Below, in pieces: positions 1 through 64,000 of a stretch of 64,000 nt of DNA (positions are counted from its first letter, which is position 1; each line of letters opens with the position of its first letter). Source of the DNA: an uncultured bacterium. Its GTDB lineage: Bacteria > Omnitrophota > Omnitrophia > Omnitrophales > Aquincolibacteriaceae. The translations under genes were made by a program, and so were the position numbers. The stretch covers positions 14,665 to 78,664 of the forward strand of contig CAYPIR010000002.1 in NCBI GenBank assembly GCA_964410905.1. Direction: 5' to 3'. The notes below the pieces were generated by a model that did not search any database, was not told the origin of the DNA, and saw nothing but the letters and a program-made list of their open reading frames with translations.

Positions 1-54
1 AATTGTTACGGTGACTAAGATTTCAGTAAGTGTGAAGCCTTTTGCTCTATGCAT
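1..54 (-). CDS. Prepilin-type N-terminal domain protein, 5' end only (gene runs off the window start)
   Basis: The reverse complement of 1-54 encodes MHRAKGFTLTEILVTVTI, a classic G/FTLxE prepilin leader with Glu at +5. A strong RBS (AAAGAGGA) sits just upstream on the minus strand at about 57-64. Confidence 0.6.
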   Translation of the reverse strand, partial: MHRAKGFTLTEILVTVTI

Positions 55-83
55 ATTGTTCCTCTTTAATGTGATGTTCAAAA

Positions 84-398
84 TTAATAGTTTACTGACG
101 CAACAAATTTTTTAAGTGTTGTGCCGCCAACGGTTTCTTTGGTTACTGTAACATTTGTTCCATTGATTGTAGTAGTTTGAGTTGTGTCGCATGTCGCTGG
201 GGCGGTTCGGCATTTCCAGATAGCCCAGTGAATGCCCGCTTCAGCGAGATATTGTGATTGATATTCGTTTATTGCCTGTGAGTCAAAACTCGATCGTGTC
301 ATAAGCGTGGTTAGAACAGAAACCGTTCCTAGTGAAATCAGAATTAAAATCACAAGAATAGACAACAGGGCGAACCCGCGAGATTTTTTGTTGTTCAT
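84..398 (-). CDS. Pseudopilin / minor pilin-like protein
   Basis: Begins MNNKKSRGFALLSILVILILISLG: a basic leader followed by a hydrophobic helix, as in prepilin-type proteins. Start chosen at the internal Met (396-398) of the longer 84..476 ORF. Part of the same minus-strand operon as the neighbouring pilin genes. Confidence 0.5.
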   Translation of the reverse strand: MNNKKSRGFALLSILVILILISLGTVSVLTTLMTRSSFDSQAINEYQSQYLAEAGIHWAIWKCRTAPATCDTTQTTTINGTNVTVTKETVGGTTLKKFVASVNY

Positions 399-524
399 AA
401 TAAAACCTTTTTTGTCATTGCTGTGCATGTCAGCTAATTCGTAGACAGATTTAACTCTAAAGTCATCCTGTCCCAACGCCTAATGCGTTAGGACAAGGAG
501 TCTTGCGGGCTTACGCCCGTCTCG

Positions 525-1079
525 TCATCCTTGAGCGTTTCTGCCGCGCGCTGTTACAACGGTGAAAAGAGTTTCGGTTCTGCCGTCCGTCGAAAGATCT
601 ACTTGCATCTTAACTTGATTGGGGCGATCGGGAACATAACTAAAATGAACGCCGTCAACATTTTTTACAATAGTAGAGTCATTACTGCAAATTGTTCCGA
701 CACATGATTTGTATTTTAGCGTATCGTCTAACTTCCAATAATAATGCGTTGTGTCATTTGTGTGACTCGTGGTTGCCGGCCCAGTAGGTGAAACGCGGAC
801 GGCAAACGATGTATGCGTGTTGTCAGCGTTAACGGTATTTGTAATGCCTGCAACACCTGTTACGGGAATTTGCAAAAGGTTAGACTCAAGCGCCCGCGAA
901 CTTAATTCATCAAAAACAATCATTGTTGCCTCAGACGCAGTCGCGAGGTCTTGACCCGCGTTAAACGACATTCTGCCAAATGTTATAAGCAGATTGGACG
1001 CGGCTAAAAGAATCCCTATCAAAAGAACAATTGAAATTATGAGGTCAAAGAGAGATAGTCCGCGCGAATTTATTCTCAT
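525..1079 (-). CDS. Pseudopilin (GspH/I/J-like minor pilin)
   Basis: N-terminus MRINSRGLSLFDLIISIVLLIGILLAA has a prepilin cleavage/methylation-like segment with an acidic residue at +5. It overlaps the upstream gene by 4 nt, which suggests translational coupling. Confidence 0.55.
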   Translation of the reverse strand: MRINSRGLSLFDLIISIVLLIGILLAASNLLITFGRMSFNAGQDLATASEATMIVFDELSSRALESNLLQIPVTGVAGITNTVNADNTHTSFAVRVSPTGPATTSHTNDTTHYYWKLDDTLKYKSCVGTICSNDSTIVKNVDGVHFSYVPDRPNQVKMQVDLSTDGRTETLFTVVTARGRNAQG

Positions 1080-1510
1080 ACGGGATCATCCCATGTAACG
1101 GTAGATGTAACTTTTTTATACGCGACTTTGCCATTGCCGTCTGAAATATCCCAAACTGTATATGTGTGCGTGGCATTTAGACCGCTGGCGCTCAGAGCGC
1201 TTTTGGTAGGGATTGTGATGCTGTAAGTGGTTCCATTTCCGCACACTGTATCAATTATCGCAGAGCATGGTTTTGTATAACTTGTGTCGTTTAAAGCGGC
1301 TGCAGTTGTAGAAGTTGAACTTACGGAATTTTTAAGTTCTTCCAAAACTCGTTTTGATTCGTTTACCGCTTGGTTTTCCAAGCCGCTGATTGTGCCGCCC
1401 GAAGTGTTTTTGCTAAATAAATTGAGAGAAGATGAGATAGCAAGAGCCGCGATGGAGAGAAGAACAAGACTAACGACAACTTCTATGAGGGACATCGCTC
1501 GCTGATTCAT
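1076..1510 (-). CDS. Prepilin-type N-terminal cleavage/methylation domain protein
   Basis: N-terminus MNQRAMSLIEVVVSLVLLSIAALAI has the xSLIE motif with Glu at +5 followed by a hydrophobic helix. First gene of the minus-strand pilin operon. Confidence 0.6.
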   Translation of the reverse strand: MNQRAMSLIEVVVSLVLLSIAALAISSSLNLFSKNTSGGTISGLENQAVNESKRVLEELKNSVSSTSTTAAALNDTSYTKPCSAIIDTVCGNGTTYSITIPTKSALSASGLNATHTYTVWDISDGNGKVAYKKVTSTVTWDDPV

Positions 1511-1701
1511 AGACGAGGATTATAAATATTTTTTTTTATAATCAAAGTTTTTTTTATTTTTATATTAAAAACATTTCAGAAATGTCGATAAAGCAAAGTG
1601 TGTCCTAGTATTTTTATTTAGTAAATGCTAGAATTCTTTACGATTTGTGCATGTGCTAGGTGGTTTGTTTTTTTTAAATTTATTACAAAGAATAAGGACT
1701 T

Positions 1702-3558
1702 ATGAAAAAAGCCGTATTATTTTTTGTTGTGTTTGTCTTTTCCTCTCCCTTTGTTTCAACTCTTTTGGCGGAACCAATAGTTGGCATTTCCAAGGTTGAT
1801 TCGCCCGCGCCTTCTTCGGCGGGAATTTCATTTTCTGAAAATTATAACCAGCCTCAGTCCGCGCAAGTATCGTCCACGTTGCAGTACGCGGACGAAAAAG
1901 ATAAAGCGATGACGGACGCCATTTCCCAGAATGCGGCCAATGATAAAACCGGTGTAAATACAAATGTCCAGTCTCTTCGCGATGAACGAAGTCGCGAAAT
2001 GCCGTATCTTGATAAAATTTTTATTCGTTCTTCTATTACGACGGAACGTTCGCAGCGGCGGAATGAGTTTTTGCAAGGCGGACCAAAAACTTTGCAGGAT
2101 TTAATTCGCAGGGCGTTGGAAACTCATACGCAAGCAAAAGCTTCTCGTGAGAACATCAATCTTTATAATAGACGAATGATTGTCGCGCTTCGCAAGCTAT
2201 TTCCCGACATAACTTTCGACTTTAATTCGCGCGAAGGTACGCAAAACTCTTATCCGTATCGAGGGACAGATTATCATATATCCCTTCGCCAGCCTTTGTA
2301 TAAAGGAGGAATGCTGTGGAACGCGTTTTTACAGGAAAGAGCAAGCCTTGAAGCAGCAAAAAAACAATACGATAAAACGATAGCCGAACTCGTGTTTGAT
2401 TTGTCGAAATCTTATTTTGAATACCAACGCGCTGAGCAAACCGTAAAAGAATATCAATCTTTAGTCGCAAAAATGAAAAAATACGCGGATTTGACGGAAC
2501 AAAAGTTTCAAGAGAAACTTATTTCGGAAATGGAGCGCTTGAACGTTCAGTCGATTTACAGTCAAATGAATTTTGATTTAGAAGATGCCAATCAGGAATT
2601 TGAAATCGCCAAATTGGAACTTCAAAAATTTTTGGATTTAGAAGTTGAGGATTCTATTCAAGTAGAAAGTCTTTATAACATTGATGGAGTGCTCGCTTAC
2701 GCAGGAGACGCGAACGCGGCGCTCTCAGCATCGGGGCAAACCGCAAATGTTTTGGGCGATGACACAAAACCACCTGAGCTGCCTAAGCTCATTGACCTTT
2801 CGTATGGCTATCGACCTGAACTGCAAGTTGAAGCGGCACGGCTTCAAGCGGCACGGCTTGGTGAACGCATTAAGTGGGGCGAACTTTTACCGCAGGCGTA
2901 TTTGACCTATAAATTTGGAGAATTCGGCGAAGCGTATACCGCGGACGGCGCAACTCAACAGAGTTGGTATAAAGAGCGTCCCGGATATAAAACGCGCCCT
3001 GACCTTAAAAAAGAATGGCAAATTATGTTGGAGGTTAATTGGAATATCGGCGGAAACCGCGCGACATATTCTTATGACAATGATAATAAGGCACCGGCGC
3101 TTACAACTTATGGCGGAGCGGATAAAAGCAAGGTTAAGAAGCATCACTTTAGTTTGGGGATTTTGGACGGCCTTGACGCGTTTGTTAATTTGAAGCAGGC
3201 GGAAGTGGAAAAACTCAATCAGATTGTCGAGCTGGAAAAAACTGAAAAGCAGGTTTTGCAAGATGTTAAGACTGCTTATTACAGTTATCAGAAAGCGTCT
3301 ATTCAAACAAATTCTACAGTGAAGAGATTGCAATATCGCAAACGTCTTCGTGATTATACCGAGCATAGACTTGGTAAAAAAGAAGTAGAAGTGCCCGAAT
3401 ATATGCAGTCGGAAGTTGACCTTGTAAAAGAAAAGAGAGATTTGCATCAGGCGATAGAGGATTATCTCGCGGCACAAGCCTCTCTTAATCACGCGGTAGG
3501 CATTCAGGATTTACTTGCTTACTGGAGATTGAACGCTCAGCAGCAGTCGCAACAATAA
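1702..3558 (+). CDS. TolC-family outer membrane efflux protein (with S/Q-rich N-terminal extension)
   Basis: Signal peptide MKKAVLFFVVFVFSSPFVSTLLA. Long coiled-coil-rich repeats consistent with an outer membrane factor. RBS AAGGA upstream. Sits immediately upstream of the adaptor and RND permease genes. Confidence 0.7.
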   Translation: MKKAVLFFVVFVFSSPFVSTLLAEPIVGISKVDSPAPSSAGISFSENYNQPQSAQVSSTLQYADEKDKAMTDAISQNAANDKTGVNTNVQSLRDERSREMPYLDKIFIRSSITTERSQRRNEFLQGGPKTLQDLIRRALETHTQAKASRENINLYNRRMIVALRKLFPDITFDFNSREGTQNSYPYRGTDYHISLRQPLYKGGMLWNAFLQERASLEAAKKQYDKTIAELVFDLSKSYFEYQRAEQTVKEYQSLVAKMKKYADLTEQKFQEKLISEMERLNVQSIYSQMNFDLEDANQEFEIAKLELQKFLDLEVEDSIQVESLYNIDGVLAYAGDANAALSASGQTANVLGDDTKPPELPKLIDLSYGYRPELQVEAARLQAARLGERIKWGELLPQAYLTYKFGEFGEAYTADGATQQSWYKERPGYKTRPDLKKEWQIMLEVNWNIGGNRATYSYDNDNKAPALTTYGGADKSKVKKHHFSLGILDGLDAFVNLKQAEVEKLNQIVELEKTEKQVLQDVKTAYYSYQKASIQTNSTVKRLQYRKRLRDYTEHRLGKKEVEVPEYMQSEVDLVKEKRDLHQAIEDYLAAQASLNHAVGIQDLLAYWRLNAQQQSQQ

Positions 3559-3604
3559 AGCAAAACGGTTTCCCAGTACTAAATAACATCAAGGAAGGGT
3601 TTTT

Positions 3605-5026
3605 ATGACATTGCAAAATGAAGATTCGTTTGAGCAACAAAAAAAACGAGTTAATATTTCATATCCTTACGGTAAACAAGACGTATCGTTTGGACAAGTT
3701 CCCGGCTCGCCTAAAAAACCATTTTTTTTAAAGTCTAAAATCAAATTCATTGTAATAGCGGTAGCGGCTATAGCTCTTATTTTTGTTGTAAAAACTATTC
3801 TTAATAAAAACAAACCTCAAAAAACCTCACTTCAGGACGCGATACAACAACAGCAGCAACAAGCAAAAGAAGCTCCCGTGGCAGTAAAGGCGTTTAAGGT
3901 TGCCCGGTTTAATTATGAAGATTCTATGAATGTTCTTGGAACTATAAAGGGCGGAACGGAATTAAAACTTAGTTTTGAAATCCCAGGCGTCATAAGTTCC
4001 ATCAATTATAAAGAAGGTGAGCGGTATGAAGACGGAGCTCTTCTTCTGTCGCTTCGCCAAGATGATATTTTGCTTCGTTTAAAACGCGCTCAAGCGGCGT
4101 TCAATAAGGCCGAGTCGCAAGCTAAAGTCACGGAAAACGAAGTCGCGGAAAACGAAAAACTTTTAAAGATGGGAGCGATTCCTCCGTCTACGGTTGAAAA
4201 GAAACGTTTGGAAATGGAGGCAGCTAAATTTGAGGCCGAGGCGCAGCGGCTTGAAATGAAGGCAAATGAGTCAATGCTTGAAAAATCAAATCTTTATGCG
4301 ACTTCATCAGGAATGCTCGGTTCTCTTAATGTCGGCGAAGGTGAAACTATTTCGCAAAGTACGCTTATTGGGACGCATATCAATATTGAATTTGTTTACG
4401 CGGAGTTTGGGATTGTGGAGCGCGATATGCAAAAAATTTCTCTTGGGCAAAAGGCCAAGGTATTTGTGGACGCGTATCCTGATAAAACTTTTGACGGCGT
4501 TGTAGAAAATATTGCGCCGCAAATTACAGGAACCAGCAGAACATCAACAGCGAAGATAAGAATAGAAAACCCCGACCGTCTTCTTTTGCCCGGTATGTTT
4601 GCGCGTGTTCGTATTCTTCTCTACACTAAAAAAGACGCGATTGTTATCCCTACAGACGCTGTTCAGGGCGGCGAAGACGAAAAGTTTGTTTATGTATTGA
4701 AAATGCCCGCTTCCAATGATTCCAAGCAAGATCCAAAACTTACCGATGCGATGGGCGGCGGCATTACGGCGCTCGCGGCGTTGGGCGCGGCGGGAAATCA
4801 AGCAAAGACATCGGGCGTAAAAAAAGTAGAGCCGACAGAAACCATTAAAAAAATTGAAGAAGGAACGGTTGAAAAACGGCCTATCGTTGTTGGTTATACG
4901 AGAACAGATTATTCTCAAATCGATGCGGGTCTTTCTGCCGGTGAGCTTGTCGCGATGACAGGTTTTGAACGCCTCGAAGACGGCAAGAAAATTCGTTTAA
5001 TTGAAACTCAAGAAGCCGAAGGGTAG
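3605..5026 (+). CDS. RND efflux periplasmic adaptor (HlyD/MFP family)
   Basis: Single N-terminal TM helix, then coiled-coil and beta-barrel/lipoyl-like segments typical of membrane fusion proteins. RBS AAGGAAGG. Lies between the TolC-like and RND permease genes. Confidence 0.75.
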   Translation: MTLQNEDSFEQQKKRVNISYPYGKQDVSFGQVPGSPKKPFFLKSKIKFIVIAVAAIALIFVVKTILNKNKPQKTSLQDAIQQQQQQAKEAPVAVKAFKVARFNYEDSMNVLGTIKGGTELKLSFEIPGVISSINYKEGERYEDGALLLSLRQDDILLRLKRAQAAFNKAESQAKVTENEVAENEKLLKMGAIPPSTVEKKRLEMEAAKFEAEAQRLEMKANESMLEKSNLYATSSGMLGSLNVGEGETISQSTLIGTHINIEFVYAEFGIVERDMQKISLGQKAKVFVDAYPDKTFDGVVENIAPQITGTSRTSTAKIRIENPDRLLLPGMFARVRILLYTKKDAIVIPTDAVQGGEDEKFVYVLKMPASNDSKQDPKLTDAMGGGITALAALGAAGNQAKTSGVKKVEPTETIKKIEEGTVEKRPIVVGYTRTDYSQIDAGLSAGELVAMTGFERLEDGKKIRLIETQEAEG

Positions 5027-5128
5027 TTTATTCTGTTATCCGGCGATGTTACAAAACAATGCGCGGAACGCGAAAAAATATTTGTTTTCTTAAACGAATA
5101 GCGGATTTATAAAGGATTATTTCACAGA

Positions 5129-8100
5129 ATGAGTCTCCCGGAATTTTCGATAAAGAAAAAAGTAACGATTTATATGTTCACGCTCGGGCTAATATTGCTC
5201 GGCATTCTTTCTTTTAAACGCCTTCCTCAAGATCTTTTTCCACCAATTACATTCCCGCAAGTTACTATCGTAACGGATTATTCAAACGCCGCTCCCGAAG
5301 AAATCGAGACGCTTGTTACGCGTGTGATCGAAGAAGCTGTCGGCTCTGTCGCGGGATTGAAGCGCATTGAGTCTGTGTCTCGCGAGGGACGAAGCACAAT
5401 TATGGTGTCGTTTAACTGGGGGCAGGATATTGATTTCGCGGCGCTCGCGCTGCGTGAAAAAGTCGATCTTATAAAAGAACGTTTGCCTAAGGAGTGCGAA
5501 GACCCTGTCGTCTTGAAGTTTGATCCGCTTTCTCGCCCGATACTTTTGCTTTCTATTACCGCGCCGGATCTTCCTCCAGTCCGGATGAAGCTGCTTGCTG
5601 AAAAAATGGTAAAAGACCGTCTTGAAAAAGTTGAGGGCGTGGCATCGGTAAATTTATCGGGCGGCGTTAACCGTGAAATTTTGGTTGATATTGACGGCTC
5701 GCGTCTTCAAGCAAATCACTTATCGCTTTTGCAAGTCGTGGATTCACTGGACGAAGCAAATGTGTCATATCCCGCGGGAAGCATCAAAAAAGGTTTGTAT
5801 GAATATTTGATTAGAACAGTCGGGGAATTTAGGTCGCCTGCGGAAATTGAATATGCCGTTGTTGGAGTCGATACGGTTGAGAAGATGCGGCGCGAAGAAA
5901 CCAGTTTTGTGGAGAAAGATGCGGGTTACGGACCGCGCGAAACAATAGAAAAAATCCGAAGCGAACTTGAGAAACAAACACTTGAAAAACGTCTGGTAAC
6001 GGTAAAGGACATTGGCAAAGTCGTGGACGGATTAGCCGAAAAGACCAGCGTTTCTAGATATAACGGATCGGAAAATATTTCCGTAGCGATTCAAAAGCAA
6101 TCTAATGCCAACACTATTCAGGTTGTTGACCGGCTGCGCAAGGAATTAGAATTTTTAGAAGAGGATTTTCATTCCCGCGGTCTTGATGTGAAAATCATAT
6201 ATGACCATTCGACATTTATCCGCAACACCATTGAAAACCTTGCTCATGAGGCGGTGCAAGGCGGTATTTTGGCGCTTATCACGCTATACATTTATTTGCG
6301 GGCGGCGGCGATGTCAGCTCTTGTTATCGTCTCATTGCCGCTTACGATTTTGGGCGTTTTCTTTCTAATGAGTCTCGCGGGCGTAACTGTCAATATTATG
6401 TCTCTTGGCGGTCTCGCAATCGCGATTGGTATGATTACGGATACCAGTATCGTTGTGCTTGAAAATATTTTCCGCAAGCGTCAAGAAGAAGGACTTGAAC
6501 CGGAAAAAGCCGCGATTGACGGAGCTACTGAGGTTGTTTGGCCGGTTGTGTCATCCAATCTTACAACCATCGCCGTTTTTTTTCCGTTGATTGTTTTTGT
6601 GCCCGGAGTTGCGGGACAGATTTTTAAAGATCTTGCGTGGGCGATTATTTTTTCTCAGGTTATTTCTACCTTTGTTCCTCTTACGCTCGTCGCGATGCTT
6701 TCCATTTATGTAAAAGTTCAGCAGCAAGATTCGAAGCCGCTTAGCATTACAGGAAATCTTGATAAGAAAATTCTCTCAATGCGGACGCCGGATGAACAGA
6801 ATCGTTTGATGATAGGTATTTTGCTTTCCGCGTTTTTGCTTCTCGCGTCAACATTTATGATTGTCCCGTCAATTGATCGCGAAGTGTTGCCCAAAGTTGA
6901 CCAAGGACAATTTTACGTAAAAGTAGACATGCCGATTGGCGTCAGGCTTCGCGTAACTGACGATGTGTGCAAACGAATTGAAAAGGTTTTAAGATCAGAT
7001 AAAGACGTTAAGGATATTTCGGTTTCTATTGGAAGTGAAAAGTCTTCTAAAGGTGAAATTAAAGTTGAGACGCTTCGCGCTTCGCAGGCTTTGATACTTG
7101 TTACTTTGAATCCCGAAAGAGAGAGGCCGTCTTCTCAGGTCGTGGAATTCTTGCGGCAAAAAGTTGACGAATTGCGGCTTGAAAAAGACGACGCTAAAAT
7201 TGCGTTTGTTTTGCAGGAAAGCGATTTTGCTGTCGCGGGTTCATCCTCAAAGCCTGTTGTGCTTGAAGTTAAAGGTTATGACTTTAAGACAATGGATGAT
7301 TTGGTTGAGCGGCTCAAAAAACGTTTGTCCGAGATTCCCGGCATTCGTGATGTCCAGGACGACATTGGAGAAAAATCCCCAGAAACAAAACTTGATATTA
7401 ACAAACGCCGCGCCGCGCTTTACGGCGTTTCCGCTATGGATATTTCACTTACCGCGAAAGCTGCGATTGAGGGCGTCATCGCGACTCAGTATCGTGAAGC
7501 GGGCAGAGAGGTTGATGTCCGAGTCCGCTTAAGCAACAAAGACCGAGAAAATATCAGCAATATTGGTTCGTTGCTTCTTTACTCCAAAGTTTTAGATGTT
7601 CACATTCCGCTTAAGGAAATCGCTAATATAGAACGAGGTTTGGGTCCCAGCGAGATTAAGCGTATGGATCAAGAACGCACGGTTACAGTTTCTGCCGATA
7701 TTGATAAAACGCGGCAGGATAAAGATGTTTTGTTAGATGTTCAAAGGTTTTTGCAAGGGCTTAGGGTCCCGGAAGATATTCCGCAGGATTTTCAGGTTAA
7801 ACTCTCGGGCAAAGCAAAGGAAATTAAAGAAAATTTCGGCGGAGTTATTTTTGCGTTCGTTCTTGCCATTATGCTTGTATATATGATTATGGCGGCTCAG
7901 TTTGAATCCTTTTTGCAGCCGCTTATCATTATGGTTACAGTCCCGCTTTCATTTGGCGGGGCGCTTATCGCTCTAAAACTTACGGGGACATCGTTTAATG
8001 TTATCTCACTTTTAGGCCTTGTCCTTCTCGGAGGAGTTGTTGTCGGTAACGGTATTGTTTTGATGGAATATATTAATCAACTTCGCTCAGAGGGAAAAGA

Positions 8101-8389
8101 AATGGTTGAGGCAGTGTGGGAAGCGACCAGAACCAGAACTCGTCCCGTTCTTATGTCTTCCACCACAACGATTATGGGTATGTTCCCGATAGCGCTTGGG
8201 CTTGGCGAAGGCGCCGGGCTTTTGTCGCCGCTTGCCGTTACCGCGATGGGCGGGCTTTTTTCTTCGACAATTCTTACTCTCATCGTTCTTCCGTGTTTTT
8301 ACATCATTGTAAACCGCTTTGTAGAAAAACTTCTCGGATATGAAGAAGAGATAATAGAAGTATCTGAGAATCCTTCCAGACCTCTCTGA
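5129..8389 (+). CDS. RND efflux transporter permease (AcrB/MdtB-like)
   Basis: 1086 aa with 12-TM architecture and two large periplasmic loops. Conserved RND stretches such as LSLGGLAIAIGMITDTSIVVLENI and a C-terminal VLPCFY. Confidence 0.9.
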   Translation: MSLPEFSIKKKVTIYMFTLGLILLGILSFKRLPQDLFPPITFPQVTIVTDYSNAAPEEIETLVTRVIEEAVGSVAGLKRIESVSREGRSTIMVSFNWGQDIDFAALALREKVDLIKERLPKECEDPVVLKFDPLSRPILLLSITAPDLPPVRMKLLAEKMVKDRLEKVEGVASVNLSGGVNREILVDIDGSRLQANHLSLLQVVDSLDEANVSYPAGSIKKGLYEYLIRTVGEFRSPAEIEYAVVGVDTVEKMRREETSFVEKDAGYGPRETIEKIRSELEKQTLEKRLVTVKDIGKVVDGLAEKTSVSRYNGSENISVAIQKQSNANTIQVVDRLRKELEFLEEDFHSRGLDVKIIYDHSTFIRNTIENLAHEAVQGGILALITLYIYLRAAAMSALVIVSLPLTILGVFFLMSLAGVTVNIMSLGGLAIAIGMITDTSIVVLENIFRKRQEEGLEPEKAAIDGATEVVWPVVSSNLTTIAVFFPLIVFVPGVAGQIFKDLAWAIIFSQVISTFVPLTLVAMLSIYVKVQQQDSKPLSITGNLDKKILSMRTPDEQNRLMIGILLSAFLLLASTFMIVPSIDREVLPKVDQGQFYVKVDMPIGVRLRVTDDVCKRIEKVLRSDKDVKDISVSIGSEKSSKGEIKVETLRASQALILVTLNPERERPSSQVVEFLRQKVDELRLEKDDAKIAFVLQESDFAVAGSSSKPVVLEVKGYDFKTMDDLVERLKKRLSEIPGIRDVQDDIGEKSPETKLDINKRRAALYGVSAMDISLTAKAAIEGVIATQYREAGREVDVRVRLSNKDRENISNIGSLLLYSKVLDVHIPLKEIANIERGLGPSEIKRMDQERTVTVSADIDKTRQDKDVLLDVQRFLQGLRVPEDIPQDFQVKLSGKAKEIKENFGGVIFAFVLAIMLVYMIMAAQFESFLQPLIIMVTVPLSFGGALIALKLTGTSFNVISLLGLVLLGGVVVGNGIVLMEYINQLRSEGKEMVEAVWEATRTRTRPVLMSSTTTIMGMFPIALGLGEGAGLLSPLAVTAMGGLFSSTILTLIVLPCFYIIVNRFVEKLLGYEEEIIEVSENPSRPL

Positions 8390-8391
8390 TT

Positions 8392-11300
8392 ATGGGACTT
8401 CCCAGCATCGCCTTAAAGCGTCCCGTGTTGACCGCGGTTCTTTTCATCGGAGTTATTGTTATTGGTTTTATTTCCTTGATGCGTCTTAAAGTTGAACTTT
8501 ATCAAGGGCAAAATCAGGGCATCGTTTCAATTGTCGTTCGCGCCCGCGGCGGACTTCCTTCTCAAGACGTAGAAAAAATGATTACAAAACCCATAGAAGA
8601 AGCCGTGGGAACAGTCAGCAGAATGAAAAGCCTTTACTCAAGTTCCCGTGAGGCTGAGTCCCGCGTAACTATGGAGTTTGAGCCCGGAACGGATATGAAG
8701 TTTGCCGCTCTTGAGGTCCGCGAAAAATTTGCCCGTGTAAAACCGCTTCTTCCAAGAGAAATAGAAAAGCCGGTTATAGCCAATTATGATGACGCGCAAT
8801 CCGCAGTATTGGTTTTTGCTGTAACTAGCGAGTCTAAGACTCCGGAAGAAATACGCGAAATGGTGGACGTGAAATTAAAACCCGTTTTGAGCCGAATTGA
8901 CGGCGTTGCCAGCGTTGAGGTTTACGGAGGAAGAGAACGGAAAATTTTAGTCGAACTTGATCGCGATAAAATGGTTGCGTACAACATTTCTATTGAACGA
9001 GTGATGGATGTTTTAGGTCAGAGCAACATCAATTTGCTCGCGGGAAATGTTAAGTCCGGCAGATATGACTTTGCCGTTCGTACGATGGGCGCGTTTATGA
9101 CAGTGGAAGAGGTCGGGGATATCGGCGTAAAAGCCACTAGGCAAGGCTCGATTATATCCTTGAGAGAAATCGGTACGATTAAAGATTCATACACGGAGGC
9201 TAATGATTACGCGCGTCTCAATTTAGACCAAAACGTTACGGTCTATGTAAAAAAAGCAAGTGTCGCGAACACTCTTGAAGTTGCTCGTGATTTAAATGCT
9301 TTGCTGGATTATTTTGAAGAAGAGCAAAAACAGGATATTAAAATTGTAGTGGTAAGCGACAAAGCGGATGCCATCGCGCGCGCGATTGGCGATGTTAGGA
9401 CTTCACTTTTAATCGGACTTGTTTTAACGATGTTTGTTATTTATATGTTTCTCCGCAAAGTTGTTTTGTCGCTAATTATCTTGGCTGTTATTCCGTGTTC
9501 TCTAGTCGCGACGTTTATTTTCATGGCTGCGTGCAATATCAGTATCAACATTATGACTTTGAGCGGGCTTTCGCTCGCGACAGGTATTTTGGTCGATACT
9601 GCCATTGTAATTCTGGAAAATATTTTTGCTCATAAAGAAAAAGGAATGAAGAACTTGGAGGCCGTGCACACGGGCAGTGAAGAAATCTGGTTGCCTTTGC
9701 TTGCGTCAATGACCACGACTCTTGTGGTGTTTATTCCGATAGTTCTTTCTGATAAAACAATACAACTTACTTACGGCGGTTTCGCTTTTACAATTTCGGT
9801 GTCGCTTGTTTGTTCGTTTGTTTCCGCGCTGATGCTTATTCCGATTTTAATTAGGCAATTCGGGCTCCGTGATCTGCAGCCGGAGAACGATAATTCCTCT
9901 GAAAGATTTTTAAGAAAACTCAAAGAAAAATACGGAGAAAAAATCCCAAAAATTTTAGCAAAACGGTGGATGGTTATAGGCAGTGTTAGCCTTATTTGCC
10001 TTTTCACTGGCTGGATGCTCTCTAAAACGCCGATAGACTGGCCGTCAACTTTTGAAGAAAACGAATTTGCGATAATTACATTTCCTCTTGCCGGAGCGCA
10101 GCTTGACACTAACGATGAAGTTATGAGAAGGATCGAAGAAATTCTTTCCAAAATTCCTGATGTTACTCTTTTTTCCACAACCGTTTCTAAAGATGATTTG
10201 CGGCTTTTTGTGCGTTTGAAGCCGTCTAGGCAAAGGCAATATTCCAAAGACGAAATTATGAAGTTGATTGACGAAGAAGGCAACGCGGCAATTAAAGAAA
10301 TTCATAATGATTTCAGCTTAATCGTGGACGAAGGCGGCGGAAGTTCGGAAAGTAAAAAACTTATTGTGAATATTTACGGACAAGACGGTGATGAATTAGA
10401 AAAGTTGGCGAAGGAATTTGCCAATCAGATGTCTAAAATTGATGGGCTTTCCAATATAGTCATGACTGACTTGCGGAAACGTCCCGAGTATTCGCTTGTG
10501 GTTGATAAGGGGAAGGCCGCGATGTATGGACTTTCAGTTAAATCTGTCGCCGACAGTATGCACGCGCAAGTCCGAGGAATGCGCCCTACAAAGTTTCACG
10601 AATATTCCAAAGGCGAAGAGATTGAAACTATCACGCGGCTTCAAGCAATTTATCGCCAAAAGTTAGAAGACCTAGGGCAAATATTTTTGGAAACAAAAGA
10701 AAACCGCCCTGTTGCCGTAAGCGAAATCGCAAACTTTTATCCTTCGGTTGGACCGCAAACCATTGACCGTAAAGAAAAGCATCGTTATGTATTTGTAAAA
10801 GGCGATGTGAAAAGACCAATAGAACTTGTTGCCGCCGATGCTAAAGCGCTGATTAAGAATATTAAACTTCCGGACGATTATTATTGGCGGTTCGGCGGCG
10901 GGTTTGATGAGTTGATGGAGTCGAAAACCGAACTTGGCTTCGCGGTTGTTTTGACTGTTTTTCTTATTTATATGGTTATGGCATGCCTTTACCAAAGTTA
11001 TGTTTATCCGCTTCTCATTATGGGAACGGTGCCTATGTCTGCCATAGGCGTTTGGCTCGCGCTTAGTTGGCCTATGATTATTTCAAAACCTTGGACGTGG
11101 CTTGGTCTCCCGACGGAATGGATTGGTTGGCTGCCCGCTCCGAAACCTCTTAGCACTCAAGTGTTTATTGGGATTATTCTTTTGGCAGGATATGTCGTAA
11201 ACGCAGGAATTATTTTAGTAGATACTCTTCTTCGCTTGGATGAAACAAAGCCGATGGAGGAACGTCTGATTATTACTTGTAAAGAACGCTTGCGGCCGAT

Positions 11301-11562
11301 TCTGATGACAGTAGTTTCCACGGTGATAGGTTTTTCGCCGATGGCTTTTAGTTTTGGTCAAGCGAGCGATTTGTGGGCGCCTCTTGCGATGACAATTATA
11401 GGCGGGCTTATTAGCTCAACTATTCTGACGCTTTTTGTATTGCCGTGTATGATTCTGTCCATGGAGGATTTGAAGAAATTTTTAAAAGGGGAACTGGAAT
11501 GGAAAATTCCGCGTTGGTTTCGCTTTTCTTTTCCTAAAAAGGCTATTGAAAAACATTTGTAA
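8392..11562 (+). CDS. Second RND efflux permease in tandem (MdtC-like partner)
   Basis: 1056 aa, paralogous to the preceding permease (LSGLSLATGILVDTAIVILENI). Its start lies 2 nt after the upstream stop. The arrangement resembles heteromeric MdtBC pumps. Confidence 0.9.
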   Translation: MGLPSIALKRPVLTAVLFIGVIVIGFISLMRLKVELYQGQNQGIVSIVVRARGGLPSQDVEKMITKPIEEAVGTVSRMKSLYSSSREAESRVTMEFEPGTDMKFAALEVREKFARVKPLLPREIEKPVIANYDDAQSAVLVFAVTSESKTPEEIREMVDVKLKPVLSRIDGVASVEVYGGRERKILVELDRDKMVAYNISIERVMDVLGQSNINLLAGNVKSGRYDFAVRTMGAFMTVEEVGDIGVKATRQGSIISLREIGTIKDSYTEANDYARLNLDQNVTVYVKKASVANTLEVARDLNALLDYFEEEQKQDIKIVVVSDKADAIARAIGDVRTSLLIGLVLTMFVIYMFLRKVVLSLIILAVIPCSLVATFIFMAACNISINIMTLSGLSLATGILVDTAIVILENIFAHKEKGMKNLEAVHTGSEEIWLPLLASMTTTLVVFIPIVLSDKTIQLTYGGFAFTISVSLVCSFVSALMLIPILIRQFGLRDLQPENDNSSERFLRKLKEKYGEKIPKILAKRWMVIGSVSLICLFTGWMLSKTPIDWPSTFEENEFAIITFPLAGAQLDTNDEVMRRIEEILSKIPDVTLFSTTVSKDDLRLFVRLKPSRQRQYSKDEIMKLIDEEGNAAIKEIHNDFSLIVDEGGGSSESKKLIVNIYGQDGDELEKLAKEFANQMSKIDGLSNIVMTDLRKRPEYSLVVDKGKAAMYGLSVKSVADSMHAQVRGMRPTKFHEYSKGEEIETITRLQAIYRQKLEDLGQIFLETKENRPVAVSEIANFYPSVGPQTIDRKEKHRYVFVKGDVKRPIELVAADAKALIKNIKLPDDYYWRFGGGFDELMESKTELGFAVVLTVFLIYMVMACLYQSYVYPLLIMGTVPMSAIGVWLALSWPMIISKPWTWLGLPTEWIGWLPAPKPLSTQVFIGIILLAGYVVNAGIILVDTLLRLDETKPMEERLIITCKERLRPILMTVVSTVIGFSPMAFSFGQASDLWAPLAMTIIGGLISSTILTLFVLPCMILSMEDLKKFLKGELEWKIPRWFRFSFPKKAIEKHL

Positions 11563-11670
11563 AAAATAAACTGCCGCGCAATGGCAAGAATTGGCTTGAT
11601 GTCGTTGCGTGGCTAAGCATAAGCAATACAGCAAACAACTTTATCAACTACATCGAACAGGAGATAAATT

Positions 11671-12144
11671 ATGGCAAACAAGAAAACTCTTCAACGCGAC
11701 CACAAGAGACAAGTAAAAAACATCATTATCCACAAGCCGATGCAGCGTGAGTTTTCGTTTATGCTCATAGCGCTATTCATGGTCGCATCTGCGGCTGTTG
11801 CGTGGGTAATTCATCAAACTATTCGCGACGCGGCATTTGGCGGAGGGTTTGCTTTTGGGAAAATTAATCCGATAGAAGTTTTATCAGATGTGAGTTATCA
11901 GCTTATTATCCGAGTTACGCTTGTTCTTATCGCGACGCTCTTGATAGTGGGTGCCTACGGCGTTGTTTTTTTGCATCGAGTTGCAGGCCCTGTATATCGT
12001 TTCCGCAATACGCTTATTCGTTTTAACCGAGGAGAAAGTCCGACAGATATTAAGCTTCGCGAAGGAGATTTTTTTCACGATATGGCGGATGAGATTAACA
12101 TAGTGTTGCGAAATGCATGCGATGGAAAACAAAAACAAGTATAA
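11671..12144 (+). CDS. Small membrane protein with stand-alone HAMP-like domain
   Basis: Two predicted TM helices followed by a HAMP-like segment HRVAGPVYRFRNTLIRFNRGE...GDFFHDMADEINIVLRNA. No output domain follows. Confidence 0.45.
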   Translation: MANKKTLQRDHKRQVKNIIIHKPMQREFSFMLIALFMVASAAVAWVIHQTIRDAAFGGGFAFGKINPIEVLSDVSYQLIIRVTLVLIATLLIVGAYGVVFLHRVAGPVYRFRNTLIRFNRGESPTDIKLREGDFFHDMADEINIVLRNACDGKQKQV

Positions 12145-12180
12145 TTTCTTTTTAAAATTTAAAAAATTTAATACACCCTC

Positions 12181-12209
12181 TTGATTTTATTTTTTTATGA
12201 AGTTATACT
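12181..12209 (+). promoter_or_regulatory. Sigma70-like promoter: TTGATT, 17-bp spacer, TATACT
   Basis: -35 TTGATT at 12181-12186 and -10 TATACT at 12204-12209, separated by exactly 17 nt. Located about 55 nt upstream of the 12263 ATG. Confidence 0.35.
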
Positions 12210-12262
12210 TCCCGTCGACCCTCGCCAAGCAGTTCATATTTCACGAAAGGAGTAACACAAAA

Positions 12263-12868
12263 ATGAAGAAGTTTAATGTAAGTATGTTGGTTGTACTAGT
12301 TGCTTTGTTGTTTGTTGGTTTCGGCATTCAATCTTATGCTATCGCCGCGGACAACGAACTTGTAATTGCGGATTTTGATACAGGAGATAAGCCGAATAAT
12401 ATCGGCGGCGACTTTGGTGGATGGGACAAAGATCCTAATGATGACACACAAGGGACAAAGGTAACGTTTGAATCCGATGATAGCCAAGGAGATCCTTCCG
12501 GCTATTCAGTTAAATTGGCTTATGACGTTGATTCCCCAAACCCTGCTTATAATGGCTTCTGGATGAAATTGAACGGCGAGGATGGAACCCCTTATAATAC
12601 ATTGAACTTCTATGTAAAAGGTGATGAGGCTATCGGCTACACCAAGCGCTTCAAAATCGAACTCAAGGATATGGGCAACAAGCCTTCCGCTTATATCGTG
12701 AGCGGCGTAACTGGTGATTGGCAAAAAATCTCTATTCCATTTGAGAAGTTTCGCAGGATTGAAGATTGGAGTGCTTTGAACGAACTTGTTTTTGTGTTTG
12801 ATGACATTAACACGACACCAAAAATCGGCGCGATTTATTTGGATCAAATCACGCTTTCTCAAGAATAA
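12263..12868 (+). CDS. Secreted protein of unknown function (possible carbohydrate-binding beta-sandwich)
   Basis: RBS AAGGAG precedes the ATG. Signal peptide MKKFNVSMLVVLVALLFVGFGIQSYAIAA. The rest is D/G/N-rich. Terminated by a strong hairpin. Confidence 0.6.
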   Translation: MKKFNVSMLVVLVALLFVGFGIQSYAIAADNELVIADFDTGDKPNNIGGDFGGWDKDPNDDTQGTKVTFESDDSQGDPSGYSVKLAYDVDSPNPAYNGFWMKLNGEDGTPYNTLNFYVKGDEAIGYTKRFKIELKDMGNKPSAYIVSGVTGDWQKISIPFEKFRRIEDWSALNELVFVFDDINTTPKIGAIYLDQITLSQE

Positions 12869-12895
12869 TCCAAAGCAGCAGATTTAGTTTTTTTG

Positions 12896-12932
12896 AAAAC
12901 GCCTTCGCTTTAAAAGCGGAGGCGTTTTTTTT
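12896..12932 (+). terminator. Rho-independent terminator
   Basis: Hairpin AAACGCCTTCGC / GCGGAGGCGTTT followed by a T8 tract. Confidence 0.6.
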
Positions 12933-13035
12933 GTGCCTGCCTTCTGCTGTAGTCTGATTTCCTCTTATTTTTATAAGAAAAATGCCGATACTAGTAAGAG
13001 CGTAGTGTAAATATCCTTTTAAAAGTAGAGAACAT

Positions 13036-14442
13036 ATGAAAAAAATCCTTGTGGTTGATGATGATATTTTAATTTTAAGAGCTATAACCCAAGCTCTTTC
13101 CAACAATTTTTTTGAAGTTATGGAAGCGCAATCCGGCAGCGAAACGGAGCGTATTGTTTCTGAGAATTCTTTTGATCTCATAATCTTAGATGTCAAAATG
13201 CCCGGGCAAGATGGAATATCGACGCTTGAAAAATTGCGTAAAGAGAGAAATTTAACTCCAATTATTTTGCTTACTGGTTATGCGGACGATGAGGCTGTCT
13301 CTAAAGCGAAAAAATATGGAATAGATGCCTATTTTTTAAAACCATTTGAAATGGAAGACTTGATAAAACAAGTGGTTAAGAGCCTTTATCCAAAAGGCGA
13401 AGGCGATGAGACAATAGCCGCTGTTAGGATTATTCCGGAATGGGCAGTTAGGTATCGCTATGTTAGAAAAACAGCAAATCGTATTTTTTCTGTATTTCAC
13501 AAAGCGACGACGCTTTATTTTAGATGGTTACGACGTTTGCGGTTTAGAGTTTTGCGAGTGTTTATATTTTCTATATGGCGGCATTGGCTTGGGAAAGTTG
13601 ATGGTTTGGAAAATCTTATGTGGGATGAACCTTGCATCATCGCGTCGAATCATACGAGTTATTATGACTTTATGGTTTTGGCACCATTTTTGGGAAGACA
13701 AACAGTTTTTTTGGCGAGCAAAAGTCTTGACAAGCGCTCATTTGTCGGTTGGTTTATGAAGTTTGACACAATTATTTATGTGGATAGAGATAAACCAGGC
13801 TACAAATTTTTCAAAGAAATTATTAGGCAAATCAAACTTAAACGGATGATTGTAATTTATCCCGAAGGGACTCGTTCACGCTCGGGAAAAATGCTTGCGC
13901 CAAAACTTGGGTTTTTGAAACTCGCGATGATGTGTCGCGTGCCGATTATTCCTCTTGCCATGAAGGGGACTTATAATATTTTGCCACCGCACAAAAAAAT
14001 GCCGCGATTTACTAAATGCGATATTGAAATTGGAAAAAAAATAAGCCTCACCCCTTCTAACCCTTTTTTGCGGGATGTTTTCCTTAGAACTGCTAAATCA
14101 AAAAAATATTCCGATTTGACTGACGAAGGCTTAGAAGAAATAGGGTTTAGAATTATGAATGAGATTAGGAAAATGTCAGGACAAGATTGGGACGAAACGG
14201 CTGTTGAGCTTGCAAAAAAATATAATGTTTTGAATGTCAATGAACATAAAGCTGTTGTTCCGAAAGCATTGCGTGAAATGACAAAAGAAAGTTTCCCGCC
14301 TTTTAATGACACGGAAGGTAGTAAGCCGCTTATCGCAACGTCCATAAATGATTGTGCTAGAAAGGACAAATGTGGTGAAGTCGATTTGCCTTCCGGCATT
14401 CGCGCATTGGGCGTGAAAGCGAGAAAAATCAAAACTTCATAA
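13036..14442 (+). CDS. Response-regulator receiver domain fused to PlsC-type lysophospholipid acyltransferase
   Basis: N-terminal REC with all conserved residues present: DD (VVDDDILIL), phospho-Asp (DLIILDVKMPGQDG), T (LLTGY) and K (LKPF). C-terminal LPLAT motifs NHTSYYD (HX4D) and YPEGTRS. An amphipathic basic linker lies between the two domains. Confidence 0.8.
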   Translation: MKKILVVDDDILILRAITQALSNNFFEVMEAQSGSETERIVSENSFDLIILDVKMPGQDGISTLEKLRKERNLTPIILLTGYADDEAVSKAKKYGIDAYFLKPFEMEDLIKQVVKSLYPKGEGDETIAAVRIIPEWAVRYRYVRKTANRIFSVFHKATTLYFRWLRRLRFRVLRVFIFSIWRHWLGKVDGLENLMWDEPCIIASNHTSYYDFMVLAPFLGRQTVFLASKSLDKRSFVGWFMKFDTIIYVDRDKPGYKFFKEIIRQIKLKRMIVIYPEGTRSRSGKMLAPKLGFLKLAMMCRVPIIPLAMKGTYNILPPHKKMPRFTKCDIEIGKKISLTPSNPFLRDVFLRTAKSKKYSDLTDEGLEEIGFRIMNEIRKMSGQDWDETAVELAKKYNVLNVNEHKAVVPKALREMTKESFPPFNDTEGSKPLIATSINDCARKDKCGEVDLPSGIRALGVKARKIKTS

Positions 14443-14452
14443 AAGGAAGTTC

Positions 14453-15106
14453 GTGAAAAAAGCAGTTTTTTTTGACATAGACGGAACGCTCGTTTCCTGC
14501 CAAACACAAAAGGAGTTGGCGAACGCGATGTTTGATGCGCAAATGATAAGATCAATGCATTTGTTGCAGATATGGATTTGGTTCGCGGGATATTATTTAG
14601 GGTTTGTTAAAAGCACAACGGATATTCGTAAAAAATTTTATCATTTTTTTTCTTTTTTTGAAAAAGAGAAAATCGATTCGCTTTTATTAAGTACCTATGA
14701 GAATCGAATTCGTCCCCAAATAAGAAGAGCATTGGTGGATGTTGCTCGGAAATTGAAAGAACAAAACTATGTCGTTGTGGCGGTTTCTGGAACACTTCAG
14801 CAGTTTTGCGATTTTCTTAAAAGAGATTTGAATTTTGATGACGCTTTTGGAACGCGCCTACTGGAACAAAAAAAACGTTACGCGGGCGCTTGGGAAGGCG
14901 ACATATTGGAAGGGGAATTTAAAAGTCGTTTCATAGAAAATTACGCCAAAGAACATGATATTGATTTACGAAAAAGTATTTGTTATGCCGATAGTCATAC
15001 AGACATTAAAGCAATGAAACTTTTTGGTGAAGCAGTAGCGGTCAGACCCGACGCTAAATTAAAAAAAGTGGCAGAACTCAACCAATGGAGAATTATTGAT
15101 GAGTGA
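14453..15106 (+). CDS. HAD-superfamily subfamily IB hydrolase (SerB-like fold)
   Basis: GTG start with RBS AAAAGGAAG. HAD motif I FFDIDGTLV, a cap region, and a C-terminal D-containing motif (YADSHTDIKAM). Confidence 0.75.
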   Translation: MKKAVFFDIDGTLVSCQTQKELANAMFDAQMIRSMHLLQIWIWFAGYYLGFVKSTTDIRKKFYHFFSFFEKEKIDSLLLSTYENRIRPQIRRALVDVARKLKEQNYVVVAVSGTLQQFCDFLKRDLNFDDAFGTRLLEQKKRYAGAWEGDILEGEFKSRFIENYAKEHDIDLRKSICYADSHTDIKAMKLFGEAVAVRPDAKLKKVAELNQWRIIDE

Positions 15107-17402
15107 GTTTTTGAAAAATCAATACGCTATTTCCGCAATATTGACTTCTGTTACAACTTTTTTGTTGGCGGTAATTGTCTGGGGGAAAAATAACAAGCGA
15201 AAACTTAACAGAATTTATTTATTTTGGGCATGTTCTATAAGTTTTTGGGCTTTTTCGCTTTTTCTTAGCCTTTACGCAACTGATGCGAATACGGCTCTTG
15301 TTTTTTCAAAATTGTTGCATTTATGGGCAATTATATTGCCATCGGTTTACGTGCACTTTGTCTTGTCATTTCTTAAAGAAACTGAAAAGTTCAAAAAAAT
15401 TATAAATGTTTCTTATGGCGTAGCGCTATTTTTAATTCTTTGCAACTTCTCTCCTTGGTTTCTAAATGTTAGTTATCAAGAAGCATTCGATTTTTACGTT
15501 ACTAAACCTCTTATGCTTTATCCGATTCATATGGTTGTTTTTGCCGCTAGCGTTTTATTTGCCATTCTTCGCCTTTATGTAAGCTTCAGAAAAAGTAGCG
15601 GGCTTGAAAAAAAACAAATAGGAGTGTTCTTCTTTTCTTCCATCATAGGCTATTCGGGAGGCCTCACAAATTATCTAATTAATTATAATATTTCTATATT
15701 TCCACTTTATCCGTTTGGGAATTACACCATTTGTGTTTATGTCCTAATGATGGGATTTGGGATTTTGCGCTACAAACTTTTGGACATTCACATCATTATT
15801 AGACGGACATTTGTGTTTGCCGGATCGTTTATTTCTTTGTGGTTTATGGTCGCTTTGCTTACCATTCTTTTTAGAGATTATTTAGACCAATACATAAATG
15901 TAACGCCAAGGGTTTCTCGGGGCATTTCTATTTTGGTAGCTATGTTTTTATTTGATCCGCTGAGAAACTGGCTGACAAATTTTACTGATAAGTTTCTTTT
16001 TCAAAAGAAATATGATTATCACAAACTTTTAAAAGATGCTTCGCGTGGAATGTCGAATATTGAATCGCTAGAGCATCTTTTGGGACTTGTCGCGCATTTT
16101 ATTACGATGAAAATGCGAGTTAAAAATGTGGCGGCGCTTATGCTTTTGCATGGCACAACGGATAAATATGGTTTGGTATATCAACGAGGTTTTGAAAAGA
16201 AACAATTATCATTTTCATTGGACAAAAATGATGCGCTTATCAGATACTTGAACGAGCACAGAGAAGCTATTGACAAAGACATTGTTAAAGAAGATTTGGA
16301 ATCATCATTCATAACAACATTCGACTACAATGAAATTATAGGGAAAATGGATGAGTTGAGAGCGGGCTGCTGCATCCCGAGTTTTCTTGGGAAAGATTTG
16401 AAAAGTATTTTGTTTATAGGCTCCAAAAAGTCCGGAGAAGATTTTTCTTCTGAGGATTTAAGTCTTCTTTATACACTCGCGCAAGAATCGTCCATAGCTA
16501 TTGAAAACGCGCGGCTATATGATGAGGCTGTGAATAGGTCTCAAGAATTGCAAGGTATTAACGACAGGTTGGAAATTTCAAAACGTGATTTGGCGGAAGC
16601 TTTAAGAAAAGCGGAAATCGCGAATTGTCAATTGAAAGAAACACAAATGCAGCTTGTCCATGAGCAAAAAATGGCAACGCTTGGAAGACTGGCGGCGTCT
16701 GTCGGGCATGAAGTCAACAATCCTTTGACTATTCTTTCTATGAATGTTTCACGCGTGATTTTAAAGCATCGCAAAAGTGGAGATTTGAAAGTAGCGGACA
16801 TTTTGGAATATCTTAAAAATATGGAAAAAAGCATTGAACGAATAAAAGCGGTCGTAAACACTTTAACGGGACTTTTGAAGAAGTCAGAAAAAGGACAGTT
16901 TGAACCTCTGTCGCTCAAGTTGATTTTAGAAGAAACATTGCCATTAGTTCAGTATCAAACTTATTTGGATAATCTTTCAGGGACAGAAGTTGATTTGAAT
17001 GTGTCGGGCGGCGTTCCTCTTATTCGCGGAAATTTAGAACGGTTGCAGGAAGTTTTTTTAAATCTTTTTATAAATGCTTATCACGCCATGGAAGGGCGGT
17101 TGAATAGAAAAATTTGCGTAAAAGCGACCTTGGATCCGCAAGACGCAAATATGATAAGCATTCTTTTTACGGACAATGGTTCGGGAATGAGTCCTGAGAT
17201 TGCGAAAAAGGTTTTTAATTATGGATTTACGACAAAGGCTTCGGGCAAAGGTTCCGGGCTTGGGCTTTATATGTGTAAGTATATTATTGAACTGCACGGC
17301 GGCTCAATAAGTGTGGATACCAAGTTGGGCGAGGGCACAACTTTTGCTCTGAAATTACCCATCTGCACGGAAGAATCTCTTTTATCGCAAACGTCTGCGT
17401 AA
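15096..17402 (+). CDS. Sensor histidine kinase with about 8-9 TM N-terminal sensor domain
   Basis: The N-terminal third is a multi-pass membrane domain. HisKA H-box SVGHEVNNPLTIL. HATPase N/G boxes (NAYHAM, DNGSGM, GSGLGL). Overlaps the upstream gene by 11 nt. Confidence 0.85.
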   Translation: MMSEFLKNQYAISAILTSVTTFLLAVIVWGKNNKRKLNRIYLFWACSISFWAFSLFLSLYATDANTALVFSKLLHLWAIILPSVYVHFVLSFLKETEKFKKIINVSYGVALFLILCNFSPWFLNVSYQEAFDFYVTKPLMLYPIHMVVFAASVLFAILRLYVSFRKSSGLEKKQIGVFFFSSIIGYSGGLTNYLINYNISIFPLYPFGNYTICVYVLMMGFGILRYKLLDIHIIIRRTFVFAGSFISLWFMVALLTILFRDYLDQYINVTPRVSRGISILVAMFLFDPLRNWLTNFTDKFLFQKKYDYHKLLKDASRGMSNIESLEHLLGLVAHFITMKMRVKNVAALMLLHGTTDKYGLVYQRGFEKKQLSFSLDKNDALIRYLNEHREAIDKDIVKEDLESSFITTFDYNEIIGKMDELRAGCCIPSFLGKDLKSILFIGSKKSGEDFSSEDLSLLYTLAQESSIAIENARLYDEAVNRSQELQGINDRLEISKRDLAEALRKAEIANCQLKETQMQLVHEQKMATLGRLAASVGHEVNNPLTILSMNVSRVILKHRKSGDLKVADILEYLKNMEKSIERIKAVVNTLTGLLKKSEKGQFEPLSLKLILEETLPLVQYQTYLDNLSGTEVDLNVSGGVPLIRGNLERLQEVFLNLFINAYHAMEGRLNRKICVKATLDPQDANMISILFTDNGSGMSPEIAKKVFNYGFTTKASGKGSGLGLYMCKYIIELHGGSISVDTKLGEGTTFALKLPICTEESLLSQTSA

Positions 17403-17413
17403 AGGTGCGAAAA

Positions 17414-17776
17414 ATGAAAAAAATTTTAATTGTGGACGATGAGGTCGGGATACTTGAGGAAGTGAAAAGTTTTTTAGAAGAAGAAGGTTTTTCTGTTCAG
17501 TCTGCCGATACGGTGAAGGAAGGAATCGTGCAGTTAATTTCCTTCGCGCCTGATCTTGTTATAATTGACGGGAAGCTTCCGGACGGCTCTGGGGTTGATG
17601 TTTTGCGTTCTATTCGTGACCAATCTTTAGAAACAAAAGTTATTATTTCAACGGGTTATGTTGATCAGTCTTTTATCGATGAAACCAATGCTTTAAAAGT
17701 AAATCTTTTTTTGCAGAAACCTTATGACCTCGTGCGGCTTCTTGATGAAGTCCGAAGAGTTTTTGCGATGGAATAG
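17414..17776 (+). CDS. Single-domain response regulator (CheY-like receiver)
   Basis: ILIVDDEVGI, phospho-acceptor Asp in DLVIIDGKLPDGSG, conserved STGY and LQKPYD. Start chosen at the ATG with RBS AAAGGTG (an in-frame GTG lies 9 nt upstream). No output domain. Confidence 0.8.
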   Translation: MKKILIVDDEVGILEEVKSFLEEEGFSVQSADTVKEGIVQLISFAPDLVIIDGKLPDGSGVDVLRSIRDQSLETKVIISTGYVDQSFIDETNALKVNLFLQKPYDLVRLLDEVRRVFAME

Positions 17777-17832
17777 GGCAGGTATCGGGCTAAGTTTTTA
17801 AATATTAATTTGTTAGACGTTAGGAAAATAAA

Positions 17833-18372
17833 ATGAATTTTATAAAAACAACGATAGAAAATTTAATAGTGATTGAGCCGAAAGTTTTTAATGACGAGCG
17901 AGGCTTCTTTTATGAAAGTTATCAAAAGAGAATTTTTGAAGAAAATGGCATTTTAGATAATTTTGTTCAGGATAATGTTAGCCATTCCTCAAAAGGCGTT
18001 TTGCGTGGGCTGCATTTTCAACGACCGCCGCATGCTCAGTCAAAACTTGTCCGTGTTGTTCGCGGCTCGGTTTACGACGTGGCGGTTGATATTAGGCAAG
18101 GCTCAAAGACTTTCGGACAGCATTATGGGCTTGTTCTTTCAGCGGAAAACAAAAAGATGCTTTTCATTCCCAAAGGATTTGCGCACGGTTTTTGTGTTTT
18201 GGAAGATGAGACGGAGTTCGCTTATAAATGTTCTGATTTTTATTCGCCTAAAGATGAGACCGGAATATTATGGTCTGATCTAAACCTTGCGATTAAATGG
18301 CCTAAGCTGGATGTCCCGTTTATTCTCTCCGATAAAGATAAAAAATATCCTCCATTAAATGAAGCCATTTAA
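17833..18372 (+). CDS. rmlC: dTDP-4-dehydrorhamnose 3,5-epimerase
   Basis: MNFIKTTIENLIVIEPKVFNDERGFFYESY and the RGLHFQ/HGF segments are typical of RmlC cupin epimerases. Confidence 0.85.
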   Translation: MNFIKTTIENLIVIEPKVFNDERGFFYESYQKRIFEENGILDNFVQDNVSHSSKGVLRGLHFQRPPHAQSKLVRVVRGSVYDVAVDIRQGSKTFGQHYGLVLSAENKKMLFIPKGFAHGFCVLEDETEFAYKCSDFYSPKDETGILWSDLNLAIKWPKLDVPFILSDKDKKYPPLNEAI

Positions 18373-18763
18373 AAACCCCGCAGCTCTAACATTAGTTTTG
18401 TGCGCCTTATTTTTGCTGGGATGTTCCAAAATTGATTCCGATAATTTACAGTTGCGAATTTTTTTGAATTTTCCTTATGGCTATGAATTGACGCAAGGCG
18501 CTCCGCAGTCTTTGTCGTGGCAAATTGAAAGTGAGAACAATGAAAAACTTCCGCCTGCCCAAGATAAAAATTTTGATCCCTTTAAACGCCCTTATATATT
18601 GAGTGTTCCACTAAATGTGAAAATGAAAAGTTTGCGCCTAAAAGCAAAACTGTCGTATTGTGAGAGTAGAAATAAAACGTGTTTTCAAGATGATTTTGAC
18701 GCGGTTATTCTAGTGAATGAACTAAACAAAGATTTTATGTGGAATGTTGTTCCTGAGGAATAA
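18359..18763 (+). CDS. Putative lipoprotein, unknown function
   Basis: Lipobox-like LFLLGCSK after a hydrophobic leader. Overlaps the rmlC stop. No recognisable domain. Confidence 0.5.
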   Translation: MKPFKNPAALTLVLCALFLLGCSKIDSDNLQLRIFLNFPYGYELTQGAPQSLSWQIESENNEKLPPAQDKNFDPFKRPYILSVPLNVKMKSLRLKAKLSYCESRNKTCFQDDFDAVILVNELNKDFMWNVVPEE

Positions 18764-18994
18764 ATGAAGTATTCAATAAAAGTAAAAACTAATGCTAAGC
18801 AAAATGAAGTTAAAGACGATGGAAGCGGTGCCTTGATTGTTTCCGTAAAAACACCGCCCATTGAAGGCCGAGCGAATACGGCGGTAATAGAAACTCTCGC
18901 AAAATATTTTGGTGTTTCCAAACGCAATGTAGCTATAGTCAGCGGCTTTAAAAGCAAATTAAAGTTGATCCGCGTCGGTTGCTGTGATTGTTAA
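18764..18994 (+). CDS. DUF167 (YggU-like) family protein
   Basis: KVKTNAKQNEVK...IVSVKTPPIEGRANTAVIETLAKYFGV resembles the YggU/DUF167 fold family. ATG directly abuts the upstream stop. Confidence 0.65.
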   Translation: MKYSIKVKTNAKQNEVKDDGSGALIVSVKTPPIEGRANTAVIETLAKYFGVSKRNVAIVSGFKSKLKLIRVGCCDC

Positions 18995-19139
18995 TGTTTG
19001 TTTGAATTTGTTTCCCCGTGTTTAATACGTTGTTTATATAAAGATATTTGAAGTCGTCCTTGCCTTGCTAATCCATAAAAATGTGCTACTGTTTAGCCGT
19101 ATCGATTAATCAAAATTTGTTAGGAAAAGGAGTGTTCTT

Positions 19140-22100
19140 TTGAAGGCTATCGCTTCGTTTTTTGTTGCCGTTTTTATTTCCGCTCAAATATTTATCCCTA
19201 TAACTTTTGCGGCCAGACCGCTTTCGATATTTTCCGATCCTTCAGGGAAAGACGCAGTTGACTCGGCAAAGCTCAATGTTTCTCAAGGAGTAAGCTCAAC
19301 AAATCGAAGCGATGACCGCACAAAGGCCCATTCGTCTCCTGCCGACTTAAAAAAACTTTGGGAAGAGGGTGTGCGCGTTGACAAATATTCTCTCGATGGG
19401 ATTAGTTATGAACAAGTTGCGGGCGCTCGCGGATTTAAAATCGCAAAAATACCAGGAAGATATGCTATAGAAGCAGAACACAATAAACCGGTTTTTGAGG
19501 ACCACTCCGTAGATCTTCCATATGATGAAACTAAGCCGACTTTTAGCAAAGTTGTCCGGGAAAAGCCGGATCAGACTTTGCTAAAAACAGAAATTGAAGG
19601 AATCCCTGTTTATTACAATCGAAATTGGGCGCCTCTTTTACCATATCACTTTCTGGTGTTGATTGACCCTGATGCTAAACGAAATCAGACTATAGATGAA
19701 AAGTCTCTTTTTATTGCTTTAACCGCGCTTGAGAAAATTGGCGACAGAAGGTCTTTTCTTGCTATGAATGTCGGATATGCTGCCGGCGCTTCTATTAATT
19801 CGCAACATTTTCAAGGCTCATTTGCCGAGAAAGCAAGAGTTGAGAGACGACCTGTTGGAAAAGAGATTTTTAAAACGGGTTATGATTACATAAATGTTTG
19901 GGAGTTTGCCGATGATGATGAACCAGCTTTTATTGTGGATGCTCCTTCAAAAGAAATACTTGCTAAAACGGCGACTGTAATTTCTGATTACTTAAAATTG
20001 TTAGATATCCCGTCCAACATCTTTTTCCGCGTTCCAGAACAAGATAAGTCTTGGAGATTGTATATAGAACCTCGGTCGCGTGTTCGGTCCCAGCTTTTTC
20101 CCGGCAACGTTGCGTGGATGGAAGTTATGCTAGGACAATTTTTTAATGATGGCGCAGTTGAGTTTACGGAAGAAAATATATTGGAGGCTTTAAAAACGGC
20201 AAGCCTTTCGCGCTCCGAGTTTGATGTTTTGAAAAAATATCTGCCTCGATTTTTTGCGGAAAGAGAAAATGGAGAATCTGCTAGAGCTGTTATTGAGACT
20301 CTGAAGAATGAAATAATGCCTTTTCAGCCTAAGCCCACAAAGTCTGAAGTCCGCCACGGCATTTTAAATAATGCTTTTGATTTGATAAAAGATTCTTCGC
20401 TGGAGAATAAAGCAAAGAGACTTGGTGAAAAATTGGCGCAAACGGTTGATTTGGATATGTTTGATAGCGCACGTGAGATTTTAGAATCGTCCAGCGGAAC
20501 ATTTAACGCGGAAACCGCAAGTGAGGTTTTGGAAAAAGTTTTTCCATTTATAGAACAAATGAATTCTATCAAGCGGTATAGTCCGACAGGAGAGACGACA
20601 ATATGGACGCATTCGGCTCGCATTGCGAATATGAGTGATTCTTTGGGAGTTGACGAGGATAAATTTTACGCGGATTTTGGCGGTATTTCGTATAAGGGAG
20701 AAAAGCTTTCTGACGCGACTTGGAATGAATATGCGGAATTGCAGCAGGAGTTTTTTCAAGGCAGCAAAGAAAATCGTCTTGCGTTGCGGCTTACGGCGCT
20801 TTTTCATGATATTGGAGTTCTCATTCAAATGCAATCTCATGAGCCGGTTGGCGCGATTGTTGTGAATGACATTTTAGAAAAACTTCCGATAGCGGAAGAG
20901 ACAAAGCAGCTGATTTTATGGGGAGTGGCAAATCATCTTAATCTTGGCGTTATGGGGTTGGGCGAACGAACTCCATCTTATGCTAAATCGAGATTGGATA
21001 TTTTGCCCGAAAATTTGCGGCGGTCAGCAAGCGCTCTCATGACTTTGATTCAGGCAGGAGAGGTCCGCTCGCTTGTTGAAATAAAAGATAACGGAAAACT
21101 TTTTAACGGGCGGTCGGCTGGATTTTATGTTGATGTCGCGAATACTGAAAAGTTTGCCAAGCTCTCGGCTGATTATGACGACTATCGCTTGAGGATTTTT
21201 TCTTCAAATGGCAACTGGATTTTAGATGAAAAAAAATACGCTGAGGTGAAACGTTTGATAGCGGAAGAAATACCAAAATCAGAGCGCCAGCAGTTTGAAA
21301 AATACTTGAGAGAAGTAAATGAATGGACTGACTACGGCGCATATATCATGCAAGAACTTTCAGCCCGCGGAGTCGTTCTTGCTCATTATCTTTTGAGTCA
21401 AGTTTCCAAGATTTATGACAATAAGATTAGACGTTTTCAATTAACCGCGCCGAGAAACGCCGCGAAGGCGGAGGCGCGCGGGCTTGATTTGTTTTTCTCT
21501 ATTGATAAAACAACTTTTTCCGATTTGGCGGTGGCAGGGAAAAACCCTAAGCAAATTAAAGCTATCTTTGAAAAATTTAAAATATCAGTTCCTAAATCTA
21601 AGGCGTTCATTAAATTTGATACGGATGCTTTTAAGGATTTGGGGAATATCGCGATAAATAGTGTTTTGAATACAGAAACGCCAGTTGTGGCGTTTGTCGA
21701 TGCCGCCGATTTCGCGGAAATGTCAAACGCGCAGAAAAAAGAGTTTGTGCTTGTGGCGGCCAAAACCAAGTCAGTAAAGATAGTAGTTTATAACGATAAC
21801 GGGGAACGAAATGAATCGGCAGCAGAATTATTAAAGCTGCCTAGAGTGATTGCGACCAATAAGGATTTGGCGGAAGCGGCAAAAGAGTTTGGCGTTGATA
21901 AAGTAACAGCGGTGCAAATATCAAAGACTATTGAGCCGAAATATTTTGATGCAAGGGTAGGATATTTTAAAGCGACTAGTGATGCGGGCGGGATTTTGGC
22001 GGTGGCAATTTTATGGGCGATATCCGGTGGGGAAAACGCGAGGATTATTGGCATACAAAAATACGGACGGTTCTGGGCAGTGGACGAGACTTTTCTTAAT

Positions 22101-22151
22101 TTAATTCAACATGAGATAGAAGCGAATTATGCAATAAACATCGCGGTGTAA
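19140..22151 (+). CDS. Large secreted multidomain protein: GDP-hexose phosphorylase (VTC2/GDPGP1)-like HIT domain + HD phosphohydrolase domain
   Basis: TTG start with strong RBS AAAAGGAG. Signal peptide MKAIASFFVAVFISAQIFIPITFAA. Residues about 150-230 carry LLPYHFLVLIDP and VGYAAGASINSQHFQ, resembling the GalT-branch HIT motif of GDP-L-galactose phosphorylases (...GYNSLGAFATINHLHFQ). Residues about 545-600 carry LRLTALFHDIGVL...NHLNLG, an HD-domain signature. Confidence 0.8.
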   Translation: MKAIASFFVAVFISAQIFIPITFAARPLSIFSDPSGKDAVDSAKLNVSQGVSSTNRSDDRTKAHSSPADLKKLWEEGVRVDKYSLDGISYEQVAGARGFKIAKIPGRYAIEAEHNKPVFEDHSVDLPYDETKPTFSKVVREKPDQTLLKTEIEGIPVYYNRNWAPLLPYHFLVLIDPDAKRNQTIDEKSLFIALTALEKIGDRRSFLAMNVGYAAGASINSQHFQGSFAEKARVERRPVGKEIFKTGYDYINVWEFADDDEPAFIVDAPSKEILAKTATVISDYLKLLDIPSNIFFRVPEQDKSWRLYIEPRSRVRSQLFPGNVAWMEVMLGQFFNDGAVEFTEENILEALKTASLSRSEFDVLKKYLPRFFAERENGESARAVIETLKNEIMPFQPKPTKSEVRHGILNNAFDLIKDSSLENKAKRLGEKLAQTVDLDMFDSAREILESSSGTFNAETASEVLEKVFPFIEQMNSIKRYSPTGETTIWTHSARIANMSDSLGVDEDKFYADFGGISYKGEKLSDATWNEYAELQQEFFQGSKENRLALRLTALFHDIGVLIQMQSHEPVGAIVVNDILEKLPIAEETKQLILWGVANHLNLGVMGLGERTPSYAKSRLDILPENLRRSASALMTLIQAGEVRSLVEIKDNGKLFNGRSAGFYVDVANTEKFAKLSADYDDYRLRIFSSNGNWILDEKKYAEVKRLIAEEIPKSERQQFEKYLREVNEWTDYGAYIMQELSARGVVLAHYLLSQVSKIYDNKIRRFQLTAPRNAAKAEARGLDLFFSIDKTTFSDLAVAGKNPKQIKAIFEKFKISVPKSKAFIKFDTDAFKDLGNIAINSVLNTETPVVAFVDAADFAEMSNAQKKEFVLVAAKTKSVKIVVYNDNGERNESAAELLKLPRVIATNKDLAEAAKEFGVDKVTAVQISKTIEPKYFDARVGYFKATSDAGGILAVAILWAISGGENARIIGIQKYGRFWAVDETFLNLIQHEIEANYAINIAV

Positions 22152-22319
22152 TGGAGTAAGTATCGAAAGTTCTCCATTGTATATAAATATAAAAAAATTT
22201 TAAAATCCGCTTTTAGAAGTGGATTTTTTTTTGTCTCGTGATAGAATCCGCCATTCCGGAAAGCTGGGAAATGTTACAAGGTATTGCAAATTAGTTTAAC
22301 CAACCTACAGGAGACAAAG

Positions 22320-23825
22320 ATGTTTATCTCTAAGAAATTTCTTGCTCTGTTGCTCGTGGTCGGAACTGCATTCACACTTTCCGGTTGCGCAACTTGTTGC
22401 ACAGATAAACCGGCAGCTTCGAAAAGCGGAGTAATCCGTGGTTCTATCGGAGTTCCAGATTGCGAAAAATCCACAAGCCCACTTCACATTGATAAGGAAG
22501 CCCCTAGCCAAGTGGTTGTCGGCAGACCTTATTCTTACACAATTACCGTTAAGAACGCGTCCAAATGCGCTCTCGAGGACGTAGTTGTAACAGAACGCGT
22601 TCCTGAGAAGTATGAACTCAAGACCGCGACGCCTACGCCTACTAAGGTTACTGGTCGCGTGGCGCAATGGGATATCGGTTATTTGAAACCGGGAGAAGTT
22701 AGAACCATCACTATTACTGGTGTTGCGTTGGACGCTTCTTCAACAACTGCTTGCACGAAGGCAACTTACAATCCTGTTCTTTGCCTTGGTCCAGAAGCAA
22801 TTTCTCCTGCTTTGAAAGTTGCTTTGGAAGCACCTAGCCAAGCACTTCTTTGCGATGTTATTCCCGCTAAGATTATTGTAAGCAATACGGGAACTGGTTC
22901 TGCGGAAGGTGTTTCAATCACCCAAGCATTGCCTGACGGCTTGACAACCACTGATGGGAAGAACACCGTAACTATTAACGTTGGTGATCTTGCTGGTGGC
23001 GCATCTAAGAATTATGCGGTCAATCTCAAAGCATCTCAGGCTGCAAAGTATTCCAATAAAGTTAGTGCCGTTTCTAAAAACGGTCTTTCCGCTAGCTCCA
23101 GTGTGGTTGTTACAGATGTAAAACAACCGTCATTGAAAGTCGCGGTAAGCGGTCCTTCCAAGATTTTTTCTAACAAGAACGCTGATTTTAAAGTCAATGT
23201 TCAAAACGTTGGAAGTGCTGACGCGGCAAACGCAGTTGTCCAAACCACGATTCCTGCTGGATTCAAATTTGTTTCAGCGGATCAGGGCGGAGTTGCTTCC
23301 GGTAATGCGGTTGTTTGGAACATCGGAACTCTTGCTGCCGGAAAATCTGCTGCTTTGAATACCACATTCAAAGCGGTTAGTGCTGGCGCTGGACAAAGCG
23401 TTGCAACGGCAAAGGGAACTTGCTGTTCTGAAGCTTCTGCTGTTACTAACAGTGAAATTAAAGGTATCCCTGCTGTTCTTTTAGAAGTTGTTGACAGCGA
23501 TGACCCGATTGAAGTTGGTGATGCGGTAACATATTATATTACTGTTACCAACCAAGGTTCTGCAGATGACACTAACATTGTTATCAAATCCGCTCTTGAG
23601 GACGAATTTGATTATGTCTCTAGCAGTGGACCTACGAAAGCAAAGGTTGAATCTGCGAAGGCTGTGGAATTTGCAGCTCTTGCGGTTTTGAGACCAGGCG
23701 AAAAAGCGACATGGGCAGTTGTTGCAAAAGCCGTTGCTGAAGGAGATCATCGTTTTGCGACTAAGTTGACGAGCGATGCTCTTAGAACATCGGTTGATGA
23801 AACGGAATCTACTCATACATATTAA
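22320..23825 (+). CDS. Cysteine-rich lipoprotein with tandem DUF11 (conserved repeat) domains, OmcB-like
   Basis: RBS GGAGA. Lipoprotein signal LLVVGTAFTLSGCATCC. At least three repeats of the DUF11-type beta-sandwich pattern (PS/QALLC..., VKQPSLKVAVSGPSK...NVQNVGSADA, DPIEVGDAVTYYITVTNQGSADD). Confidence 0.75.
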   Translation: MFISKKFLALLLVVGTAFTLSGCATCCTDKPAASKSGVIRGSIGVPDCEKSTSPLHIDKEAPSQVVVGRPYSYTITVKNASKCALEDVVVTERVPEKYELKTATPTPTKVTGRVAQWDIGYLKPGEVRTITITGVALDASSTTACTKATYNPVLCLGPEAISPALKVALEAPSQALLCDVIPAKIIVSNTGTGSAEGVSITQALPDGLTTTDGKNTVTINVGDLAGGASKNYAVNLKASQAAKYSNKVSAVSKNGLSASSSVVVTDVKQPSLKVAVSGPSKIFSNKNADFKVNVQNVGSADAANAVVQTTIPAGFKFVSADQGGVASGNAVVWNIGTLAAGKSAALNTTFKAVSAGAGQSVATAKGTCCSEASAVTNSEIKGIPAVLLEVVDSDDPIEVGDAVTYYITVTNQGSADDTNIVIKSALEDEFDYVSSSGPTKAKVESAKAVEFAALAVLRPGEKATWAVVAKAVAEGDHRFATKLTSDALRTSVDETESTHTY

Positions 23826-23850
23826 TCGTATGAGGGTTTAGTGAAATACG

Positions 23851-23886
23851 AAAAGTGCCGGGACTTTTGTCTCGGCACTTTTTGTT
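23851..23886 (+). terminator. Rho-independent terminator
   Basis: AAAGTGCCGGGAC...TCGGCACTTT hairpin followed by TTTTGTTTCT. Confidence 0.55.
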
Positions 23887-23910
23887 TCTGATAAACAAAA
23901 GGAGATGAAA

Positions 23911-24084
23911 ATGAGCGGATTGCTTAGTTTGGTTGTTTTGGTGTTGGATGTTGTTGCGATTATTGATTTGTGGAAAGGATCTTTAGATCAAGTTAAAAAG
24001 ATTATTTGGACGATCGTGATTATTGTTCTGCCTTTAATTGGTTTGATTGCTTGGTTTTTCCTTGTGAAGAAAAAAGCTGCTTAA
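23911..24084 (+). CDS. PLD-nuclease-N-terminal-domain-like micro membrane protein (57 aa)
   Basis: RBS AAGGAG. MSGLLSLVVLVLDVVAIIDLWKGSLDQVKKIIWTIVIIVLPLIGLIAWFFLVKKKAA: two TM helices with an IDLWKG...W motif characteristic of the small PLDc_N family. Not in the ORF track because it is under 60 aa. Confidence 0.6.
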   Translation: MSGLLSLVVLVLDVVAIIDLWKGSLDQVKKIIWTIVIIVLPLIGLIAWFFLVKKKAA

Positions 24085-24108
24085 AAATTAACAAAAGGCA
24101 AATAAAAA

Positions 24109-24137
24109 AGCCCCGCTGATTTAGCGGGGCTTTTTTT
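24109..24137 (+). terminator. Rho-independent terminator
   Basis: AGCCCCGCTGATTTAGCGGGGCT perfect hairpin followed by T7. Confidence 0.7.
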
Positions 24138-24144
24138 ATCTATT

Positions 24145-24228
24145 TGGGGAGTAGTGGATTTGAACCACTGAAGGCTAGACGCCAACAGATTTACAGTCTG
24201 TCCCCTTTGGCCACTCGGGCAACTCCCC
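24145..24228 (-). tRNA. tRNA-Tyr (anticodon GTA), type II with long variable arm
   Basis: Reverse complement is GGGGAGTTGCCCGAGTGGCCAAAGGGGACAGACTGTAAATCTGTTGGCGTCTAGCCTTCAGTGGTTCAAATCCACTACTCCCCA. Acceptor stem GGGGAGT/ACTCCCC, anticodon loop CTGTAAA, T-loop TTCAAAT, long variable arm. No CCA encoded. Confidence 0.85.
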
Positions 24229-24256
24229 TAGAAGAAACAGAAGAAAATTTCAGAAT

Positions 24257-24328
24257 AGCTGGTGGAGGGATTTGAACCCCCGGCCCGCTGTTTACAAAAC
24301 AGCTGCTCTACCCCTGAGCTACACCAGC
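24257..24328 (-). tRNA. tRNA-Thr (anticodon TGT)
   Basis: Reverse complement is GCTGGTGTAGCTCAGGGGTAGAGCAGCTGTTTTGTAAACAGCGGGCCGGGGGTTCAAATCCCTCCACCAGCT. Acceptor stem GCTGGTG/CACCAGC, D-arm GCTC..GAGC, anticodon loop TTTGTAA, T-loop TTCAAAT. Confidence 0.85.
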
Positions 24329-24336
24329 GTAAAAAG

Positions 24337-24364
24337 ATTTTAATTTCAGAAAAACGGTGGTAAA
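24337..24364 (-). promoter_or_regulatory. Candidate promoter for the tRNA-Thr/Tyr pair (TTTACC, 16 nt, TAAAAT on minus strand)
   Basis: Minus-strand TAAAAT ends about 8 nt before the tRNA-Thr 5' end. A TTTACC -35-like hexamer lies 16 nt further upstream. Confidence 0.3.
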
Positions 24365-24512
24365 TATTTTCTTGATAGAGTTGGGTATTCTACAGGAAAA
24401 AGATAAAAAATAAAGAACATTTCAAGGCGTCATAAAAATAAATGTTTTTTAATAAAAAAATCTGGTAGACTACTCAAAGCTTTAGTTCATTTTGTATGAA
24501 AGGGACCCCACC

Positions 24513-24716
24513 ATGATTATGGAAATTGGAATTGTAGCCGGAGAAATCTGGCATTTTCTTGATGAAAAACAACATGCTACGGCAAACGAGTTAACGAAAA
24601 GTTTGAAACGTCCTAGGGAGCTTGTTTTGATGAGTCTTGGTTGGTTGGCTCGTGAGGGACACGTTTCTTTGGGGATGCCCGAAAGCGGTTACCTTGCGAC
24701 ATTAAATCGCAAATAA
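24513..24716 (+). CDS. Small winged-helix protein (paralog of 32082..32294)
   Basis: MIMEIGIVAGEIWHFLDEKQHATANELTKSLKRPRELVLMSLGWLAREGHV shares the G.IW/IY...L...LGWLARE pattern with the second copy in the glycogen cluster. The ORF track start at 24492 is also possible. Confidence 0.55.
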   Translation: MIMEIGIVAGEIWHFLDEKQHATANELTKSLKRPRELVLMSLGWLAREGHVSLGMPESGYLATLNRK

Positions 24717-24722
24717 TATTTT

Positions 24723-25061
24723 GTGAAACGAGCAAAAAGTGTATTTGGTTGCATTGTTTGCTCAGTACCTGATTTGAAAAATGCCCGCAGACTTGCGGGC
24801 ATTTTACTTTCCGAACGTCTAGTTGCTTGCGTTCAAATTCTCCCCAAAATCGAATCTCATTATTGGTGGCAAAGAAAGAAGACTTGTTCAAAAGAAGTAT
24901 TGATTCTCGCCAAGACAAAGAGTTCTCTTTATAAGAAAACTGAGCAGATAATCCTCAGAAATCATTCATATGAAGTGCCGGAAATATTATGGTTCCCGTC
25001 TGAAAAAGGAAGCAAATCGTATATCGATTGGATAAAAAAAGAAACGGGGAGAAAAGACTAA
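24723..25061 (+). CDS. cutA: Divalent-cation tolerance protein CutA
   Basis: About 110 aa with the CutA1-like core (VACVQILPKIESHYWWQ...LILAKTK...HSYEVPEI). GTG start. Confidence 0.7.
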   Translation: MKRAKSVFGCIVCSVPDLKNARRLAGILLSERLVACVQILPKIESHYWWQRKKTCSKEVLILAKTKSSLYKKTEQIILRNHSYEVPEILWFPSEKGSKSYIDWIKKETGRKD

Positions 25062-25612
25062 ATTTGCGAAGGGGAGACTGCCACAAATATTTTTGATGTC
25101 TTAGATGCTTCATTAACAAACTTGTGATTTAATGAGGCATCAAAATATAAAGTTTCCTGTTCTTTCAGGGCATATTCTTGATCTTCTAAAAATATCTTCA
25201 CGCTGCCGTCAATAACCCAAACAAATTTTTCAACGCCTCTGTCTTGATTCTCTTTTGCGGTCTCGCCGCCTGCTTGCAGCGTCAAAAGGAGAGGCGTTAT
25301 TTTTTTCTTGGAAGACTCTTGAGTTAAAACTTCTACTTGAACATCGCGTGTATGGTGTGCCGCAACGCGCGTATCTTTTGATTGATGACTTATTTGTTCA
25401 TAACGCCCGTCAACTCCCGTGTAAAGTTCTGAAAGACCAATGCCGAGAGTTTTGGCTATTTTTTCGTGGGACTCGATAGTGCCAACCATTGTTCCCGTTT
25501 CAATGCGGGAAAGAGTGGCCTGAGCAATCCCTGTAAGTTCGGATATTTCAACAAGTGTCAACTTCCGCTCTTTTCGCAATGAGCGAATGCGCTGTCCTAA
25601 ATTTTTAAGCAT
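25058..25612 (-). CDS. XRE-family HTH transcriptional regulator with C-terminal cupin domain
   Basis: N-terminal LGQRIRSLRKERKLTLVEISELTGIAQATLSRIE is a Cro/C1-type HTH. The C-terminal beta-rich segment with H...E...H spacing is cupin-like. Confidence 0.8.
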   Translation of the reverse strand: MLKNLGQRIRSLRKERKLTLVEISELTGIAQATLSRIETGTMVGTIESHEKIAKTLGIGLSELYTGVDGRYEQISHQSKDTRVAAHHTRDVQVEVLTQESSKKKITPLLLTLQAGGETAKENQDRGVEKFVWVIDGSVKIFLEDQEYALKEQETLYFDASLNHKFVNEASKTSKIFVAVSPSQI

Positions 25613-25764
25613 GGCGTTATTCTACAAATGATTTTTGTAGAGTCAAGGAGAATATAATAAAAATGAATAAAAAAACTTAAATTAAAATAAATATTTTGTT
25701 GACAAATAATTATATTTAGATTATTTTATCTCTAACACTAAACAAACACTTAAGGAGGTGTTAA

Positions 25765-26121
25765 ATGAAACTCAATGTGGTAAGAACAAAAGCGTTAGGA
25801 ATTTTTCTTGTGGCATTAACTTTTTTGGGAGGCGTAACTTTGGCGGCTTCTGGAAAAGTTCTTGCCGCTCAAACGCAACAATCGGGTTCATATTTGTTCG
25901 CGGTTCCTAAATCGTCTCAAGTTGCGAAAGCGCCTGTAAATATTAATACAGCAACGCAAGAAGAACTTGAAACTGTTAAAGGTATTGGTCCTGTTACGGC
26001 GGCGCGAATTATTAGTCATCGTGAAGTCAACGGATCATACAAATCTGTTGAGGACATTGCCGCTGTGAAAGGGATTGGTGAGAAAAAAATGAATCGTATC
26101 AAAGACGGACTTACCGTTTGA
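25765..26121 (+). CDS. ComEA-like helix-hairpin-helix DNA-binding protein
   Basis: Strong RBS AAGGAGG. Signal/TM segment. VNINTATQEELETVKGIGPVTAARII...VKGIGEKKMNRIKD are tandem HhH motifs typical of ComEA. Confidence 0.8.
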   Translation: MKLNVVRTKALGIFLVALTFLGGVTLAASGKVLAAQTQQSGSYLFAVPKSSQVAKAPVNINTATQEELETVKGIGPVTAARIISHREVNGSYKSVEDIAAVKGIGEKKMNRIKDGLTV

Positions 26122-26137
26122 TTTTAGTTTGTTTTAG

Positions 26138-26168
26138 ACCTTGCTCGTTTGGCCATCGAGCAAGGTTT
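26138..26168 (+). terminator. Hairpin, possible terminator (weak T-tract)
   Basis: 9-bp stem CCTTGCTCG/CGAGCAAGG after the ComEA stop, followed by only TT. Confidence 0.35.
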
Positions 26169-26211
26169 AAAATGGACAACGATTTTTAAAATAAAAATAT
26201 GAGGATTATTT

Positions 26212-26517
26212 ATGGTTAACTGTTGCCCGGCGGCTTATATAAAATGTCTTAATAGAGCGATAGAGCAAACGCAATGCTTGTTTGATGATGAAACAGAAGT
26301 ATTAAAAATTGAAGACCAAATTCACGATGTCAAATCTTCTTTATATGTAGCCATTGAACGCGCGGAAATGGAAACTGAAAGACTTCTGACGGCGCAAGAA
26401 TTGTTGCGAGAGCTTTTGGCTTTTGTTCTGCTGCGCGGCGATCCTTTTAAAGGAGATAAAGAAGAAGTGCTTCGCATTGTTCAGAAGTTACGGACGCATT
26501 GCAAAAATATAAAATAG
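26212..26517 (+). CDS. Hypothetical protein (Cys-rich N-terminus, helical)
   Basis: ORF with RBS-like GAGGA upstream. No recognisable domain. Confidence 0.4.
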   Translation: MVNCCPAAYIKCLNRAIEQTQCLFDDETEVLKIEDQIHDVKSSLYVAIERAEMETERLLTAQELLRELLAFVLLRGDPFKGDKEEVLRIVQKLRTHCKNIK

Positions 26518-27055
26518 GTAAACGAAATTTTAGGAAATAAAAGGAGACTATATAAAAAACAAACACGGCTAGGAGATCGCCTTAAGAGCATTTAGCCAAA
26601 TATTTTAGGGAACGGTCAAGAGATCGTTACCCGCCTTTCTGCATAACAGACATTTTCCAAGGTTGATATTTTCGGTTGTGGTTAGATTGTTATACCATTT
26701 TCTGACTCGCTCCCGGCGGCGTAAGCCGACATCGTTACAGAGGATGGCGTTTGTTGGTTCATAAAGCGTTTGGGGCACAACATTTTTAGTTTTTTTGCCG
26801 TTGGAGGAGAGATGTCCTTTTTCAGTTTTTTCCGTGTTGTTGATAGTTTGAACAAAAGCTGAAAGAAAACAAAGCTCTGATAAATCTGGCCCTATACCTT
26901 GAGGTTAATACACAAAATCTTTAAAACTCCGCTCCCGTACAGAGAGTAACGATCTATGGTGACATTCCCATTATTCAAATATTTTTTTATTTACTTGTTT
27001 TGTCGAAGAAAGGATAATGAACCATTCTTCCTCAACTTTCCAATAAGGTGCAGAA

Positions 27056-27715
27056 ATGGTTCAATGGACAAAAAAACTTCCTCTCGATAAACGTGTATGG
27101 CTCGGCGTAATAATTCTTTTTGTGGTTTTTATTGTAAGCGCTATTTTGCAAATATATTACATAAAAACAGCTGCTGTAATTCTTCTCGTTTTACACTTTC
27201 TTTTTTTTCGCGACCCTCGTCGTGAGTCGCCAATAAATGTCGGAGTCCTTTCTCCCGCCGATGGCGTAGTATCTTTGATTGACTCGGTGTATGAAGATAA
27301 ATTTTTAAACGAAGAAGCCGTGAGGATTCGTATTTTTCTTTCCGTTTTTAATGTCCACGTAACGCGTTCGCCGTTGGCGGGAATTGTGAAATACCAAAAA
27401 TTTTTCAAAGGGAAATTTTTAAACGCATTACGCAAAGACGCGGCGCAACACAATCAATCAAATTGGATAGGTATTGAAAATCGTTCGCGCAAATTAATAG
27501 TTAGGCAGATCACGGGCGCGATTGCGCGGCGTATTTATTCGGATGTCTCGATATCACAAGTTGTTGGAAGAGGTGAAAAAATAGGAATGATTTGCTACGG
27601 CTCTACAGCAGAAGTTTTCATACCAAAGAGATTGTTTCGTCCAACAACAAAAGTCGGCGATAAGGTAAAAGCGGGGCTGACAGTTATTGGCTCTTGGCTG
27701 GATGAGGAGGCATAA
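27056..27715 (+). CDS. psd: Phosphatidylserine decarboxylase proenzyme (short form)
   Basis: The GST autocleavage motif (ICYGSTAEV) near the C-terminus and the PSD core (FLSVFNVHVTRSPLAG). Immediately upstream of pssA. Confidence 0.8.
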   Translation: MVQWTKKLPLDKRVWLGVIILFVVFIVSAILQIYYIKTAAVILLVLHFLFFRDPRRESPINVGVLSPADGVVSLIDSVYEDKFLNEEAVRIRIFLSVFNVHVTRSPLAGIVKYQKFFKGKFLNALRKDAAQHNQSNWIGIENRSRKLIVRQITGAIARRIYSDVSISQVVGRGEKIGMICYGSTAEVFIPKRLFRPTTKVGDKVKAGLTVIGSWLDEEA

Positions 27716-27717
27716 AT

Positions 27718-28458
27718 ATGAGAAAGGGTTTTTATTTTTCGACAGCGGCGTTTCCTAATTCTATAACGCTGCTTAATTTGGTTTCGGGATTTTTTTCTAT
27801 TTTAATGAGCATTCAAGGCAAATTTGAATTTGCTGTGTGGCTAGTCTTTTTAGCCTTGATACTTGATTCGCTGGATGGACATGTCGCGCGTATTTTTGGA
27901 AATGAGACTTTATTTGGCAGAGAATTGGATTCTTTGGCTGATGCTGTGTCTTTTGTCGTCGCTCCCGCTATGTTTGTTGTAGAAGTTTTCTTTTTCAAAG
28001 CTTCTCCAATTCTTTTGATGGTTGTTGTTTTTTACCTGTGTTCCGGAATTTTTAGACTCGCCAGATTTAATGTAAATCCAACTTGTAGCGGTTCATTTGA
28101 AGGGCTTCCAACCCCTGCCGCCGCGCTAGCTTTAATGATGACAATGCTTGCTATCCATAAAAATCTTTGGAGCGAACACTCGTCCTCGCTTATTTGTGTA
28201 GTTTTTTTGATGACGGCGCTCGGATTTTTAATGGTGAGCGATATTCCATATCCCAAAGTTTCAGCGATTAAATTTCGCACGTGGCGGACGCTATTTTTTG
28301 TTCAAGCCGCAGTTTTTGGGGTTACATGGATTTACACTAATGTTGAAAGCGCTATAGCCGCTATTTTTCTAACTTTTCTACTCCTTTCGCCTTTCTACTG
28401 CAATTTTACGCAGAGAGATAAAGATGAAGCAGAGGTTACTAGCGAGGGAGGGGCTTGA
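27718..28458 (+). CDS. pssA: CDP-diacylglycerol--serine O-phosphatidyltransferase
   Basis: CDP-alcohol phosphatidyltransferase motif DSLDGHVAR...G...LDSLAD in a multi-TM protein. Confidence 0.8.
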   Translation: MRKGFYFSTAAFPNSITLLNLVSGFFSILMSIQGKFEFAVWLVFLALILDSLDGHVARIFGNETLFGRELDSLADAVSFVVAPAMFVVEVFFFKASPILLMVVVFYLCSGIFRLARFNVNPTCSGSFEGLPTPAAALALMMTMLAIHKNLWSEHSSSLICVVFLMTALGFLMVSDIPYPKVSAIKFRTWRTLFFVQAAVFGVTWIYTNVESAIAAIFLTFLLLSPFYCNFTQRDKDEAEVTSEGGA

Positions 28459-29069
28459 TGCTTCTTGGCGTTTTCGTTGGTTTTCTTGCGTCTTTTTTGG
28501 GCTGGCAAATAGATCTGATCGTTATTCAACGCGGGATTCGCAGAGGAAAAGTCGCGGCGTTTTTGGTCGGTTGCGGAGCCGTGCTGGGCGATATTATTTT
28601 TTTATGGGTCGCGCTTACAAGTACGGAGCCTATCTTAGGGCATCCTGAGTGGTGGAAACTTATCAGATGGATTGGCATCGCAGTGCTTTTTATTTTGGCG
28701 GTTCGCGTTTATATGGACAGGGGAAATTCGCCAGAAGAAATAGAAAGAGTTAGTAAGCGAAACCCAACGCGAAATTTTTTGGTTGGTTTTTTAGTCGTTA
28801 TAACAAATCCTGCTGTTCTGCTTATATGGATTGGAGTTGTTGGATTTTTAAGAGCTAATTTTACAAATGAAACTGAAACCACATGGTTTAATGAGCTTTT
28901 TTTAGTAGGTTTTGCCGTTGGCGGAGCATTATGGTTTGCGCCCCTTGCTTTTATATTTTTAAAAAAATTGGAACATTGGAGCGAATCCAATCATCTGGTT
29001 ATCTCAAAAATCTCGTCATTTGTTTTGGTAGCTTTGGCGCTGCTTCTAATTTTCTGGGAAAAATTTTAA
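28455..29069 (+). CDS. LysE/RhtB-family small exporter
   Basis: Six TM helices of about 200 aa. TNPAVLLIW resembles the LysE-family NPK/NPA motif. Overlaps the pssA stop by 4 nt. Confidence 0.55.
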   Translation: MMLLGVFVGFLASFLGWQIDLIVIQRGIRRGKVAAFLVGCGAVLGDIIFLWVALTSTEPILGHPEWWKLIRWIGIAVLFILAVRVYMDRGNSPEEIERVSKRNPTRNFLVGFLVVITNPAVLLIWIGVVGFLRANFTNETETTWFNELFLVGFAVGGALWFAPLAFIFLKKLEHWSESNHLVISKISSFVLVALALLLIFWEKF

Positions 29070-29251
29070 ATTTATTCAAAAAGTCTTTTTTGAGCTTGTT
29101 GTTAGTGATTTGATTTGTTATACTCCTCCCGGAAAATTTTCCCCGAGGCTGCATTTTAAAATCTCTGGTCGGATTTTAACTCCTCGTTTTATTTGCATTT
29201 TTATTTTAGTAATCTGATTTTTCAAAACCATAAGAACAAAGAGGCGAATGA

Positions 29252-30472
29252 ATGTCTTTGTTTTCCAAAAAGAAAACGACAGCAAGCAAGAATACGGCTT
29301 CAAAACAAAAGTCGGATGCTAAAATTTCTTCTAAGAAAAAACAGAGAAATACTCCATTAGACAAAATTGTTCGCAAAGTTGCGGCGTTAATCAAAAATAA
29401 AAAAAGAACCGTTAGCAAATCTGAAAAACCCGCTCGGTTTTCTTCTTCAAAACCAACCGCTTCAAAACCAGCTGCTGTGCCGGCTAAAAAAAAATCTGAA
29501 AGTTCAAAAGCATTTCCACCGCCTATTGACCCGGCAAAAAAACAAATAGTAAAAAAAACTCGTAGCACCGTTCGCGTTAAAAAATCTGTGGCGGATTCTG
29601 AAAAAAAAGAAACTGCAAAAGCTATTATTCAACCACTGCCATTACCTCCGCAAGATTATGTTCCGGAACTTCCTGATAATTATGGCGACAATTTAATTTA
29701 TTTACTTGTCCGCGACCCATACGCAATTTATACGTATTGGGAAATTCAGCCTGACCATCAACAGGGGAATTTGGCGCTCCTCGGTGGAAGTTGGGACAGA
29801 GTTCGTTCGGTTTTGCGTATTTATGATACAACGGATGAAAGGCATAGACCGATCGTTAAAGACATTGTCCTCCGAGATATGGTTAGGAGTTGGTATATAG
29901 AGACAGAACCTAACCATAGCTATTTTGTTGAAATAGGGCTTTTGCATAACGATGGCAGGTATATCTCTCTTGCGCGTTCTAATCACGTAACAACGCCAAG
30001 ATCGGGAATGTCAGAAATTATTGATGAACAATGGATGTCGGTCGACTTCGATAAAATTTATGCCCTTTCAGGCGGATTCTCTGTAGGTAAAAGTTCGGAA
30101 GAATTAAAAAAATTGATGGAAGAGAGATTTCAAAACGCCATCACTTCCGGCTCTGGCGCGGGTGCGGTTTCCAGTCTTTCAAGCCCCGTAAAAATTAAGC
30201 CAAATAAACGCGACTTCAGATTTTGGCTTGAATGCGAACTTATTATTTATGGAGGAACAGAGCCTGACGCGAAAGTAACAATGCAAGGTCGCCCTGTCGG
30301 GCTTCGCCCTGACGGAACTTTTACGCTTCGTTATGGGCTGCCCGATGGCAAGTTTACTTTCAATTGCCGCGCTGAATCTGCGGACGGAATAGAAGAAAGA
30401 ATTATCACACCTATCATAAGCCGAAATACAGAAAGGCCTTCGCCAATTTTTAAGGCGGGAAAGAAAAAATAG
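29252..30472 (+). CDS. DUF4912-like protein with lysine-rich (histone-H1-like) N-terminal tail
   Basis: The first about 130 aa are K/S/A/P-rich low complexity. The C-terminal domain (DNYGDNLIYLLVRDPYAIYTYWEI...) resembles the DUF4912 family that typically precedes GH57 enzymes. Its stop lies 2 nt before the GH57 ATG. Confidence 0.5.
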   Translation: MSLFSKKKTTASKNTASKQKSDAKISSKKKQRNTPLDKIVRKVAALIKNKKRTVSKSEKPARFSSSKPTASKPAAVPAKKKSESSKAFPPPIDPAKKQIVKKTRSTVRVKKSVADSEKKETAKAIIQPLPLPPQDYVPELPDNYGDNLIYLLVRDPYAIYTYWEIQPDHQQGNLALLGGSWDRVRSVLRIYDTTDERHRPIVKDIVLRDMVRSWYIETEPNHSYFVEIGLLHNDGRYISLARSNHVTTPRSGMSEIIDEQWMSVDFDKIYALSGGFSVGKSSEELKKLMEERFQNAITSGSGAGAVSSLSSPVKIKPNKRDFRFWLECELIIYGGTEPDAKVTMQGRPVGLRPDGTFTLRYGLPDGKFTFNCRAESADGIEERIITPIISRNTERPSPIFKAGKKK

Positions 30473-30474
30473 CT

Positions 30475-32052
30475 ATGGAAAAAGGTTTTCTTTCCATAGT
30501 CCTTCACGCGCACCTTCCATTTGTCCGCCACCCCGAACATGATTTTTTTTTAGAGGAAAGCTGGCTTTACGAAGCGATTACTGAAACATATATTCCGCTG
30601 ATTCATATGTTTGAGGGTTTAGAGCGTGATGGCGTTCCGTGGCGGCTGACAATGTCGCTTACTCCTTCTCTTATGTCAATGCTGCGTGATGAACTCTTGC
30701 AAGAGAGATACATCAAGCATATTGATAAACTTATTGAGCTTTCCAGCAAAGAAATTGAGAGAACTCGTTTTATGCCAGATTATCACGAGACGGCTCTCTA
30801 CTATTATTGGGAATTTACTCGTGCCAAAGAAACGTTTGAAAAACATTACGGAAGAGATTTGACGAAAGCTTTTCGTAAATTTCAAGACGCCGGAAAATTA
30901 GAAATCATCACATGCGGAGCGACTCACGGATTTTTACCGCTAATTAGTAGAAATGAAGGAGTTGTCCGCGGACAAATTAAAACAGCTGCCGATCTTTACG
31001 AAAAAGTTTTAGGCTGCAGGCCTAGAGGAATTTGGCTGCCTGAATGCGGATTTTATGCGGGAGTTGACAAATATTTAAAGGAGCAGGGAATTAAATACTT
31101 CTTAACGGACACTCACGGGATATTGCACGCCTCGCCGCGTCCCAAATACGGTGTGTTCGCCCCAATATTTTGTCCAAGTGGAGTTGCCGCGTTTGGACGG
31201 GATGTGGAATCTTCCAAACAAGTTTGGTCAGCAATAGAGGGTTATCCGGGGGATCCGGACTATAGAGAGTTTTATAGAGATATTGGCTTTGAACTGGATT
31301 TCGACTATATCCGCCCTTACATCGCGCCTGACGGACTTCGTATTAATACTGGAATTAAGTATTACAGAATAACGGGAAAGACGGAGCATAAAGCACCATA
31401 TGTTCGTTCGTGGGCTATGCATAAAGCTGCAAGCCATGCTGGAAACTTTATGTTCAACCGTGAAAAGCAGGTTGAATACTTATTTGATTTCATAGGTCGT
31501 AAGCCTTTGATTGTCGCTCCGTATGACGCTGAACTTTATGGACATTGGTGGTATGAAGGTCCTGATTTCCTAAACTTTTTCATACGCAAGGTTGCGTATG
31601 ATCAAAAAACTTTTAGGCTTATCGCGCTGCCGGATTATTTTAAAGAATATCCCGTTAATCAAATTTCAACGCCGAGTTTTTCAAGCTGGGGCTATAAAGG
31701 CTACAGTGAGACTTGGCTTTCTGGCGTGAATGATTGGATTTATAAGCATCTGCACAAAGCTTCGCTTAGAATGACCGAGCTTGCCGGACGGTATCGCGGG
31801 CAAAACGGAACTACAGCGAGGGCTTTAAAGCAAGCCGCTCGTGAACTTTTTCTAGCGCAATCAAGCGATTGGGCATTTATTATGCATACAGGAACTATGG
31901 TTCCGTACGCGGTGAAGCGCACCAAAGTTCATTTGTCGAATTTTACGAGAATTTACGATGATTTGACGAAAGGTAGAATGGATGAAAGTTGGCTGAGCGA
32001 GCTGGAGCGGAAAAATAATATTTTTCCAGATGTGGATTGTAGTGTTTTTTAA
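30475..32052 (+). CDS. GH57-family 1,4-alpha-glucan branching enzyme
   Basis: N-terminus LSIVLHAHLPFVRHPE...ESWLYEAITETYIPLI matches the GH57 (DUF1957) signature of TK1436-type branching enzymes. Confidence 0.85.
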   Translation: MEKGFLSIVLHAHLPFVRHPEHDFFLEESWLYEAITETYIPLIHMFEGLERDGVPWRLTMSLTPSLMSMLRDELLQERYIKHIDKLIELSSKEIERTRFMPDYHETALYYYWEFTRAKETFEKHYGRDLTKAFRKFQDAGKLEIITCGATHGFLPLISRNEGVVRGQIKTAADLYEKVLGCRPRGIWLPECGFYAGVDKYLKEQGIKYFLTDTHGILHASPRPKYGVFAPIFCPSGVAAFGRDVESSKQVWSAIEGYPGDPDYREFYRDIGFELDFDYIRPYIAPDGLRINTGIKYYRITGKTEHKAPYVRSWAMHKAASHAGNFMFNREKQVEYLFDFIGRKPLIVAPYDAELYGHWWYEGPDFLNFFIRKVAYDQKTFRLIALPDYFKEYPVNQISTPSFSSWGYKGYSETWLSGVNDWIYKHLHKASLRMTELAGRYRGQNGTTARALKQAARELFLAQSSDWAFIMHTGTMVPYAVKRTKVHLSNFTRIYDDLTKGRMDESWLSELERKNNIFPDVDCSVF

Positions 32053-32081
32053 AATAACTTCATAAAAAGAAAGGAACTGCT

Positions 32082-32294
32082 ATGCAAGAGCAATATTACG
32101 GAATTGGTGAAACGGCTGGAAAAATTTATAAAACTTTAGAAGCAAAAGGAGAAATGACTATCCCTAAACTTCTTAAGGCGGTTGGAAAAGATGAGGCTCT
32201 CTTTTACCAAGCGATTGGTTGGCTAGCTCGTGAAAACAATATTAACTTTGGCAAGGTCGGGAAGTTTGTTAAAGTTTCTCTTTTGAAAGCCTAG
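32082..32294 (+). CDS. Small winged-helix protein (paralog of 24513..24716)
   Basis: GIGETAGKIYKTLEAKGEMTIPKLLKAVGKDEALFYQAIGWLARENNI matches the first copy in both length and motif. Confidence 0.55.
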   Translation: MQEQYYGIGETAGKIYKTLEAKGEMTIPKLLKAVGKDEALFYQAIGWLARENNINFGKVGKFVKVSLLKA

Positions 32295-32434
32295 CTCAAA
32301 TAAAAAGTTTGTATTAGCTTTTACGGCGAAGGAGCTTTGTTCTTAGGAACAAATAATATGCTTCTTCGCCGTTTGTTTTATTAAGCAAAAAGTTGAAAAT
32401 ACCGATAATACAATCGGGAGTTTGCTTACTTATG

Positions 32435-33907
32435 AAAAAAAATCCGCATCTTTATGAAACAAACGCGTTTTTCTTTCTTTCTCGAATGATTGAAAAATAT
32501 GGCAGGCGTTTGACTCTTCTTACCATTCCCAATGATGAATGGAAATCAATAGCGAAACTTGGATTTGACTATATTTGGTTGATGGGAGTTTGGACAAGAA
32601 GCCCTGAGAGCGCAGACCATGCCATCAAAGAACCTAGCCTCAGGCATTCTTACGATATGGTTTTACCCAAATGGACGGAAGATGATGTAAAGGGCTCTCC
32701 TTACGCTATTTATGATTATGTACTTGATCCTTTTTTAGGCAGACCTGAAGATTTATTGCAACTGAAATTAAAATTGAATGGAATGGGGCTTCATCTTATT
32801 CTTGACTTTGTTCCCAATCATTTGGCGGTTGATCATGTTTGGACGGAAACGCGCAGCGAGATTTTCGTTTCGGCAACGGCAGAAAGAGCTAAGGAAAATG
32901 CTGATTGGTTTTTTACAACAGCAGCAGGAAAAAAAATCGCACATGGACGAGACCCTTATTTTGCTCCATGGATTGATACGGCGCAGATTAATTTCTGGTC
33001 AAAAGCAGCTCGAGAAGCGGCTCTGAAAACACTTCTTAATATAGCCCGTGTTTCAGACGGCGTTAGATGTGATATGGCAATGCTTGCTTTAAACGAGATT
33101 TTTGAAAAAGTTTGGGGCAGTTGCGTAAAAGAGTCACGACCTAAAATGGAGTTTTGGACGGAGATAATCTCATTGGTGAAAAAGATCGCGCCCAATTTTA
33201 TTTTTATTGGTGAAGTTTATTGGGACATGGATTGGAAACTTCAGAGGCTTGGTTTCGACTATACTTATGACAAAAAATTTTACGACAGATTGTTTTATGA
33301 TTCCCCAATACAAATTCGTGAGCACTTGAAAGCCGATTCATCATACGCAGACAAATGTTTGCGCTTTGTTGAAAATCATGATGAAGAACGTTCCGCCGTC
33401 ATTTTTGGGAAACAAAAAGCGATAGCGGCGGGGATTATAACTTCCACGATCCCTGGACTTAGATTTTTTTATGACGGACAAATGGAAGGCCGAAGAATTC
33501 GTACGCCGATACATTTATGTCGAGAGCCTAAGGAACCCGTAGACAAAGAAACATCGCAAATATATAAACATCTTTTGCAATTTATAAAAAATTCCGTTAC
33601 GCATGAAGGCGAATGGACTCTTCTTGAAACATCACAGGCTTGGGATAAAAACGAAACTTATCCAGCAATTTTATCGTGGCTTTGGGGACAAGGCGAGGAT
33701 TGGAAACTTGTAGTTGTTAACTATTCACTCATTCGCGCTCAAGCATATATTCATTTACCAGATTTTTTAAACCGTAAATGTTTTATTCAATTCAAAGACG
33801 TGCTGACGGACAAGCTGTATGATCGAACAGGTGAGGAACTTTTCAGAAAAGGTCTTTACACTGATTTGCAGCCTTGGCAAGCGCATCTATTTGATTTTAA
33901 AGCGTAA
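32435..33907 (+). CDS. GH13 alpha-amylase-family glucan-active enzyme
   Basis: GFDYIWLMGVW, ILDFVPNH (GH13 region I) and FVENHDE (region IV). Start placed at the first ATG; the longer TTG-initiated ORF from 32393 is also possible. Confidence 0.75.
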   Translation, partial: KKNPHLYETNAFFFLSRMIEKYGRRLTLLTIPNDEWKSIAKLGFDYIWLMGVWTRSPESADHAIKEPSLRHSYDMVLPKWTEDDVKGSPYAIYDYVLDPFLGRPEDLLQLKLKLNGMGLHLILDFVPNHLAVDHVWTETRSEIFVSATAERAKENADWFFTTAAGKKIAHGRDPYFAPWIDTAQINFWSKAAREAALKTLLNIARVSDGVRCDMAMLALNEIFEKVWGSCVKESRPKMEFWTEIISLVKKIAPNFIFIGEVYWDMDWKLQRLGFDYTYDKKFYDRLFYDSPIQIREHLKADSSYADKCLRFVENHDEERSAVIFGKQKAIAAGIITSTIPGLRFFYDGQMEGRRIRTPIHLCREPKEPVDKETSQIYKHLLQFIKNSVTHEGEWTLLETSQAWDKNETYPAILSWLWGQGEDWKLVVVNYSLIRAQAYIHLPDFLNRKCFIQFKDVLTDKLYDRTGEELFRKGLYTDLQPWQAHLFDFKA

Positions 33908-34013
33908 TGGACGAGGACGGCGAAGCAGACTAGAGTTCATTTAAGCCGAAACTTTTGCGACAATTATGAAATTGAGTATTAGTAATAAATACTAAAGAAA
34001 ATAGGAGTTTTGT

Positions 34014-36518
34014 GTGGCGAATAAAAAAAATACAATGAATAGAAAAATAAATCGAGCAAATGTTTCTGATCCTTGGCATATAACCTCTAAAGACATGACC
34101 AAAGACGGAATAAAAGAATCATTTGCTGAACGCCTTGAATATGGACTCGCGAAGGACCAATACACGGCAACCAAACATGACAATTATATGGCGCTTGGAA
34201 TGACGCTTCGGGACCGTTTGACAGAACGTTGGATAAAAACTCAGCAGCAGTATCACAAAAAAAATTCCAAACGAGTCTATTACTTATCGCTTGAGTTTTT
34301 GATTGGCCGTTTGCTGGGCAGCTCAATTTTGAATCTGGGACTTTGGGATAAAACTTATCAAGCTATGGAAGAATTTGGTCTCGATGTTGAAGCCCTTCGC
34401 GAAGAAGAAGTTGACGCGGGACTTGGTAACGGAGGGTTAGGGCGTTTAGCGGCGTGTTTTCTAGATTCACTTGCTACTTTAGGCGTGCCGGCCCACGGTT
34501 ATGGAATTCGTTATGATTATGGAATTTTTAATCAAAAAATCGTAAATGGGTTTCAAGTTGAAACTCCTGATGAATGGTTAAAGCAGGGAAACGCATGGGA
34601 GTTTGCCCGTCCTGAATATGCCAGGCCAATACAGTTTTATGGTGAGACGCATATGTATCACGACAAACAAGGAAATTTACGGGTGGCATGGCTCAATACA
34701 GAAAATGTAGTGGCGATGCCATATGACATCCCAATTTCAGGATATAAAAATGATAAGGTTAACACTCTTAGACTTTGGTCTGCGCGAGGTTCTGAAGAGT
34801 TTGATTTTAAATATTTTAACGATGGCGATTATGAACGCGCGATTTATGCCAAAATGTTTTCAGAAAACATCTCGAAAGTTCTTTATCCAAACGACGCCAC
34901 ATCAATGGGTCGTGAACTTCGCCTAAAGCAAGAATACTTTTTTACCGCGGCGTCAATTGCTGACATTATTAGGCGTTTTAAAACGGATAACGCAATACTT
35001 GCGAATTTTCCCGACAAAGCTGTGATTCAACTAAATGATACGCATCCGGCATTAGCGATAACGGAGTTTATGCGGATTTTGCTGGACGAAGAACAAGTTG
35101 ATTGGGATACGGCGTGGGATATTACTACTCGTTCCTTCGCATATACGAATCATACGGTTATGCCCGAAGCTCTTGAAACTTGGGCAGTTCCGATGTTTGA
35201 AAAAATACTTCCTCGACATATGCAAATTATTTATGAGATTAACGCCAGATTTTTAAAAATTCTTGCGACGGAATATCCTGGAGATGGCGATCGCATGGCG
35301 CGAATGTCATTAATAGAAGAAAGCGGGATAAAAAAAATCAGAATGGCGTATCTCGCAATAGTAGGCTCTTATTCCGTGAATGGCGTTTCAGCACTTCATT
35401 CGGAGCTTTTAAAAACGCAACTCTTCAAAGATTTTTATGAAGTTTTCCCCAAAAAATTCAATAATAAAACAAATGGAATATCTCATCGCAGATGGCTTAT
35501 CAAATCCAACCGCCTTTTGTCACAACTTTTGGACGAGGCGATTGGGCTCACTTGGGATAAAGATTTAACGGAGCTAAAAAAACTAGTGCCTCTTGCCAAA
35601 GATAAACTGCTTAAGAAAAAGTGGCGGCAAGTGAAATTGGAAAATAAAAAAGTTTTGGCGGCAATAATCAAAAAACAAACGGGCGTGGAGGCGGATTTGG
35701 AATCGATGTTTGATGTCCAAGTCAAGCGTCTTCATGAATATAAACGGCAAACTCTTTTTATCCTCTATGCAATCTCGGAGTATTTGAAATTGCGTAAAAA
35801 TCCAGATGCCGATGTAGCCGCTCGGACATTTATTTTTGCAGGCAAAGCGGCACCCGGATATTTTATGGCGAAGCTCATAATTAAGTTTATAAACGCGGTT
35901 GCTAGCGTCGTGAACAATGACAAAACAATTAAAAATAAAATTAAGATAGTGTTTTTGGAAAACTATCGCGTATCGCTTGCCGAGAAAATTTTTCCCGCGA
36001 GTGATTTGTCAGAACAAATTTCTACGGCTGGGACCGAGGCATCGGGGACGGGCTGCATGAAGTTTATGATGAACGGCGCGCTCACAATTGGAACCCGTGA
36101 TGGAGCAAATATTGAAATAGCCGAAGAAGCGGGAGAAGAAAATGTTTTTATGTTTGGAATGACTGCGGATGAGGTTTTGGCGTTAAAAAAACAAGGCTAT
36201 CATCCCGAGTACTTTATTGCGAAATCGCCGCGCTTGAAAGAAATCTTGGGAAAAATAAATGATAACTTTTTTTCGCCTATGGAATTTGATATTTTTAAAC
36301 CGCTGGTAGACAACTTATCTCATTTTGACCCATATATGGTTTGCGCCGATTTTGAGGCTTACTGCGCTGTTCAAGATAAGATTTCCAAAGAATATCAAAA
36401 TCAAGACGCGTGGACAGAAAAAGCAATTTTGAATGTCGCTCGTTCGGGTAAATTTTCAAGCGATCGCACAATAGAAGAATACTGCCGCGATATTTGGAAT
36501 GTTAAAGTTGAAAAATAG
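34014..36518 (+). CDS. glgP: Glycogen/alpha-glucan phosphorylase
   Basis: Pyridoxal-phosphate site EASGTGCMKFMMNGALTIGTRDGANIE plus a typical N-terminus. GTG start with RBS AGGAG. Confidence 0.9.
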   Translation: MANKKNTMNRKINRANVSDPWHITSKDMTKDGIKESFAERLEYGLAKDQYTATKHDNYMALGMTLRDRLTERWIKTQQQYHKKNSKRVYYLSLEFLIGRLLGSSILNLGLWDKTYQAMEEFGLDVEALREEEVDAGLGNGGLGRLAACFLDSLATLGVPAHGYGIRYDYGIFNQKIVNGFQVETPDEWLKQGNAWEFARPEYARPIQFYGETHMYHDKQGNLRVAWLNTENVVAMPYDIPISGYKNDKVNTLRLWSARGSEEFDFKYFNDGDYERAIYAKMFSENISKVLYPNDATSMGRELRLKQEYFFTAASIADIIRRFKTDNAILANFPDKAVIQLNDTHPALAITEFMRILLDEEQVDWDTAWDITTRSFAYTNHTVMPEALETWAVPMFEKILPRHMQIIYEINARFLKILATEYPGDGDRMARMSLIEESGIKKIRMAYLAIVGSYSVNGVSALHSELLKTQLFKDFYEVFPKKFNNKTNGISHRRWLIKSNRLLSQLLDEAIGLTWDKDLTELKKLVPLAKDKLLKKKWRQVKLENKKVLAAIIKKQTGVEADLESMFDVQVKRLHEYKRQTLFILYAISEYLKLRKNPDADVAARTFIFAGKAAPGYFMAKLIIKFINAVASVVNNDKTIKNKIKIVFLENYRVSLAEKIFPASDLSEQISTAGTEASGTGCMKFMMNGALTIGTRDGANIEIAEEAGEENVFMFGMTADEVLALKKQGYHPEYFIAKSPRLKEILGKINDNFFSPMEFDIFKPLVDNLSHFDPYMVCADFEAYCAVQDKISKEYQNQDAWTEKAILNVARSGKFSSDRTIEEYCRDIWNVKVEK

Positions 36519-36564
36519 AAATCTAATGAAGAAAAGATAAAGGACAAATGACGTTGTCTGACAT

Positions 36565-36588
36565 AAACAAACAAACAAACAAACAAAC
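36565..36588. repeat. (AAAC)6 tetranucleotide microsatellite
   Basis: aaacaaacaaacaaacaaacaaac read directly. Intergenic, just downstream of glgP. Confidence 0.9.
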
Positions 36589-36720
36589 AGATTCTCTGAT
36601 GTAAAATTTCCCAAGCGACAATTCTCGCCTGTAAATAACCAATCTTTAAGTAGTTTCCACAATCTTCAAAAATTAATTTCTGAAATTCCGCAAAACGTTA
36701 GACCTGACAAGTTTGCAAGA

Positions 36721-37461
36721 GTGAAATTCATCATAGCTTCAATCATATGCTGGTTTGTGCCGTCTAAAACCTTACGAAGAAAAATAAAAGCTAAAATAGC
36801 GTTCCCAATACCGACAAGCGATAAACAACGATTAGAACTTATAGAAAAACATTTTCCCAAACTTGAAATAAAAAAGATTTTATGGGAGCAAGGGCTATGC
36901 AACAGAGTAGCTATGATTAATGACCTTTTTGTATTCCGTTTCCCTATGCATGTTTCAAGGCTTAAGGCGTATTATCGACTTTTTGAAGAGCCTCTTTTTT
37001 CGGATTTTTTTAGAGACAAATTTGGAAATCTTGTCCAGAAAATCGCCATTGTTGGCGACGACAAGTACGTTCCTTTTTTAGTAAATAATTTTATTGAAGG
37101 TAAAATGCCCGACCTTGATTTTTTAAGTAAAAATAACGAATGTTTAGAAAGATTTTCTAAGCAGCTGGCGATTTTCTTTAGAGAATGCCATTTGCTTACA
37201 TGTGATGATGTTCTTGATTTTTTTATCAAAAACAAAAGGACTAAACGAGACTTGCAAAATGCATGTTTTTGCAGACGCTTCACTCGGAGAAAAAACTATG
37301 GAATGGTGAGGTGTGATTTTTTAAATGTAATAGTAGATGAAAAATATAATATTGTTGGCGTCATTGATTTAGAGGCTTTTCAATACAAAAAAATCAGTTC
37401 AGAGATAAAGGCCTTGAGAGATGTGCCCATTATTTATGATAAAGCGATGAAATATTATTGA
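36721..37461 (+). CDS. Putative phosphotransferase-family (APH/choline-kinase-like fold) protein, degenerate catalytic loop
   Basis: C-terminal MVRCDFLNVIVDEKYNIVGVIDLEAF resembles the HGDxxxxN...IDxE kinase motifs of APH-family enzymes, but with Arg in place of the usual His. GTG start. AT-rich codon usage. Confidence 0.45.
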   Translation: MKFIIASIICWFVPSKTLRRKIKAKIAFPIPTSDKQRLELIEKHFPKLEIKKILWEQGLCNRVAMINDLFVFRFPMHVSRLKAYYRLFEEPLFSDFFRDKFGNLVQKIAIVGDDKYVPFLVNNFIEGKMPDLDFLSKNNECLERFSKQLAIFFRECHLLTCDDVLDFFIKNKRTKRDLQNACFCRRFTRRKNYGMVRCDFLNVIVDEKYNIVGVIDLEAFQYKKISSEIKALRDVPIIYDKAMKYY

Positions 37462-37554
37462 TTTTTCCTGCCGCATACTGATATTCTCTGCCTACCTCCT
37501 TGCAGTTATTTCAAAAGCTGCGGAGTTTATTTTAAAAATCGTGAGGGATATAAA

Positions 37555-37716
37555 ATGAATTGGGCGTGTCCGCATCTTGAAAATGATTTTTGTAAAAAGT
37601 TGAAGACTATATGCCAACCGACACAAAAGGGCTGCGAGCTTCATGGTAAAGTCCGAGTAAGCGTTCCCGCAAAAATAAAAGATAAAAACTCAGAGAAATA
37701 TAATGGCAGTAAATAA
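37555..37716 (+). CDS. Small Cys-rich ORF (53 aa), translationally coupled to the radical SAM gene
   Basis: RBS GAGGGA 6 nt upstream of the ATG. MNWACPHLENDFCKKLKTICQPTQKGCELHGKVRVSVPAKIKDKNSEKYNGSK has Cys at positions 5, 13, 20 and 27. Its 3' end overlaps the radical SAM start by 14 nt. Not in the ORF track because it is under 60 aa. Confidence 0.4.
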   Translation: MNWACPHLENDFCKKLKTICQPTQKGCELHGKVRVSVPAKIKDKNSEKYNGSK

Positions 37717-38494
37717 TTTTAAATATCTTTATGGCCCTGTTAACTCGTGGAGAATAGGACGTTCGCTAGGCGTTGACCCTGTTTCTGCCACTCAAAAAAC
37801 TTGTTCGTTCGATTGCATTTACTGCCAAGCGGGGAAGACGATTATTTTGTCAAAAGAACGAGAAATTTTTGTTCCAACTAAAGAAATTTTCAATGAAATA
37901 AAAAATCTCCCAGAAGTCGAACTTGATTACATTACATTTGCCGGAAACGGCGAACCGACTCTTGCGAAAAATCTTGGGGAGCTAATCCGCGGAATCAGAC
38001 AAATACGAAAAGAAAAAATAGCAGTTATTACTAACGCTTCCATGATTGACCATAAAGATGTCCAGAACGATTTGTTTTTAGCAAATCGTGTGGAAGCGAA
38101 ACTTGACGGGGTTTTGTCTGAGACGTTTTATAAAGTAAACCAGCCGGCAAGCAGCATCACGATAAAAAAAATCATAGATGGGCTTTGCGATTTCCGCAAT
38201 AAATATCAAGGCGAAATGATTTTACAAATTATGTTTGTTCAAGAAAATAAAAATGAAGCGGAAGAAATTGCTAAAGTAGCCCTTGCCATATCACCAAACT
38301 TGATAGAGGTTAATACGCCGCTTAGAAAGTGTCTCGTTTCTCCATTGAGCCCTGATGAATTGAAATCTATTGAGAATGTTTTTAAAAAAGTTAGTCAAAA
38401 TGAAATTCCTATTCGCAACGTTTACGATACGGAACGGAAAAAAAGCCAGCCATTTTCTAAAAAAGCTACCGACAGAAGAAGGGGAAGGGAATAA
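37703..38494 (+). CDS. Radical SAM enzyme (function unknown)
   Basis: CSFDCIYCQAG (CX3CX2C) preceded by GPVNSWRIGRSLGVDPV, and a GNGEPTL SAM-binding motif. 263 aa, with no SPASM or other C-terminal extension. Confidence 0.8.
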   Translation: MAVNNFKYLYGPVNSWRIGRSLGVDPVSATQKTCSFDCIYCQAGKTIILSKEREIFVPTKEIFNEIKNLPEVELDYITFAGNGEPTLAKNLGELIRGIRQIRKEKIAVITNASMIDHKDVQNDLFLANRVEAKLDGVLSETFYKVNQPASSITIKKIIDGLCDFRNKYQGEMILQIMFVQENKNEAEEIAKVALAISPNLIEVNTPLRKCLVSPLSPDELKSIENVFKKVSQNEIPIRNVYDTERKKSQPFSKKATDRRRGRE

Positions 38495-38590
38495 AACGCA
38501 TAGCAAACGTTAAATCATTTATGGTCATAGCGTATATTTTTGAGTAGATTACACGGCATTTGCTTTTCTTACATTCAACCGGAGTTGCTT

Positions 38591-39967
38591 ATGAAAAAAA
38601 TATTTATAATTCTCTTTCTAATGCTTATTTCTTCCCCGTCATCTTACGCCGCAACGGAAGAACTTCCGCCGCTTCCTAACGGTCCGTTGATTCTTACCAG
38701 TGCCACGGTGGCAATGCAAAATCCTGATTTTTGGATTCGCCGAATCCCAAACGCTGAAGCGCCGATTAAAACGCCGAAGCAAATTCAGTTTTTCAACTCC
38801 GAAATTAAAAATATGGTTCACGAAAATATCGATGTTTTGGCGCTTGATAAAACACGGCCGGGCAAGCCCATTAAAGACCAATTAGAACTCGAATATACAA
38901 CTCTCAGAAACCGCAAACTGATGGATTCAAAAAACAAGCCTGTCCCCAAAAGTTTTTTTGAAACCGAGATAGCGCCTCGTATGCAAATTGACACTGTGCC
39001 GCAAAAAATAAAAGTAAAATTTGGCGTGGCGACAAAAGCAACAGACGTGCGAGCGATTCCTACCATGTTCAAAATGATAGAAGGCGTAAATGACGTGGAG
39101 TTTGACCAATTGCAATATACACTTATAAAACTTTGGACACCTGTTGCTATTTATCATACATCGGCAGATTTAAAATGGGTTTATGTTCAAGCGCCATATG
39201 TTCGCGGCTGGGTGCGGGCAAAAGACATTGCGGTTTTTGACAGTCGGGAAGCGCTTCAAGCCAAAATTAAAACATCAGATTTTTTGACAATTACCGGGGA
39301 AAGTGTTCCTGTATACGAGGACTCGGCATTAACAAAAACTCTTATTCGACCAACAATGGGTACTACTATCCCTCTTGCGTCAAAAGAACTTCAGGCTAGG
39401 TCGTATGTTGTTTGGCTGCCGTATAAAAAAGAAGGCGGAGCGGTTGCATTTACACGGGGATTTATCAATAGACAAAGCGATGTAACACGAGGATTCCCAG
39501 CATATAGCCCTGCGAACATTATTCGCCAAGCATTCAAACTTTTAGGTAAGCGTTATGGCTGGGGCGGACAATATAACGGCCGTGATTGTTCCGGTTTCAC
39601 CCATGATGTTTTTCTAAGCTTTGGAATTGACTTTCCGAGAGATTCAAAACAACAAGGCATGGTCGGCACGCAATTAGGATTTTTCAAACCCTTTGAAGAT
39701 GAGGATGCGCGCAGAGAGGCGCTGGCGGCTGCTCGTCCGGGGCTCACGCTTTTAAGAATGCCAAAACATATAATGTTGTATCTTGGATCATTAAATGGAC
39801 TGGATTATGTCATTCACTCAACTTGGGCGGAACGAACGGGAGATGATCCGGTGGAGGATAAAAAGAACAGAATTAATCAAGTTGTGGTTTCGGACTTGGA
39901 ACTAAATGGCCAATCATATTTGGGGTCTCTTTTTGACCGCGTAATTTCCATCAACGAGGTGGATTAA
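38591..39967 (+). CDS. Secreted SH3-like + NlpC/P60 (C40) cell-wall peptidase
   Basis: RBS GGAG. Signal peptide MKKIFIILFLMLISSPSSYA. C-terminal YGWGGQYNGRDCSGFTHDVF...HIMLYLG carries the C40 catalytic Cys/His arrangement. Confidence 0.8.
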   Translation: MKKIFIILFLMLISSPSSYAATEELPPLPNGPLILTSATVAMQNPDFWIRRIPNAEAPIKTPKQIQFFNSEIKNMVHENIDVLALDKTRPGKPIKDQLELEYTTLRNRKLMDSKNKPVPKSFFETEIAPRMQIDTVPQKIKVKFGVATKATDVRAIPTMFKMIEGVNDVEFDQLQYTLIKLWTPVAIYHTSADLKWVYVQAPYVRGWVRAKDIAVFDSREALQAKIKTSDFLTITGESVPVYEDSALTKTLIRPTMGTTIPLASKELQARSYVVWLPYKKEGGAVAFTRGFINRQSDVTRGFPAYSPANIIRQAFKLLGKRYGWGGQYNGRDCSGFTHDVFLSFGIDFPRDSKQQGMVGTQLGFFKPFEDEDARREALAAARPGLTLLRMPKHIMLYLGSLNGLDYVIHSTWAERTGDDPVEDKKNRINQVVVSDLELNGQSYLGSLFDRVISINEVD

Positions 39968-40488
39968 TGAAAGTTAAACGGATTTTTTTGTCGTTTTTTA
40001 TAAGTTTGTTTTTGCTTTCAACTATGCTGTTTGCGGATATAAAATCCGATACCAACCAAACTTTCTTTATAAACCTGCCTGATGACTGGATGGAACTCTC
40101 TATGCCGCTACAAAATGTTGTCGCGTCATACGGAAAAAAGGGAACGCTTGCGACCTTTCATATTATTGAACGCGAAATGGAGCAGACGAAATCAATTTCG
40201 GATATTAAATGGGAAGATCTTTTCAGCCCGCAATTTAAAGATATTGATATTAAAAAACAAGGCGAGACCACCGTCGGTGGCGAGCGAGCAAAATATTGTC
40301 TTTATACGCTTCACGAAGGAAATTTTAAAAATGTTATGGAGGGCGGGTTCTCGGGGAAGTATATGAATTATGTTTTGATTCATAAGGGACTCTTATATTC
40401 AATAACATTTAAGGATTTGAAAGAAGCGTTTGTTTTGAACTATGCGGATTTTTTGAAGATTATTCAGACTCTAAAATTTGAAGCGTGA
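39967..40488 (+). CDS. Secreted hypothetical protein
   Basis: Signal peptide MKVKRIFLSFFISLFLLSTMLFA. No recognisable domain. Start overlaps the upstream stop. Confidence 0.5.
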   Translation: MKVKRIFLSFFISLFLLSTMLFADIKSDTNQTFFINLPDDWMELSMPLQNVVASYGKKGTLATFHIIEREMEQTKSISDIKWEDLFSPQFKDIDIKKQGETTVGGERAKYCLYTLHEGNFKNVMEGGFSGKYMNYVLIHKGLLYSITFKDLKEAFVLNYADFLKIIQTLKFEA

Positions 40489-40501
40489 AAAGAGGTCATC
40501 C

Positions 40502-40888
40502 GTGAATTTTGATAAGTTGACTGCGGATATTTTAAATCTTTCCGTGGAAGAAAAACGATTTCATTCTGAGAATCGATTGGAAATTGTAGTCGCAAAGCAA
40601 AATTTTGACAATTTTCGAGATGTGTTAACGAGTTATTTTGGGACTCCTTATAAATCCGCGGGAAAATATCCAAATGGCACAGCCAAAAGAATAGCAAAAC
40701 CATATGGGGGGATTCGACGAGAACAAACCCTTTATCTGAACACTGATGAAATCAAAACCACCATTGTGCTGATTTGGCCATGGGGCTGCGGTGTTCGTGC
40801 TACGCTTAAAATTTTGATTGTTGAAAAAGCCGCTGCCGAAACCTCTTTGGGAATAATTGCGTTTTTTAAAAGCTTATTCGCTAAGTAA
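40502..40888 (+). CDS. Hypothetical protein
   Basis: ORF with GTG start after RBS AAGAGG. The TTG-extended version from 40478 overlaps the upstream gene. No recognisable domain. Confidence 0.35.
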   Translation: MNFDKLTADILNLSVEEKRFHSENRLEIVVAKQNFDNFRDVLTSYFGTPYKSAGKYPNGTAKRIAKPYGGIRREQTLYLNTDEIKTTIVLIWPWGCGVRATLKILIVEKAAAETSLGIIAFFKSLFAK

Positions 40889-40926
40889 ATATCGATATTT
40901 AAACATCGATATTTTTTTATCGATGC
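40888..40926 (+). promoter_or_regulatory. Three ATCGAT-centred palindromic repeats, candidate Rrf2 operator(s)
   Basis: aaatATCGATattt is a perfect 14-nt palindrome, followed by catcgatattt and tatcgatg at about 16-nt spacing. It ends 45 nt upstream of the Rrf2 regulator RBS. Confidence 0.45.
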
Positions 40927-40982
40927 TAATTGGACAAAAAGAGTCTGGTTTGATAAAATCTCTTATTTTTAGGAGGCTATTG

Positions 40983-41429
40983 ATGAGATTTACAAGCAAA
41001 ACAGAATACGCAGTGATATGTCTTGGTTTAATGGCGAAAAACGAGTCGTCTCACTCTGTGACTGCAAAAGAAATTGCGGACGAAGAGGGAATGTCTATCA
41101 CGTTTATAGAAAAGATTTTACAGGTTCTGCGACGTGCTGGGATTGTAGCCTCTCATCAAGGAAATCGCGGTGGGTGGGTTTTGTCGCGCGATCCAAAAAA
41201 TATTTCATTAAAAGAAATTGTTGAAGCTACTGAAGGAAGCACATTTGAGGTTTTTTGCGAAATCAAGAAGCGAAAAAAAATAGTGTGCGGACGTTCTTCG
41301 CTTTGCGAATTGAAACTCATTTGGGACGCGACCAAAGAAACATTGGATAATCTTTATCAAAATATCAATCTTGCGGATATCGCGAAAGCGATGTCTGAAG
41401 CAAATAAAAAAGTAGAGATTTTTAAATGA
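40983..41429 (+). CDS. Rrf2-family (IscR/SufR-like) Fe-S cluster transcriptional regulator
   Basis: [29 protein letters not shown]...[40 protein letters not shown] is an Rrf2 winged helix. A C-terminal C-x6-C-x5-C cluster is present. Its stop overlaps the sufB start. Confidence 0.8.
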
Positions 41430-42862
41430 GCGATGCGGATCCATTTGTTCATAAAGACTATGCTTACGGCTTTGAAACGCGTATTGATTCAGACGCGCTG
41501 CCGCGGGGGCTTAATGAGGAGACTGTCCGGTTAATTTCCAAGAAAAAAGACGAGCCTGAGTTTATGCTTGAATGGAGGCTTAAAGCGTATCGTGAATGGC
41601 TGACTATGAAAGAGCCGTCTTGGTCAACCGTCATATATCCTAAAATTGATTATCAGGACATCATTTATTATTCCGCGCCAAAGCAAAAAACTGATGTTCC
41701 AAAAAGTTTGGCGGAAGTTGATGCGGAGATTTTGAAAACGTATGAAAAATTGGGGATACCGCTTGAAGAGCAAAAACGTCTTGCGGGCGTGGCTGTTGAC
41801 GCGGTGTTTGACAGTGTTTCGGTCGCGACGACTTTTAAAGAAAAACTTAAAGAATACGGAATAATTTTTTGTTCGTTTTCGGAAGCAGTTAAAAATCATC
41901 TCGAATTAATTAAAAAATATCTCGGATCGGTCGTTCCAGTCCGTGATAATTTTTTTTCCGCACTTAACGCGGCGGTTTTCAGTGATGGTTCGTTTTGTTA
42001 TATCCCAAAAGGCGTCCGCTGTCCGATGGAACTTTCTACATACTTTAGAATAAACGCGCGGGACACGGGGCAATTTGAACGGACTTTGATTGTGGCGGAT
42101 GAGGGCAGTTATGTCAGTTATCTCGAAGGTTGCACCGCGCCGATTAGAGATAAAAATCAACTTCACGCGGCCGTTGTGGAATTGGTGGCGCACAAAAACG
42201 CGACTATTAAATATTCAACAGTTCAAAATTGGTATGCGGGCGACAAGAATGGGAAGGGCGGTATTTATAACTTTGTAACCAAACGCGGACTTTGCGAAGG
42301 CTCGCGAGCGAAAATATCGTGGACGCAAGTTGAAACCGGCTCGGCAATTACGTGGAAATACCCGAGCTGTATTTTGAAAGGAGATGAATCGATAGGGGAG
42401 TTTTATTCAGTCGCGGTTGTAAATAATCATCAGCAAGCCGATACTGGAACAAAAATGATTCACATTGGGAAACAGACCAAAAGCACAATTATTTCAAAAG
42501 GTATTTCAGCGCGATTCGGGCTAAATACGTATCGCGGACTTGTGAAGGTTTTGCCTCAAGCCGAAAACTCTCGCAATTACACGCAATGCGATTCTCTTTT
42601 GATGGGAGACCGTTCAATCGCTAATACATTCCCGACTTTGAATGTGGAAAACTCGACTTCACAAACGGAACACGAGGCTACGACTTCTAAAATAGACGAA
42701 GATCAACTTTTTTATTGCCGCCAACGGGGACTTTCGACAGATGACGCGGTGTCTTTGATTGTTCACGGATTTTGCAAAGAGGTTTTTAAAAATTTGCCGA
42801 TGGAATTTGCCGTTGAGGCGGGAAGACTTTTAGGAGTAACGCTAGAGGGCAGCGTTGGTTAA
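41426..42862 (+). CDS. sufB: Fe-S cluster assembly protein SufB
   Basis: 478 aa with a SufB/SufD beta-helix C-terminal region ([35 protein letters not shown]). Operon context. Confidence 0.9.
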
Positions 42863-43021
42863 AAAATATAAAGTAAATGTATTTATAAATAAAAAATTCG
42901 TTCGTAGTTATCAAACCTCGGTCGATTTTCAGACTGCATTGTTTGCCAGCTGCTCCCGAATTTTTTATTCTTGCAAAAGTCAATAAGTTGTAGATATAGA
43001 AATAAACGAAAGGATTTTTAA

Positions 43022-43768
43022 ATGTTAGAAATAAAAGATTTGCATGTGAGCATAGAGGATAAAAAAATCTTAAAAGGAGTAAATCTTTCTGTCGGATGCG
43101 GCGAGGTTCACGCGATTATGGGACCAAACGGCTCGGGAAAGTCGACGCTAGCACGCGTTTTGGCGGGACATCCATCATACGTTGTAACCCAAGGAATAGT
43201 AATGTATGAGGGAAAAAATCTTATGGATTTATCCATCGAAGCCCGCGCACGCGCTGGAATTTTTTTAGCATTTCAGTATCCGATAGACATACCGGGAGTG
43301 AATAACGCGTATTTTTTAAAAGCCGCGGTCAACGCTAAAAGAAAATCTCTTGGCGAGGAAGAATTGGACGCGATGGATTTTTTAGCATTTATTAAAGAGA
43401 AAATGAAATTTGTCGAGATGGAAGAGAGTTTTTTGCAGCGTCCGGTAAACGAAGGTTTTTCAGGCGGAGAGAAAAAACGAAACGAAATTTTGCAGCTGGC
43501 GGCGCTTAGCCCAAAACTTGCCTTGCTGGACGAGACGGATTCAGGGCTTGATATTGATGCGCTTAGAATTGTCTGTGAAGGAGTAAATAGATTGCGGGAT
43601 AAATACCGCTCCTTTGTTTTGGTAACACATTATCAACGAATGCTTAATTATATTCAGCCCGATTTTGTCCATGTTCTTATGGATGGGGAAATTGTGTTGT
43701 CGGGCGACAAAGACTTGGCGTTTAAATTGGAAGAAAAAGGATATGATTGGATAAAAGAAGGAAAATAA
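43022..43768 (+). CDS. sufC: Fe-S cluster assembly ATPase SufC
   Basis: Walker [13 protein letters not shown] signature FSGGEKKR and Walker [13 protein letters not shown]. 248 aa, typical SufC size. Confidence 0.9.
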
Positions 43769-43774
43769 ACTCGA

Positions 43775-45076
43775 ATGACTTTTATTGAAACCTATAGAAA
43801 AAAATTTGAAAATGTGAACAAACGGCGAGAGGGAGAACCTTCCGAGATTGTTAAAATCAAAGAAGACGCGTTTCGCGTTTTTGAGGAGATGGGATTCCCC
43901 GCAGCCAAAGACGCGCTGTGGCGTTGGACGGATATATCAAAGCTAAAACAAGATTGGAAAGAGTCATCCGCTTTGCCGCGAACCCTAAGCGTAGAAGAAC
44001 GGGAAAAAATAGAGCAAATTCCTGAATCTTACCGTGCCGTTTTTGTTGACGGCATTTTTTTACAAGAGGAGTCGGCGCTTCCCCCAGAGATTCAAGTTTA
44101 TACTTTTGAAGAGGCGTTTAAAAAAATAGGCGATGAAATTAAAGAACTTCTTGAGCCGGTTAATATCGGATTGGATGCGTTTGACGCGCTCAATGAGGCA
44201 TTTTTCAAAAACGGTTTTGTAGTAAACATTTTGCCCAATACTATTGTCTCTAAGCCTGTTGCTTTTGTATTTCTTTCTACGAAAAACTCGAGTGATAACG
44301 CGACTAGGCTCCGGAACTTTATTTTTCTAGGAGAAAACAGCTTGGCAGAAGTCGCGGAATATTATTTTTCAAGCGCTGAGGCCAACTCATGGACGCACAA
44401 TGTAACGAAAATTTTGCTGAAGCGTAAAGCAGCGTTGAAACATTGGAAGCTTGTCGATGAATCTAGCCGGACAATTCATTTTTCCAAAACCCTGTTAAAA
44501 CAAAACACCGAAAGTTTTTATCAATCTTTTACTCTGTTACTCGGCGGAGAACTTTCTCGTTGCGCCGTGATCGCAGAGGAATGCGCTGGCGCAAGATGTG
44601 AAATAAACGGTTTGTGTCTTAGCAATGGCTCTCAACAACATGATTTTATTACTGTGGTTGATCACCAGGAAACGGGCGGGGAAAGTCACCAGCTTTTCAA
44701 AGGAATTTTTGCGGATGCTTCGCGAGGTTTTTTTCACGGGCGCGTGTTTGTCAGGCGAGACGCGCAAAATGTGGAGGCGAACCAAACGAATAAAAACTTG
44801 CTTTTATCAAACGCTGCAAAGGTAACAAGTGAGCCGCAGCTTGAGATTTTGGCGGACAATGTTAAGTGTTCTCACGGTTCGGCGATAGGTCAAGTTGACG
44901 AAGCGTCTGTTTTTTATCTTAGGTCGCGAGGGATTGGGGAATTTGAGGCTAAAAAAATTCTCGTGCAAGGCTTTGCTCGCGAAGTTATGGATGGCATTGA
45001 CCGTTTGCCCGTGAGAGAGTTTGTGCTTAAATGTATAGATGAAAAATTGTCTGAAACGTTTAAAGAAGGAAAATGA
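43775..45076 (+). CDS. sufD: Fe-S cluster assembly protein SufD
   Basis: SufB/D-family C-terminal region, placed between sufC and sufS. Overlaps sufS by 4 nt. Confidence 0.8.
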   Translation: MTFIETYRKKFENVNKRREGEPSEIVKIKEDAFRVFEEMGFPAAKDALWRWTDISKLKQDWKESSALPRTLSVEEREKIEQIPESYRAVFVDGIFLQEESALPPEIQVYTFEEAFKKIGDEIKELLEPVNIGLDAFDALNEAFFKNGFVVNILPNTIVSKPVAFVFLSTKNSSDNATRLRNFIFLGENSLAEVAEYYFSSAEANSWTHNVTKILLKRKAALKHWKLVDESSRTIHFSKTLLKQNTESFYQSFTLLLGGELSRCAVIAEECAGARCEINGLCLSNGSQQHDFITVVDHQETGGESHQLFKGIFADASRGFFHGRVFVRRDAQNVEANQTNKNLLLSNAAKVTSEPQLEILADNVKCSHGSAIGQVDEASVFYLRSRGIGEFEAKKILVQGFAREVMDGIDRLPVREFVLKCIDEKLSETFKEGK

Positions 45077-46311
45077 AAATGGAGAAGAATAAGATTTTTG
45101 ATGTTGGAAAAATTCGAGAAGATTTTCCGATACTCAAAGAGCTGGTTTATGGAAAACCGCTAGTTTATCTGGATAACGCGGCGACTACTCAAAAACCAAT
45201 GTGCGTAATTGAAACCATATCGGACTATTACAAAAAAGAAAACGCGAACATTCATCGCGGTATTTTTTGTTTGAGCGAGCAGGCAACCAAAAGATTTAAA
45301 ACCGCGCGCCACAAGGTCCAACATTTTTTAAACGCTTCATCTGATAAAGAAATTATTTTTGTTCGCGGAGCGACAGAGGGCTTGAATCTCATAGCGAATA
45401 GCTTTTCCCGCTCGTTCTTGAAATCCGGCGATTCGGTTTTAATTACGCATATGGAGCATCATTCTAATATTGTCCCTTGGCAGATTCTCGAGGCGGAGCG
45501 GGGAATCAAACTTAAAGTTGCTCCGATAAATGATCATGGCGAACTTATTTTAGAAGAGTTTAAGAAACTTCTCACGCCAGAGGTTAAATTGGTTTCGATG
45601 GTTCATATATCGAACGCGCTTGGAACAATAAATCCTGTTAGTGAAATTATTCGTCTTGCGCACGAAAAAAATATTCCCGTTATAGTTGACGGCGCGCAAG
45701 CGGTGGCTCATACAAAAGTTGATGTTCAAGCGCTTGATTGTGATTTTTATGTTTTCTCGGGGCATAAACTTTTAGGTCCGACAGGAATCGGCGTTGTTTA
45801 TGGAAAAAAAGAATGGCTCGAAAAATTGCCTCCATATCAGGGCGGCGGGGATATGATTCGGTCAGTAAGTTTTGAAAAAACAACTTACGCGGAATTGCCT
45901 CACAAATTTGAAGCGGGAACGCCGCATATCGCGGGGGTGATTGGGCTAGGCGTGGCGATTGATTATTTAACGGAAATCGGGTTGGATAAAATTGAGGCGT
46001 ATGAACAGGAACTTTTGAGTTACGGGACAAAGAAATTGCTGGAAATTCCATCAGTGAAATTGTTAGGAACGGCAAAGGCAAAATCCGCTATTTTGTCGTT
46101 CGTGTTGGGAGAAGCTCACGCTCACGATATTGGAACAATTTTAGACAGACAGGGAATCGCGATTCGCGCCGGGCATCATTGCGCGATGCCGGTTATGCAG
46201 CGGTTTGGCGTTGCCGCGACAACCCGCGCTTCGCTTGCTTTTTACAATACGAAAGAGGAAATTGATATGTTGGCAGATGCCGTTCGCGAAGTAACGGAAG
46301 TTTTTAAATGA
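45073..46311 (+). CDS. sufS: Cysteine desulfurase SufS
   Basis: Class V aminotransferase. The PLP-Lys region FYVFSGHKLLGPTGIGVVYGK and catalytic Cys region RAGHHCAMP match group II cysteine desulfurases. Confidence 0.9.
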   Translation: MKMEKNKIFDVGKIREDFPILKELVYGKPLVYLDNAATTQKPMCVIETISDYYKKENANIHRGIFCLSEQATKRFKTARHKVQHFLNASSDKEIIFVRGATEGLNLIANSFSRSFLKSGDSVLITHMEHHSNIVPWQILEAERGIKLKVAPINDHGELILEEFKKLLTPEVKLVSMVHISNALGTINPVSEIIRLAHEKNIPVIVDGAQAVAHTKVDVQALDCDFYVFSGHKLLGPTGIGVVYGKKEWLEKLPPYQGGGDMIRSVSFEKTTYAELPHKFEAGTPHIAGVIGLGVAIDYLTEIGLDKIEAYEQELLSYGTKKLLEIPSVKLLGTAKAKSAILSFVLGEAHAHDIGTILDRQGIAIRAGHHCAMPVMQRFGVAATTRASLAFYNTKEEIDMLADAVREVTEVFK

Positions 46312-46763
46312 GCGGCGATTTAAAAGAACTCTATCAACAAATGATTATGGACCATAATCGAAATCCGAGGAATTTTCACTCCATGCCCGCTCCCGCAAAA
46401 GAAGTGGAAGGGTACAATCCGCTTTGCGGCGACCATTATAAAATTTATGTGAAGCTAGCTGGTAACAAAATTGAAGACATAAGCTTTGAAGGGCAAGGGT
46501 GCGCGATTTCTAAATCTTCAGCATCAATGATGACCACGGCCATAAAAGGCAAAACTGTTGAAGAGGCGAAGCTTCTTTTTTCAGAAGTAATAAAAATGCT
46601 TTCCCGACAATTGGGAGACAAATTTGACGAAGAAAAAGTTGGTAAACTTGCTACGCTTGCCGGCGTATGCGAATTTCCTTCCAGAGTAAAATGCGCCTCT
46701 CTTCCTTGGCATACAATGATAGAAGCCCTCAACCCCACAGGAAAACAAATTACTACAGAATGA
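46308..46763 (+). CDS. sufU: SufU/NifU-like Fe-S scaffold (zinc-dependent sulfurtransferase type)
   Basis: NPLCGDHYKIYV, GQGCAISKSSASMMT and C-terminal CASLPWH carry the three conserved Cys residues of SufU. Overlaps the sufS stop. Confidence 0.85.
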   Translation: MSGDLKELYQQMIMDHNRNPRNFHSMPAPAKEVEGYNPLCGDHYKIYVKLAGNKIEDISFEGQGCAISKSSASMMTTAIKGKTVEEAKLLFSEVIKMLSRQLGDKFDEEKVGKLATLAGVCEFPSRVKCASLPWHTMIEALNPTGKQITTE

Positions 46764-46853
46764 CAAGCCGACCGTGAGGTCGCTAGACATTCAGTCATCG
46801 TGTATTGAACGCTGATGCGTAGTTTTGCGTTTGTCTTACAAGCATACGATGTT

Positions 46854-46884
46854 AGCCCTCGGAAGCAATTTCGGGGGCTTTTTT
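46854..46884 (+). terminator. Rho-independent terminator ending the suf operon
   Basis: GCCCTCGG...CGGGGGC hairpin followed by T6. Confidence 0.6.
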
Positions 46885-47090
46885 ATTGATGAAAATTATT
46901 ATTGTGAATGGGGATTGGAAAAAATAACAATGTGCTACATTTGTATTTACAAAGTAATGCAAATGCGAAGGTGGAGAAAAGTGATATCTTTTAAATTGGC
47001 GGCAATTAGCAGCGAAGATTATTTTGACACAGTTTTGAAAAAAGTTCCTAAATACAGACTCGAAACAGATTCTAAAAATAGAAAAAAGAA

Positions 47091-48011
47091 TTATTTATTT
47101 TTCAAAATATAATTTTTGACATAGTCGAGAATGCCTTCGCGGGTTGAATATCGGCATTTAAAACCAGTCATGGCTGTGTGGTGAGTCATGTCTGCTTGAG
47201 TGAAGTTTTGGTAAAAACTGTATGGGTTGTCGAAATATTCCGCTTTGAGAGCTGTCCCCAAAGCCTCGTTCAACGCGTCTACTATTTCATTAAAAGAAGT
47301 TGCTTGTCCCGTTCCCAAATTCATTACAGTCGACTTTTTCGCGGTATGTGCGAGAAGACAGGCTTCGACAACATCTTTTACGTAAATGTGGTCGCGTTTT
47401 TGCTCACCATTCTTAAAAATTCGAGGACGTTTTCCCTCAATCATCTTGAGCGCAAGTTGATAAATCATACTTGAGGCATGTTTTTTGTAGTATTCGCGGG
47501 GACCAAAAACGTTGAAGAAACGAAGCCCCACTAATTTAATGCGATTGTAGTAAGACGGCGCGAGTTGGTCCATAATCCATTTGGAATAGCCATAAATATT
47601 GTTGGGATTTCCCGCATCGGATTCTTTGATTGGACGGTCAATTGAACCGTATGTAGCGGCAGATGAAGCGTAAACAACAGCGGCTTTTTTTTCGACCGCT
47701 AAATCCAAAATATTGCGAAAACCTTCAATGTTGTCGAACATCATTTTCTTTTCATCAAGAATAGTTGTATCGGTAATAGCGGCCATATGATAAATGATGT
47801 CGATGTTTTTGCCCTTTGCCCAAGCAAGCCAAGATTTGTCCGAGCAATCGTAGGCAAGAACATCGCCTTTAAAGCCAAGAATGTTTTTAAAACTTGAGCT
47901 GCGGAAGTCTTCGAGAATTGTGATTTGAGCGTCAGGATGACGCGATTGAAGTTCCATGGCGATATTGGAACCAATAAAACCGGAGCCGCCTGTTACGAGA
48001 AAATTTTTCAT
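47091..48011 (-). CDS. hldD: ADP-L-glycero-D-manno-heptose 6-epimerase
   Basis: NAD(P)-binding VTGGSGFIGSNI. YASSAATYG, FNVFGPRE and FTQAD closely match HldD/RfaD. Confidence 0.85.
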   Translation of the reverse strand: MKNFLVTGGSGFIGSNIAMELQSRHPDAQITILEDFRSSSFKNILGFKGDVLAYDCSDKSWLAWAKGKNIDIIYHMAAITDTTILDEKKMMFDNIEGFRNILDLAVEKKAAVVYASSAATYGSIDRPIKESDAGNPNNIYGYSKWIMDQLAPSYYNRIKLVGLRFFNVFGPREYYKKHASSMIYQLALKMIEGKRPRIFKNGEQKRDHIYVKDVVEACLLAHTAKKSTVMNLGTGQATSFNEIVDALNEALGTALKAEYFDNPYSFYQNFTQADMTHHTAMTGFKCRYSTREGILDYVKNYILKNK

Positions 48012-48071
48012 AGCGCACTATTATGAGTAAATTTGATAAAAGTTCAAACTAAAAATGCCGTAAATGCGTAT

Positions 48072-48386
48072 ATGAAGAATAGAAAAGCAATTGTACGGAC
48101 AATTTTTATTGTAGTCGTTTTGTCTCTCTCGACAATTTGGGAGGCAAACGCCGGGACCGGCGATGATGTTGCCTATGCCTCTCGCGGCGCCGGGAAAATG
48201 ATAAGCGGTGTTTTTGCCGTTCCGCAGTGCATGCTTCAGGATTCTACTCGTGTGATGTTTCCATTTGGACTAGTAACGGGCGCGATTCGAGGTGTTGCAA
48301 AAACTGTTGGCAATGTTGTCAGCGGCGCTGTTGATATGGCGCGAGGCGCCTCTCCGTATGCGAAGTATGCCGTTCTTGCCGCGTAA
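48072..48386 (+). CDS. Small secreted Gly/Ala/Val-rich hypothetical protein
   Basis: Signal peptide MKNRKAIVRTIFIVVVLSLSTIWEANA followed by a G/A/V-rich segment. The longer ORF from 48033 is also possible. Confidence 0.4.
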   Translation: MKNRKAIVRTIFIVVVLSLSTIWEANAGTGDDVAYASRGAGKMISGVFAVPQCMLQDSTRVMFPFGLVTGAIRGVAKTVGNVVSGAVDMARGASPYAKYAVLAA

Positions 48387-49212
48387 AGCCACAAGCGTTT
48401 TAATTTTTTTCTCCTTTTTAATTCTGTCAGGCTGTCTAAGTGTTCCTTCAGCATCTCAAAGACTTGCGACAGCTGACTCTCTTGCCAAACCGATGGGTTT
48501 TATCCGCGCGCGGATTTTTTCCAACGGTTTTCAAATGACTATATTTTACAAAATTACTTCGGCGGAGCTGCCGCTTAGAGTTTATATTGAAGGGGATGGT
48601 TATGCGTGGATTACCCGTTACCGAGTGTCCGGAGACCCAACGCCTAAATTCCCGACCGCGTTAAGTCTCGCGGTTTTGGATGCTTCGTCTAATGTCGCTT
48701 ATATTGCCAGACCTTGCCAATATAAAGAAAAAGATGTTAAAGATGCTTGCCGTGATGACTATTGGACGGGCAGCCGTTTTGCCGAGGAAGTAATAGTTGC
48801 GGTGGATGAAATTGTTTCGCGAATGAAAGAAAAGGCGAGCGCGAAAGAAATAGAGATGGTCGGATATTCTGGCGGAGGAGCGGTCGCGGCGCTTATAGCG
48901 GCGCGTAGAAGTGATGTCGTTCGCTTAATAACTGTGGCGGGGAACCTTGACCCGAATGGGCTTTGCGAATATCACGGAGTGAGTATGCCCGATTTTGGAG
49001 CGCTTGATCCAATGGATGTTGCGGTTAAACTTGGCGATGTGCCGCAAACGCACTTTGTTGGCGGAAAAGATAAAGTTGTTCCGAAAATTATAGCGGATAA
49101 TTTTGTATCGGCATTACCTCGAGGAACAGATGTAAAAATAAAAGTTGCGCAAAACGCGACTCATTCTGAAGGTTGGGATAAAGTTTGGCGCGAATTGCTA
49201 GAAGAATATTAA
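48367..49212 (+). CDS. Alpha/beta-hydrolase-fold lipoprotein
   Basis: Lipobox FLILSGCLS. Nucleophile elbow GYSGGG (GxSxG). Start placed at the internal ATG giving MPFLPRKATS; the longer ORF overlaps the upstream gene. Confidence 0.55.
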   Translation: MPFLPRKATSVLIFFSFLILSGCLSVPSASQRLATADSLAKPMGFIRARIFSNGFQMTIFYKITSAELPLRVYIEGDGYAWITRYRVSGDPTPKFPTALSLAVLDASSNVAYIARPCQYKEKDVKDACRDDYWTGSRFAEEVIVAVDEIVSRMKEKASAKEIEMVGYSGGGAVAALIAARRSDVVRLITVAGNLDPNGLCEYHGVSMPDFGALDPMDVAVKLGDVPQTHFVGGKDKVVPKIIADNFVSALPRGTDVKIKVAQNATHSEGWDKVWRELLEEY

Positions 49213-49254
49213 CTCGCTTGAAATGAAGCCCTCAATTGCATAAACTTGTGCGCT

Positions 49255-49611
49255 ATGACAGACGAAATCACAATCGAAGGACTAAAAACAAATTGCGTTA
49301 TCGGGACTCTTCCACGCGAGCGAAATAAAAAACAAACGCTTTTGATAGATATTTCTTTTTCTGTTTCTATCAAAAAAGCCGTTCAAAACGATGACCTGAG
49401 TTATGCCGTTGACTACAAGTCGCTAGCGGCTGCCGCCGCTAAATTTGTTTCTAAAAGTCGTTTTTATCTAATAGAGACATTGGCGGAGCGGCTTAGCGAG
49501 ATGCTGCTCGCAAAGTTTTTTCTCAAAAAAATAACACTAAGGATTTCAAAACCTCAAGCGATACGGCGCGCGCGAAGCGTGAGCGTAAAAATTACGCGCG
49601 CGGCAAAATGA
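49255..49611 (+). CDS. folB: Dihydroneopterin aldolase
   Basis: ITIEGLKTNCVIGTLPRERNKKQTLLIDISF is typical of FolB. About 119 aa. Confidence 0.8.
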   Translation: MTDEITIEGLKTNCVIGTLPRERNKKQTLLIDISFSVSIKKAVQNDDLSYAVDYKSLAAAAAKFVSKSRFYLIETLAERLSEMLLAKFFLKKITLRISKPQAIRRARSVSVKITRAAK

Positions 49612-50630
49612 AAATTTGCCCTTTGTTTGGCCGTTGCGGCGGCTGCCAATATCAAAATGTCTCATACGAAGAAGAACTCAGATTAAAGGATAAACTTTTA
49701 AGAGAAACGCTTTCAAAAGAAATTGATATTGAAAACACGGAATTTGACGCGGTTGCAGAATCTCCTGAAATTTTTCAGTATCGGAACCGCCTTGATTTGA
49801 CTTTACGCAAACGCAACAATGGCGAAAGACAAATGGGTTTTATGATTCCGTCTTCTCAAAGACTTTTGGAAGTCGAGGAATGCCTTATCGCGAGGGAAGA
49901 AATAAATAAATTTTTGCCTCAACTTAGGAAAGAAGCGAACGCGCGGCTTCCTGAAAATTACAAAGTCGCGAACCTTGTTGTCCGCGTAGGCGATGGGGGA
50001 AGGGTCGCGTGGGGAGGCATTGGCAGACATTCGCTTCGAATGAAAGAAGAAGATTATTTTTGGACGATCGTGAACGGCAAAAAAATTTTCTACGCACTGA
50101 ATACCTTTTTTCAAGCGAATCTTTTTATTTTGAACAAAATTGTCGCGCGGCTTGACTCACTTGTCGAATGGAAAAAGGACACGATTTTTTTTGATCTTTA
50201 TTCCGGAGTTGGACTTTTTGGGATGGCTCTTTCCGACAAAGCGCGGGAAATTGTAATGATAGAAGAAGGTGGCGATTCTGTTGAGTTGGCAAGATATAAC
50301 ATTGCGTATCATAAATTGGAAGAACGGATAACGGCGCTTGTCGGAAAAGTTGAAATTCATTTGCCGCAAGTGTTGGAAAATAAAAAAGGAAAACCATGCG
50401 TCGCGCTTATTGATCCGCCTCGCGGAGGGCTTGCTGTATCCACAATAGAAACTTTGGGTGGCGCGGATGCTCTTGAGTCGCTATTTTATCTTTCTTGCTC
50501 GCCGGAATCGCTTGCGCGTGATATGAAACATTTGGAAAGAGTTGGCTGGAAGGCTAAAAAAATTATGCCATTCGATTTTTTTCCTAGGACAAGACATTTG
50601 GAGACTTTGGTATGGTTTGGCCGTTTGTAA
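49608..50630 (+). CDS. RNA (uracil-C5)-methyltransferase, RlmC/RlmD/TrmA family (no TRAM domain)
   Basis: N-terminal CPLFGRCGGCQYQ Fe-S cysteine cluster. Class I SAM-methyltransferase core (FFDLYSGVGLFG, IDPPRGG). C-terminal catalytic Cys region YLSCSP. Confidence 0.75.
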   Translation: MKICPLFGRCGGCQYQNVSYEEELRLKDKLLRETLSKEIDIENTEFDAVAESPEIFQYRNRLDLTLRKRNNGERQMGFMIPSSQRLLEVEECLIAREEINKFLPQLRKEANARLPENYKVANLVVRVGDGGRVAWGGIGRHSLRMKEEDYFWTIVNGKKIFYALNTFFQANLFILNKIVARLDSLVEWKKDTIFFDLYSGVGLFGMALSDKAREIVMIEEGGDSVELARYNIAYHKLEERITALVGKVEIHLPQVLENKKGKPCVALIDPPRGGLAVSTIETLGGADALESLFYLSCSPESLARDMKHLERVGWKAKKIMPFDFFPRTRHLETLVWFGRL

Positions 50631-51205
50631 ATGAAAAATATGAAGCAGTAGATTTTGCTAAGGCATTTGAGAACATAAACCCCGTGGAACTCGAAATCGG
50701 CTGCGGCAGAGGAAAGTTTTTGGTAACGCGCGCTGAACATAATCCAAACATTAATTTTTTGGGCATTGATAGAATAAGTCACTTTATGAAAGTTGGGCAA
50801 AAGCGAGCGGAAAAGTTAGCGCTTAAAAATATTCGATTTTTACGCGCTGAAGCCAAATCGTTTTTGACAGACGCGATAGCGTCCAGCACAGTCAGCGTTT
50901 TTCATCTTTATTTTTCTGATCCTTGGCCGAAAAGACGTCATCAAACACGGAGGGTTTTTACTCCCGAACTTTTAAAACTTTTTTATGATAAGCTCACGGC
51001 AAACGGGCTTGTTGAAATTGCCACAGATGATGTTGAGTATTTTCAAACAATGAGAAAAGTAGTATCCCAAACAGCAGATCTTTGGGAGAGCGTTAAAGAA
51101 ACTATAAATGAAAGAATCTTTGATTTTAAAAACAAAACAAGTTATGAAATAAAATGGGCGCAGGAGGGCAGAGCGCTTTTTTACATGGAGATGAAAAAAA
51201 AATGA
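50612..51205 (+). CDS. trmB: tRNA (guanine46-N7)-methyltransferase
   Basis: ELEIGCGRGKFLV...FLGIDRI...HLYFSDPWPKRRH matches TrmB. Overlaps the upstream gene by 19 nt. Confidence 0.85.
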   Translation: MVWPFVNEKYEAVDFAKAFENINPVELEIGCGRGKFLVTRAEHNPNINFLGIDRISHFMKVGQKRAEKLALKNIRFLRAEAKSFLTDAIASSTVSVFHLYFSDPWPKRRHQTRRVFTPELLKLFYDKLTANGLVEIATDDVEYFQTMRKVVSQTADLWESVKETINERIFDFKNKTSYEIKWAQEGRALFYMEMKKK

Positions 51206-51936
51206 GAATTGCGCGCGCTCTTGCAACGGCAGGACTTGGTTCGCGAAGAAAATGCGAAGAACTGGTTACCAACGGGGCTATTTCCGTAAATGGAGAAGTT
51301 GTTTATGACCTTGGACGGCAGGTGGATTTTGAACAAGACGCGATTGCTTATCGGAATAAGGTTTTGAGCCTCGCTCCGCGAATTTATTATTTGCTTAATA
51401 AGCCCGAGGGTTATGTGGTAACGGCGCAAGATGAACACGCTAAAAAAACCGTCTTTGACCTTTTGCCGCGCCAGCTTGTCGCGTCAACTCGCCAAGCCTC
51501 ATCAAATCGTGTGCGCGTTTTTCCTGTCGGCAGACTTGATAAAGATTCTTCGGGCCTTCTTTTAATGACAAATGACGGCGAGCTTGCCAATCGTTTGATT
51601 CATCCGCGGTATCATGTGGAAAAGTGGTATCGAGTTAGACTTCACCGTGCGTGGCAGTCCCGCGACAGAGTGAAAGCTCTTGAGGGATTTCATTCTTATG
51701 ATGGATTTTTACGACTTGAAGAAGTCCGCCCCATCTCTCCCAGAATGGTTTTAGTAGAGCTCAGAGAAGGAAAAAAACGTCAAATAAGACGTGTTTTTCA
51801 GAGACTAGAATACTCTGTTTTGCAGCTTCAAAGATTTTCGTTCGGACCGCTTAAGATCGGAACTCTTATGCCAGGTCAAGGAAGGTTTCTTACTTCGTAT
51901 GAAGCAAGGCGCCTTCGCGAACTTGTCGGACTTTAG
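51202..51936 (+). CDS. Pseudouridine synthase, RsuA/RluB family (S4 + PseudoU_synth_2)
   Basis: S4 domain MRIARALATAGLGSRRKCEELVTNGAISVNGEVV. Catalytic motif PVGRLDKDSSGLLLMTNDGELAN. ATGA overlap with the trmB stop. Confidence 0.8.
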   Translation: MRIARALATAGLGSRRKCEELVTNGAISVNGEVVYDLGRQVDFEQDAIAYRNKVLSLAPRIYYLLNKPEGYVVTAQDEHAKKTVFDLLPRQLVASTRQASSNRVRVFPVGRLDKDSSGLLLMTNDGELANRLIHPRYHVEKWYRVRLHRAWQSRDRVKALEGFHSYDGFLRLEEVRPISPRMVLVELREGKKRQIRRVFQRLEYSVLQLQRFSFGPLKIGTLMPGQGRFLTSYEARRLRELVGL

Positions 51937-52220
51937 GCGACTAAAACTTCCTTGCGGAATACCTCAGCAGCGTTTGATATCCTCAAATCTTTTGGTTGAT
52001 AAATAATTGGACGGGTGTCTTGGCTGGCGGTTTTGTCCATTATTACAACTAATTTATCATCAACGGAAAATGCTTGATGAAGATGTATGCTTTCCGCCTG
52101 AACGCCCTGCTGCTTGAGATAATCTAGCAAAAAATCTTGCTCAGGTTCTCGCATTGAACATTTGATATCGAGGAAGTCTTTTACCAAATACTCCCAATTT
52201 TGATTTGTATCATTTTGCAT
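51933..52220 (-). CDS. Hypothetical small protein (convergent, overlaps the pseudouridine synthase stop)
   Basis: 95-aa ORF on the opposite strand. No recognisable domain. Confidence 0.3.
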   Translation of the reverse strand: MQNDTNQNWEYLVKDFLDIKCSMREPEQDFLLDYLKQQGVQAESIHLHQAFSVDDKLVVIMDKTASQDTRPIIYQPKDLRISNAAEVFRKEVLVA

Positions 52221-52548
52221 TTTTTCTCTCCTTTGTTAGATTGCCAAAAGCCTAACAAGCCGCATGATTTTTGTTAATAGCGGAAAAGAAGAAAAGTTTT
52301 TTTAATCTATTTTTGATAGACTTTTATCCGTTTTTAATAGACCCGCTTTGCGAGCGAATAATTATATAAAAGATTGCAACCCGCGGCTACGCGCGCAGGA
52401 CGACTTCAGAACCAATTTTGTCCATGAATTGTCTGACATGCCACCTTCGCGAATGAGGAAATTAATACAGTAAAAGATGTTTTAATTTAACTCAGTCCGC
52501 ATTAAAATGTCCGCCTTTACTAAATTAATCTTCAAAAAGGACTTCAAG

Positions 52549-53691
52549 ATGTCTTCAGTTGGAATTGTTGAACTGCAATATTTTACCTTCGCGGAAAAAA
52601 CGCCATTTGTTTTAGAGTCGGGCGAAACTCTTTCGCCTGTAACCCTCGCGTACGAAACTTACGGAAAATTAAATTCTGAAAAATCTAACGCGATACTTTT
52701 AATGCACGCGTTTTCCGGCAGCGCGCACGCGGCGGGAGTTCACAAAGGAGACGGCGATATAGGCTGGTGGGATTTTATGGTCGGACCGGGCAAGGCGTTT
52801 GATACAAATAAATATTTTGTCATTTGCACAAGCGTTATTAGCGGTTGCAAAGGTTCAACGGGACCGTCTTCCATAAATCCGCGAACAAAAAAACCTTACG
52901 GAGTAACTTTCCCCAAGGTAACAATCGGCGATATGACGCGGGCGCAAAAAACGCTTATTGACCATTTTGAAATAGAGCGTCTTTACGCAGTCGCGGGCGG
53001 GTCAATGGGAGGAATGCTTGCGCTGCAATGGATTTCTTTGTTCTCCAGAAGCGCCAAGCATGTGATTTTAATAGCCACAACGCTAAAACATTCAGCGCAG
53101 CAAATCGCGTTTAACGAGGTCGCCCGCCAAGCGATTATGGCAGATACGGATTGGGCGGGCGGAGATTACTATGACAAAACTTTTCCGGTTAAGGGCTTGT
53201 CCGTCGCGCGTATGCTTGGACATATTACTTTTATGAGTTACGACTCTATGGAAACAAAATTCGCGCGTAAATTAAAAGACGATAAAGAACCATTCAAGTT
53301 TTCAGCCAATTTTGAAGTCGAAGGCTACTTGCAATATCGCGGAATGAGTTTCACAAAACGCTTTGACGCGAACGCTTATTTGTATCTCACTAAAGCTATG
53401 GATTATTTTGATTTGTCGGCGGGGAAATGGATCCCGAAGACTGGATTTCCCGATACGAAGTTCCTTGTTTTGGCATTTGAGTCAGATTGGCTCTACCCGC
53501 CTGAGCAGTCGCAGGAGATTGTCAGACTTTTGCAAATAAACAATGTGCCGGCAACTTATTTTGAAAGTGATTCGACTTACGGCCATGATACGTTTTTGAT
53601 TGAGAAAGAAGCCGGCAAACAATCGCATCTTATTTCACACTTTTTAGCGGAAAAAAAACAATCAGGACAAAGGACGCGTAACAATGACTAA
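52549..53691 (+). CDS. metX: Homoserine O-acetyltransferase
   Basis: Alpha/beta-hydrolase core with GGSMGGM around the nucleophile Ser, plus a typical MetX N-terminus (VGIVELQYFTFAE). Start placed at the Met preceded by AAGGAC. Confidence 0.85.
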   Translation: MSSVGIVELQYFTFAEKTPFVLESGETLSPVTLAYETYGKLNSEKSNAILLMHAFSGSAHAAGVHKGDGDIGWWDFMVGPGKAFDTNKYFVICTSVISGCKGSTGPSSINPRTKKPYGVTFPKVTIGDMTRAQKTLIDHFEIERLYAVAGGSMGGMLALQWISLFSRSAKHVILIATTLKHSAQQIAFNEVARQAIMADTDWAGGDYYDKTFPVKGLSVARMLGHITFMSYDSMETKFARKLKDDKEPFKFSANFEVEGYLQYRGMSFTKRFDANAYLYLTKAMDYFDLSAGKWIPKTGFPDTKFLVLAFESDWLYPPEQSQEIVRLLQINNVPATYFESDSTYGHDTFLIEKEAGKQSHLISHFLAEKKQSGQRTRNND

Positions 53692-54277
53692 ACGATTGGA
53701 TTATGAAGCGATCGCGGAGATGGTGGCCGGGAACGCGAAGGTCTTAGACCTTGGCTGCGGAAACGGCGATCTGATGCAAATGCTTGTCCAAAAAAGAAAC
53801 GCCACTGTTCAAGGCATTGAGCTTGACGATGAATCCATACATGCCTGTGTAGAAAAAGGTTTAAGTGTTTTCCATAGCGATATCGATTCCGGACTCCCAT
53901 ATTACTCTGAACAATCGTTTGACTACGCTCTTTTGAATCAAAGCATTCAACAAGTAAAAAGTGTCGAGAATGTAATTAAAGAATCTCTTCGTGTTGCTAG
54001 TAAAGCGATTATTGGATTTCCCAATTTCGCGCATATTGAGCCGCGTTCCAGACTTTTCTTCGGAGGCAAGGCTCCAATCGCGGCATCTTTGCCATACGAA
54101 TGGTTCAGCACGCCAAACTTGCGTTTTCTTTCCATCAAGGATTTCCGCAATTTTTGTGACGCAAAAAAATATCGCATTTTGTCCACGTATTTTTTTAGCG
54201 GTGAAAGAAAAGTGAGGTTTTTGCCAAATATTTTTGCGCAAAACGCAGTTTTTTTAATCGAAAAAATCAGCAACTAA
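53684..54277 (+). CDS. metW: Methionine biosynthesis protein MetW
   Basis: SAM-methyltransferase-like VLDLGCGNGDL, with typical MetW length and position overlapping metX. Confidence 0.8.
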   Translation: MTKRLDYEAIAEMVAGNAKVLDLGCGNGDLMQMLVQKRNATVQGIELDDESIHACVEKGLSVFHSDIDSGLPYYSEQSFDYALLNQSIQQVKSVENVIKESLRVASKAIIGFPNFAHIEPRSRLFFGGKAPIAASLPYEWFSTPNLRFLSIKDFRNFCDAKKYRILSTYFFSGERKVRFLPNIFAQNAVFLIEKISN

Positions 54278-54302
54278 CTATAAAAGAATACGGTTATAAA
54301 TT

Positions 54303-54662
54303 ATGCCTACTAAGCCTTCAAAAAAACTTGATGTTTTTAAAAATCCCAATCCGGAGCGCGATTACGAAATTAAACTTGATTGTCCGGAGTTTACCTGTCT
54401 TTGTCCCAAAACCGGGCAGCCTGATTTCGCGGTTATTCAGATTTCTTATATTCCCGATGAGCTTTGCGTGGAACTAAAAAGTCTTAAACTTTATCTCTGG
54501 AGTTATAGAAACGAAGGCGCATTTCACGAAGCGGTAACCAACAAGATTTTGAATGATTTGATTAAGGCTATCAATCCTAGGCAAATGACAGTTGAGGCGG
54601 ATTTTTATGTGCGAGGAGGAATCCGCACGGTGATAGTCGCGAAGCATACGAAGGCTAATTAA
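54303..54662 (+). CDS. queF: NADPH-dependent 7-cyano-7-deazaguanine reductase (type I QueF)
   Basis: [48 protein letters not shown] contains the QueF catalytic Cys and the E(S/L)K(S/A)hK(L/Y)(Y/F/W) motif. Confidence 0.85.
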
Positions 54663-54685
54663 TTTTAAAATAGGAGACTACAGTG

Positions 54686-55198
54686 ATGACTATTGAACGC
54701 AAGAACGTGGTAACTTTTAAAGGCGGTCCGATAACTTTACTTGGCGCGGAAGTCAAGGCGGGTGATACAGCACCTGATTTTTGTATGGTTGATAAGAATC
54801 TCCAACCCGTAACGCTCGCGTCGACAAAAGGGAAAATTCGCCTTATTAGCGTAGTCCCGTCAATCGATACCCCTGTTTGTGAACTGCAAAGCAAGCGGTT
54901 TAACATGGAGGCGGCAAAACTTCCCGACAATGTTGCGGTTTTTACAGTGAGCGTTGACTTGCCGTTCGCGCAATCCCGCTGGTGCGCAAAAGAAGGAGCT
55001 GATAAGGTTCAGATGCTTTCGGATTATAAGGAACGTTCTTTTGGTGAGGCGTATGGAGTGTTGATTAAGGAATTAAAACTTTTGTCGCGAGCCATATTCG
55101 TCATTGATGAGAATGATAAGGTTGTCTATGTGGAATATGTGAAGGAAGTTTCTGAGCATCCCGATTATGCTAAAGCGCTAAAATCTCTTCCGATATAA
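54686..55198 (+). CDS. tpx: Thiol peroxidase (atypical 2-Cys peroxiredoxin Tpx)
   Basis: SVVPSIDTPVCELQ peroxidatic Cys motif and resolving Cys in FAQSRWCAKEGA. A GTG 3 nt upstream is an alternative start. Confidence 0.85.
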   Translation: MTIERKNVVTFKGGPITLLGAEVKAGDTAPDFCMVDKNLQPVTLASTKGKIRLISVVPSIDTPVCELQSKRFNMEAAKLPDNVAVFTVSVDLPFAQSRWCAKEGADKVQMLSDYKERSFGEAYGVLIKELKLLSRAIFVIDENDKVVYVEYVKEVSEHPDYAKALKSLPI

Positions 55199-55207
55199 AG
55201 AGCTGAG

Positions 55208-56041
55208 GTGAAAAAATACTTTTTTTCTCAAACGGCTGCGTTTCTTGTAGCCGTTTGTTTTTTTTCTGCTTTTACTTTTTCTATATCGGGATCAGCCGAA
55301 GATGACGACGCGATTTTTGATCCTATGGAGCACGAAGATCCAACTCGCGAGAATTTGTTTGAAAAAACAAACGCGGAACTTTTTGTCGCGGAAAGAGATT
55401 TACGCGCGCGGATTGCTAAAAATCCTAAAAACGCGGATTTGTATTACGAAATAGCGATGGTATGCGTAACGCTTTTTGATAGAACGCGGCTTAAAAAAGG
55501 CAGGCAGTCGCGTGAATGGCTTCTTAAGAGTAGGAACGCTCTAGAGAAAGTTTTGATGTTGCGACCAGATGATAAAGTAGCCCATTATAACCTTGGCATA
55601 GTTTATAAAAGATTGATCATGATGGAGCTATCGCGTGAAGAGTTCAGGAAGTCCGTCCGTCTGGCGGATGAGAAAAACGATGCGATGTTGCTTTACGCGT
55701 GCTGGTTTCAAATCGGTCTTGTATATGAGGAGCAAGGCTTTTGGTTTGACGCGCGGCAAGCGTTTCTGAAGGCTAAAGGATACGTGGGAAATAACGCGGA
55801 TATTGAAGAAGCGGTAAAACGGGTTAGTGAAAAAAGTAAGATGTCTGAAAGCGAGTTTCAACCTTCAGCTTTGACTTCTCCGGGCGGCGACAAACGAACG
55901 GGCGCGAGATATACGGACCCGAAAATGGCGGCTGTAATGGGCGAAGATCCGACGCAAGTTGAGTCTACAAATATTAGCGAAGCGATACCCGTGTTGGGAC
56001 AAATGCTAGCTAACGCGTTTGGAAAAGGTGACGACGAATGA
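55208..56041 (+). CDS. TPR-repeat secreted protein
   Basis: Signal peptide, then TPR-like helical repeats (ADLYYEIAMVC, AHYNLGIVYKRL, FQIGLVYEEQGFWFDARQAF). GTG start. Confidence 0.55.
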   Translation: MKKYFFSQTAAFLVAVCFFSAFTFSISGSAEDDDAIFDPMEHEDPTRENLFEKTNAELFVAERDLRARIAKNPKNADLYYEIAMVCVTLFDRTRLKKGRQSREWLLKSRNALEKVLMLRPDDKVAHYNLGIVYKRLIMMELSREEFRKSVRLADEKNDAMLLYACWFQIGLVYEEQGFWFDARQAFLKAKGYVGNNADIEEAVKRVSEKSKMSESEFQPSALTSPGGDKRTGARYTDPKMAAVMGEDPTQVESTNISEAIPVLGQMLANAFGKGDDE

Positions 56042-56781
56042 CGCGGGAAAGTAAACTTATTCCAAAGGGAGTAAAAGCAATCTTTTTTGACGCGGGAGGG
56101 ACGCTTTTCCAAGCGTATCCGTCAGTTGCGTATCACTACGCATCTGTCGCAACAAAGCATGGTTTTGTAGTTACGGAAAACGAGATCGCGAATTCTTTTA
56201 AGGAAGTTTGGTCGAAGCATGACAGAGTAGGAAATTTAGGGACGGGGATTGACGACAAAAATGAAAGGGTTTTCTGGCGAAAGATAGTCGCCTCTGTTTT
56301 TGAACCGTTTGGCGATATAAAAGATTTTGATAAATTTTTTACGGAACTTCACGAACTATTCGGCAGGCCTGATATTTGGCGGCTTTTTCCTGACGCGCTG
56401 GAGACTCTTGAAAATTTGAAGAAAAAATACACCATTGGGCTTGTTTCTAATTGGGATAATCGGCTGCCGCAAATTTGTAAAAATCTGGGTCTCGATAATT
56501 TTTTTGATTTCAAAGTGATTTCTTCCGAGGTTGGATTTTCTAAACCGTCGGCAGAGATTTTTCATATAGCGCTCAAACAAGGCGGCGTTTTAGCGAGTGA
56601 GGCGCTTCATATTGGAGACAGTTTGGAAGATGATGTTAGAGGCGCGCATAACGTTGGAATCAAACCAATTTGGCTTGATAGAGCTAAACGTCATTCGGGA
56701 CTTAGTGAAGAAGAGCAAACATTTGTTACTGTTATTGATAATCTTAAAGAATTAGAGGGTGAGCGGCTTGAAAAAGAATGA
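56038..56781 (+). CDS. HAD-like hydrolase (motif I variant DAGGT)
   Basis: IFFDAGGTLF, VSNWDN and GDSLEDD carry HAD motifs I-IV, with the second Asp of motif I replaced by Gly. Confidence 0.6.
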   Translation: MTRESKLIPKGVKAIFFDAGGTLFQAYPSVAYHYASVATKHGFVVTENEIANSFKEVWSKHDRVGNLGTGIDDKNERVFWRKIVASVFEPFGDIKDFDKFFTELHELFGRPDIWRLFPDALETLENLKKKYTIGLVSNWDNRLPQICKNLGLDNFFDFKVISSEVGFSKPSAEIFHIALKQGGVLASEALHIGDSLEDDVRGAHNVGIKPIWLDRAKRHSGLSEEEQTFVTVIDNLKELEGERLEKE

Positions 56782-57388
56782 AAACGTTTTGGTTCTGGAC
56801 GTTGAAACTCAAAAATCATTTAAAGAGGTTGGGAAATCTAAAATGGCAGGGCTTTCAAAACTGAAAGCGTCTGTCGTCTGCATTTATGATTATCAGAGCG
56901 GTGAGTATTCATCTTACGAAGAAAAGGATATGCTGGCGCTTGATAAACGAATTCAAACGGTCGGGCTTTTGGTCGGATTTAATATCAAAAAGTTTGATAT
57001 GGAAGTTTTAAGGCCTTATCTTTTTACGCCGGTTGAGAAATTACCCGTTTTAGATTTGCTTGACGCGATTGAACGGGCTCGGGGACATAGAGCGAGTCTA
57101 GACAGCGTTTCGCGTGCGACAATAAATGAAGGAAAATCTGGAGACGGTGCGGAAGCGATTACACTTTTTCGCGAGGGAAGAATGGAAGAGCTCACTAAAT
57201 ATTGCTTGGACGATGTCCGTTTGACGAAGACTGTTTATGAGTTTGGCCGCCGCGAAGGCAAAATATTTTTTACTTCTTCATGGGATTTCAAAAAATACGA
57301 AATACCTGTCGATTGGGAAAAAGAAACGGAAATATATTTATCCGCGAAGGCGCGGTCGCAAAACGATTTCCCTAACAGCTTGTTTTGA
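56759..57388 (+). CDS. DEDDy-type 3'-5' exonuclease-like protein
   Basis: Exo I LVLDVETQ, Exo II GFNIKKFDMEVL and Exo III YCLDDVRLT. Start codon uncertain (GTG or TTG). Confidence 0.5.
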   Translation: MSGLKKNENVLVLDVETQKSFKEVGKSKMAGLSKLKASVVCIYDYQSGEYSSYEEKDMLALDKRIQTVGLLVGFNIKKFDMEVLRPYLFTPVEKLPVLDLLDAIERARGHRASLDSVSRATINEGKSGDGAEAITLFREGRMEELTKYCLDDVRLTKTVYEFGRREGKIFFTSSWDFKKYEIPVDWEKETEIYLSAKARSQNDFPNSLF

Positions 57389-57533
57389 AAAAAAGGTGTT
57401 TTCAGGAGACGAAACTCGACATTAATTCCAAACTTCCGCAAGCGGCGTTATTTGTAATTAAGATGATTTTTGCATTTTTTGTCCTATCGGCCAATAATTT
57501 TGATTTAAAACATAAACATTAAAGAGACTAAAC

Positions 57534-58754
57534 TTGATTGATTCTAACAACGTTTTTTCGCCATTAGTATTTGTAGGGGTTTATTTTTTGGGACTGGGGC
57601 TTAATTTTACTCCGTGTGTTTACCCGATGCTTTCAATTACGGTTTCGCTTTTTCGCAAGTCAGACGGGCATACTGCGGCGCATAGTTTTTTGCGAGCGTT
57701 TTTTTACGTTTTGGGAATGGCCGCGATGTATAGCGCACTTGGTTTCGCGGCGGCTTTTTCGGGGAATATTTTGGGATCATGCCTCAGGAACTTTTGGCTT
57801 CAACTTTTTTACGGTGTTTTGATAGTGGCGATGGCGGCAAGTCTTTTGGGATTTTATACATTCCGATTACCGTCTTGGTTTTTGCCTCAATCAATCGTTA
57901 ATTCTAAAAAAACTTCTTACGCGATGTTTTTTTTGTCGGGACTTTTTGTCGGAGTAATTGCGGCACCCTGCATTGGTCCAGCTGTGGTTTCGCTTTTAGG
58001 AATGGCGGGTTCTTTGAAAAATCCCGTGCTTGGATTCGCTATGTTTTTTACGCTAGCGTTAGGACTGGGGACACCTTATCTTTTACTCGGAGCGTTCTCG
58101 CAGCTCCTAGTCAAACTGCCCAAATCCGGTTCTTGGCTGGTTTGGTTCGAGCGTTTGATGGGCGTTATCCTATTAGGATTTGGACTTTTCTATATCGCGT
58201 TAGCATTTCAAATTCCATTTTTGCATAAAGTTTTTCCAGTAGGACTTGTCGCCAGCGGAATTTATTTGGGCTGGATTGTTAGTGACGGAAAAAAAGACAC
58301 GGTGAGAAAAATATTTGGAACAAGCGTTGCCTTAATAGGTTTTGTGCTGTTTTTTGAGACGCAAAGTGACGTTGATACGTGGAAGAAATACAATGCCGGA
58401 GTTTTGGAAAAGGCGATAGCGGCAGAAAAGTTTGCCGTGTTGGATTTTTACGCGGACTGGTGCGTCGAGTGCCGTATTCTTGAAAAAGAAGTATTGGCGT
58501 CCGCGAGAGTTCAAAACGCGCTTAAATGTTTTGAGAAAATTCGCGTTGATGCGACAGGTGTTGAAAATTCTGAAATTGATAACCTTCTTAAAAGGTTTAA
58601 TATCCGCGGGCTTCCTACGGTGGTTTTTTTATCTTCAAACGGAAGTGAAATTAAAGACGCAAGAATTGTCGGCGGCGTTTCCGAAGAAGAGATGCTTAAG
58701 CGACTAGAAAACAAGCATTTTCCAGTTTGTCTGAACGAGGGGAACGATAATTGA
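57534..58754 (+). CDS. DsbD/CcdA-like thiol:disulfide transporter with C-terminal thioredoxin domain
   Basis: Multi-TM core with paired Cys (CVYP..., APCIGPA), and a C-terminal thioredoxin fold with WCVEC. TTG start after RBS AAAGAGAC. Confidence 0.75.
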   Translation: MIDSNNVFSPLVFVGVYFLGLGLNFTPCVYPMLSITVSLFRKSDGHTAAHSFLRAFFYVLGMAAMYSALGFAAAFSGNILGSCLRNFWLQLFYGVLIVAMAASLLGFYTFRLPSWFLPQSIVNSKKTSYAMFFLSGLFVGVIAAPCIGPAVVSLLGMAGSLKNPVLGFAMFFTLALGLGTPYLLLGAFSQLLVKLPKSGSWLVWFERLMGVILLGFGLFYIALAFQIPFLHKVFPVGLVASGIYLGWIVSDGKKDTVRKIFGTSVALIGFVLFFETQSDVDTWKKYNAGVLEKAIAAEKFAVLDFYADWCVECRILEKEVLASARVQNALKCFEKIRVDATGVENSEIDNLLKRFNIRGLPTVVFLSSNGSEIKDARIVGGVSEEEMLKRLENKHFPVCLNEGNDN

Positions 58755-58833
58755 TAAGATTTATTCTTTACAAAGTTGATGACGGCTTCTATTCTTTTGA
58801 CAGCAAAATCAAAACGTCTCGCTAAAAGGATTT

Positions 58834-59913
58834 ATGAAAATTATTCAACGGTATGTTTTAAAAGAACTCATTATGCCGTGCTTGCTTTGCTTCGCGGTGT
58901 TATGTTTTATTTTCATGGCGGGATATTTGGTGAAAGCCGCTGACATGATTATCGGACGCGGTATTCCGTTTAGTCAGACTTTTTACATTTTACTTCTCGT
59001 CATTCCTTCTGTCGTTAGCTATACCGCTCCGATGAGTTTGCTCACCGGCGTTTTAATTGTTTTCGGAACGCTTACTCAACATAATGAATTTCGCGCGATG
59101 AAGGCGTCGGGAGTTCATCCGCTTCGTTTTATGATGCCGCCGCTTCTGCTTGGTTTCGCGCTCAGCGTTCTTATGTTTATTTTTAATGATCAGATTGCGC
59201 CGCCGGCAAGATTTGAGCTTCGCCAAGCAACGAAAAAGCTGATTATGCAGCATCCAATGGCCCTTATTGAACCGGGCAGATTCGTCAAAATTAGTTCTAA
59301 TATTTTATTTCTTGCCAAGAAAATCGAAGGCGATGAGATGAAAGATATTGTCGCGCATGAAGGCGTGAACTCTGAAAATCCTGTTCGGACAATAGTCGCG
59401 GAGAGTGGGAAAATCGTAACGGACCCTGATTCTGGGAAACTAGAAGTTCAGCTTCATAACGGCAGTGTATCCGAGTCTAAAGAAGGAGAAATTCAATCCG
59501 TTCAATTTAAGACTTATAGGTTTCCGACTATGGACGAGAACGATGTCAGAAAAATGAATAAAAAGAAAAAAGACATGACGCTTGCTGAAATTATAGTTGA
59601 TATCACCGAACAACAAGAAGTAAAAGAGCGACGGGAACTTTGGGCTGTATTTCATCAGCGCATCGCGTTCGCGTTTGGGGCGCTTGTGTTTGTATTTGTG
59701 GGAATTCCTATCGCCACGATTGTAAAGCGCGGTGAAGTTGTGATCAGTTTTGGAATATCAATGGCAGCTACAAGTCTTTACTATGTTTTATTCGCGTTGG
59801 CGCAGACTTTGGCGATACGAGGTGTTTTGCCTTCGCTTGTTTGTCTTTGGCTTCCTAACATTATTCTTGTTTCAATAGGTGCTGTTTTTCTCCGCAAGGC
59901 AATACTTTCTTGA
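58834..59913 (+). CDS. LptF/LptG-family LPS export permease
   Basis: MKIIQRYVLKELIMP is the typical LptF/G N-terminus. Six TM helices with a periplasmic beta-jellyroll between TM3 and TM4. 359 aa. Confidence 0.75.
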   Translation: MKIIQRYVLKELIMPCLLCFAVLCFIFMAGYLVKAADMIIGRGIPFSQTFYILLLVIPSVVSYTAPMSLLTGVLIVFGTLTQHNEFRAMKASGVHPLRFMMPPLLLGFALSVLMFIFNDQIAPPARFELRQATKKLIMQHPMALIEPGRFVKISSNILFLAKKIEGDEMKDIVAHEGVNSENPVRTIVAESGKIVTDPDSGKLEVQLHNGSVSESKEGEIQSVQFKTYRFPTMDENDVRKMNKKKKDMTLAEIIVDITEQQEVKERRELWAVFHQRIAFAFGALVFVFVGIPIATIVKRGEVVISFGISMAATSLYYVLFALAQTLAIRGVLPSLVCLWLPNIILVSIGAVFLRKAILS

Positions 59914-60006
59914 CACTAAATTAGGGGTGTTTTTGTTTGTGTTTTCGTCTGTGATTGTTATAATGCGCAAAATTTATTTTTCTAACCTGGGAACCTTAAA
60001 ACGCCT

Positions 60007-62991
60007 ATGAAATCCTCAAAAATTTTCTTTCTTATCGCTTTTTTTCTTACCTCTCAGACGTCGGTTTTTGCCGAATGGATTTGGTCGCCGGAACAAGGTA
60101 AGTTTATAAACGCTTCTCAAGATCTCAAAGGCGACGCGGATGAATTATTCGATAAAGCGCTTGAGCTTTATACGCAAAAAGATATTAAGAAGTCGACAGA
60201 AATGTTTGAGTTTATTCTTAAAAAGTTTCCCAAATCCAACGTCGCTCCCGAAAGTCAGTATAGAGTTGGAACTTTGTCTGAAGAAGCGGGGGATTTTCTA
60301 AAGGCGCACAAATCATATCAATCGCTTATCAAAAACTACCCGCAAAGCAACCGTTTTGAGGAAGTCGTGGAACGGGAATATAAAATTGGATTAATGTTCT
60401 TGTCGGGAACAAAAGGGAAACTTTTAGGGTTCAATATAAGACCTTCTTTTCCTCTAGCGGTAGAAGTTTTCCAAAAAATAGTTGAAATGGCGCCATATAG
60501 CGAATTCGGCGACAAAGCGCAGTTTCAGCTTGGACTTGCTTATCAAAACGCCGGTCAATTTGATCAGGCCATAGACGCCTACCAAACTCTTATTGAGAGG
60601 TATCCGCAGAGCACACTTCTGAAACAAACAAGGCTACAGATTGCCGAAACAGCTTACTCAAAAACCTCTGTTCAAGGCCGCGATCAAAGCGCTTTGGAAG
60701 AGGCATATCTTGAAGCGGAAAATTATCTAAAAAAATATCCCGACAGCGAAGAAGCCGCGAAAGCGAAAAAAATAAGCGAAGCGGTTGATGAACTTAACGC
60801 GGAAAAGACTTATCGTGTCGGACTTTATTATGAAAAAGAAAATTATCTTGAGAGCGCGCTTATTTATTATCGAGATGTCGCCAAAAGTTATCCCAACACG
60901 ACTTGGGCTGCAAAGGCTTCGGAGAGAACGCGGACGTTTCAGGATCCTGTCGGATTTCAATCTGAACAAAACGCCGCTCTTCAGCAAAAACTGAGCGAAT
61001 TAAAATCGAAATTGGCGGCGCTTAATCCAGAACAAAAAAACGAACGCGAGATTTTGCAATCACAAATTAATCAAACCACAAAAAAAATCAAGTCTTTAGG
61101 TAAAGAAAAAAACGAAAGTTTAAAACGCCGTAAAGCCGATTTGTCGAGAAGAGAAAAAGAATTGAAAGCGAAATTTTTGGAGCTTGATAAAAGGAAAGAA
61201 CGTTTTAAGGATAATCAGTCAGCAGATTTTTTGAAAGCGATAGATAGATGGCAGGCGTCTCTTGAAGCTGAGCGTGATGAGTTGGCTAAAGAGAGAGAGC
61301 TGCTAGAAAAGGGCGATGATGTTTCAACCGCAGAAAAACAAGAGCCAAAATTTTATGAAAAGCTATTTAGTTTCGGCGGCGATGACGCCGTAACGGCGGA
61401 CTCAATTAACCGTATTGATGAGAAAGAACTTTACAAAATTTCTAAGAAAAAGAAAGAATTGCTTGAGAGAAAGGAACAGGAGTATAAACACTACAGCGAT
61501 TTACAAACATCGCTTGTTCCCGAACATTCTAAAAGCGGATTGCAGCGCAAGTATTTAAGAGAAGAAACTAAGAAAACAGCGGAAGAAACAAAAAACCCTA
61601 AGCTCTTAGCTCGCGCAAAAGAAATAGAAAGTTTAGATACTAAATATAACGAAAAATTAGCGCTTTACGAAAAAAACTATGGAACTTTGGCGAAGCAAGA
61701 ACTTATAGCGTTTGTGGAATCTAAGTCTTCAGCCGGCGGCAGTTTTGCGTCATCTTTTGCTTCGGGAGAAGAAGCCCTTCAAGGAAAAACTCTTCAGGAA
61801 CTACTGGAGCTTAAAATGCATTTGAAGGAGCAAATTAAATCCGGGGAAGAAGTCATTACGACGCTTTCCACGTCTTTCGATAAAGAGCTGAACCGCAAGG
61901 AGCAAAAGGAATTTCAAAAACAACTCAATGACCAAAAGTTGGGCGATTTGAAAACACTTCGCAAACAAACAAAAGCGATAGAAAAAGACTTGCGTAAACG
62001 CTATGAAGATATTCAGGATAGAAACGATCATAAACAAGAACTTTTGAAACAGTTGAAGGAAGCCTTGAATCCGTCAGAGGAAAAAACATTTTTATCAAAA
62101 GTGGCAAAACCTTTCAAAGGAGCGGCGTTTCTTGCGAAATCTTTTGTTGTGGGGTTGCCTTACGAAGACGAAACTTTGATTCGGGATGCTGCCAACAGAA
62201 CTCCTGATCAAGTATTGATTAGTAAATATCAAGAGGAAATAGAAGCGGAGAGTTTGATTATACAGGCGCAAGCGCAAGAGATACAAAAACTTGAAAAAGA
62301 GCTTGAAATATTGAACGCCAAATCGTCTCTTAGCGAAGGCGTGAAATTTAGAAGTTCATTTGTTAAAGTCCCATACGATTTTATTGAAGAAGCCGTTGAT
62401 GATGCCAAAAGAATTATTCCGGGCAAAAAGCGTCAAGATATATTGCTTAGTCAATTGGATAAACAGACTAACAATGTTGCGGGGCTAAAAGCGAAATTAA
62501 ACGCGACCGAAGCTGTGATTTTGGAAAAAACGCCTAAAAAGCAAGTAGACGAAAGCACTGTAGAGTCTTCCGGACAAATCGTATCGGAAGATGCTAAGGA
62601 ACAAGAAAAACGTCTGCGAGACGAAATTGTGACCTTGGGCGAGCAACTGGAAGTTTCGTATAGTTTGTGGACCCAGGAAAGACTTTTAGAATTAGGTGAT
62701 AACGCGGAAGAAGATTTGTCTGTCGCGCGACAAAAATCTAAAGAATACAGAGCATTGAAAAAAGCAGGGAAGCGTTTGGCGGAATTAATTGATGACGAAT
62801 TAGACCTTGATGATGAGGAAATAAAAATTTTTGAAAAAAGGAATAATGAAGCAAATTCTCTTTTAAAAAAAACGGCGTCAAAAGCGACAGAGCAAGATAT
62901 CCGCGACGCGCAATCGCGCATTCAAAATAGACTTTCTGAATTGCGAGCTCGCAAAAACTTTTTGTTGAACGAAAAAGAACGCTTTAAATAA
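60007..62991 (+). CDS. BamD-like TPR lipoprotein fused to about 650-aa K/E-rich coiled-coil region
   Basis: Signal peptide. The N-terminal 300 aa are TPR repeats matching the BamD/YfiO pattern (ELYTQKDIKKSTEMFEFILKKFPKS, YRVGLYYEKENYLESALIYYRDVAKSYPNT). The remaining about 650 aa are low-complexity, heptad-like E/K-rich sequence. Confidence 0.7.
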   Translation: MKSSKIFFLIAFFLTSQTSVFAEWIWSPEQGKFINASQDLKGDADELFDKALELYTQKDIKKSTEMFEFILKKFPKSNVAPESQYRVGTLSEEAGDFLKAHKSYQSLIKNYPQSNRFEEVVEREYKIGLMFLSGTKGKLLGFNIRPSFPLAVEVFQKIVEMAPYSEFGDKAQFQLGLAYQNAGQFDQAIDAYQTLIERYPQSTLLKQTRLQIAETAYSKTSVQGRDQSALEEAYLEAENYLKKYPDSEEAAKAKKISEAVDELNAEKTYRVGLYYEKENYLESALIYYRDVAKSYPNTTWAAKASERTRTFQDPVGFQSEQNAALQQKLSELKSKLAALNPEQKNEREILQSQINQTTKKIKSLGKEKNESLKRRKADLSRREKELKAKFLELDKRKERFKDNQSADFLKAIDRWQASLEAERDELAKERELLEKGDDVSTAEKQEPKFYEKLFSFGGDDAVTADSINRIDEKELYKISKKKKELLERKEQEYKHYSDLQTSLVPEHSKSGLQRKYLREETKKTAEETKNPKLLARAKEIESLDTKYNEKLALYEKNYGTLAKQELIAFVESKSSAGGSFASSFASGEEALQGKTLQELLELKMHLKEQIKSGEEVITTLSTSFDKELNRKEQKEFQKQLNDQKLGDLKTLRKQTKAIEKDLRKRYEDIQDRNDHKQELLKQLKEALNPSEEKTFLSKVAKPFKGAAFLAKSFVVGLPYEDETLIRDAANRTPDQVLISKYQEEIEAESLIIQAQAQEIQKLEKELEILNAKSSLSEGVKFRSSFVKVPYDFIEEAVDDAKRIIPGKKRQDILLSQLDKQTNNVAGLKAKLNATEAVILEKTPKKQVDESTVESSGQIVSEDAKEQEKRLRDEIVTLGEQLEVSYSLWTQERLLELGDNAEEDLSVARQKSKEYRALKKAGKRLAELIDDELDLDDEEIKIFEKRNNEANSLLKKTASKATEQDIRDAQSRIQNRLSELRARKNFLLNEKERFK

Positions 62992-63006
62992 AGAACAAGG
63001 AATATT

Positions 63007-63534
63007 ATGACTAAACTTTCTAAGATGAGTCTGGTGATGGGGCTTTCCGCTATGTTTCTAGTATCAGGCTGCGGTTATACAACGCAAACTGTATTGCCTA
63101 GAAATATCAAAAAAATCTATGTTGAAACTGTGAAAAACAAACTCAATATTGAAGATGTTTACGCCTATCAGCCTGGCCTTGAAATGGATATTACTAACGC
63201 CGTTATCCGCAGATTTCACCAAGATGGGACTTTGCGCGTAACGGAACAATCAGAAGCTGACGCTATTTTGAAAACAGACCTTTTGCGTTATGAACAAGAG
63301 GGTTTGCGGTTTACGAATTTGGAAAATGTTAAAGAATACCGCTTGTTTGTCGAGGTTTCGCTTAAACTCGTTGACGCGAAAACAGGGGATGTCCTGTGGC
63401 AGGAGTCTAATTTTACTGGTGATAACGATTACTACGTAACGAATGTTTTATCACTTGGCGAACAAAAGGCTTCGGAAGACGTGGTGGAACGATTAGCGGT
63501 TAATATTGTCGACCGCGTTGTCGAAGATTGGTAA
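63007..63534 (+). CDS. LptE-like LPS-assembly lipoprotein
   Basis: Lipobox LVSGCGY. About 175 aa. Positioned immediately upstream of holA, as leuS-lptE-holA is in many Proteobacteria. Confidence 0.5.
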   Translation: MTKLSKMSLVMGLSAMFLVSGCGYTTQTVLPRNIKKIYVETVKNKLNIEDVYAYQPGLEMDITNAVIRRFHQDGTLRVTEQSEADAILKTDLLRYEQEGLRFTNLENVKEYRLFVEVSLKLVDAKTGDVLWQESNFTGDNDYYVTNVLSLGEQKASEDVVERLAVNIVDRVVEDW

Positions 63535-63540
63535 TTACGC

Positions 63541-64000
63541 TTGGCTAATGTTCGAGACTCGCAGATTTTTTTGTTAATAGGCGATGAGTTTCTTTGCTCG
63601 CAAAAAATAGAAGAAATTGTCGCGGATTTTCAAAAGAAACTATCCTCTGAAGTTTTTCCTCAAAGTTTTGATTTGTCAGAAACCGCATTAGAAGACGTTC
63701 TCGTTTTAGCGAGAACCGCCACTTTCCTGTCGAACGGGCAAATTTTTTTACTTAAAAATTCTTCAAATTTAAAATCGCAAAACTTAGAGCTCCTTGAAAA
63801 CTATTTGAAATCGCCTAGCGATAAAACGCTTTTGATTTTCGAGGCTGATTCCGTGGAAGCTGTTAAAAGCCTTGAAAAACTTGTTAAGTCGGCAGGTGAA
63901 GTAATTACTTTTGATAAAAAAGATGTCCAATCTATAGCCAGTGCTTTTATTCAACGAAAACTGAAAAAAATTGGGAAAACGATGTCTCCCAATGCTAGAG
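63541..64000 (+). CDS. holA: DNA polymerase III delta subunit, 5' part (continues beyond window)
   Basis: LLIGDEFLCSQKIEEIV...GQIFLLKNSSNLKSQNLELLENYLKSPSDKTLLIFEADS matches the HolA N-terminal domain. Apparent TTG start. Confidence 0.6.
   Translation, partial: MANVRDSQIFLLIGDEFLCSQKIEEIVADFQKKLSSEVFPQSFDLSETALEDVLVLARTATFLSNGQIFLLKNSSNLKSQNLELLENYLKSPSDKTLLIFEADSVEAVKSLEKLVKSAGEVITFDKKDVQSIASAFIQRKLKKIGKTMSPNAR

Follow-up and report, generated by a model that had tools for sequence, protein, structure and literature searches.

By the usual account, bacteria regulate the making of their membrane lipids chiefly at transcription, through the substrates available and by a small number of small-molecule effectors. 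HAD-IB-like and PlsC domains are combined in the mycobacterial protein Rv2483c. This protein is a conserved PlsC homologue of unconfirmed activity (PMC10593935), and in plants GPAT4/6/8 pair an sn-2 glycerol-3-phosphate acyltransferase with a HAD-type phosphatase, the product being dephosphorylated to monoacylglycerol (PMC11127019). The joining of receiver (REC) domains to ordinary metabolic enzymes likewise has precedent (PMC5847659). On a PlsC-type output of a response regulator, the literature that we searched, which did not cover the response-regulator censuses of 2006 and 2010, offered nothing relevant. Here we analyse a locus within a 64,000-nucleotide stretch of DNA from an uncultured bacterium of the Omnitrophota (the window), in which a receiver is continuous with a PlsC-family acyltransferase (AT), and compare it with 21 related loci of Candidatus Omnitrophota.

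Results

The four open reading frames that the initial annotation had placed between 13036 and 17776 were recovered at those coordinates on the plus strand, their domain order was borne out by Pfam and NCBIfam, and motif location found all catalytic motifs of the receiver, AT, HAD and kinase intact. The features of the locus are as follows.

12906..12924, plus strand: terminator-like hairpin and T-run, 3′ of the preceding gene (consensus scan)
13036..14442, plus strand: open reading frame for the REC-AT fusion, 468 aa (ORF calling)
13036..13395, plus strand: REC1 domain of the fusion, residues 1-120, phospho-acceptor D52 (Pfam, orthologues, AF2, Foldseek)
13396..13446, plus strand: junction and linker, residues 121-137, PKGEGDETIAAVRIIPEWA (alignment, AF2)
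13447..13611, plus strand: basic amphipathic helical N-terminus of the AT, residues 138-192 (composition, AF2)
13612..14235, plus strand: PlsC-type AT core, residues 193-400, motifs I-IV (PF01553, 5KYM)
14236..14442, plus strand: C-terminal tail of the fusion, residues 401-468 (alignment, AF2)
14453..15106, plus strand: open reading frame for the HAD-IB phosphatase, 217 aa, GTG start
15096..17402, plus strand: open reading frame for the histidine kinase, 768 aa, TTG start, 11-nt overlap with the HAD gene
17405..17776, plus strand: open reading frame for REC2, a stand-alone receiver of 123 aa
17833..18372, plus strand: rmlC, dTDP-4-dehydrorhamnose 3,5-epimerase (TIGR01221, 256.9 bits)

The fusion gene is preceded by 167 nt of intergenic DNA. 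The hairpin at 12906..12924 is the probable upstream boundary of the operon, on a consensus scan that is weak (9 sites seen against 7.7 expected). At the other end, rmlC lies 3′ of REC2 only in the closest relatives (L001, L004, L005 and L009), and it is uncertain whether it is part of the module.

The fused receiver is complete. Response_reg (PF00072) matches residues 4-113 of the fusion with 99.7 bits (E 1.4e-28, threshold 30.2), and the phospho-residues claimed at the outset (DD, Asp, Thr and Lys) are found at D9/D10, D52, T80 and K102; together with Y99 these are invariant across 13 REC1 orthologues. A pseudo-receiver reading was discarded, since every phospho-residue is present. The AF2 model contains five beta-alpha units at pLDDT 85-91, and Foldseek aligns it to RR468-type receivers with a TM of 0.93-0.94 and an rmsd of about 1 Å. 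By reciprocal best match, the fused receiver corresponds to the REC1 that lies upstream of the AT in relatives (104-114 bits, versus 49-61 for REC2). It differs at 12 of the 43 near-invariant REC1 columns, mostly at D+1/D+2, alpha4 and alpha5, with the catalytic residues kept. These departures fit remodelling of the output surface after fusion, and relaxed constraint could equally well explain the faster divergence. The predicted partner for phosphotransfer to this receiver is the kinase of the same operon, with its intact H-box.

In the second half of the fusion, Acyltransferase (PF01553) matches residues 187-310 with 93.7 bits (E 1.1e-26, threshold 23). The four LPLAT motifs are present there in canonical form: NHTSYYD at 205 (the HX4D motif) and PEGTR at 276, both located as claimed, along with YVDR at 248 and VPIIP at 302. 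In the numbering of the family alignment, N77, H78, D83, E149 and R152 are invariant in 42 members. Identity to the stand-alone Omnitrophota ATs is 55-68%, and the best solved relative is Thermotoga maritima PlsC (5KYM, E 1.1e-26). Among the families matched are PF01553, TIGR00530 and PRK08633. Since the TIGR00530 score (89.0 bits) falls under its cut-off of 102.95, lysophosphatidate (LPA) acyltransferase activity is not assured by the profile match and we use the name PlsC-family acyltransferase. The initial annotation had also raised lipid A remodelling, which found no support and was rejected: it implies the wrong acyltransferase family, as the matches are to PF01553 and T. maritima PlsC rather than to the lipid A late acyltransferases, and no LpxL/LpxM-type family was matched at E <= 0.01 in Pfam (two families) or among the best 25 of 110 NCBIfam matches.

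Ahead of the catalytic core, the segment at residues 138-192 carries 15 K/R against 3 D/E and has no Kyte-Doolittle transmembrane helix; AF2 predicts helix over residues 123-185. The family profile has 65 positions before the core, the length of the N-terminal segment of 5KYM, and this part of the protein is probably an interfacial membrane-binding motif. At the opposite end, the tail (residues 401-468) is specific to the window, has no counterpart in any relative and is predicted to be disordered (AF2, pLDDT ~30). The AF2 model of the whole fusion has a pTM of 0.46 and no confidence in inter-domain packing; its input was a shallow alignment of 7 sequences, so that the AT part is moderate and the inter-domain geometry uninformative. 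The receiver accounted for most of the Foldseek matches, which were uninformative about the AT, and the top multi-domain matches, structures of PorX, were reached via the REC part alone.

The product of the next gene passes TIGR01490 marginally (98.8 bits against a cut-off of 98.3) and matches PF12710 with 76.4 bits, with HAD motifs DIDGT at 8, VSGT at 111, K157 and DSHTD at 180. Its suggested functional pairing with the PlsC-type enzyme is upheld by the relatives, in which the AT and HAD genes are adjacent in 16 of 21 loci, and five proteins (P0124, P0133, P0138, P0219 and P0230) carry AT and HAD in a single chain. What this pair makes is a separate matter. We think it doubtful, though worth weighing, that the pair makes something other than glycerolipids. 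The AT would then acylate a different acceptor: a lyso-aminolipid, a lysophospholipid that has been scavenged, or a specialised lipid from neighbouring KAS/ACP/reductase genes. The role of the HAD would be to prepare a phosphorylated head group or to trim it, so that the product would be neither phosphatidate nor diacylglycerol and the signalling logic would be unchanged. The shortfall of the AT against TIGR00530 points this way, as does the fact that the nearest proteins to the window HAD are phosphoserine and histidinol phosphatases. Gene neighbourhoods do so too, with KAS, ACP, enoyl-CoA hydratase and GDSL lipase genes beside the module in L003, a FadL/TodX channel in L009, and MMPL/sterol-sensing transporters in L001 and L004. 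On the other hand, 5KYM, the best structural and sequence relative, is a bona fide LPA acyltransferase, the four LPLAT motifs are canonical, and the one characterised AT and HAD combination considered here uses glycerol-3-phosphate (PMC11127019).

The histidine kinase begins with a HisKA_7TM module (PF16927, residues 15-231, 63.1 bits against a threshold of 28.6), continues through a sub-threshold GAF_3 match at 344-471, and ends with HisKA (residues 529-590, 26.9 bits, right at the cut-off) and HATPase_c (75.5 bits). Its boxes are HEVNNPL at 538 (H-box), NLFINA at 656, DNGSG at 693 and GKGSGLG at 717 (N, G1 and G2). The sensor had been described as having 8-9 helices, which is approximate: it is a membrane sensor in the form of a 7TM module by Pfam, with 6 strong helices and weaker ones by hydropathy, of which the one at 240-258 falls beyond the Pfam match. 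In related loci AT-HAD is followed by an orthologous kinase, whose catalytic part shows 75-78% identity in the nearest of them. The stand-alone receiver after the kinase is also as first described: REC2 matches Response_reg (PF00072) only, with 80.6 bits, has D55, T83 and K105 by inspection, and is the reciprocal best match of the REC2 of relatives (129-134 bits). Branched phosphotransfer and a membrane-state signal, both proposed initially, may apply to this kinase and its receivers.

Turning to the relatives, the neighbourhood is conserved and the fusion is not. A HisKA_7TM-like kinase lies within about 3 kb of the AT in 21/21 loci, the AT-HAD-7TM kinase-REC cluster is kept across Omnitrophota, and split REC1, AT, HAD, 7TM kinase, REC2 clusters are present. 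In all 21 loci the AT stands alone. An orthologous REC1 gene lies directly upstream of it, in a different frame, in 12 of these. The receiver and the AT are translationally coupled in relatives, and in L004 the two genes overlap by 8 nt. The initial annotation had identified a continuous open reading frame, but not a conserved architecture: the REC-PlsC fusion is known from one assembly, every relative has two genes, and its protein cluster has one member on one contig. We found no second REC-AT protein in 5.8 billion clustered proteins, among the best 150 matches of a scan of 1.84 billion representatives, or by REC1-profile search; distant REC and PlsC fusions under about 117 bits would escape the exhaustive scan. 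The matches in two stretches that were long enough for REC and AT were all REC-REC, hybrid kinases, REC-GGDEF or REC-2Fe2S, and were rejected. JGI metagenome contigs gave distant receivers only, with no close relative of the fused lineage, and no close relative of the fusion turned up in GTDB representative genomes, where a single-sequence scan found nothing and a family-alignment scan succeeded.

The junction itself accounts for the difference. From the start of REC to the AT motif VRYRY there are 411 nt in the window and 619 nt in L001 and L004. The shortfall of 208 nt (1 mod 3) agrees with the +1 offset in frame between the split genes and therefore indicates a deletion-type fusion rather than a 1-nt frameshift. 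In relatives with split genes, three segments take the place of the junction: a C-terminal extension of REC1 of ~55 aa, the spacer between the two genes and the ~20 aa with which the AT begins. In the window the reading frame is unbroken through the junction, and the remaining two frames are stop-rich there. No remnant of the lost REC1 extension was found in the window in six frames, the C-terminal tail included, and a rearrangement model for the junction was dropped for that reason. The linker (residues 122-136) is modelled at pLDDT <50. The REC-AT fusion is thus, in a single assembly, the outcome of a net deletion of ~208 nt that joined neighbouring genes in frame, and the fusion protein presumably exists in the cell. 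As grounds for refutation, the initial annotation had coupled a lack of orthologous fusions anywhere with a frameshift artefact. The first part stands, as none was found; the second does not, as the junction needs a 208-nt deletion and not a frameshift error.

These data bear directly on whether the single open reading frame, in a metagenome-assembled genome, could be an artefact of assembly or consensus, or else the result of a deletion that is very recent and deleterious, with REC1 and AT really separate or the chimera non-functional. The searches described above, which found no second REC-AT in protein clusters, the best 150 scan matches, the REC1-profile search or JGI contigs, are what such an origin would predict. 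The five nearest AT relatives (P0003-P0007) each have a separate 178-aa REC1 gene on the same contig, and the fusion is without ~20 N-terminal residues of the AT and the conserved extension of REC1. We nevertheless consider this origin improbable. The 208-nt net deletion restores the frame exactly, unlike a homopolymer-type error, and leaves no in-frame stops; the linker sequence PKGEGDE is more than the plain joining of relatives' sequences; and the catalytic motifs are intact in both halves. Furthermore, the diverged REC1 and the unique C-terminal tail are marks of a lineage-specific history, which argues that the event is old and that the fusion is no recent artefact.

If the fusion is real, does the receiver act on the enzyme? 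Fusions of other signalling domains are informative here. Two proteins of the same AT family, P0144 and P0389 (41-42% identity to the window AT), carry a PilZ domain (33.8 bits in P0389) at the same N-terminal position as the window's receiver, and P0125 (PilZ 18.2 bits, sub-threshold) is probably a further PilZ-AT protein. In the P0144 cluster the PilZ-AT gene is followed by HAD, a HisKA_7TM (7TM-GAF) kinase, REC and an HD-GYP-type protein. The PilZ-AT proteins show that this AT N-terminus has independently recruited a signalling receiver domain. The PilZ at this position, along with the REC1 gene just 5′ of the AT in 12 of the 21 loci, supports the functional link between receiver and AT that had been proposed. 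Other fusions join REC1-like receivers to a ketoacyl synthase and to a 4HBT_2 thioesterase-like domain; the gene for the latter fusion neighbours that of a HisKA_7TM kinase.

Alternatively, the fusion would be real and the receiver would not gate catalysis. REC1 could be a phosphate sink or connector for the several HisKA_7TM kinases of these genomes, staying beside the AT through co-expression only, and its fusion might merely tether it to the membrane surface through the amphipathic helices of the AT. REC1 is absent beside the AT in 9 of 21 loci and so is not obligatory for the module; extra HisKA_7TM kinases sit immediately 5′ of REC1 in L001, L004 and L005; single-domain receivers are very abundant in Omnitrophota; and no inter-domain interface is predicted (pTM 0.46). 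Such a role is unlikely in our view, because the AT of this module can carry at its N-terminus a PilZ domain, which does not serve as a phosphate sink, because REC1-like receivers are found on two further acyl-lipid enzymes, and because REC1 and AT are coupled in translation, down to the overlap in L004.

Discussion

Our preferred reading, which we judge to have an even chance of being correct, is that the region encodes a lipid-acylation module which is specific to Omnitrophota and under the control of signalling, and in which a kinase-controlled AT/phosphatase pair has acquired, in covalent form, a regulator that is normally separate. Its catalytic core would be the PlsC-family AT and the HAD-IB phosphatase acting on one shared lipid intermediate, the likeliest chemistry being that of plant GPAT4/6/8: a glycerol-phosphate-type acceptor is acylated and then dephosphorylated, which leaves a neutral acylglycerol. 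A 7TM(-GAF) histidine kinase and single-domain receivers would share a transcript with this core, REC1 being in relatives a separate gene coupled in translation to the AT, and in the window lineage the net deletion of ~208 nt would have taken the helical extension of REC1, the spacer and the first ~20 AT codons. The kinase would phosphorylate D52 of the fused receiver, and a change at its alpha4-beta5-alpha5 face may then pass via the ~15-residue linker to the N-terminal amphipathic helices of the AT. It is plausible that these helices control docking to the membrane or entry to the acyl tunnel and thereby turn acyl transfer on or off, with REC2 as either a further output or a sink for phosphate. 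The substrate and the phospho-control of the AT/HAD pair, like the direction of regulation and the identity of the cognate kinase, are what we infer.

Our comparison suggests that membrane-lipid acylation in Omnitrophota is switched directly by signalling proteins. A sister lineage with PilZ on the same enzyme strengthens the case for direct switching, as do the ketoacyl synthase and the thioesterase-like domain to which related receivers are joined. More tentatively, and with rather less than an even chance of being right, we propose that two-component and c-di-GMP signalling in Omnitrophota acts directly, after translation, on enzymes of membrane-lipid synthesis (the PlsC-type AT, ketoacyl synthase and thioesterase-like protein), REC-PlsC being a covalent snapshot of a non-covalent REC1-AT complex in relatives. 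If true, a histidine kinase would switch phospholipid acylation at the level of the enzyme and not via transcription, which would be the first such case; a receiver on a PlsC-family enzyme would represent a different route of control, in which a membrane sensor kinase, or c-di-GMP, directly switches an acyltransferase. With regulator and enzyme in one chain, the window protein is the simplest case in which to test this, and the split versions in relatives provide a natural control. More broadly, the proposal attaches a function-level hypothesis to a gene cluster found repeatedly in Omnitrophota, an uncultured phylum that may depend on hosts.

In its layout, the window protein resembles response regulators with enzymatic outputs (CheB, PleD/WspR, RpfG, PorX and RssB-type PP2C), having an N-terminal receiver, a flexible linker, an enzyme and an adjacent kinase. 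It differs in that its output is a PlsC-family lipid acyltransferase, and in that its architecture is a singleton made from two adjacent genes and not an established family. The enzyme half shares with T. maritima PlsC (5KYM) the HX4D, xxxR, EGTR and VPxxP motifs and an N-terminal segment of equal length, but that of the window AT is a basic amphipathic N-terminus with no transmembrane helix. The Omnitrophota family further departs from 5KYM in having about 90 extra conserved C-terminal residues (to residue ~400 of the window protein) and in being linked to HAD-IB and a 7TM kinase, to which the window AT adds an N-terminal receiver. Plant GPAT4/6/8 likewise combine a PlsC-superfamily AT with a HAD-type phosphatase, as do the AT-HAD single chains of Omnitrophota. 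Their phosphatase is N-terminal, whereas that of Omnitrophota is downstream or C-terminal, and they have no two-component or c-di-GMP wiring. The passing of TIGR01490 by the window HAD likens the pair to HAD-IB/PlsC proteins of the Rv2483c type, in which the domain order is reversed and no signalling domains are attached. Alike in the placing of a signalling domain on the same AT family, the PilZ-AT proteins P0144 and P0389 differ from the window protein in that their predicted input is c-di-GMP binding and not phosphorylation, and an HD-GYP-type gene lies in the cluster.

Domain composition of the module

The module consists of four close-packed ORFs, all on the + strand, which lie exactly where the initial annotation had put them and whose Pfam and NCBIfam domain content matches it:

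13036-14442, +, REC-AT fusion protein, 468 aa: receiver (REC; Pfam Response_reg, residues 4-113, 99.7 bits) and PlsC-type acyltransferase (AT; PF01553, residues 187-310, 93.7 bits)
14453-15106, +, HAD-IB phosphatase (HAD): PF12710, 76.4 bits; HAD-IB model TIGR01490, a narrow pass at 98.8 vs 98.3 bits
15096-17402, +, histidine kinase: HisKA_7TM (residues 15-231, 63.1 bits), sub-threshold GAF-like middle region, HisKA, HATPase_c
17405-17776, +, receiver without other domain (REC2)

The claim of intact catalytic motifs also held on inspection, every catalytic residue being present in the receiver (D9/D10, D52, T80, Y99, K102), the AT (NHTSYYD, YVDR, PEGTR, VPIIP), HAD (DIDGT, VSGT, K157, DSHTD) and the kinase (H, N, G1 and G2 boxes). 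By sequence the AT is a PF01553 member, and the nearest solved structure to its family is Thermotoga maritima PlsC (5KYM, E 1.1e-26); at 89 bits it lies under the 102.95 cut-off of TIGR00530, and its status as an LPA acyltransferase of that family is not assured. No family match, among those to Pfam and the best 25 of 110 to NCBIfam, backs the lipid A remodelling that was also suggested at first, and the 64-kb window holds no paralogue of this AT. A terminator-like hairpin at 12906-12924 (from a consensus scan, weak evidence) and a 167-nt gap 5′ of 13036 tentatively suggest that the operon starts at 13036. GC content is 0.36-0.385 over 12-18 kb, where the module lies, vs ~0.40-0.45 in neighbouring DNA. 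An antisense ORF of 194 aa (13971-14555), probably spurious, overlaps the part of the gene that encodes the C-terminal tail of the fusion protein.

The fusion protein has no transmembrane helix. The stretch of residues 128-192 has a strongly basic, aromatic character (15 K/R vs 3 D/E), and AlphaFold predicts it to be helical. The N-terminal segment of the AT comprises the same 65 positions preceding the catalytic core as in T. maritima PlsC, where this segment forms a two-helix interfacial membrane anchor lining the acyl tunnel. In the AlphaFold model, built on a shallow alignment, the receiver reaches pLDDT 85-91 and the AT core is moderate, while the linker (122-136) and the tail (401-468) are disordered; because pTM is 0.46, we make no claim about inter-domain packing. 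The 68-residue tail (window 14236-14442, pLDDT ~30) occurs in no relative; there the AT stop codon overlaps the HAD start.

Conservation and surroundings of the module

Genes of 21 distinct related loci were assigned by BLAST searches of their stop-to-stop frames. The order in relatives is REC (178-186 aa), AT, HAD, HisKA_7TM kinase and REC, then rmlC in the closest ones, and this context closely resembles that of the window, a point the initial annotation had singled out for checking. A HisKA_7TM-like kinase lies at most about 3 kb away in all 21 loci, HAD adjoins the AT in 16, and 12 have a receiver directly upstream of the AT. This upstream receiver (REC1) overlaps the AT gene by 8 nt in L004, a close relative, and in another locus, L003, a further receiver gene sits directly 5′ of a block of KAS, methyltransferase, ACP, hydratase and lipase genes running into REC1-AT. 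Since one to four extra HisKA_7TM-type kinases directly precede REC1 in the closest relatives (L001:4728-6986, L004:74-1480, L005:1-6263), several kinases may feed into REC1 there.

Upstream of the window REC1 the place of these kinases is taken by a complete tripartite efflux set (1702-11562) of a TolC-like OEP (1702-3558), an HlyD-type adaptor (3605-5026) and two tandem AcrB-type RND pumps (5129-8389 and 8392-11562), which forms no part of the module in relatives. Between efflux set and module, 12197-12868 encodes a 223-aa secreted protein whose CBM_11-like match falls short of the threshold (25.9 vs 27 bits); its homologue in L009 (1769-2368), ~4.6 kb upstream of the AT, is 75% identical, far above the conservation of the module proteins between the two genomes. 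Also in L009, a FadL/TodX-family outer-membrane channel for hydrophobic compounds (5510-6925, E 2e-45) directly precedes the stand-alone AT, and another is found in L086 near the REC-thioesterase gene; these channels hint at the handling of exogenous fatty acids. Downstream in the window are a 1003-aa protein whose sole domain is a borderline HD (22 bits, GlnD-like region; 19140-22151) and a 513-aa DUF11/CARDB-repeat surface protein (22284-23825). L001 likewise has a CARDB/CLIPPER-type protein downstream of the module, and in L001 and L004 an MMPL/sterol-sensing-domain transporter follows rmlC by a few genes. Over the window as a whole (1-64000) the + strand carries nearly all long ORFs. Every 2-kb bin has positive GC skew and the cumulative curve climbs monotonically, which places the entire window on a single replichore where genes are strongly biased to one strand.

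Origin of the fused reading frame

In a search of 5.8 billion clustered proteins, the window protein alone carried both domains. Its 41 close homologues (41-68% identity) are stand-alone ATs of 257-313 aa from Candidatus Omnitrophota that align with only the C-terminal ~56% of the fusion. An exhaustive phmmer search of 1.84 billion representatives, with each candidate of suitable length checked in Pfam, gave no second REC+AT protein among the best 150 matches (at least 117 bits), a range below which distant REC-PlsC fusions could still exist. The top matches of a REC1-family profile were stand-alone receivers only, the JGI metagenome contigs scanned held no close relative of the fused lineage, and REC and AT share a reading frame in none of the 21 loci. 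The orthologous fusions that the initial annotation had proposed to search for were not found: the fusion rests on a single assembly, and because no 'REC-PlsC' family was found, the protein belongs to none.

The fusion protein retains the receiver core to about residue 120, followed by a short Pro/Gly/acidic linker and then the AT, entered ~20 residues inside that of relatives. The ~55-aa helical C-terminal extension of REC1 in closer relatives is missing, and no remnant of it was found throughout the 64 kb. The receiver start codon and the conserved VRYRY motif are 411 nt apart in the window vs 619 nt in L001 and L004; the 208-nt shortfall is 1 mod 3, exactly the frame offset of the split genes, and both alternative frames are closed at the junction. 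The junction thus looks as expected of one deletion that joined two translationally coupled genes. It does not look like the outcome of a base-calling frameshift, the artefact first feared, and we think it unlikely that the single ORF reflects a consensus or assembly error or a fresh deleterious deletion. The extension, conserved in split REC1 genes (L001:7445-7978, L004:1582-2115, L003:7318-7875 and others) and with no Pfam match, is also missing from more distant REC1 orthologues; it could be a docking element for the AT.

Only two receivers occur in the window. Reciprocal best hits assign the last ORF to REC2 and the fused receiver to REC1, which it matches at 104-114 bits compared with 49-61 for REC2. 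AT, HAD, kinase and REC2 group the window with the L004/L005/L001 clade (kinase identity 61-63% vs 38-39% to outgroup loci). REC1 breaks this grouping, with 48-50% identity to a clade whose own REC1 proteins are 73-83% identical internally and 51-63% to the outgroup. It departs at 12 of 43 near-invariant REC1 columns (0-9 in other members, median 3), located at D+1/D+2, the beta4-alpha4 loop and alpha4, the alpha4-beta5 loop and alpha5, yet keeps all six phospho-chemistry residues. This pattern fits an output surface reshaped once the fusion had occurred; relaxed constraint is the alternative reading.

Discussion

Five AT-family members (P0124, P0133, P0138, P0219, P0230; 432-510 aa) join AT and HAD in one chain, in the order of the window gene pair, and because of them the catalytic pairing proposed at the outset gains support. 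The homologous AT of P0144 and P0389 instead bears an N-terminal PilZ domain (33.8 bits in P0389, with RxxxR and a (D/N)xSxxG-like motif), and P0125, whose PilZ match stays below threshold (18.2 bits), is probably another, divergent PilZ-AT. Downstream of the P0144 gene come HAD, a HisKA_7TM-GAF kinase, REC and an HD-GYP-type (HD_5) protein (L085:50-5620; JGI 3300031707 Ga0315291_10031092), an arrangement resembling the module wired to c-di-GMP. Further REC1-like receivers are joined to a 4HBT_2 thioesterase-like domain (P0372, L086:3778-9887, with two lone receivers and a HisKA_7TM-GAF kinase alongside) or to a complete ketoacyl synthase (P0101, L088:1108-4145, beside ACP and HMG-CoA-reductase-like genes); P0066, P0377, P0383 and P0388 belong with these receiver-enzyme fusions of acyl-lipid metabolism. 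As the PilZ-AT, REC-thioesterase and REC-KAS proteins and the L003 block show, acyl-lipid enzymes of this phylum repeatedly have signalling receiver domains attached to them, fused or as adjacent genes. The more interesting result is this wider picture, in which an AT-HAD-7TM kinase module spread across the phylum takes REC or PilZ as interchangeable inputs and REC-KAS and REC-thioesterase proteins occur as well; it appears to be undescribed.

We give roughly even odds to the following mechanism as a whole. A membrane or envelope cue sensed by the 7TM(-GAF) kinase would lead to phosphorylation of D52 in the fused receiver, and a change in its alpha4-beta5-alpha5 face would pass through the short linker to the amphipathic N-terminal helices of the AT, altering membrane docking or substrate access. 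HAD would remove phosphate from the acylated product or ready the acceptor, and REC2 might be a second output or phosphate sink. Here we infer phosphotransfer, direction of regulation and substrates, and observe the parts, their orthology and conservation, and the fusions. A real fusion in which REC1 serves only as a membrane-tethered sink or connector would suit the additional kinases upstream in relatives and the lack of REC1 beside the AT in nine of the 21 loci; the PilZ-AT case speaks against it, and we consider it improbable. The AT and HAD chemistry may resemble that of plant GPAT4/6/8, from which we draw it and in which a PlsC-superfamily acyltransferase and a HAD-type phosphatase yield monoacylglycerol (PMC11127019). 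A non-glycerolipid acceptor, which we doubt, would concern the substrate only and be compatible with the signalling model.

By its sequence the fusion is a member of both the REC superfamily and PF01553, and our sequence and literature searches found no PlsC-family output on a response regulator. Joining REC to ordinary metabolic enzymes is a documented general habit (PMC5847659), and the window protein would operate in the manner of CheB, PleD, RpfG or PorX, response regulators with an enzymatic output.

Follow-up and report, generated by a model that had tools for sequence, protein, structure and literature searches.

A Putative Short Member of an Omnitrophota Giant-Protein Family Combining a GDPGP1/VTC2-Type HIT Domain and an HD Phosphohydrolase Core behind a Predicted Export Leader

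Introduction

ORF 19140..22151 (+), in a 64,000-nucleotide stretch of contig CAYPIR010000002.1 from an uncultured Omnitrophota bacterium (the whole stretch being "the window" below), raises the question of what a predicted secreted protein might do with a HIT-type nucleotidyl-transfer domain and an HD hydrolase on one chain, a pairing that the original prediction had described as unfamiliar. Both domains found support, whereas the protein turned out to be not a stand-alone oddity but a short member of a family of Omnitrophota giants. We consider it moderately probable that this is a ~110-kDa, Sec-exported, Cys-free Omnitrophota protein, a minimal member of the giant family, which would carry out HIT phosphorolysis and HD hydrolysis outside the cytoplasm. 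Described GDP-hexose phosphorylases are mainly plant, animal and some protist enzymes that act in the cytosol; in contrast, the homologue reported here, which is a clear one, lies behind a predicted export signal, is fused to an HD hydrolase and comes from an uncultured, possibly predatory or parasitic phylum, and thus extends a known enzyme family.

Results and Discussion

The gene and its modules

The ORF encodes 1003 amino acids in an uninterrupted 3-kb frame with a TTG start, the only one possible in a frame that runs stop to stop from 19110, and is flanked by the following signals.

19127..19132 (+), ribosome-binding site AAGGAG, 7 nt 5' of the TTG start, read directly from the sequence
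22202..22227 or 22202..22237 (+), terminator-like hairpin downstream of the ORF, with an 11-bp stem and a 4-nt loop, then a T-run

Over its first 2233 nt the gene has 0 mismatches against two independent Logan metagenome assemblies (SRR11845625 and SRR11845624), on both of which gene callers make the identical start choice; the last ~780 nt are without an independent copy. The predicted TTG start with its strong ribosome-binding site is thus borne out, and the alternative of two genes joined by a frameshift was checked and met with an intact frame. A 145-nt gap separates the ORF from an upstream YggU-like gene, and since simple scans of this gap found neither a terminator nor a sigma-70-like promoter, only the downstream half of the proposal that the gene stands alone between terminators is shown. 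The protein is built from the parts listed here.

19140..19211 (+), aa 1-24, leader MKAIASFFVAVFISAQIFIPITFA, with K2 as n-region, 13 hydrophobic residues as core and a c-region that closes with T-F-A
19212..19328 (+), aa 25-63, Ser/Asp/Lys-rich linker, its composition read directly, with no aligning homologue
19329..20234 (+), aa ~64-365, module A, a double-HIT domain of GDPGP1/VTC2 type (GalT branch), from hhalign, Foldseek and a motif table
20340..20354 (+), aa 401-405, K-S-E-V-R in the linker that joins modules A and B, the form taken here by the family motif R-S-E-[MVILA]-R
20382..21647 (+), aa ~415-836, module B, a helical lead-in, HD core and ~230-aa extension, from phmmer/jackhmmer mapping and alignment
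20601..21074 (+), aa 488-645, HD phosphohydrolase core within module B, from Pfam HD and profile comparison with the PDB
21648..22148 (+), aa 837-1003, module C, an alpha/beta (Rossmann-like), family-defining domain, from the family alignment and AlphaFold

All motifs quoted in the original prediction lie where it had placed them, namely LLPYHFLVLIDP at aa 166-177, AMNVGYAAGASINSQHFQG at aa 208-226, LFHDIGVL at aa 554-561 and VANHLNLG at aa 596-603.

Module A is a complete GDPGP1/VTC2-type HIT domain

Alignment by hhalign of module A and five relatives with six database-named plant GDP-L-galactose phosphorylases gives a probability of 99.93% and an E of 5.8e-36 over 294 columns, at about 21% identity. 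The AlphaFold model of the module (pLDDT 68.8, pTM 0.77) has the two-lobed GalT-type HIT fold, and its Foldseek PDB ranks 1-17 comprise yeast Ap4A phosphorylase Apa2, a DUF4931 protein, the GalT-like ADP-glucose phosphorylase At5g18200, uridylyltransferases and GalT. The precomputed Pfam label of the protein is PF26217, with PF26216 unlisted for it; both families stand on 120 of the 120 listed relatives of a VTC2 query, the majority of which bear the name GDP-L-galactose phosphorylase. The Pfam set that we searched is without models for either, and the VTC2 sequence itself matches nothing there. Together, the alignment, the Foldseek matches and the Pfam label bear out the HIT assignment and establish module A as a complete domain of this GalT-branch type.

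GDP-L-galactose phosphorylase is a HIT enzyme that prefers phosphate to water because one triad histidine is missing, and its GDPGP1/VTC2 family is mainly plant, metazoan and protist (PMC11066809). Homology of module A to GDPGP1, VTC2 and VTC5 (PF26216 + PF26217) spans the whole two-lobed domain and includes the blocks WxDR, QxNxGR, the HxLLIP-type His and N-S-x-G...IN-x-x-H-F-Q, with retention of the nucleophile His and of the Gln that favours phosphate over water. Unlike these enzymes, module A is bacterial (Omnitrophota), follows a predicted signal peptide, shares its chain with an HD module and a C-terminal domain, and has Ser as the first position of HxHxQ. Among solved structures the best match is Apa2 (PDB 4I5T/4I5V/4I5W), which likewise belongs to the GalT branch of HIT enzymes and depends on phosphate (Foldseek E 5.7e-7, with probability 1.0, TM 0.5-0.6, ~330 columns); however, its identity to module A is only 12-13%, its sequence-profile match is not significant (E 0.26) and it is a cytosolic single-domain protein.

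The key residues of module A are His170 (in YHFLV), Asn210, Asn220 and the stretch Ser221-Gln-His223-Phe-Gln225. A complete H-x-H-x-Q is absent from the module, the first His being replaced by Ser with the second His and the Gln kept, so that the earlier SQHFQ reading was right, and the conserved GFNSLG block is degenerate and reads AMNVGY. In the closest relative, P0003 (38% identity), the motif is PQYFQ and the nucleophile His is gone. On the strength of Ser221, the AMNVGY block and P0003, the subclade of this protein may be drifting from catalysis. Module A might then be a pseudoenzyme that binds a nucleotide or sugar phosphate and presents it to the HD module, or that is structural; the low confidence of the model at the motif loop, where pLDDT falls below 50 for its residues 155-159 and 173-181, would be in keeping with this. 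We nevertheless regard such a non-catalytic role as improbable, in that His223, Gln225, Asn210, Asn220 and His170 are all kept, and the nucleophile persists in other members whose first position is not His (Ser in the second copy of P0057, Gln in P0070 and P0024).

Module B contains an HD core

Pfam HD (cut-off 22) scores 22.0 bits on the whole protein, 24.6 bits on aa 501-660 and 23.8 bits on module B, and reaches 46.3 bits in relatives. In the PDB, a profile of module B matches the A-adding enzyme of A. aeolicus over its HD region with an E of 1.5e-4, followed by the Cas10 HD domain, an HD hydrolase and PhnZ, and NCBIfam gives weak matches to the GlnD HD region. The HD domain of the original prediction is upheld by these scores, and module B contains, at the level of sequence, the core of an HD metal-dependent phosphohydrolase. 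Candidate metal ligands are His491, His556-Asp557, His567, His599 and Glu641 (Asp in most relatives), and GERxP is conserved at aa 608-612. Two points speak against the HD side, the last ligand being Glu641 instead of Asp and the Pfam score lying at threshold.

The whole ~420-aa module is conserved as a single block in relatives, as mapped by phmmer and jackhmmer, and the ~230-aa extension (aa 605-836), conserved together with the core, has no database match. Class II CCA/A-adding enzymes and GlnD also carry an HD hydrolase fused behind a nucleotidyl-transfer domain, and module B aligns with the helical lead-in and HD region in the A-adding enzyme of A. aeolicus and weakly with the HD region in GlnD models. 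However, their transfer domain is a Pol-beta-type nucleotidyltransferase and that of the present protein a HIT fold, module B scores far under their family cut-offs (18 bits versus 519), and its extension is without counterpart. The suggestion that the protein acts on nucleotide second messengers was not supported, with a sub-cut-off SMODS match (E 0.055) and, among the PADLOC defense-system models, a weak match to Cas3-HD only (E 0.005, 15 bits).

Leader, cysteine content and predicted export

By inspection, the leader reads as MK / AIASFFVAVFISA / QIFIPITFA | A, an n-h-c architecture with T at -3 and A at -1 and a predicted signal-peptidase I site at A24|A25 (TFA|A), and the Kyte-Doolittle hydrophobicity peak of the protein is at aa 3-21. 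Full-length giant relatives have leaders that align with it, such as LKTIASFIVLSFVATQILIPTPTSFA in P0011. The protein contains no Cys among its 1003 residues (background 0.89%, P = 1.2e-4); other large Cys-free proteins of the window (1702-3558 and 60007-62991) have signal-peptide-like leaders too, and the giant relatives contain only 0.25% Cys. Because the leader is conserved family-wide and ends in TFA|A, and because cysteine is lacking altogether, we consider that the protein is probably exported via a Sec-type leader; the proposed signal peptide is plausible, and strengthened by these two features.

Alternatively, the leader could be an uncleaved N-terminal anchor that holds modules A, B and C in the cytoplasm, as part of a membrane-bound sugar-nucleotide metabolon. 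The hydrophobic stretch measures ~19-20 residues if extended to F23, relatives contain typically cytoplasmic enzymes, and RmlC, a cytoplasmic nucleotide-sugar enzyme, is encoded 770 nt upstream; moreover, many Omnitrophota long proteins are read as inner-membrane-anchored with cytoplasmic domains in a 2026 preprint (10.64898/2026.06.07.730766). The Lys or Arg-Arg before the helix and the polar c-region with small -3/-1 residues are, however, the signature of an exported protein and not of an N-out anchor, and the zero Cys content is shared with the other signal-peptide proteins of the window. DUF218 and NAGPA domains, which are usually extracytoplasmic, co-occur in relatives, and on balance we find the anchored arrangement quite improbable.

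Proposed function outside the cytoplasm

For the exported protein that we favor, the most likely function would be to break down nucleotide-sugars or dinucleotides, as putative substrates, outside the cytoplasm and without cofactors. In this proposal, His223 of module A would attack a nucleoside-diphosphate-X, either an NDP-hexose or a dinucleoside polyphosphate, at its alpha-phosphate, and the covalent NMP-His intermediate would be resolved by inorganic phosphate to yield NDP and hexose-1-phosphate, or the equivalent, by analogy with the chemistry of GDP-L-galactose/GDP-D-glucose phosphorylase and Ap4A phosphorylase. The HD module might next act on one of the products, hydrolyzing an ester or anhydride bond of its phosphate and so giving back phosphate. 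The pair could thereby recover or degrade nucleotide-sugars or nucleotides, whether these come from the environment or from a cell that serves as host or prey, and it could operate outside the cytoplasm since neither step requires ATP, NAD or SAM. E. coli UshA is an exported, cofactor-free periplasmic UDP-sugar hydrolase/5'-nucleotidase that converts external nucleotide-sugars to sugar-1-phosphate, nucleoside and phosphate for uptake. The resemblance to the function proposed here is one of functional analogy only; UshA combines a metallophosphoesterase with a 5'-nucleotidase C-domain, its fold is unrelated and it hydrolyzes instead of phosphorolyzing, and a Pfam domain search detected no UshA-type domains in the present protein. 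If both enzymes act outside the cytoplasm, this suggests that nucleotide-sugar scavenging or sabotage plays a part in how these ultra-small cells live off others.

A minimal member of a giant-protein family

Sequence comparison places the protein, as a minimal form, in a family of modular multi-enzyme proteins specific to the phylum Omnitrophota, whose plan consists of a conserved leader, enzyme modules, R-S-E-x-R linkers between the modules and a conserved C-terminal domain. It has both the leader and, at its extreme C-terminus, module C, and is the smallest complete member among those found. Module C lies at the extreme C-terminus, ending at the last residue, in 41/41 relatives that bear it (42 sequences with the present protein), and at the extreme C-terminus in nine genome loci, 4/9 of which are titled Candidatus Omnitrophota/Omnitrophica; the copy studied here is 34-44% identical to the C-termini of Omnitrophota proteins of 2,000-6,500 aa. 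The genome of the window belongs to the same phylum, the product of 30475-32052 sharing a 90%-identity cluster with HNX68969.1, which is labelled Candidatus Omnitrophota bacterium. AlphaFold models it with confidence (pLDDT 87.2, pTM 0.85), PDB and Pfam sequence searches return no match, and the best Foldseek PDB match is no specific structural relative (E 0.0097, TM <= 0.40). Module C is the family's own Rossmann-like domain, and its role is most likely one common to the whole family, for instance in targeting, anchoring or assembly. The earlier view of the C-terminal ~350 aa as lacking a recognizable domain needs refining accordingly, in that aa 605-836 belong to the conserved module B and aa 837-1003 form a separate, well-defined family domain.

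The HIT/HD pair itself recurs in other proteins: modules A and B are adjacent and in the same order in P0027, and both occur in P0035 and in the giant of locus L006. The pairing is not obligatory, several module-A proteins being without module B. Domains found alongside A and B in relatives point to a sugar-nucleotide theme and are UDP-glucose pyrophosphorylase, glucose-6-phosphate isomerase, phosphodiester glycosidase (NAGPA), DUF218 and metallophosphoesterase, and the giants also carry the cofactor-needing radical SAM enzymes, NAD-dependent epimerases, GT1 glycosyltransferases and kinases. The Omnitrophota "multi-enzyme metabolic cluster" long proteins, as described in two preprints (10.1101/2023.11.21.568195; 10.64898/2026.06.07.730766), resemble this family in phylum, in joining many unrelated enzyme domains per polypeptide, in their HD, GT1, radical SAM, HAD and methyltransferase content and in an N-terminal signal peptide or transmembrane segment; unlike them, the present protein has just 1003 aa and two enzyme modules. 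A term search of those two papers found no mention of the GDPGP1-like module or of the features common to the family, namely its leader, ~500-aa N-terminal module, R-S-E-x-R linker and C-terminal domain.

The R-S-E-x-R linker motif

The linker motif occurs 167 times in relatives against 17.7 expected, and in 151 of the 167 the SE[VMLIA]R core is preceded by R. It lies at module boundaries and 0 times inside modules A or B, and its density is 1.58 per 1000 aa in family ORFs compared to 0.026 in the flanking ORFs of the genome loci. Among all window ORFs of at least 50 aa, K-S-E-V-R is the only [RK]SE[VMLIA]R; it is the sole copy in the protein, at the A/B junction, with none before module C. 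Conservation extends to codons (TCC in 30/42, GAG in 33/42), the preferred coding sequence being CGC TCC GAG ATG CGG, from which the K-S-E-V-R copy departs with K for R and non-consensus codons. As a tentative and rather doubtful reading, R-S-E-x-R may mark the points where parts meet in a cassette-type or polyprotein-type system, with variable enzyme modules set between a fixed leader (with the N-terminal module) and a fixed C-terminal domain. It could be a proteolytic site at which single enzymes are released, or it could act at the nucleic-acid level, in the shuffling of modules or the processing of mRNA. If so, cleavage of the protein would yield two products, a free GDPGP1-like phosphorylase and a fragment made up of HD and C.

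A further reading takes these fragments beyond the periplasm, as a processed effector that, like its giant relatives, is cut at K/R-S-E-x-R and acts in a host or prey cell, where nucleotide-sugars abound, to deplete cell-wall precursors. Periplasmic action indeed fits poorly with the many modules of the giants that normally need cytoplasmic cofactors and would work only inside a cytoplasm, low Cys is typical of proteins that travel unfolded, the motif is strongly enriched at boundaries and missing from module interiors, and K-S-E-V-R sits exactly between modules A and B. Both cleavage of the giants after translation and a predatory lifestyle are proposed by West-Roberts et al., who state that whether and where the giants are cleaved is unknown (10.1101/2023.11.21.568195). 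Yet secretion-system genes were not found near the ORF, the codon-level conservation points at least partly to a role of the nucleic acid and not the peptide, and the copy in question has K for R, non-consensus codons and no counterpart before module C. Delivery as an effector thus appears unlikely to us.

The same departures from the consensus, together with the absence of the ~500-aa N-terminal module common to the giants (FIQDAHDSLEAQ...LVYGGFHA), in whose place module A starts at aa ~64, straight after the leader and a short linker, could also be seen as marks of a decaying remnant, in which an internal deletion of a giant gene joined the leader to the last modules and its own function is gone. 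The uninterrupted 3-kb ORF with its strong ribosome-binding site and terminator, the identity of the first 2233 nt in independent metagenomes and the conserved catalytic residues in both enzyme modules make this highly improbable. For the minimal family member that we favor, the leader, the C-terminal domain and a K variant of the linker motif tie a tractable 1003-aa protein to the enigmatic Omnitrophota giants, for which the recurrent, boundary-specific R-S-E-x-R is a concrete candidate cleavage point, and its single K-S-E-V-R between the HIT and HD modules would make it the smallest natural test case for such a system of joints.

The Target Gene and Its Family

The target gene was expected to start at a TTG behind a strong ribosome binding site, and this is what we find:

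19140-22151 (+), 1003 codons, TTG start, AAGGAG 7 nt 5' of the start

The stop-to-stop frame opens just 30 nt 5' of this start, so that no longer reading is possible. Comparison with the same locus in two independent Logan assemblies from other runs (SRR11845625 and SRR11845624) gave 0 mismatches over nucleotides 1-2233 of the gene, which excludes a frameshift artifact for at least the first 744 codons, and the gene callers on both assemblies picked the same start. All motifs quoted in the original prediction occur in the protein at the places it gave for them. Its description of a gene standing alone between terminators and promoter-like gaps is supported on the downstream side, where a terminator-like hairpin (22202-22227, 11-bp stem and T-run) follows, but is not borne out upstream, where consensus scans of the 145-nt gap predict neither a terminator nor a promoter.

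A word-indexed homologue search with the whole protein as query returned only the protein itself, and the same search with an alignment of module A returned only P0070, a relative already in that alignment. Relatives came solely from an exhaustive phmmer search, run against 1.84 billion representatives, which yielded 72 proteins. Mapping these matches back onto the target divides it into three modules, each of which recurs independently.

Modules of the target protein and their position in relatives
Module A, residues ~64-365, HIT: various positions in giant proteins
Module B, residues ~415-836, HD: various positions in giant proteins
Module C, residues ~837-1003, C-terminal: invariably C-terminal, up to the final residue

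The relatives are mostly 2,000-6,500 aa long, and modules A and B vary there in order and number. Searching genomes with the module C alignment gave nine loci, of which four bear the title Candidatus Omnitrophota or Omnitrophica, the others being unclassified or generically labeled MAGs. At each of the nine, module C closes a gene of at least 2,770 codons, or one that extends to the limit of the stored DNA. The window is assigned to this phylum as well, by way of its 525-aa DUF1957 product (30475-32052). No neighboring gene is common to all loci compared, and the neighbors of the target gene are absent beside the giants. The target protein is a member of a phylum-specific modular family, and combines things of known kinds, namely a GDPGP1-like HIT domain, an HD domain and the multi-enzyme proteins of Omnitrophota; its added value is that of a small, testable representative of a giant-protein family. 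The domain pairing, originally put forward as not known, is indeed unusual, and a literature search for GDPGP1 with "HD domain" in bacteria gave no match, but it is not unique, as modules A and B recur together in the relatives P0027 and P0035 and at locus L006.

The Two Enzyme Modules

A local Pfam-A search of module A matched neither HIT nor GDPGP1, which we attribute to a family model missing from the local copy: PF26216 and PF26217 are apparently not in it, as a VTC2 sequence goes unmatched there as well. The precomputed Pfam label of the protein is PF26217, and all 120 relatives listed for a VTC2 query (an approximate sequence, 92% identical to a database GDP-L-galactose phosphorylase) carry both PF26216 and PF26217, most of them being named GDP-L-galactose phosphorylases. 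Profile-profile comparison, in which only database sequences (six named plant enzymes) were used, aligns module A with the plant enzymes over 294 columns and both lobes (probability 99.93%, E 5.8e-36). Foldseek with the AlphaFold model of module A (pLDDT 68.8, pTM 0.77) gives yeast Ap4A phosphorylase Apa2 as best match (E 5.7e-7, TM 0.5-0.6), followed by a DUF4931 protein, Arabidopsis ADP-glucose phosphorylase At5g18200, uridylyltransferases and E. coli GalT, the first unrelated match coming no earlier than rank 18. The module A profile matches only HIT-superfamily members among PDB sequences, all at E > 0.2 and suggestive only. Label, plant enzymes and Foldseek matches bear out the predicted GDPGP1/VTC2-like HIT domain.

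Five stand-alone relatives share the blocks LWxDR, VQxNPGR and APxLxYHFLLIP with the target protein, and their hallmark ASINHLHFQG aligns with ASINSQHFQG in the latter. Thus, the first histidine of HxHxQ is replaced by Ser221 (S or Q in other members retaining the nucleophile) and the second, His223, is kept together with Gln225, Asn210, Asn220 and His170. From GalT and HIT enzymes we take His223 to be the nucleophile that becomes nucleotidylated. Retention of these five residues speaks against module A being a non-catalytic HIT module, a reading we hold to be unlikely and which draws on the closest relative, P0003 (38% identity), where the nucleophile is gone (PQYFQ), so that, as far as sequence can tell, catalysis may be lost in the subclade of the two proteins. 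GDP-L-galactose phosphorylase is described as a HIT enzyme in which a missing histidine favors phosphate over water as acceptor, and its range as limited for the most part to plants, metazoans and some protists (PMC11066809).

The HD domain was likewise correctly called. Pfam HD scores 22.0 bits on the whole protein (cut-off 22), 24.6 on residues 501-660, 23.8 on module B and up to 46 on relatives of module B. A seven-sequence module B profile matches the Aquifex A-adding enzyme over its helical lead-in and HD region (E 1.5e-4), with a Cas10 HD domain, an HD hydrolase and PhnZ as next matches; in NCBIfam the HD region of GlnD is matched weakly, far under cut-offs. Conserved are His491, His556-Asp557, His567, His599, GERxP (residues 608-612) and one acidic residue, for which most relatives have Asp and the target protein Glu641. 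Residues 605-836 are conserved as one unit with the HD core and have no match in Pfam and PDB searches. Matches of the protein to SMODS (E 0.055) and in PADLOC were dismissed as noise.

Module C, Leader and Giant Relatives

The tail had been described as having no recognizable domain, which stands insofar as neither residues 605-836 nor module C has a specific match, but module C does have a confidently predicted α/β fold. Its model from a 26-sequence alignment (pLDDT 87.2, pTM 0.85) is doubly wound with a long helix at the end, for which Foldseek against the PDB returns generic Rossmann-like matches only (GT-A glycosyltransferase, PPAT and NeuC; best E 0.0097, TM at most 0.40), and sequence profiles find no match in the PDB. 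Invariant or near-invariant positions fall in the clusters VDAxDF, VVYN, HLSK, FFK and G-x-LAxAxLWAxSGGE, and the final residues are A-A in almost all members. That module C keeps to the end of proteins otherwise so different suggests a function shared by the whole family, in targeting, anchoring or assembly.

At the other end, the N-terminus of the target protein aligns with the leaders of full-length giants.

Leader sequences
P0011, a giant relative: LKTIASFIVLSFVATQILIPTPTSFA
Target protein: MKAIASFFVAVFISAQIFIPITFA
Second class among giants: RRVTAIFVILAFTLFDAGRYAPQSYA

All leaders have a basic n-region, a hydrophobic core of ~13 residues, a polar c-region and small residues at -3/-1; by inspection, that of the target protein has the n-h-c layout and ends T-F-A/A. 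The protein contains 0 Cys in 1003 residues, compared to a window background of 0.89% (P = 1.2e-4), and the giants contain 0.25%. Lack of Cys appears to go along with export in this genome. The n-h-c leader, its conservation in the family and the zero Cys count together support predicted export of the target protein. Two further window products, those of 1702-3558 (+; 618 aa) and 60007-62991 (+; 994 aa), are also Cys-free with signal-peptide-like leaders.

In the giants a conserved N-module of ~500 aa directly follows the leader (L007:2210-3889; the first ~560 aa of P0009, P0011, P0012, P0035 and others), with motifs FIQDAHDSLEAQENIAK...VFEEGYEG...LVYGGFHA and 58-62% identity between proteins. 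No Pfam family that would account for it recurs over the 13 giants scanned, and its profile has no match among PDB sequences; its motifs recall, we presume, the ChaN/TraB/Tiki superfamily. The N-module is absent from the target protein, and we regard it as very improbable that the gene is a decaying remnant of a giant one. Between N-module and module C the giants carry HD domains, GT1 glycosyltransferases, APH-type kinases, radical SAM domains, NAD-dependent epimerases/GDP-mannose dehydratase, ARMT1, HAD, methyltransferases, GlnD-type domains, DUF218 and deaminases, and smaller relatives join A or B to UDP-glucose pyrophosphorylase, glucose-6-phosphate isomerase, NAGPA, DUF218 or metallophosphoesterase.

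Since many of the giant modules normally need cytoplasmic cofactors, a simple periplasmic role is disfavored for the family as a whole. For GalT-branch HIT phosphorolysis phosphate suffices and for an HD hydrolase a metal ion, so modules A and B of the target protein escape this problem; that the protein would instead be membrane-anchored and face the cytoplasm we deem quite unlikely, with predicted export being the preferred reading. The giants and other relatives match the Omnitrophota long proteins classed as "multi-enzyme metabolic cluster" in a 2026 preprint (10.64898/2026.06.07.730766) as well as the giant genes reported by West-Roberts et al. (10.1101/2023.11.21.568195). In term searches of the two papers, neither the leader and the N-module nor module C and a GDPGP1-like module came up.

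A Linker Motif between Modules

In the giants the modules are joined by linkers with the motif R-S-E-[MVILA]-R. The 72 proteins contain 167 copies of SE[VMLIA]R (17.7 expected from composition), 151 of them preceded by R and with otherwise unconserved flanks. The motif is never found inside module A or B. On independent genome loci, family ORFs carry 1.58 copies per 1000 aa and flanking ORFs 0.026, a ~60-fold enrichment.

Position of the linker motif
Relative to module C: 5-60 aa before, in most proteins
Relative to module A: 9-20 aa after
Relative to full-length module B: 11 aa after

The target copy, K-S-E-V-R (residues 401-405; 20340-20354), lies exactly at the A/B junction and is the sole such motif among window ORFs of at least 50 aa.

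Codon use in the linker motif, against a background from the same genes
Ser = TCC: 30/42, background 22%, p 1.8e-11
Glu = GAG: 33/42, background 41%, p 8.6e-7
First Arg = CGN: 42/42, background about 72%, p 2.1e-6
First Arg = CGC: 22/42, background 17%, p 2.5e-7

The coding consensus is CGC TCC GAG ATG CGG, from which the target copy differs (AAG TCT GAA GTC CGC). Codon bias beyond the gene background suggests a constraint at the nucleic-acid level, alongside or in place of one at the peptide level. Three roles are conceivable for the motif: a site of processing, a boundary of recombination or of cassettes, or a signal acting on the mRNA. Processing of the target protein at KSEVR, with delivery as an effector, appears rather unlikely to us. 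A literature search on the motif gave no relevant match, and West-Roberts et al. state the cleavage points of these giants as unknown (10.1101/2023.11.21.568195). At locus L004 (~5600-7930) three consecutive units of ~256 aa each end with GGA GCA CGG TCC GAG GTG CGA AGC GAA, and this identical linker DNA indicates that a module was recently duplicated in tandem, linker included.

Proposed Function

In the mechanism we propose, the exported protein would use His223 to attack an NDP-hexose or a dinucleoside polyphosphate, phosphate would resolve the resulting NMP-His intermediate, and the HD module would then hydrolyze a product with return of phosphate. The most likely net effect would be cofactor-free breakdown of nucleotide sugars or nucleotides outside the cytoplasm, serving either salvage or depletion of cell-wall precursors of a host or prey. 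E. coli UshA is a periplasmic functional analogue of this proposed role, with an unrelated fold.

Neighboring Genes

Other features of the window
15096-17776 (+), just 5' of the RmlC gene: 7TM-receptor histidine kinase (HisKA_7TM, HisKA and HATPase_c) and single-domain response regulator
18359-18763 (+): 134-aa ORF overlapping the end of the RmlC gene by 14 nt
22284-23825 (+), next gene 3' of the target: 513-aa protein with four DUF11 repeats
24145-24328 (-): adjacent tRNA-Tyr(GTA) and tRNA-Thr(TGT)
30475-32052 (+): 525-aa DUF1957 (GH57-type glucan branching enzyme-like) protein

The 18359-18763 product, without a match in Pfam, has a lipobox-like leader (LFLLGCSK) and is also called as a gene in the independent assemblies. 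The 22284-23825 product, which has 10 Cys and whose leader, ending LSGC, is lipoprotein-like, matches the Chlamydia cysteine-rich outer membrane protein 6 (OmcB) domain, so that a PVC-type envelope protein adjoins the Cys-free target. Rfam matches nothing in the window besides the two tRNAs, and the DUF1957 protein falls in a 90%-identity cluster with HNX68969.1, also DUF1957 and labeled Candidatus Omnitrophota bacterium.

Follow-up and report, generated by a model that had tools for sequence, protein, structure and literature searches.

A conserved four-cysteine small protein encoded in overlap with a radical SAM gene is a candidate accessory of hemerythrin/Hcp stress proteins

A small cysteine-rich ORF that runs into the start of a radical SAM (rSAM) gene raises the question of whether the two encode a peptide substrate and its maturase. 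The preliminary description of this locus regarded the pair as a candidate of that kind, a SCIFF-like RiPP precursor with its modifying enzyme, or else as an enzyme with a small Fe-S or zinc-ribbon partner subunit. We analyzed the pair within a 64-kb stretch of DNA, referred to here as the window. Most likely, the adjacency of the two genes reflects a shared stress operon that is missing one gene here and not a peptide-maturase pair.

The features of the locus are listed in Table 1. The product of the small ORF, here called Cys4, has cysteines at positions 5, 13, 20 and 27 (C-x7-C-x6-C-x6-C). The basic anatomy given in the preliminary description was confirmed in the sequence, namely, a 53-codon ORF with GAGGGA at 6 nt, four near-regularly spaced cysteines and a K-rich tail, a 14-nt overlap with an intact 263-aa rSAM gene containing CX3CX2C and GNGEPTL, and flanks formed by glgP (Phosphorylase) and a gene for an SH3/NlpC-P60 protein. 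The last five codons of the small ORF are the rSAM start region read in a different frame, and upstream of the rSAM ATG there is only a weak purine run, AGAGAAA. Because the Cys4 frame enters the rSAM gene by 14 nt and the rSAM ribosome-binding site is poor, translation of the rSAM gene is probably coupled to that of the small ORF. A scan for sigma-70 promoters and terminators gave nothing above chance, with only a weak hairpin at 37500-37533, and no known RNA element or unusual structure was found in the leader. Two details of the earlier account had to be modified. The ORF had been called unannotated; the gene is indeed nameless, but its exact 53-aa product is already recorded as a called gene on the 147.7-kb source contig. 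The pair had also been placed in an AT-rich islet. This is true of the upstream orphan ORF (36721-37461), with a GC content of 33.2% (z = -3.1), but the small ORF and the rSAM gene themselves have a GC content of 37.6 to 37.7% (z = -1.5), within the spread of the other genes in the window. An AlphaFold model of the 53-aa protein, of moderate confidence, had a pLDDT of 70-90 for residues 1-31.

Table 1. Features of the small ORF and the rSAM gene
Feature	Position	Strand	Details and basis
Shine-Dalgarno-like GAGGGA	37543-37548	+	6 nt ahead of the small-ORF ATG; read directly in the sequence
Small ORF (Cys4 gene)	37555-37716	+	ATG start, 53 codons plus TAA; ORF list; product MNWACPHLENDFCKKLKTICQPTQKGCELHGKVRVSVPAKIKDKNSEKYNGSK
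Conserved Cys4 core, residues 1-33	37555-37653	+	MNWACPHLENDFCKKLKTICQPTQKGCELHGKV; translation and homologue comparison
Variable K-rich tail, residues 34-53	37654-37713	+	Predicted disordered; 11% identity to homologues; pLDDT <50 at residues 41-53
Overlap of small-ORF 3' end and rSAM 5' end	37703-37716	+	14 nt; from coordinates
Stand-alone rSAM gene	37703-38494	+	263 aa, single cluster; JGI label COG0731-type; PF04055, 50.5 bits (cut-off, 29.5)
CX3CX2C motif CSFDCIYC, residues 34-41 (C34, C38, C41)	37802-37825	+	Translation
GGE-type SAM-binding motif GNGEPTL, residues 81-87	37943-37963	+	Translation

An exhaustive HMMER search of 1.84e9 representatives with the small ORF gave 40 matches at E ≤ 1e-3, the best with an E value of 2.8e-10. 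One of them, an 834-aa repeat protein (P0146), was dropped as spurious; the other 39 are small homologues of 48 to 100 aa, mostly with the same start position as the window protein. A word-index protein search returned only the query itself, and no homologue was more than 67% identical. Since the nearest relatives are only about 50 to 65% identical over the 33-codon core, synonymous sites are saturated. The family consensus is M-S-W-x-C-P-H-x(5-8)-C-x-[RK]-L-[KR]-x-x-C-x-P-x-x-[KR]-G-C-V-L-x-G-K-V. C5, C13 and C20 are invariant and C27 is present in 39 of the 40 sequences, so that all four cysteines are invariant or nearly so; conservation is 90% or higher at W3, P6, P22, G26, L29 and G31, as it is at C27. 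In the window protein, the four cysteines occur together with W3, P6, P22, G26, L29, G31 and K32 of the family pattern (an N-terminal W-x-C-P-[HY], C-x-[RK]-L-[KR], C-x-P, and [KR]-G-C-[VI]-L-x-G-K-V). Compared with the homologues, it averages 54% identity in the core (residues 1-33) and 11% beyond it, and an HMM of the family core recognized it with an E value of 1.6e-19. Because of the 39 significant small-protein homologues, which we consider decisive, the small ORF is on this comparison a genuine, conserved gene, and its conserved unit is the N-terminal Cys4 module. The module probably binds a metal or an Fe-S center. No match to the family was found in Pfam, NCBIfam, PDB sequences (profile search) or Foldseek. 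Literature searches on COG0731, on Hcp with radical SAM and hemerythrin, on DUF2249 with Hcp, on HcpR with radical SAM and on Omnitrophota with Hcp returned nothing relevant. Within the libraries and literature searched, there is no earlier description of the Cys4 family or of its association, presented below, with the gene set for hybrid cluster protein (Hcp) and RIC.

The genomic company of the family was examined with the help of nine metagenome loci (L088-L096) recovered using the five closest Cys4 sequences. Loci L088-L091 run Rrf2 - PEP-utilising (PtsP-like) - hemerythrin - Cys4 (74-81 aa) - hcp - rSAM. In these loci, the stop codon of Cys4 was measured to overlap the hcp ATG by 4 nt, and the rSAM protein encoded 3' of hcp is 55 to 61% identical to that of the window. 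The closest relatives, which are Omnitrophota, have the genes arranged as hemerythrin - Cys4 - hcp - rSAM - nadA - ilvD. Among the 87 rSAM-centered loci, the family HMM found an uncalled Cys4 ORF just 5' of hcp in L081, L083, L086 and L087, where the called genes are Prismane - rSAM - NadA - IlvD - ferritin/FprA, and in no others. The identities of the Prismane, NadA, IlvD, hemerythrin and Rrf2 neighbors were confirmed. In L092-L096, Cys4 is an N-terminal domain fused in frame to ScdA_N plus Hemerythrin (RIC type, 309 aa), Hemerythrin (236 aa), DUF2249 (122 and 126 aa) or DsrE_2 (121 aa). Elsewhere, the Cys4 gene adjoins RIC (L101), overlaps a hemerythrin gene (L097) or lies in a hemerythrin/DUF2249/NifU/CGGC cluster (L100). 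Altogether, hemerythrin, RIC or Hcp was found in about 12 of about 17 Cys4 contexts, a small sample; the contigs of L098, L099, L102-L104 and P0164 were short or uninformative. No operator-like inverted repeats were shared upstream of the operons.

The rSAM gene accompanies Cys4 in a single Omnitrophota clade, where, with the exception of the window, it lies beyond hcp. Co-occurrence of the small ORF with rSAM orthologues, which the preliminary description had put forward for checking, was thus found in part: the two share an operon in the closest relatives, but outside the clade no rSAM gene lies within 3.5 to 4 kb of a Cys4 homologue. Apart from the window, no locus has the small ORF directly 5' of an rSAM gene; within the clade, hcp intervenes. 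The preliminary description had named a lack of conservation upstream of orthologous rSAM genes as refuting its proposal, and in the strict sense of direct adjacency this is the outcome.

No hcp or hcp remnant, hemerythrin, nadA, ilvD or nrdD gene was found across the 64-kb window; the sole related gene in it is an Rrf2 regulator ahead of sufB (40857-41429). In an unbootstrapped NJ tree, the window rSAM is basal in the hcp/nadA-linked clade. Since this position and the best Cys4 match (P0144, the protein of locus L089) agree, we take both genes of the pair to descend from the hcp/nadA-linked operon type. Four variants of this operon exist in the clade: Cys4 with hcp (L081-L083 and L086-L089), hcp without Cys4 (L084/L085 and L002), neither of the two (L001; Rrf2 - rSAM - nadA) and, in the window, Cys4 - rSAM without hcp. 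Cys4 and rSAM are in one operon in six of the eight distinct loci of the clade. The out-of-frame final five codons of the small ORF fit a deletion that would have cut the Cys4 tail short and fused the remainder to the beginning of the rSAM gene. Because the window rSAM is basal in a tree without bootstrap values, this arrangement is accounted for equally by loss of hcp in the window lineage and by its insertion in the sister lineage.

We examined the rSAM protein itself in the same manner. Its homologues (n = 1488), the top ones being Omnitrophota proteins with 50 to 59% identity, are spread over Omnitrophota, Planctomycetota, Dehalococcoidia, Syntrophales, several archaeal groups and cyanobacteria. 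The alignment of the window protein with 23 relatives (24 sequences) had 75 invariant columns. C34, C38 and C41 are the only invariant cysteines in it, and G81, G83, E84, P85, T86 and L87 of GNGEPTL are invariant as well. Two further invariant motifs are specific to the family, one preceding the cluster loop (YGPVxSWRxGxSLGxD) and one at the C terminus (TxxRRG). The Pfam matches consist of PF04055 and a borderline Fer4_12 only, and no SPASM, twitch or RRE domain was found in the protein. Classification by HMM, proposed in the preliminary description, ended without an assignment to a curated family: no NCBIfam model reached its cut-off, and the SPASM-family models scored 13 to 28 bits against cut-offs of 170 to 650. 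The AlphaFold model (pLDDT, 88.9) matched in Foldseek only the generic rSAM core of DesII, TYW1, PFL-AE, viperin and NifB, with TM scores of 0.6 to 0.65 and 12 to 18% identity. We conclude from these comparisons that the protein is a minimal single-cluster member of a widespread uncharacterized family.

Several specific identities were considered for the rSAM protein and rejected. For TYW1, the COG0731 wyosine synthase, TIGR03972 gave 22.6 bits against a cut-off of 317.95, and there is no second conserved set of cysteines; the label "wyosine synthetase" carried by homologues at JGI is a COG-level name. MoaA was rejected on a TIGR02666 score of 45.1 bits (cut-off, 284) and the lack of C-terminal cysteines, and NrdG and PFL-AE on scores of 29.5 against 131 for NrdG2 and 13.5 against 232 for PFLA. 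Three loci of the family (L016, L032 and L074) have a canonical NrdG after nrdD besides the family rSAM, and the window has no nrdD. As to prokaryotic viperin (pVip), NF038283 gave 31.6 bits against 180, and PADLOC pVip gave just 35 bits. QueE was far below its cut-off, and the PDB sequence search gave a marginal QueE match only. The genes upstream of the family rSAM are highly variable. Among 96 flanking genes, the commonest encode Mrp/NBP35-type Fe-S carrier ATPases (16), MinD/CbiA ATPases (15), metallo-beta-lactamase-fold proteins (8), proteins with ferredoxin domains (7) and NrdD (4).

The best explanation overall, to which we give moderately better than even credence, is that Cys4 is a metal or redox accessory of the hemerythrin/RIC/Hcp stress set, lying beside a co-expressed rSAM gene, and is not a peptide substrate. 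The small ORF would give a 53-aa protein made of a four-cysteine module of about 33 residues and a disordered tail. Its company would be the nitrosative/oxidative-stress and iron-center set of anaerobes, comprising di-iron proteins of the hemerythrin or RIC (ScdA/YtfE) type, Hcp and DUF2249, frequently controlled by an Rrf2 regulator, with the clade operon reading (Rrf2 - PtsP-like -) hemerythrin - Cys4 - hcp - rSAM - nadA - ilvD. With hcp missing from the window locus, Cys4 would come to abut the rSAM gene, and its frame would extend 14 nt into it. Cys4 would serve its metalloenzyme partners as a small redox or metal accessory, possibly in electron transfer, and may be likened to the rubredoxin/desulforedoxin modules that serve rubrerythrin, flavorubredoxin or desulfoferrodoxin. 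The rSAM protein would be co-expressed with the Fe-S and radical enzymes of the operon. As far as gene context can indicate, Hcp and hemerythrin-type proteins are better-supported partners of Cys4 than the rSAM protein. The small Fe-S or zinc-ribbon partner subunit of the preliminary description survives in this modified form: a metal-binding accessory is plausible, with Hcp and hemerythrin as its better partners, but there is neither a zinc-ribbon match nor a CxxC motif. Several points do not sit easily with the accessory explanation, among them the small number of Cys4 contexts sampled and the basal position of the window rSAM in the tree. The cysteine spacing (x7, x6, x6) lacks CxxC knuckles, and no structural relative was found. 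The codon usage of the window ORF is only intermediate. Finally, the window has neither Hcp nor hemerythrin, yet Cys4 is kept and overlaps the rSAM gene, which a direct tie between Cys4 and rSAM would fit equally well.

Such a direct tie is the strongest competitor, although we consider it rather unlikely. Cys4 would then be a dedicated partner of the rSAM enzyme, an electron donor to its [4Fe-4S] cluster or a donor of Fe or Fe-S, and the two genes would form a unit that survives without hcp. All rSAM enzymes require a one-electron donor, and a partner of this kind could supply the reductant. The overlap of 14 nt points in the same direction, as do the weak ribosome-binding site of the rSAM gene, the retention of the pair here without hcp and the operon shared by Cys4 and rSAM in six of the eight clade loci. 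In addition, a small cysteine-rich neighbor recurs in the rSAM family in the form of the CKWY proteins. A CKWY protein, with 67 aa and four cysteines, overlaps the start of the orthologous rSAM gene in L006, L007, L012 and L013 and is encoded just upstream of it in L003 and L009. These loci belong to another Omnitrophota/Auribacterota clade and have the order Mrp/NBP35 - CKWY - rSAM - deformylase/ARMT1. CKWY proteins resemble the window Cys4 in being small four-cysteine ORF products encoded directly 5' of, or overlapping, an rSAM gene, but they differ from it in context and have no detectable homology to it: an HMM search was negative, and hhalign gave a probability of 0.08%. They carry the NCBI label "uracil-DNA glycosylase." What weighs against a dedicated rSAM partner is that hcp, and not rSAM, is the gene to which the small ORF is coupled in the relatives. 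Moreover, hcp-rSAM occurs without Cys4 (L084/L085 and L002) and Rrf2-rSAM with neither (L001), outside the clade rSAM genes are missing from the vicinity of Cys4 homologues, and in most of the 80 rSAM loci a small cysteine-rich ORF is absent upstream.

Two other readings appear improbable to us, and to a similar degree. In the first, Cys4 and the rSAM protein would be parts of an unrecognized, Rrf2-controlled system for the repair or reactivation of Fe-S or radical enzymes damaged by NO or O2, with Cys4 donating electrons or iron to the rSAM enzyme. If this were true, the Cys4-rSAM overlap kept after the loss of hcp would be the minimal functional core of the system. Hcp and RIC-like hemerythrins join the pair in relatives, and NadA, IlvD and NrdD are conserved neighbors. 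In the second, Cys4 would be a small NO- or redox-sensing regulator and not an electron carrier, with a cysteine-ligated Fe-S or Zn site coupled to a charged tail, in loose analogy to WhiB-like proteins. Its gene company is an NO-stress set, and its even cysteine spacing recalls the cluster loops of Rrf2 regulators. K/R-rich tails are present in many stand-alone members, but the tails are unconserved and acidic in several others. Fusion to RIC, DsrE-like and DUF2249 domains suits a redox or metal accessory domain better than a regulator, and no DNA-binding motif was detected in the Cys4 protein.

A RiPP pair, in which the small ORF would be a SCIFF-like precursor cross-linked or otherwise modified by the rSAM enzyme, is very hard to maintain. 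A small cysteine-rich ORF overlapping an rSAM gene is what suggested it in the preliminary description, but the enzyme lacks SPASM/twitch and RRE domains, and only its three cluster cysteines are invariant. SCIFF and sactipeptide models scored far under their cut-offs or not at all. The Cys4 segment is the N-terminal domain of enzymes of 120 to 310 aa, and most Cys4 members lack a neighboring rSAM gene, so that the expected co-occurrence fails. Besides, the rSAM family is widespread, with variable and housekeeping-like neighbors. Least credible of all is a chance frame or non-functional remnant in the rSAM 5' leader: the codon usage is equivocal (0.03 bits per codon, compared with 0.27 ± 0.11 for genes and -0.13 ± 0.13 for spurious ORFs) and no close homologue exists above the 67% level, but this is opposed by the 39 significant homologues with invariant cysteines and a conserved start, the family HMM match, the good Shine-Dalgarno sequence and a low chance expectation, since random sequences of local composition contain an ATG-initiated ORF of at least 53 codons that stops no more than about 18 nt from a fixed start in about 0.8% of cases.

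Small proteins are routinely overlooked or left unnamed, and the window ORF defines a conserved four-cysteine module that is absent from Pfam, NCBIfam and the PDB. To our knowledge, the supply of electrons or metal to Hcp and RIC proteins in strict anaerobes is poorly understood, and for this reason the idea of a dedicated Cys4 accessory in such a role lends itself to testing. The analysis also draws attention to a large uncharacterized family of single-cluster rSAM proteins in Rrf2-type stress operons of Omnitrophota, and it removes a false RiPP lead.

The window pair is not a new kind of system, and its parts can be compared with known ones. The rSAM protein shares the partial TIM-barrel core, the CX3CX2C motif and the GGE motif with PFL-AE/NrdG, TYW1 (COG0731), viperin, MoaA and the NifB core; TYW1, MoaA and NifB have a second cluster, whereas the window rSAM does not. 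With SCIFF and its rSAM/SPASM maturase, and with other rSAM-RiPP pairs, the locus has in common a small cysteine-rich ORF co-oriented beside an rSAM gene. It differs from the SCIFF system in that the rSAM protein lacks SPASM/twitch, the small ORF has no NCBIfam match, and the 25 families listed for the rSAM protein include no SCIFF maturase. As in the Hcp/RIC (YtfE, ScdA) sets under Rrf2-type (NsrR-like) regulators, the Cys4 gene of the relatives is found amid Rrf2, hemerythrin/RIC and Hcp (Prismane) genes. The known E. coli set (hcp-hcr, ytfE, ygbA and hmp), however, contains neither this Cys4 protein nor this rSAM protein, and the window itself lacks hcp and hemerythrin. YgbA, of the "nitrous oxide-stimulated promoter" family, was rejected as a relative of Cys4: two members matched it in NCBIfam with an E value of 0.026, and hhalign against E. 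coli YgbA gave a probability of 0.2%. Rubredoxin/desulforedoxin-type modules have about 30 residues and four cysteines, occur free or fused to non-heme-iron stress enzymes, and are found in NO/O2-detoxification operons. The window Cys4 differs from rubredoxins and zinc ribbons in having no CxxC (CPxCG) knuckles, and none of the 40 members has such a Pfam match; no homology to these modules was detected, although the proposed function is comparable. Like the modules of rubrerythrin, flavorubredoxin (NorV) and desulfoferrodoxin, however, the Cys4 module is about 30 residues long and occurs either free or fused.

The ORF immediately upstream of the pair formed by the small four-Cys ORF (Cys4) and the radical SAM gene (rSAM) may be a recent insertion that parted the pair from its ancestral upstream genes. 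Its GC content (33.2%, z = -3.1) and its codon score were both the lowest among all long ORFs of the window, and its product had no match in Pfam, NCBIfam or PADLOC. It contains RCDFLNVIVDEKYNIVGVIDLEAF, in which we presume a loose resemblance to motifs of aminoglycoside/choline-kinase-type phosphotransferases. Between this ORF and the ribosome-binding site of the small ORF lies a weak terminator-like hairpin, which did not exceed chance expectation in the terminator scan. The 99-nt leader of the small ORF showed no unusual structure (z = -0.78).

Features in the window and in rSAM-centred loci (L handles; coordinates within each locus)
Feature	Location	Strand	Basis
246-aa ORF	window 36721-37461	+	ORF
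Weak terminator-like hairpin with T-run	window 37500-37533	+	scan
Rrf2-family regulator, then suf-like ORFs	window 40857-46763	+	
Cys4 ORF upstream of hcp	L083 886-1158; L081 967-1161; L086 1061-1306		Cys4 family HMM
CKWY genes	L003 3302-3535; L006 1515-1709; L007 626-832; L009 ~3819-4052; L012 3801-4004; L013 3810-4001		
Small J-domain (DnaJ) protein genes	L005 760-1089; L051 3656-3949		
Second radical SAM protein, cyanobacterial loci	L067 4792-5424; L079 4889-5515		
rSAM + nrdD	L016 13-4035; L032 3986-7825; L074 3983-7637; L035 3992-7009		

About 2.4 kb downstream of rSAM in the window, an Rrf2-family regulator (40857-41429, +; assignment tested) is followed by a putative SufB-like ORF (41426-42862, +) and further co-oriented ORFs; together these look like a candidate suf operon.

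In three public contigs, a Cys4 ORF 5' of hcp was missing from the called genes. All three ORFs matched the family HMM (E = 1e-15 to 1e-17); therefore, the Cys4 family is under-annotated by existing gene calls.

Other rSAM orthologues have a different conserved four-Cys protein (CKWY, 63 to 68 aa; consensus CKWFDVCPLKRFYEQGKLDKKWIExYCxGxYxxCxRYKMEE..HPDNMMPDGTI) as a neighbor. In the six loci tabulated, its gene was directly 5' of the rSAM orthologue or overlapped it by 1 to 4 nt, in the order Mrp/NBP35, CKWY, rSAM, deformylase/ARMT1. Despite its NCBI label of "uracil-DNA glycosylase," the protein matched no Pfam or NCBIfam model. CKWY was rejected as a homologue of the window's small ORF, the two families not being homologous.

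Two unrelated lineages, an uncultured bacterium and a member of Dehalococcoidales, each encoded a small J-domain protein about 36 nt 5' of the rSAM orthologue, and both proteins had a C-terminal YCANYxYSFEE motif. The cyanobacterial homologues matched rSAM only over residues 1-208. They were followed by a second radical SAM protein of about 210 aa (Fer4_12 plus Radical_SAM), an arrangement that suggests a distinct two-rSAM subfamily context.

In another Omnitrophota clade, nrdD was found directly downstream of the rSAM-family gene at four loci, one of which (L074) had an Rrf2-like regulator upstream. Three of these four loci also carried a canonical nrdG 3' of nrdD; rSAM is therefore an additional radical SAM gene there, next to an anaerobic ribonucleotide reductase already provided with an activase.
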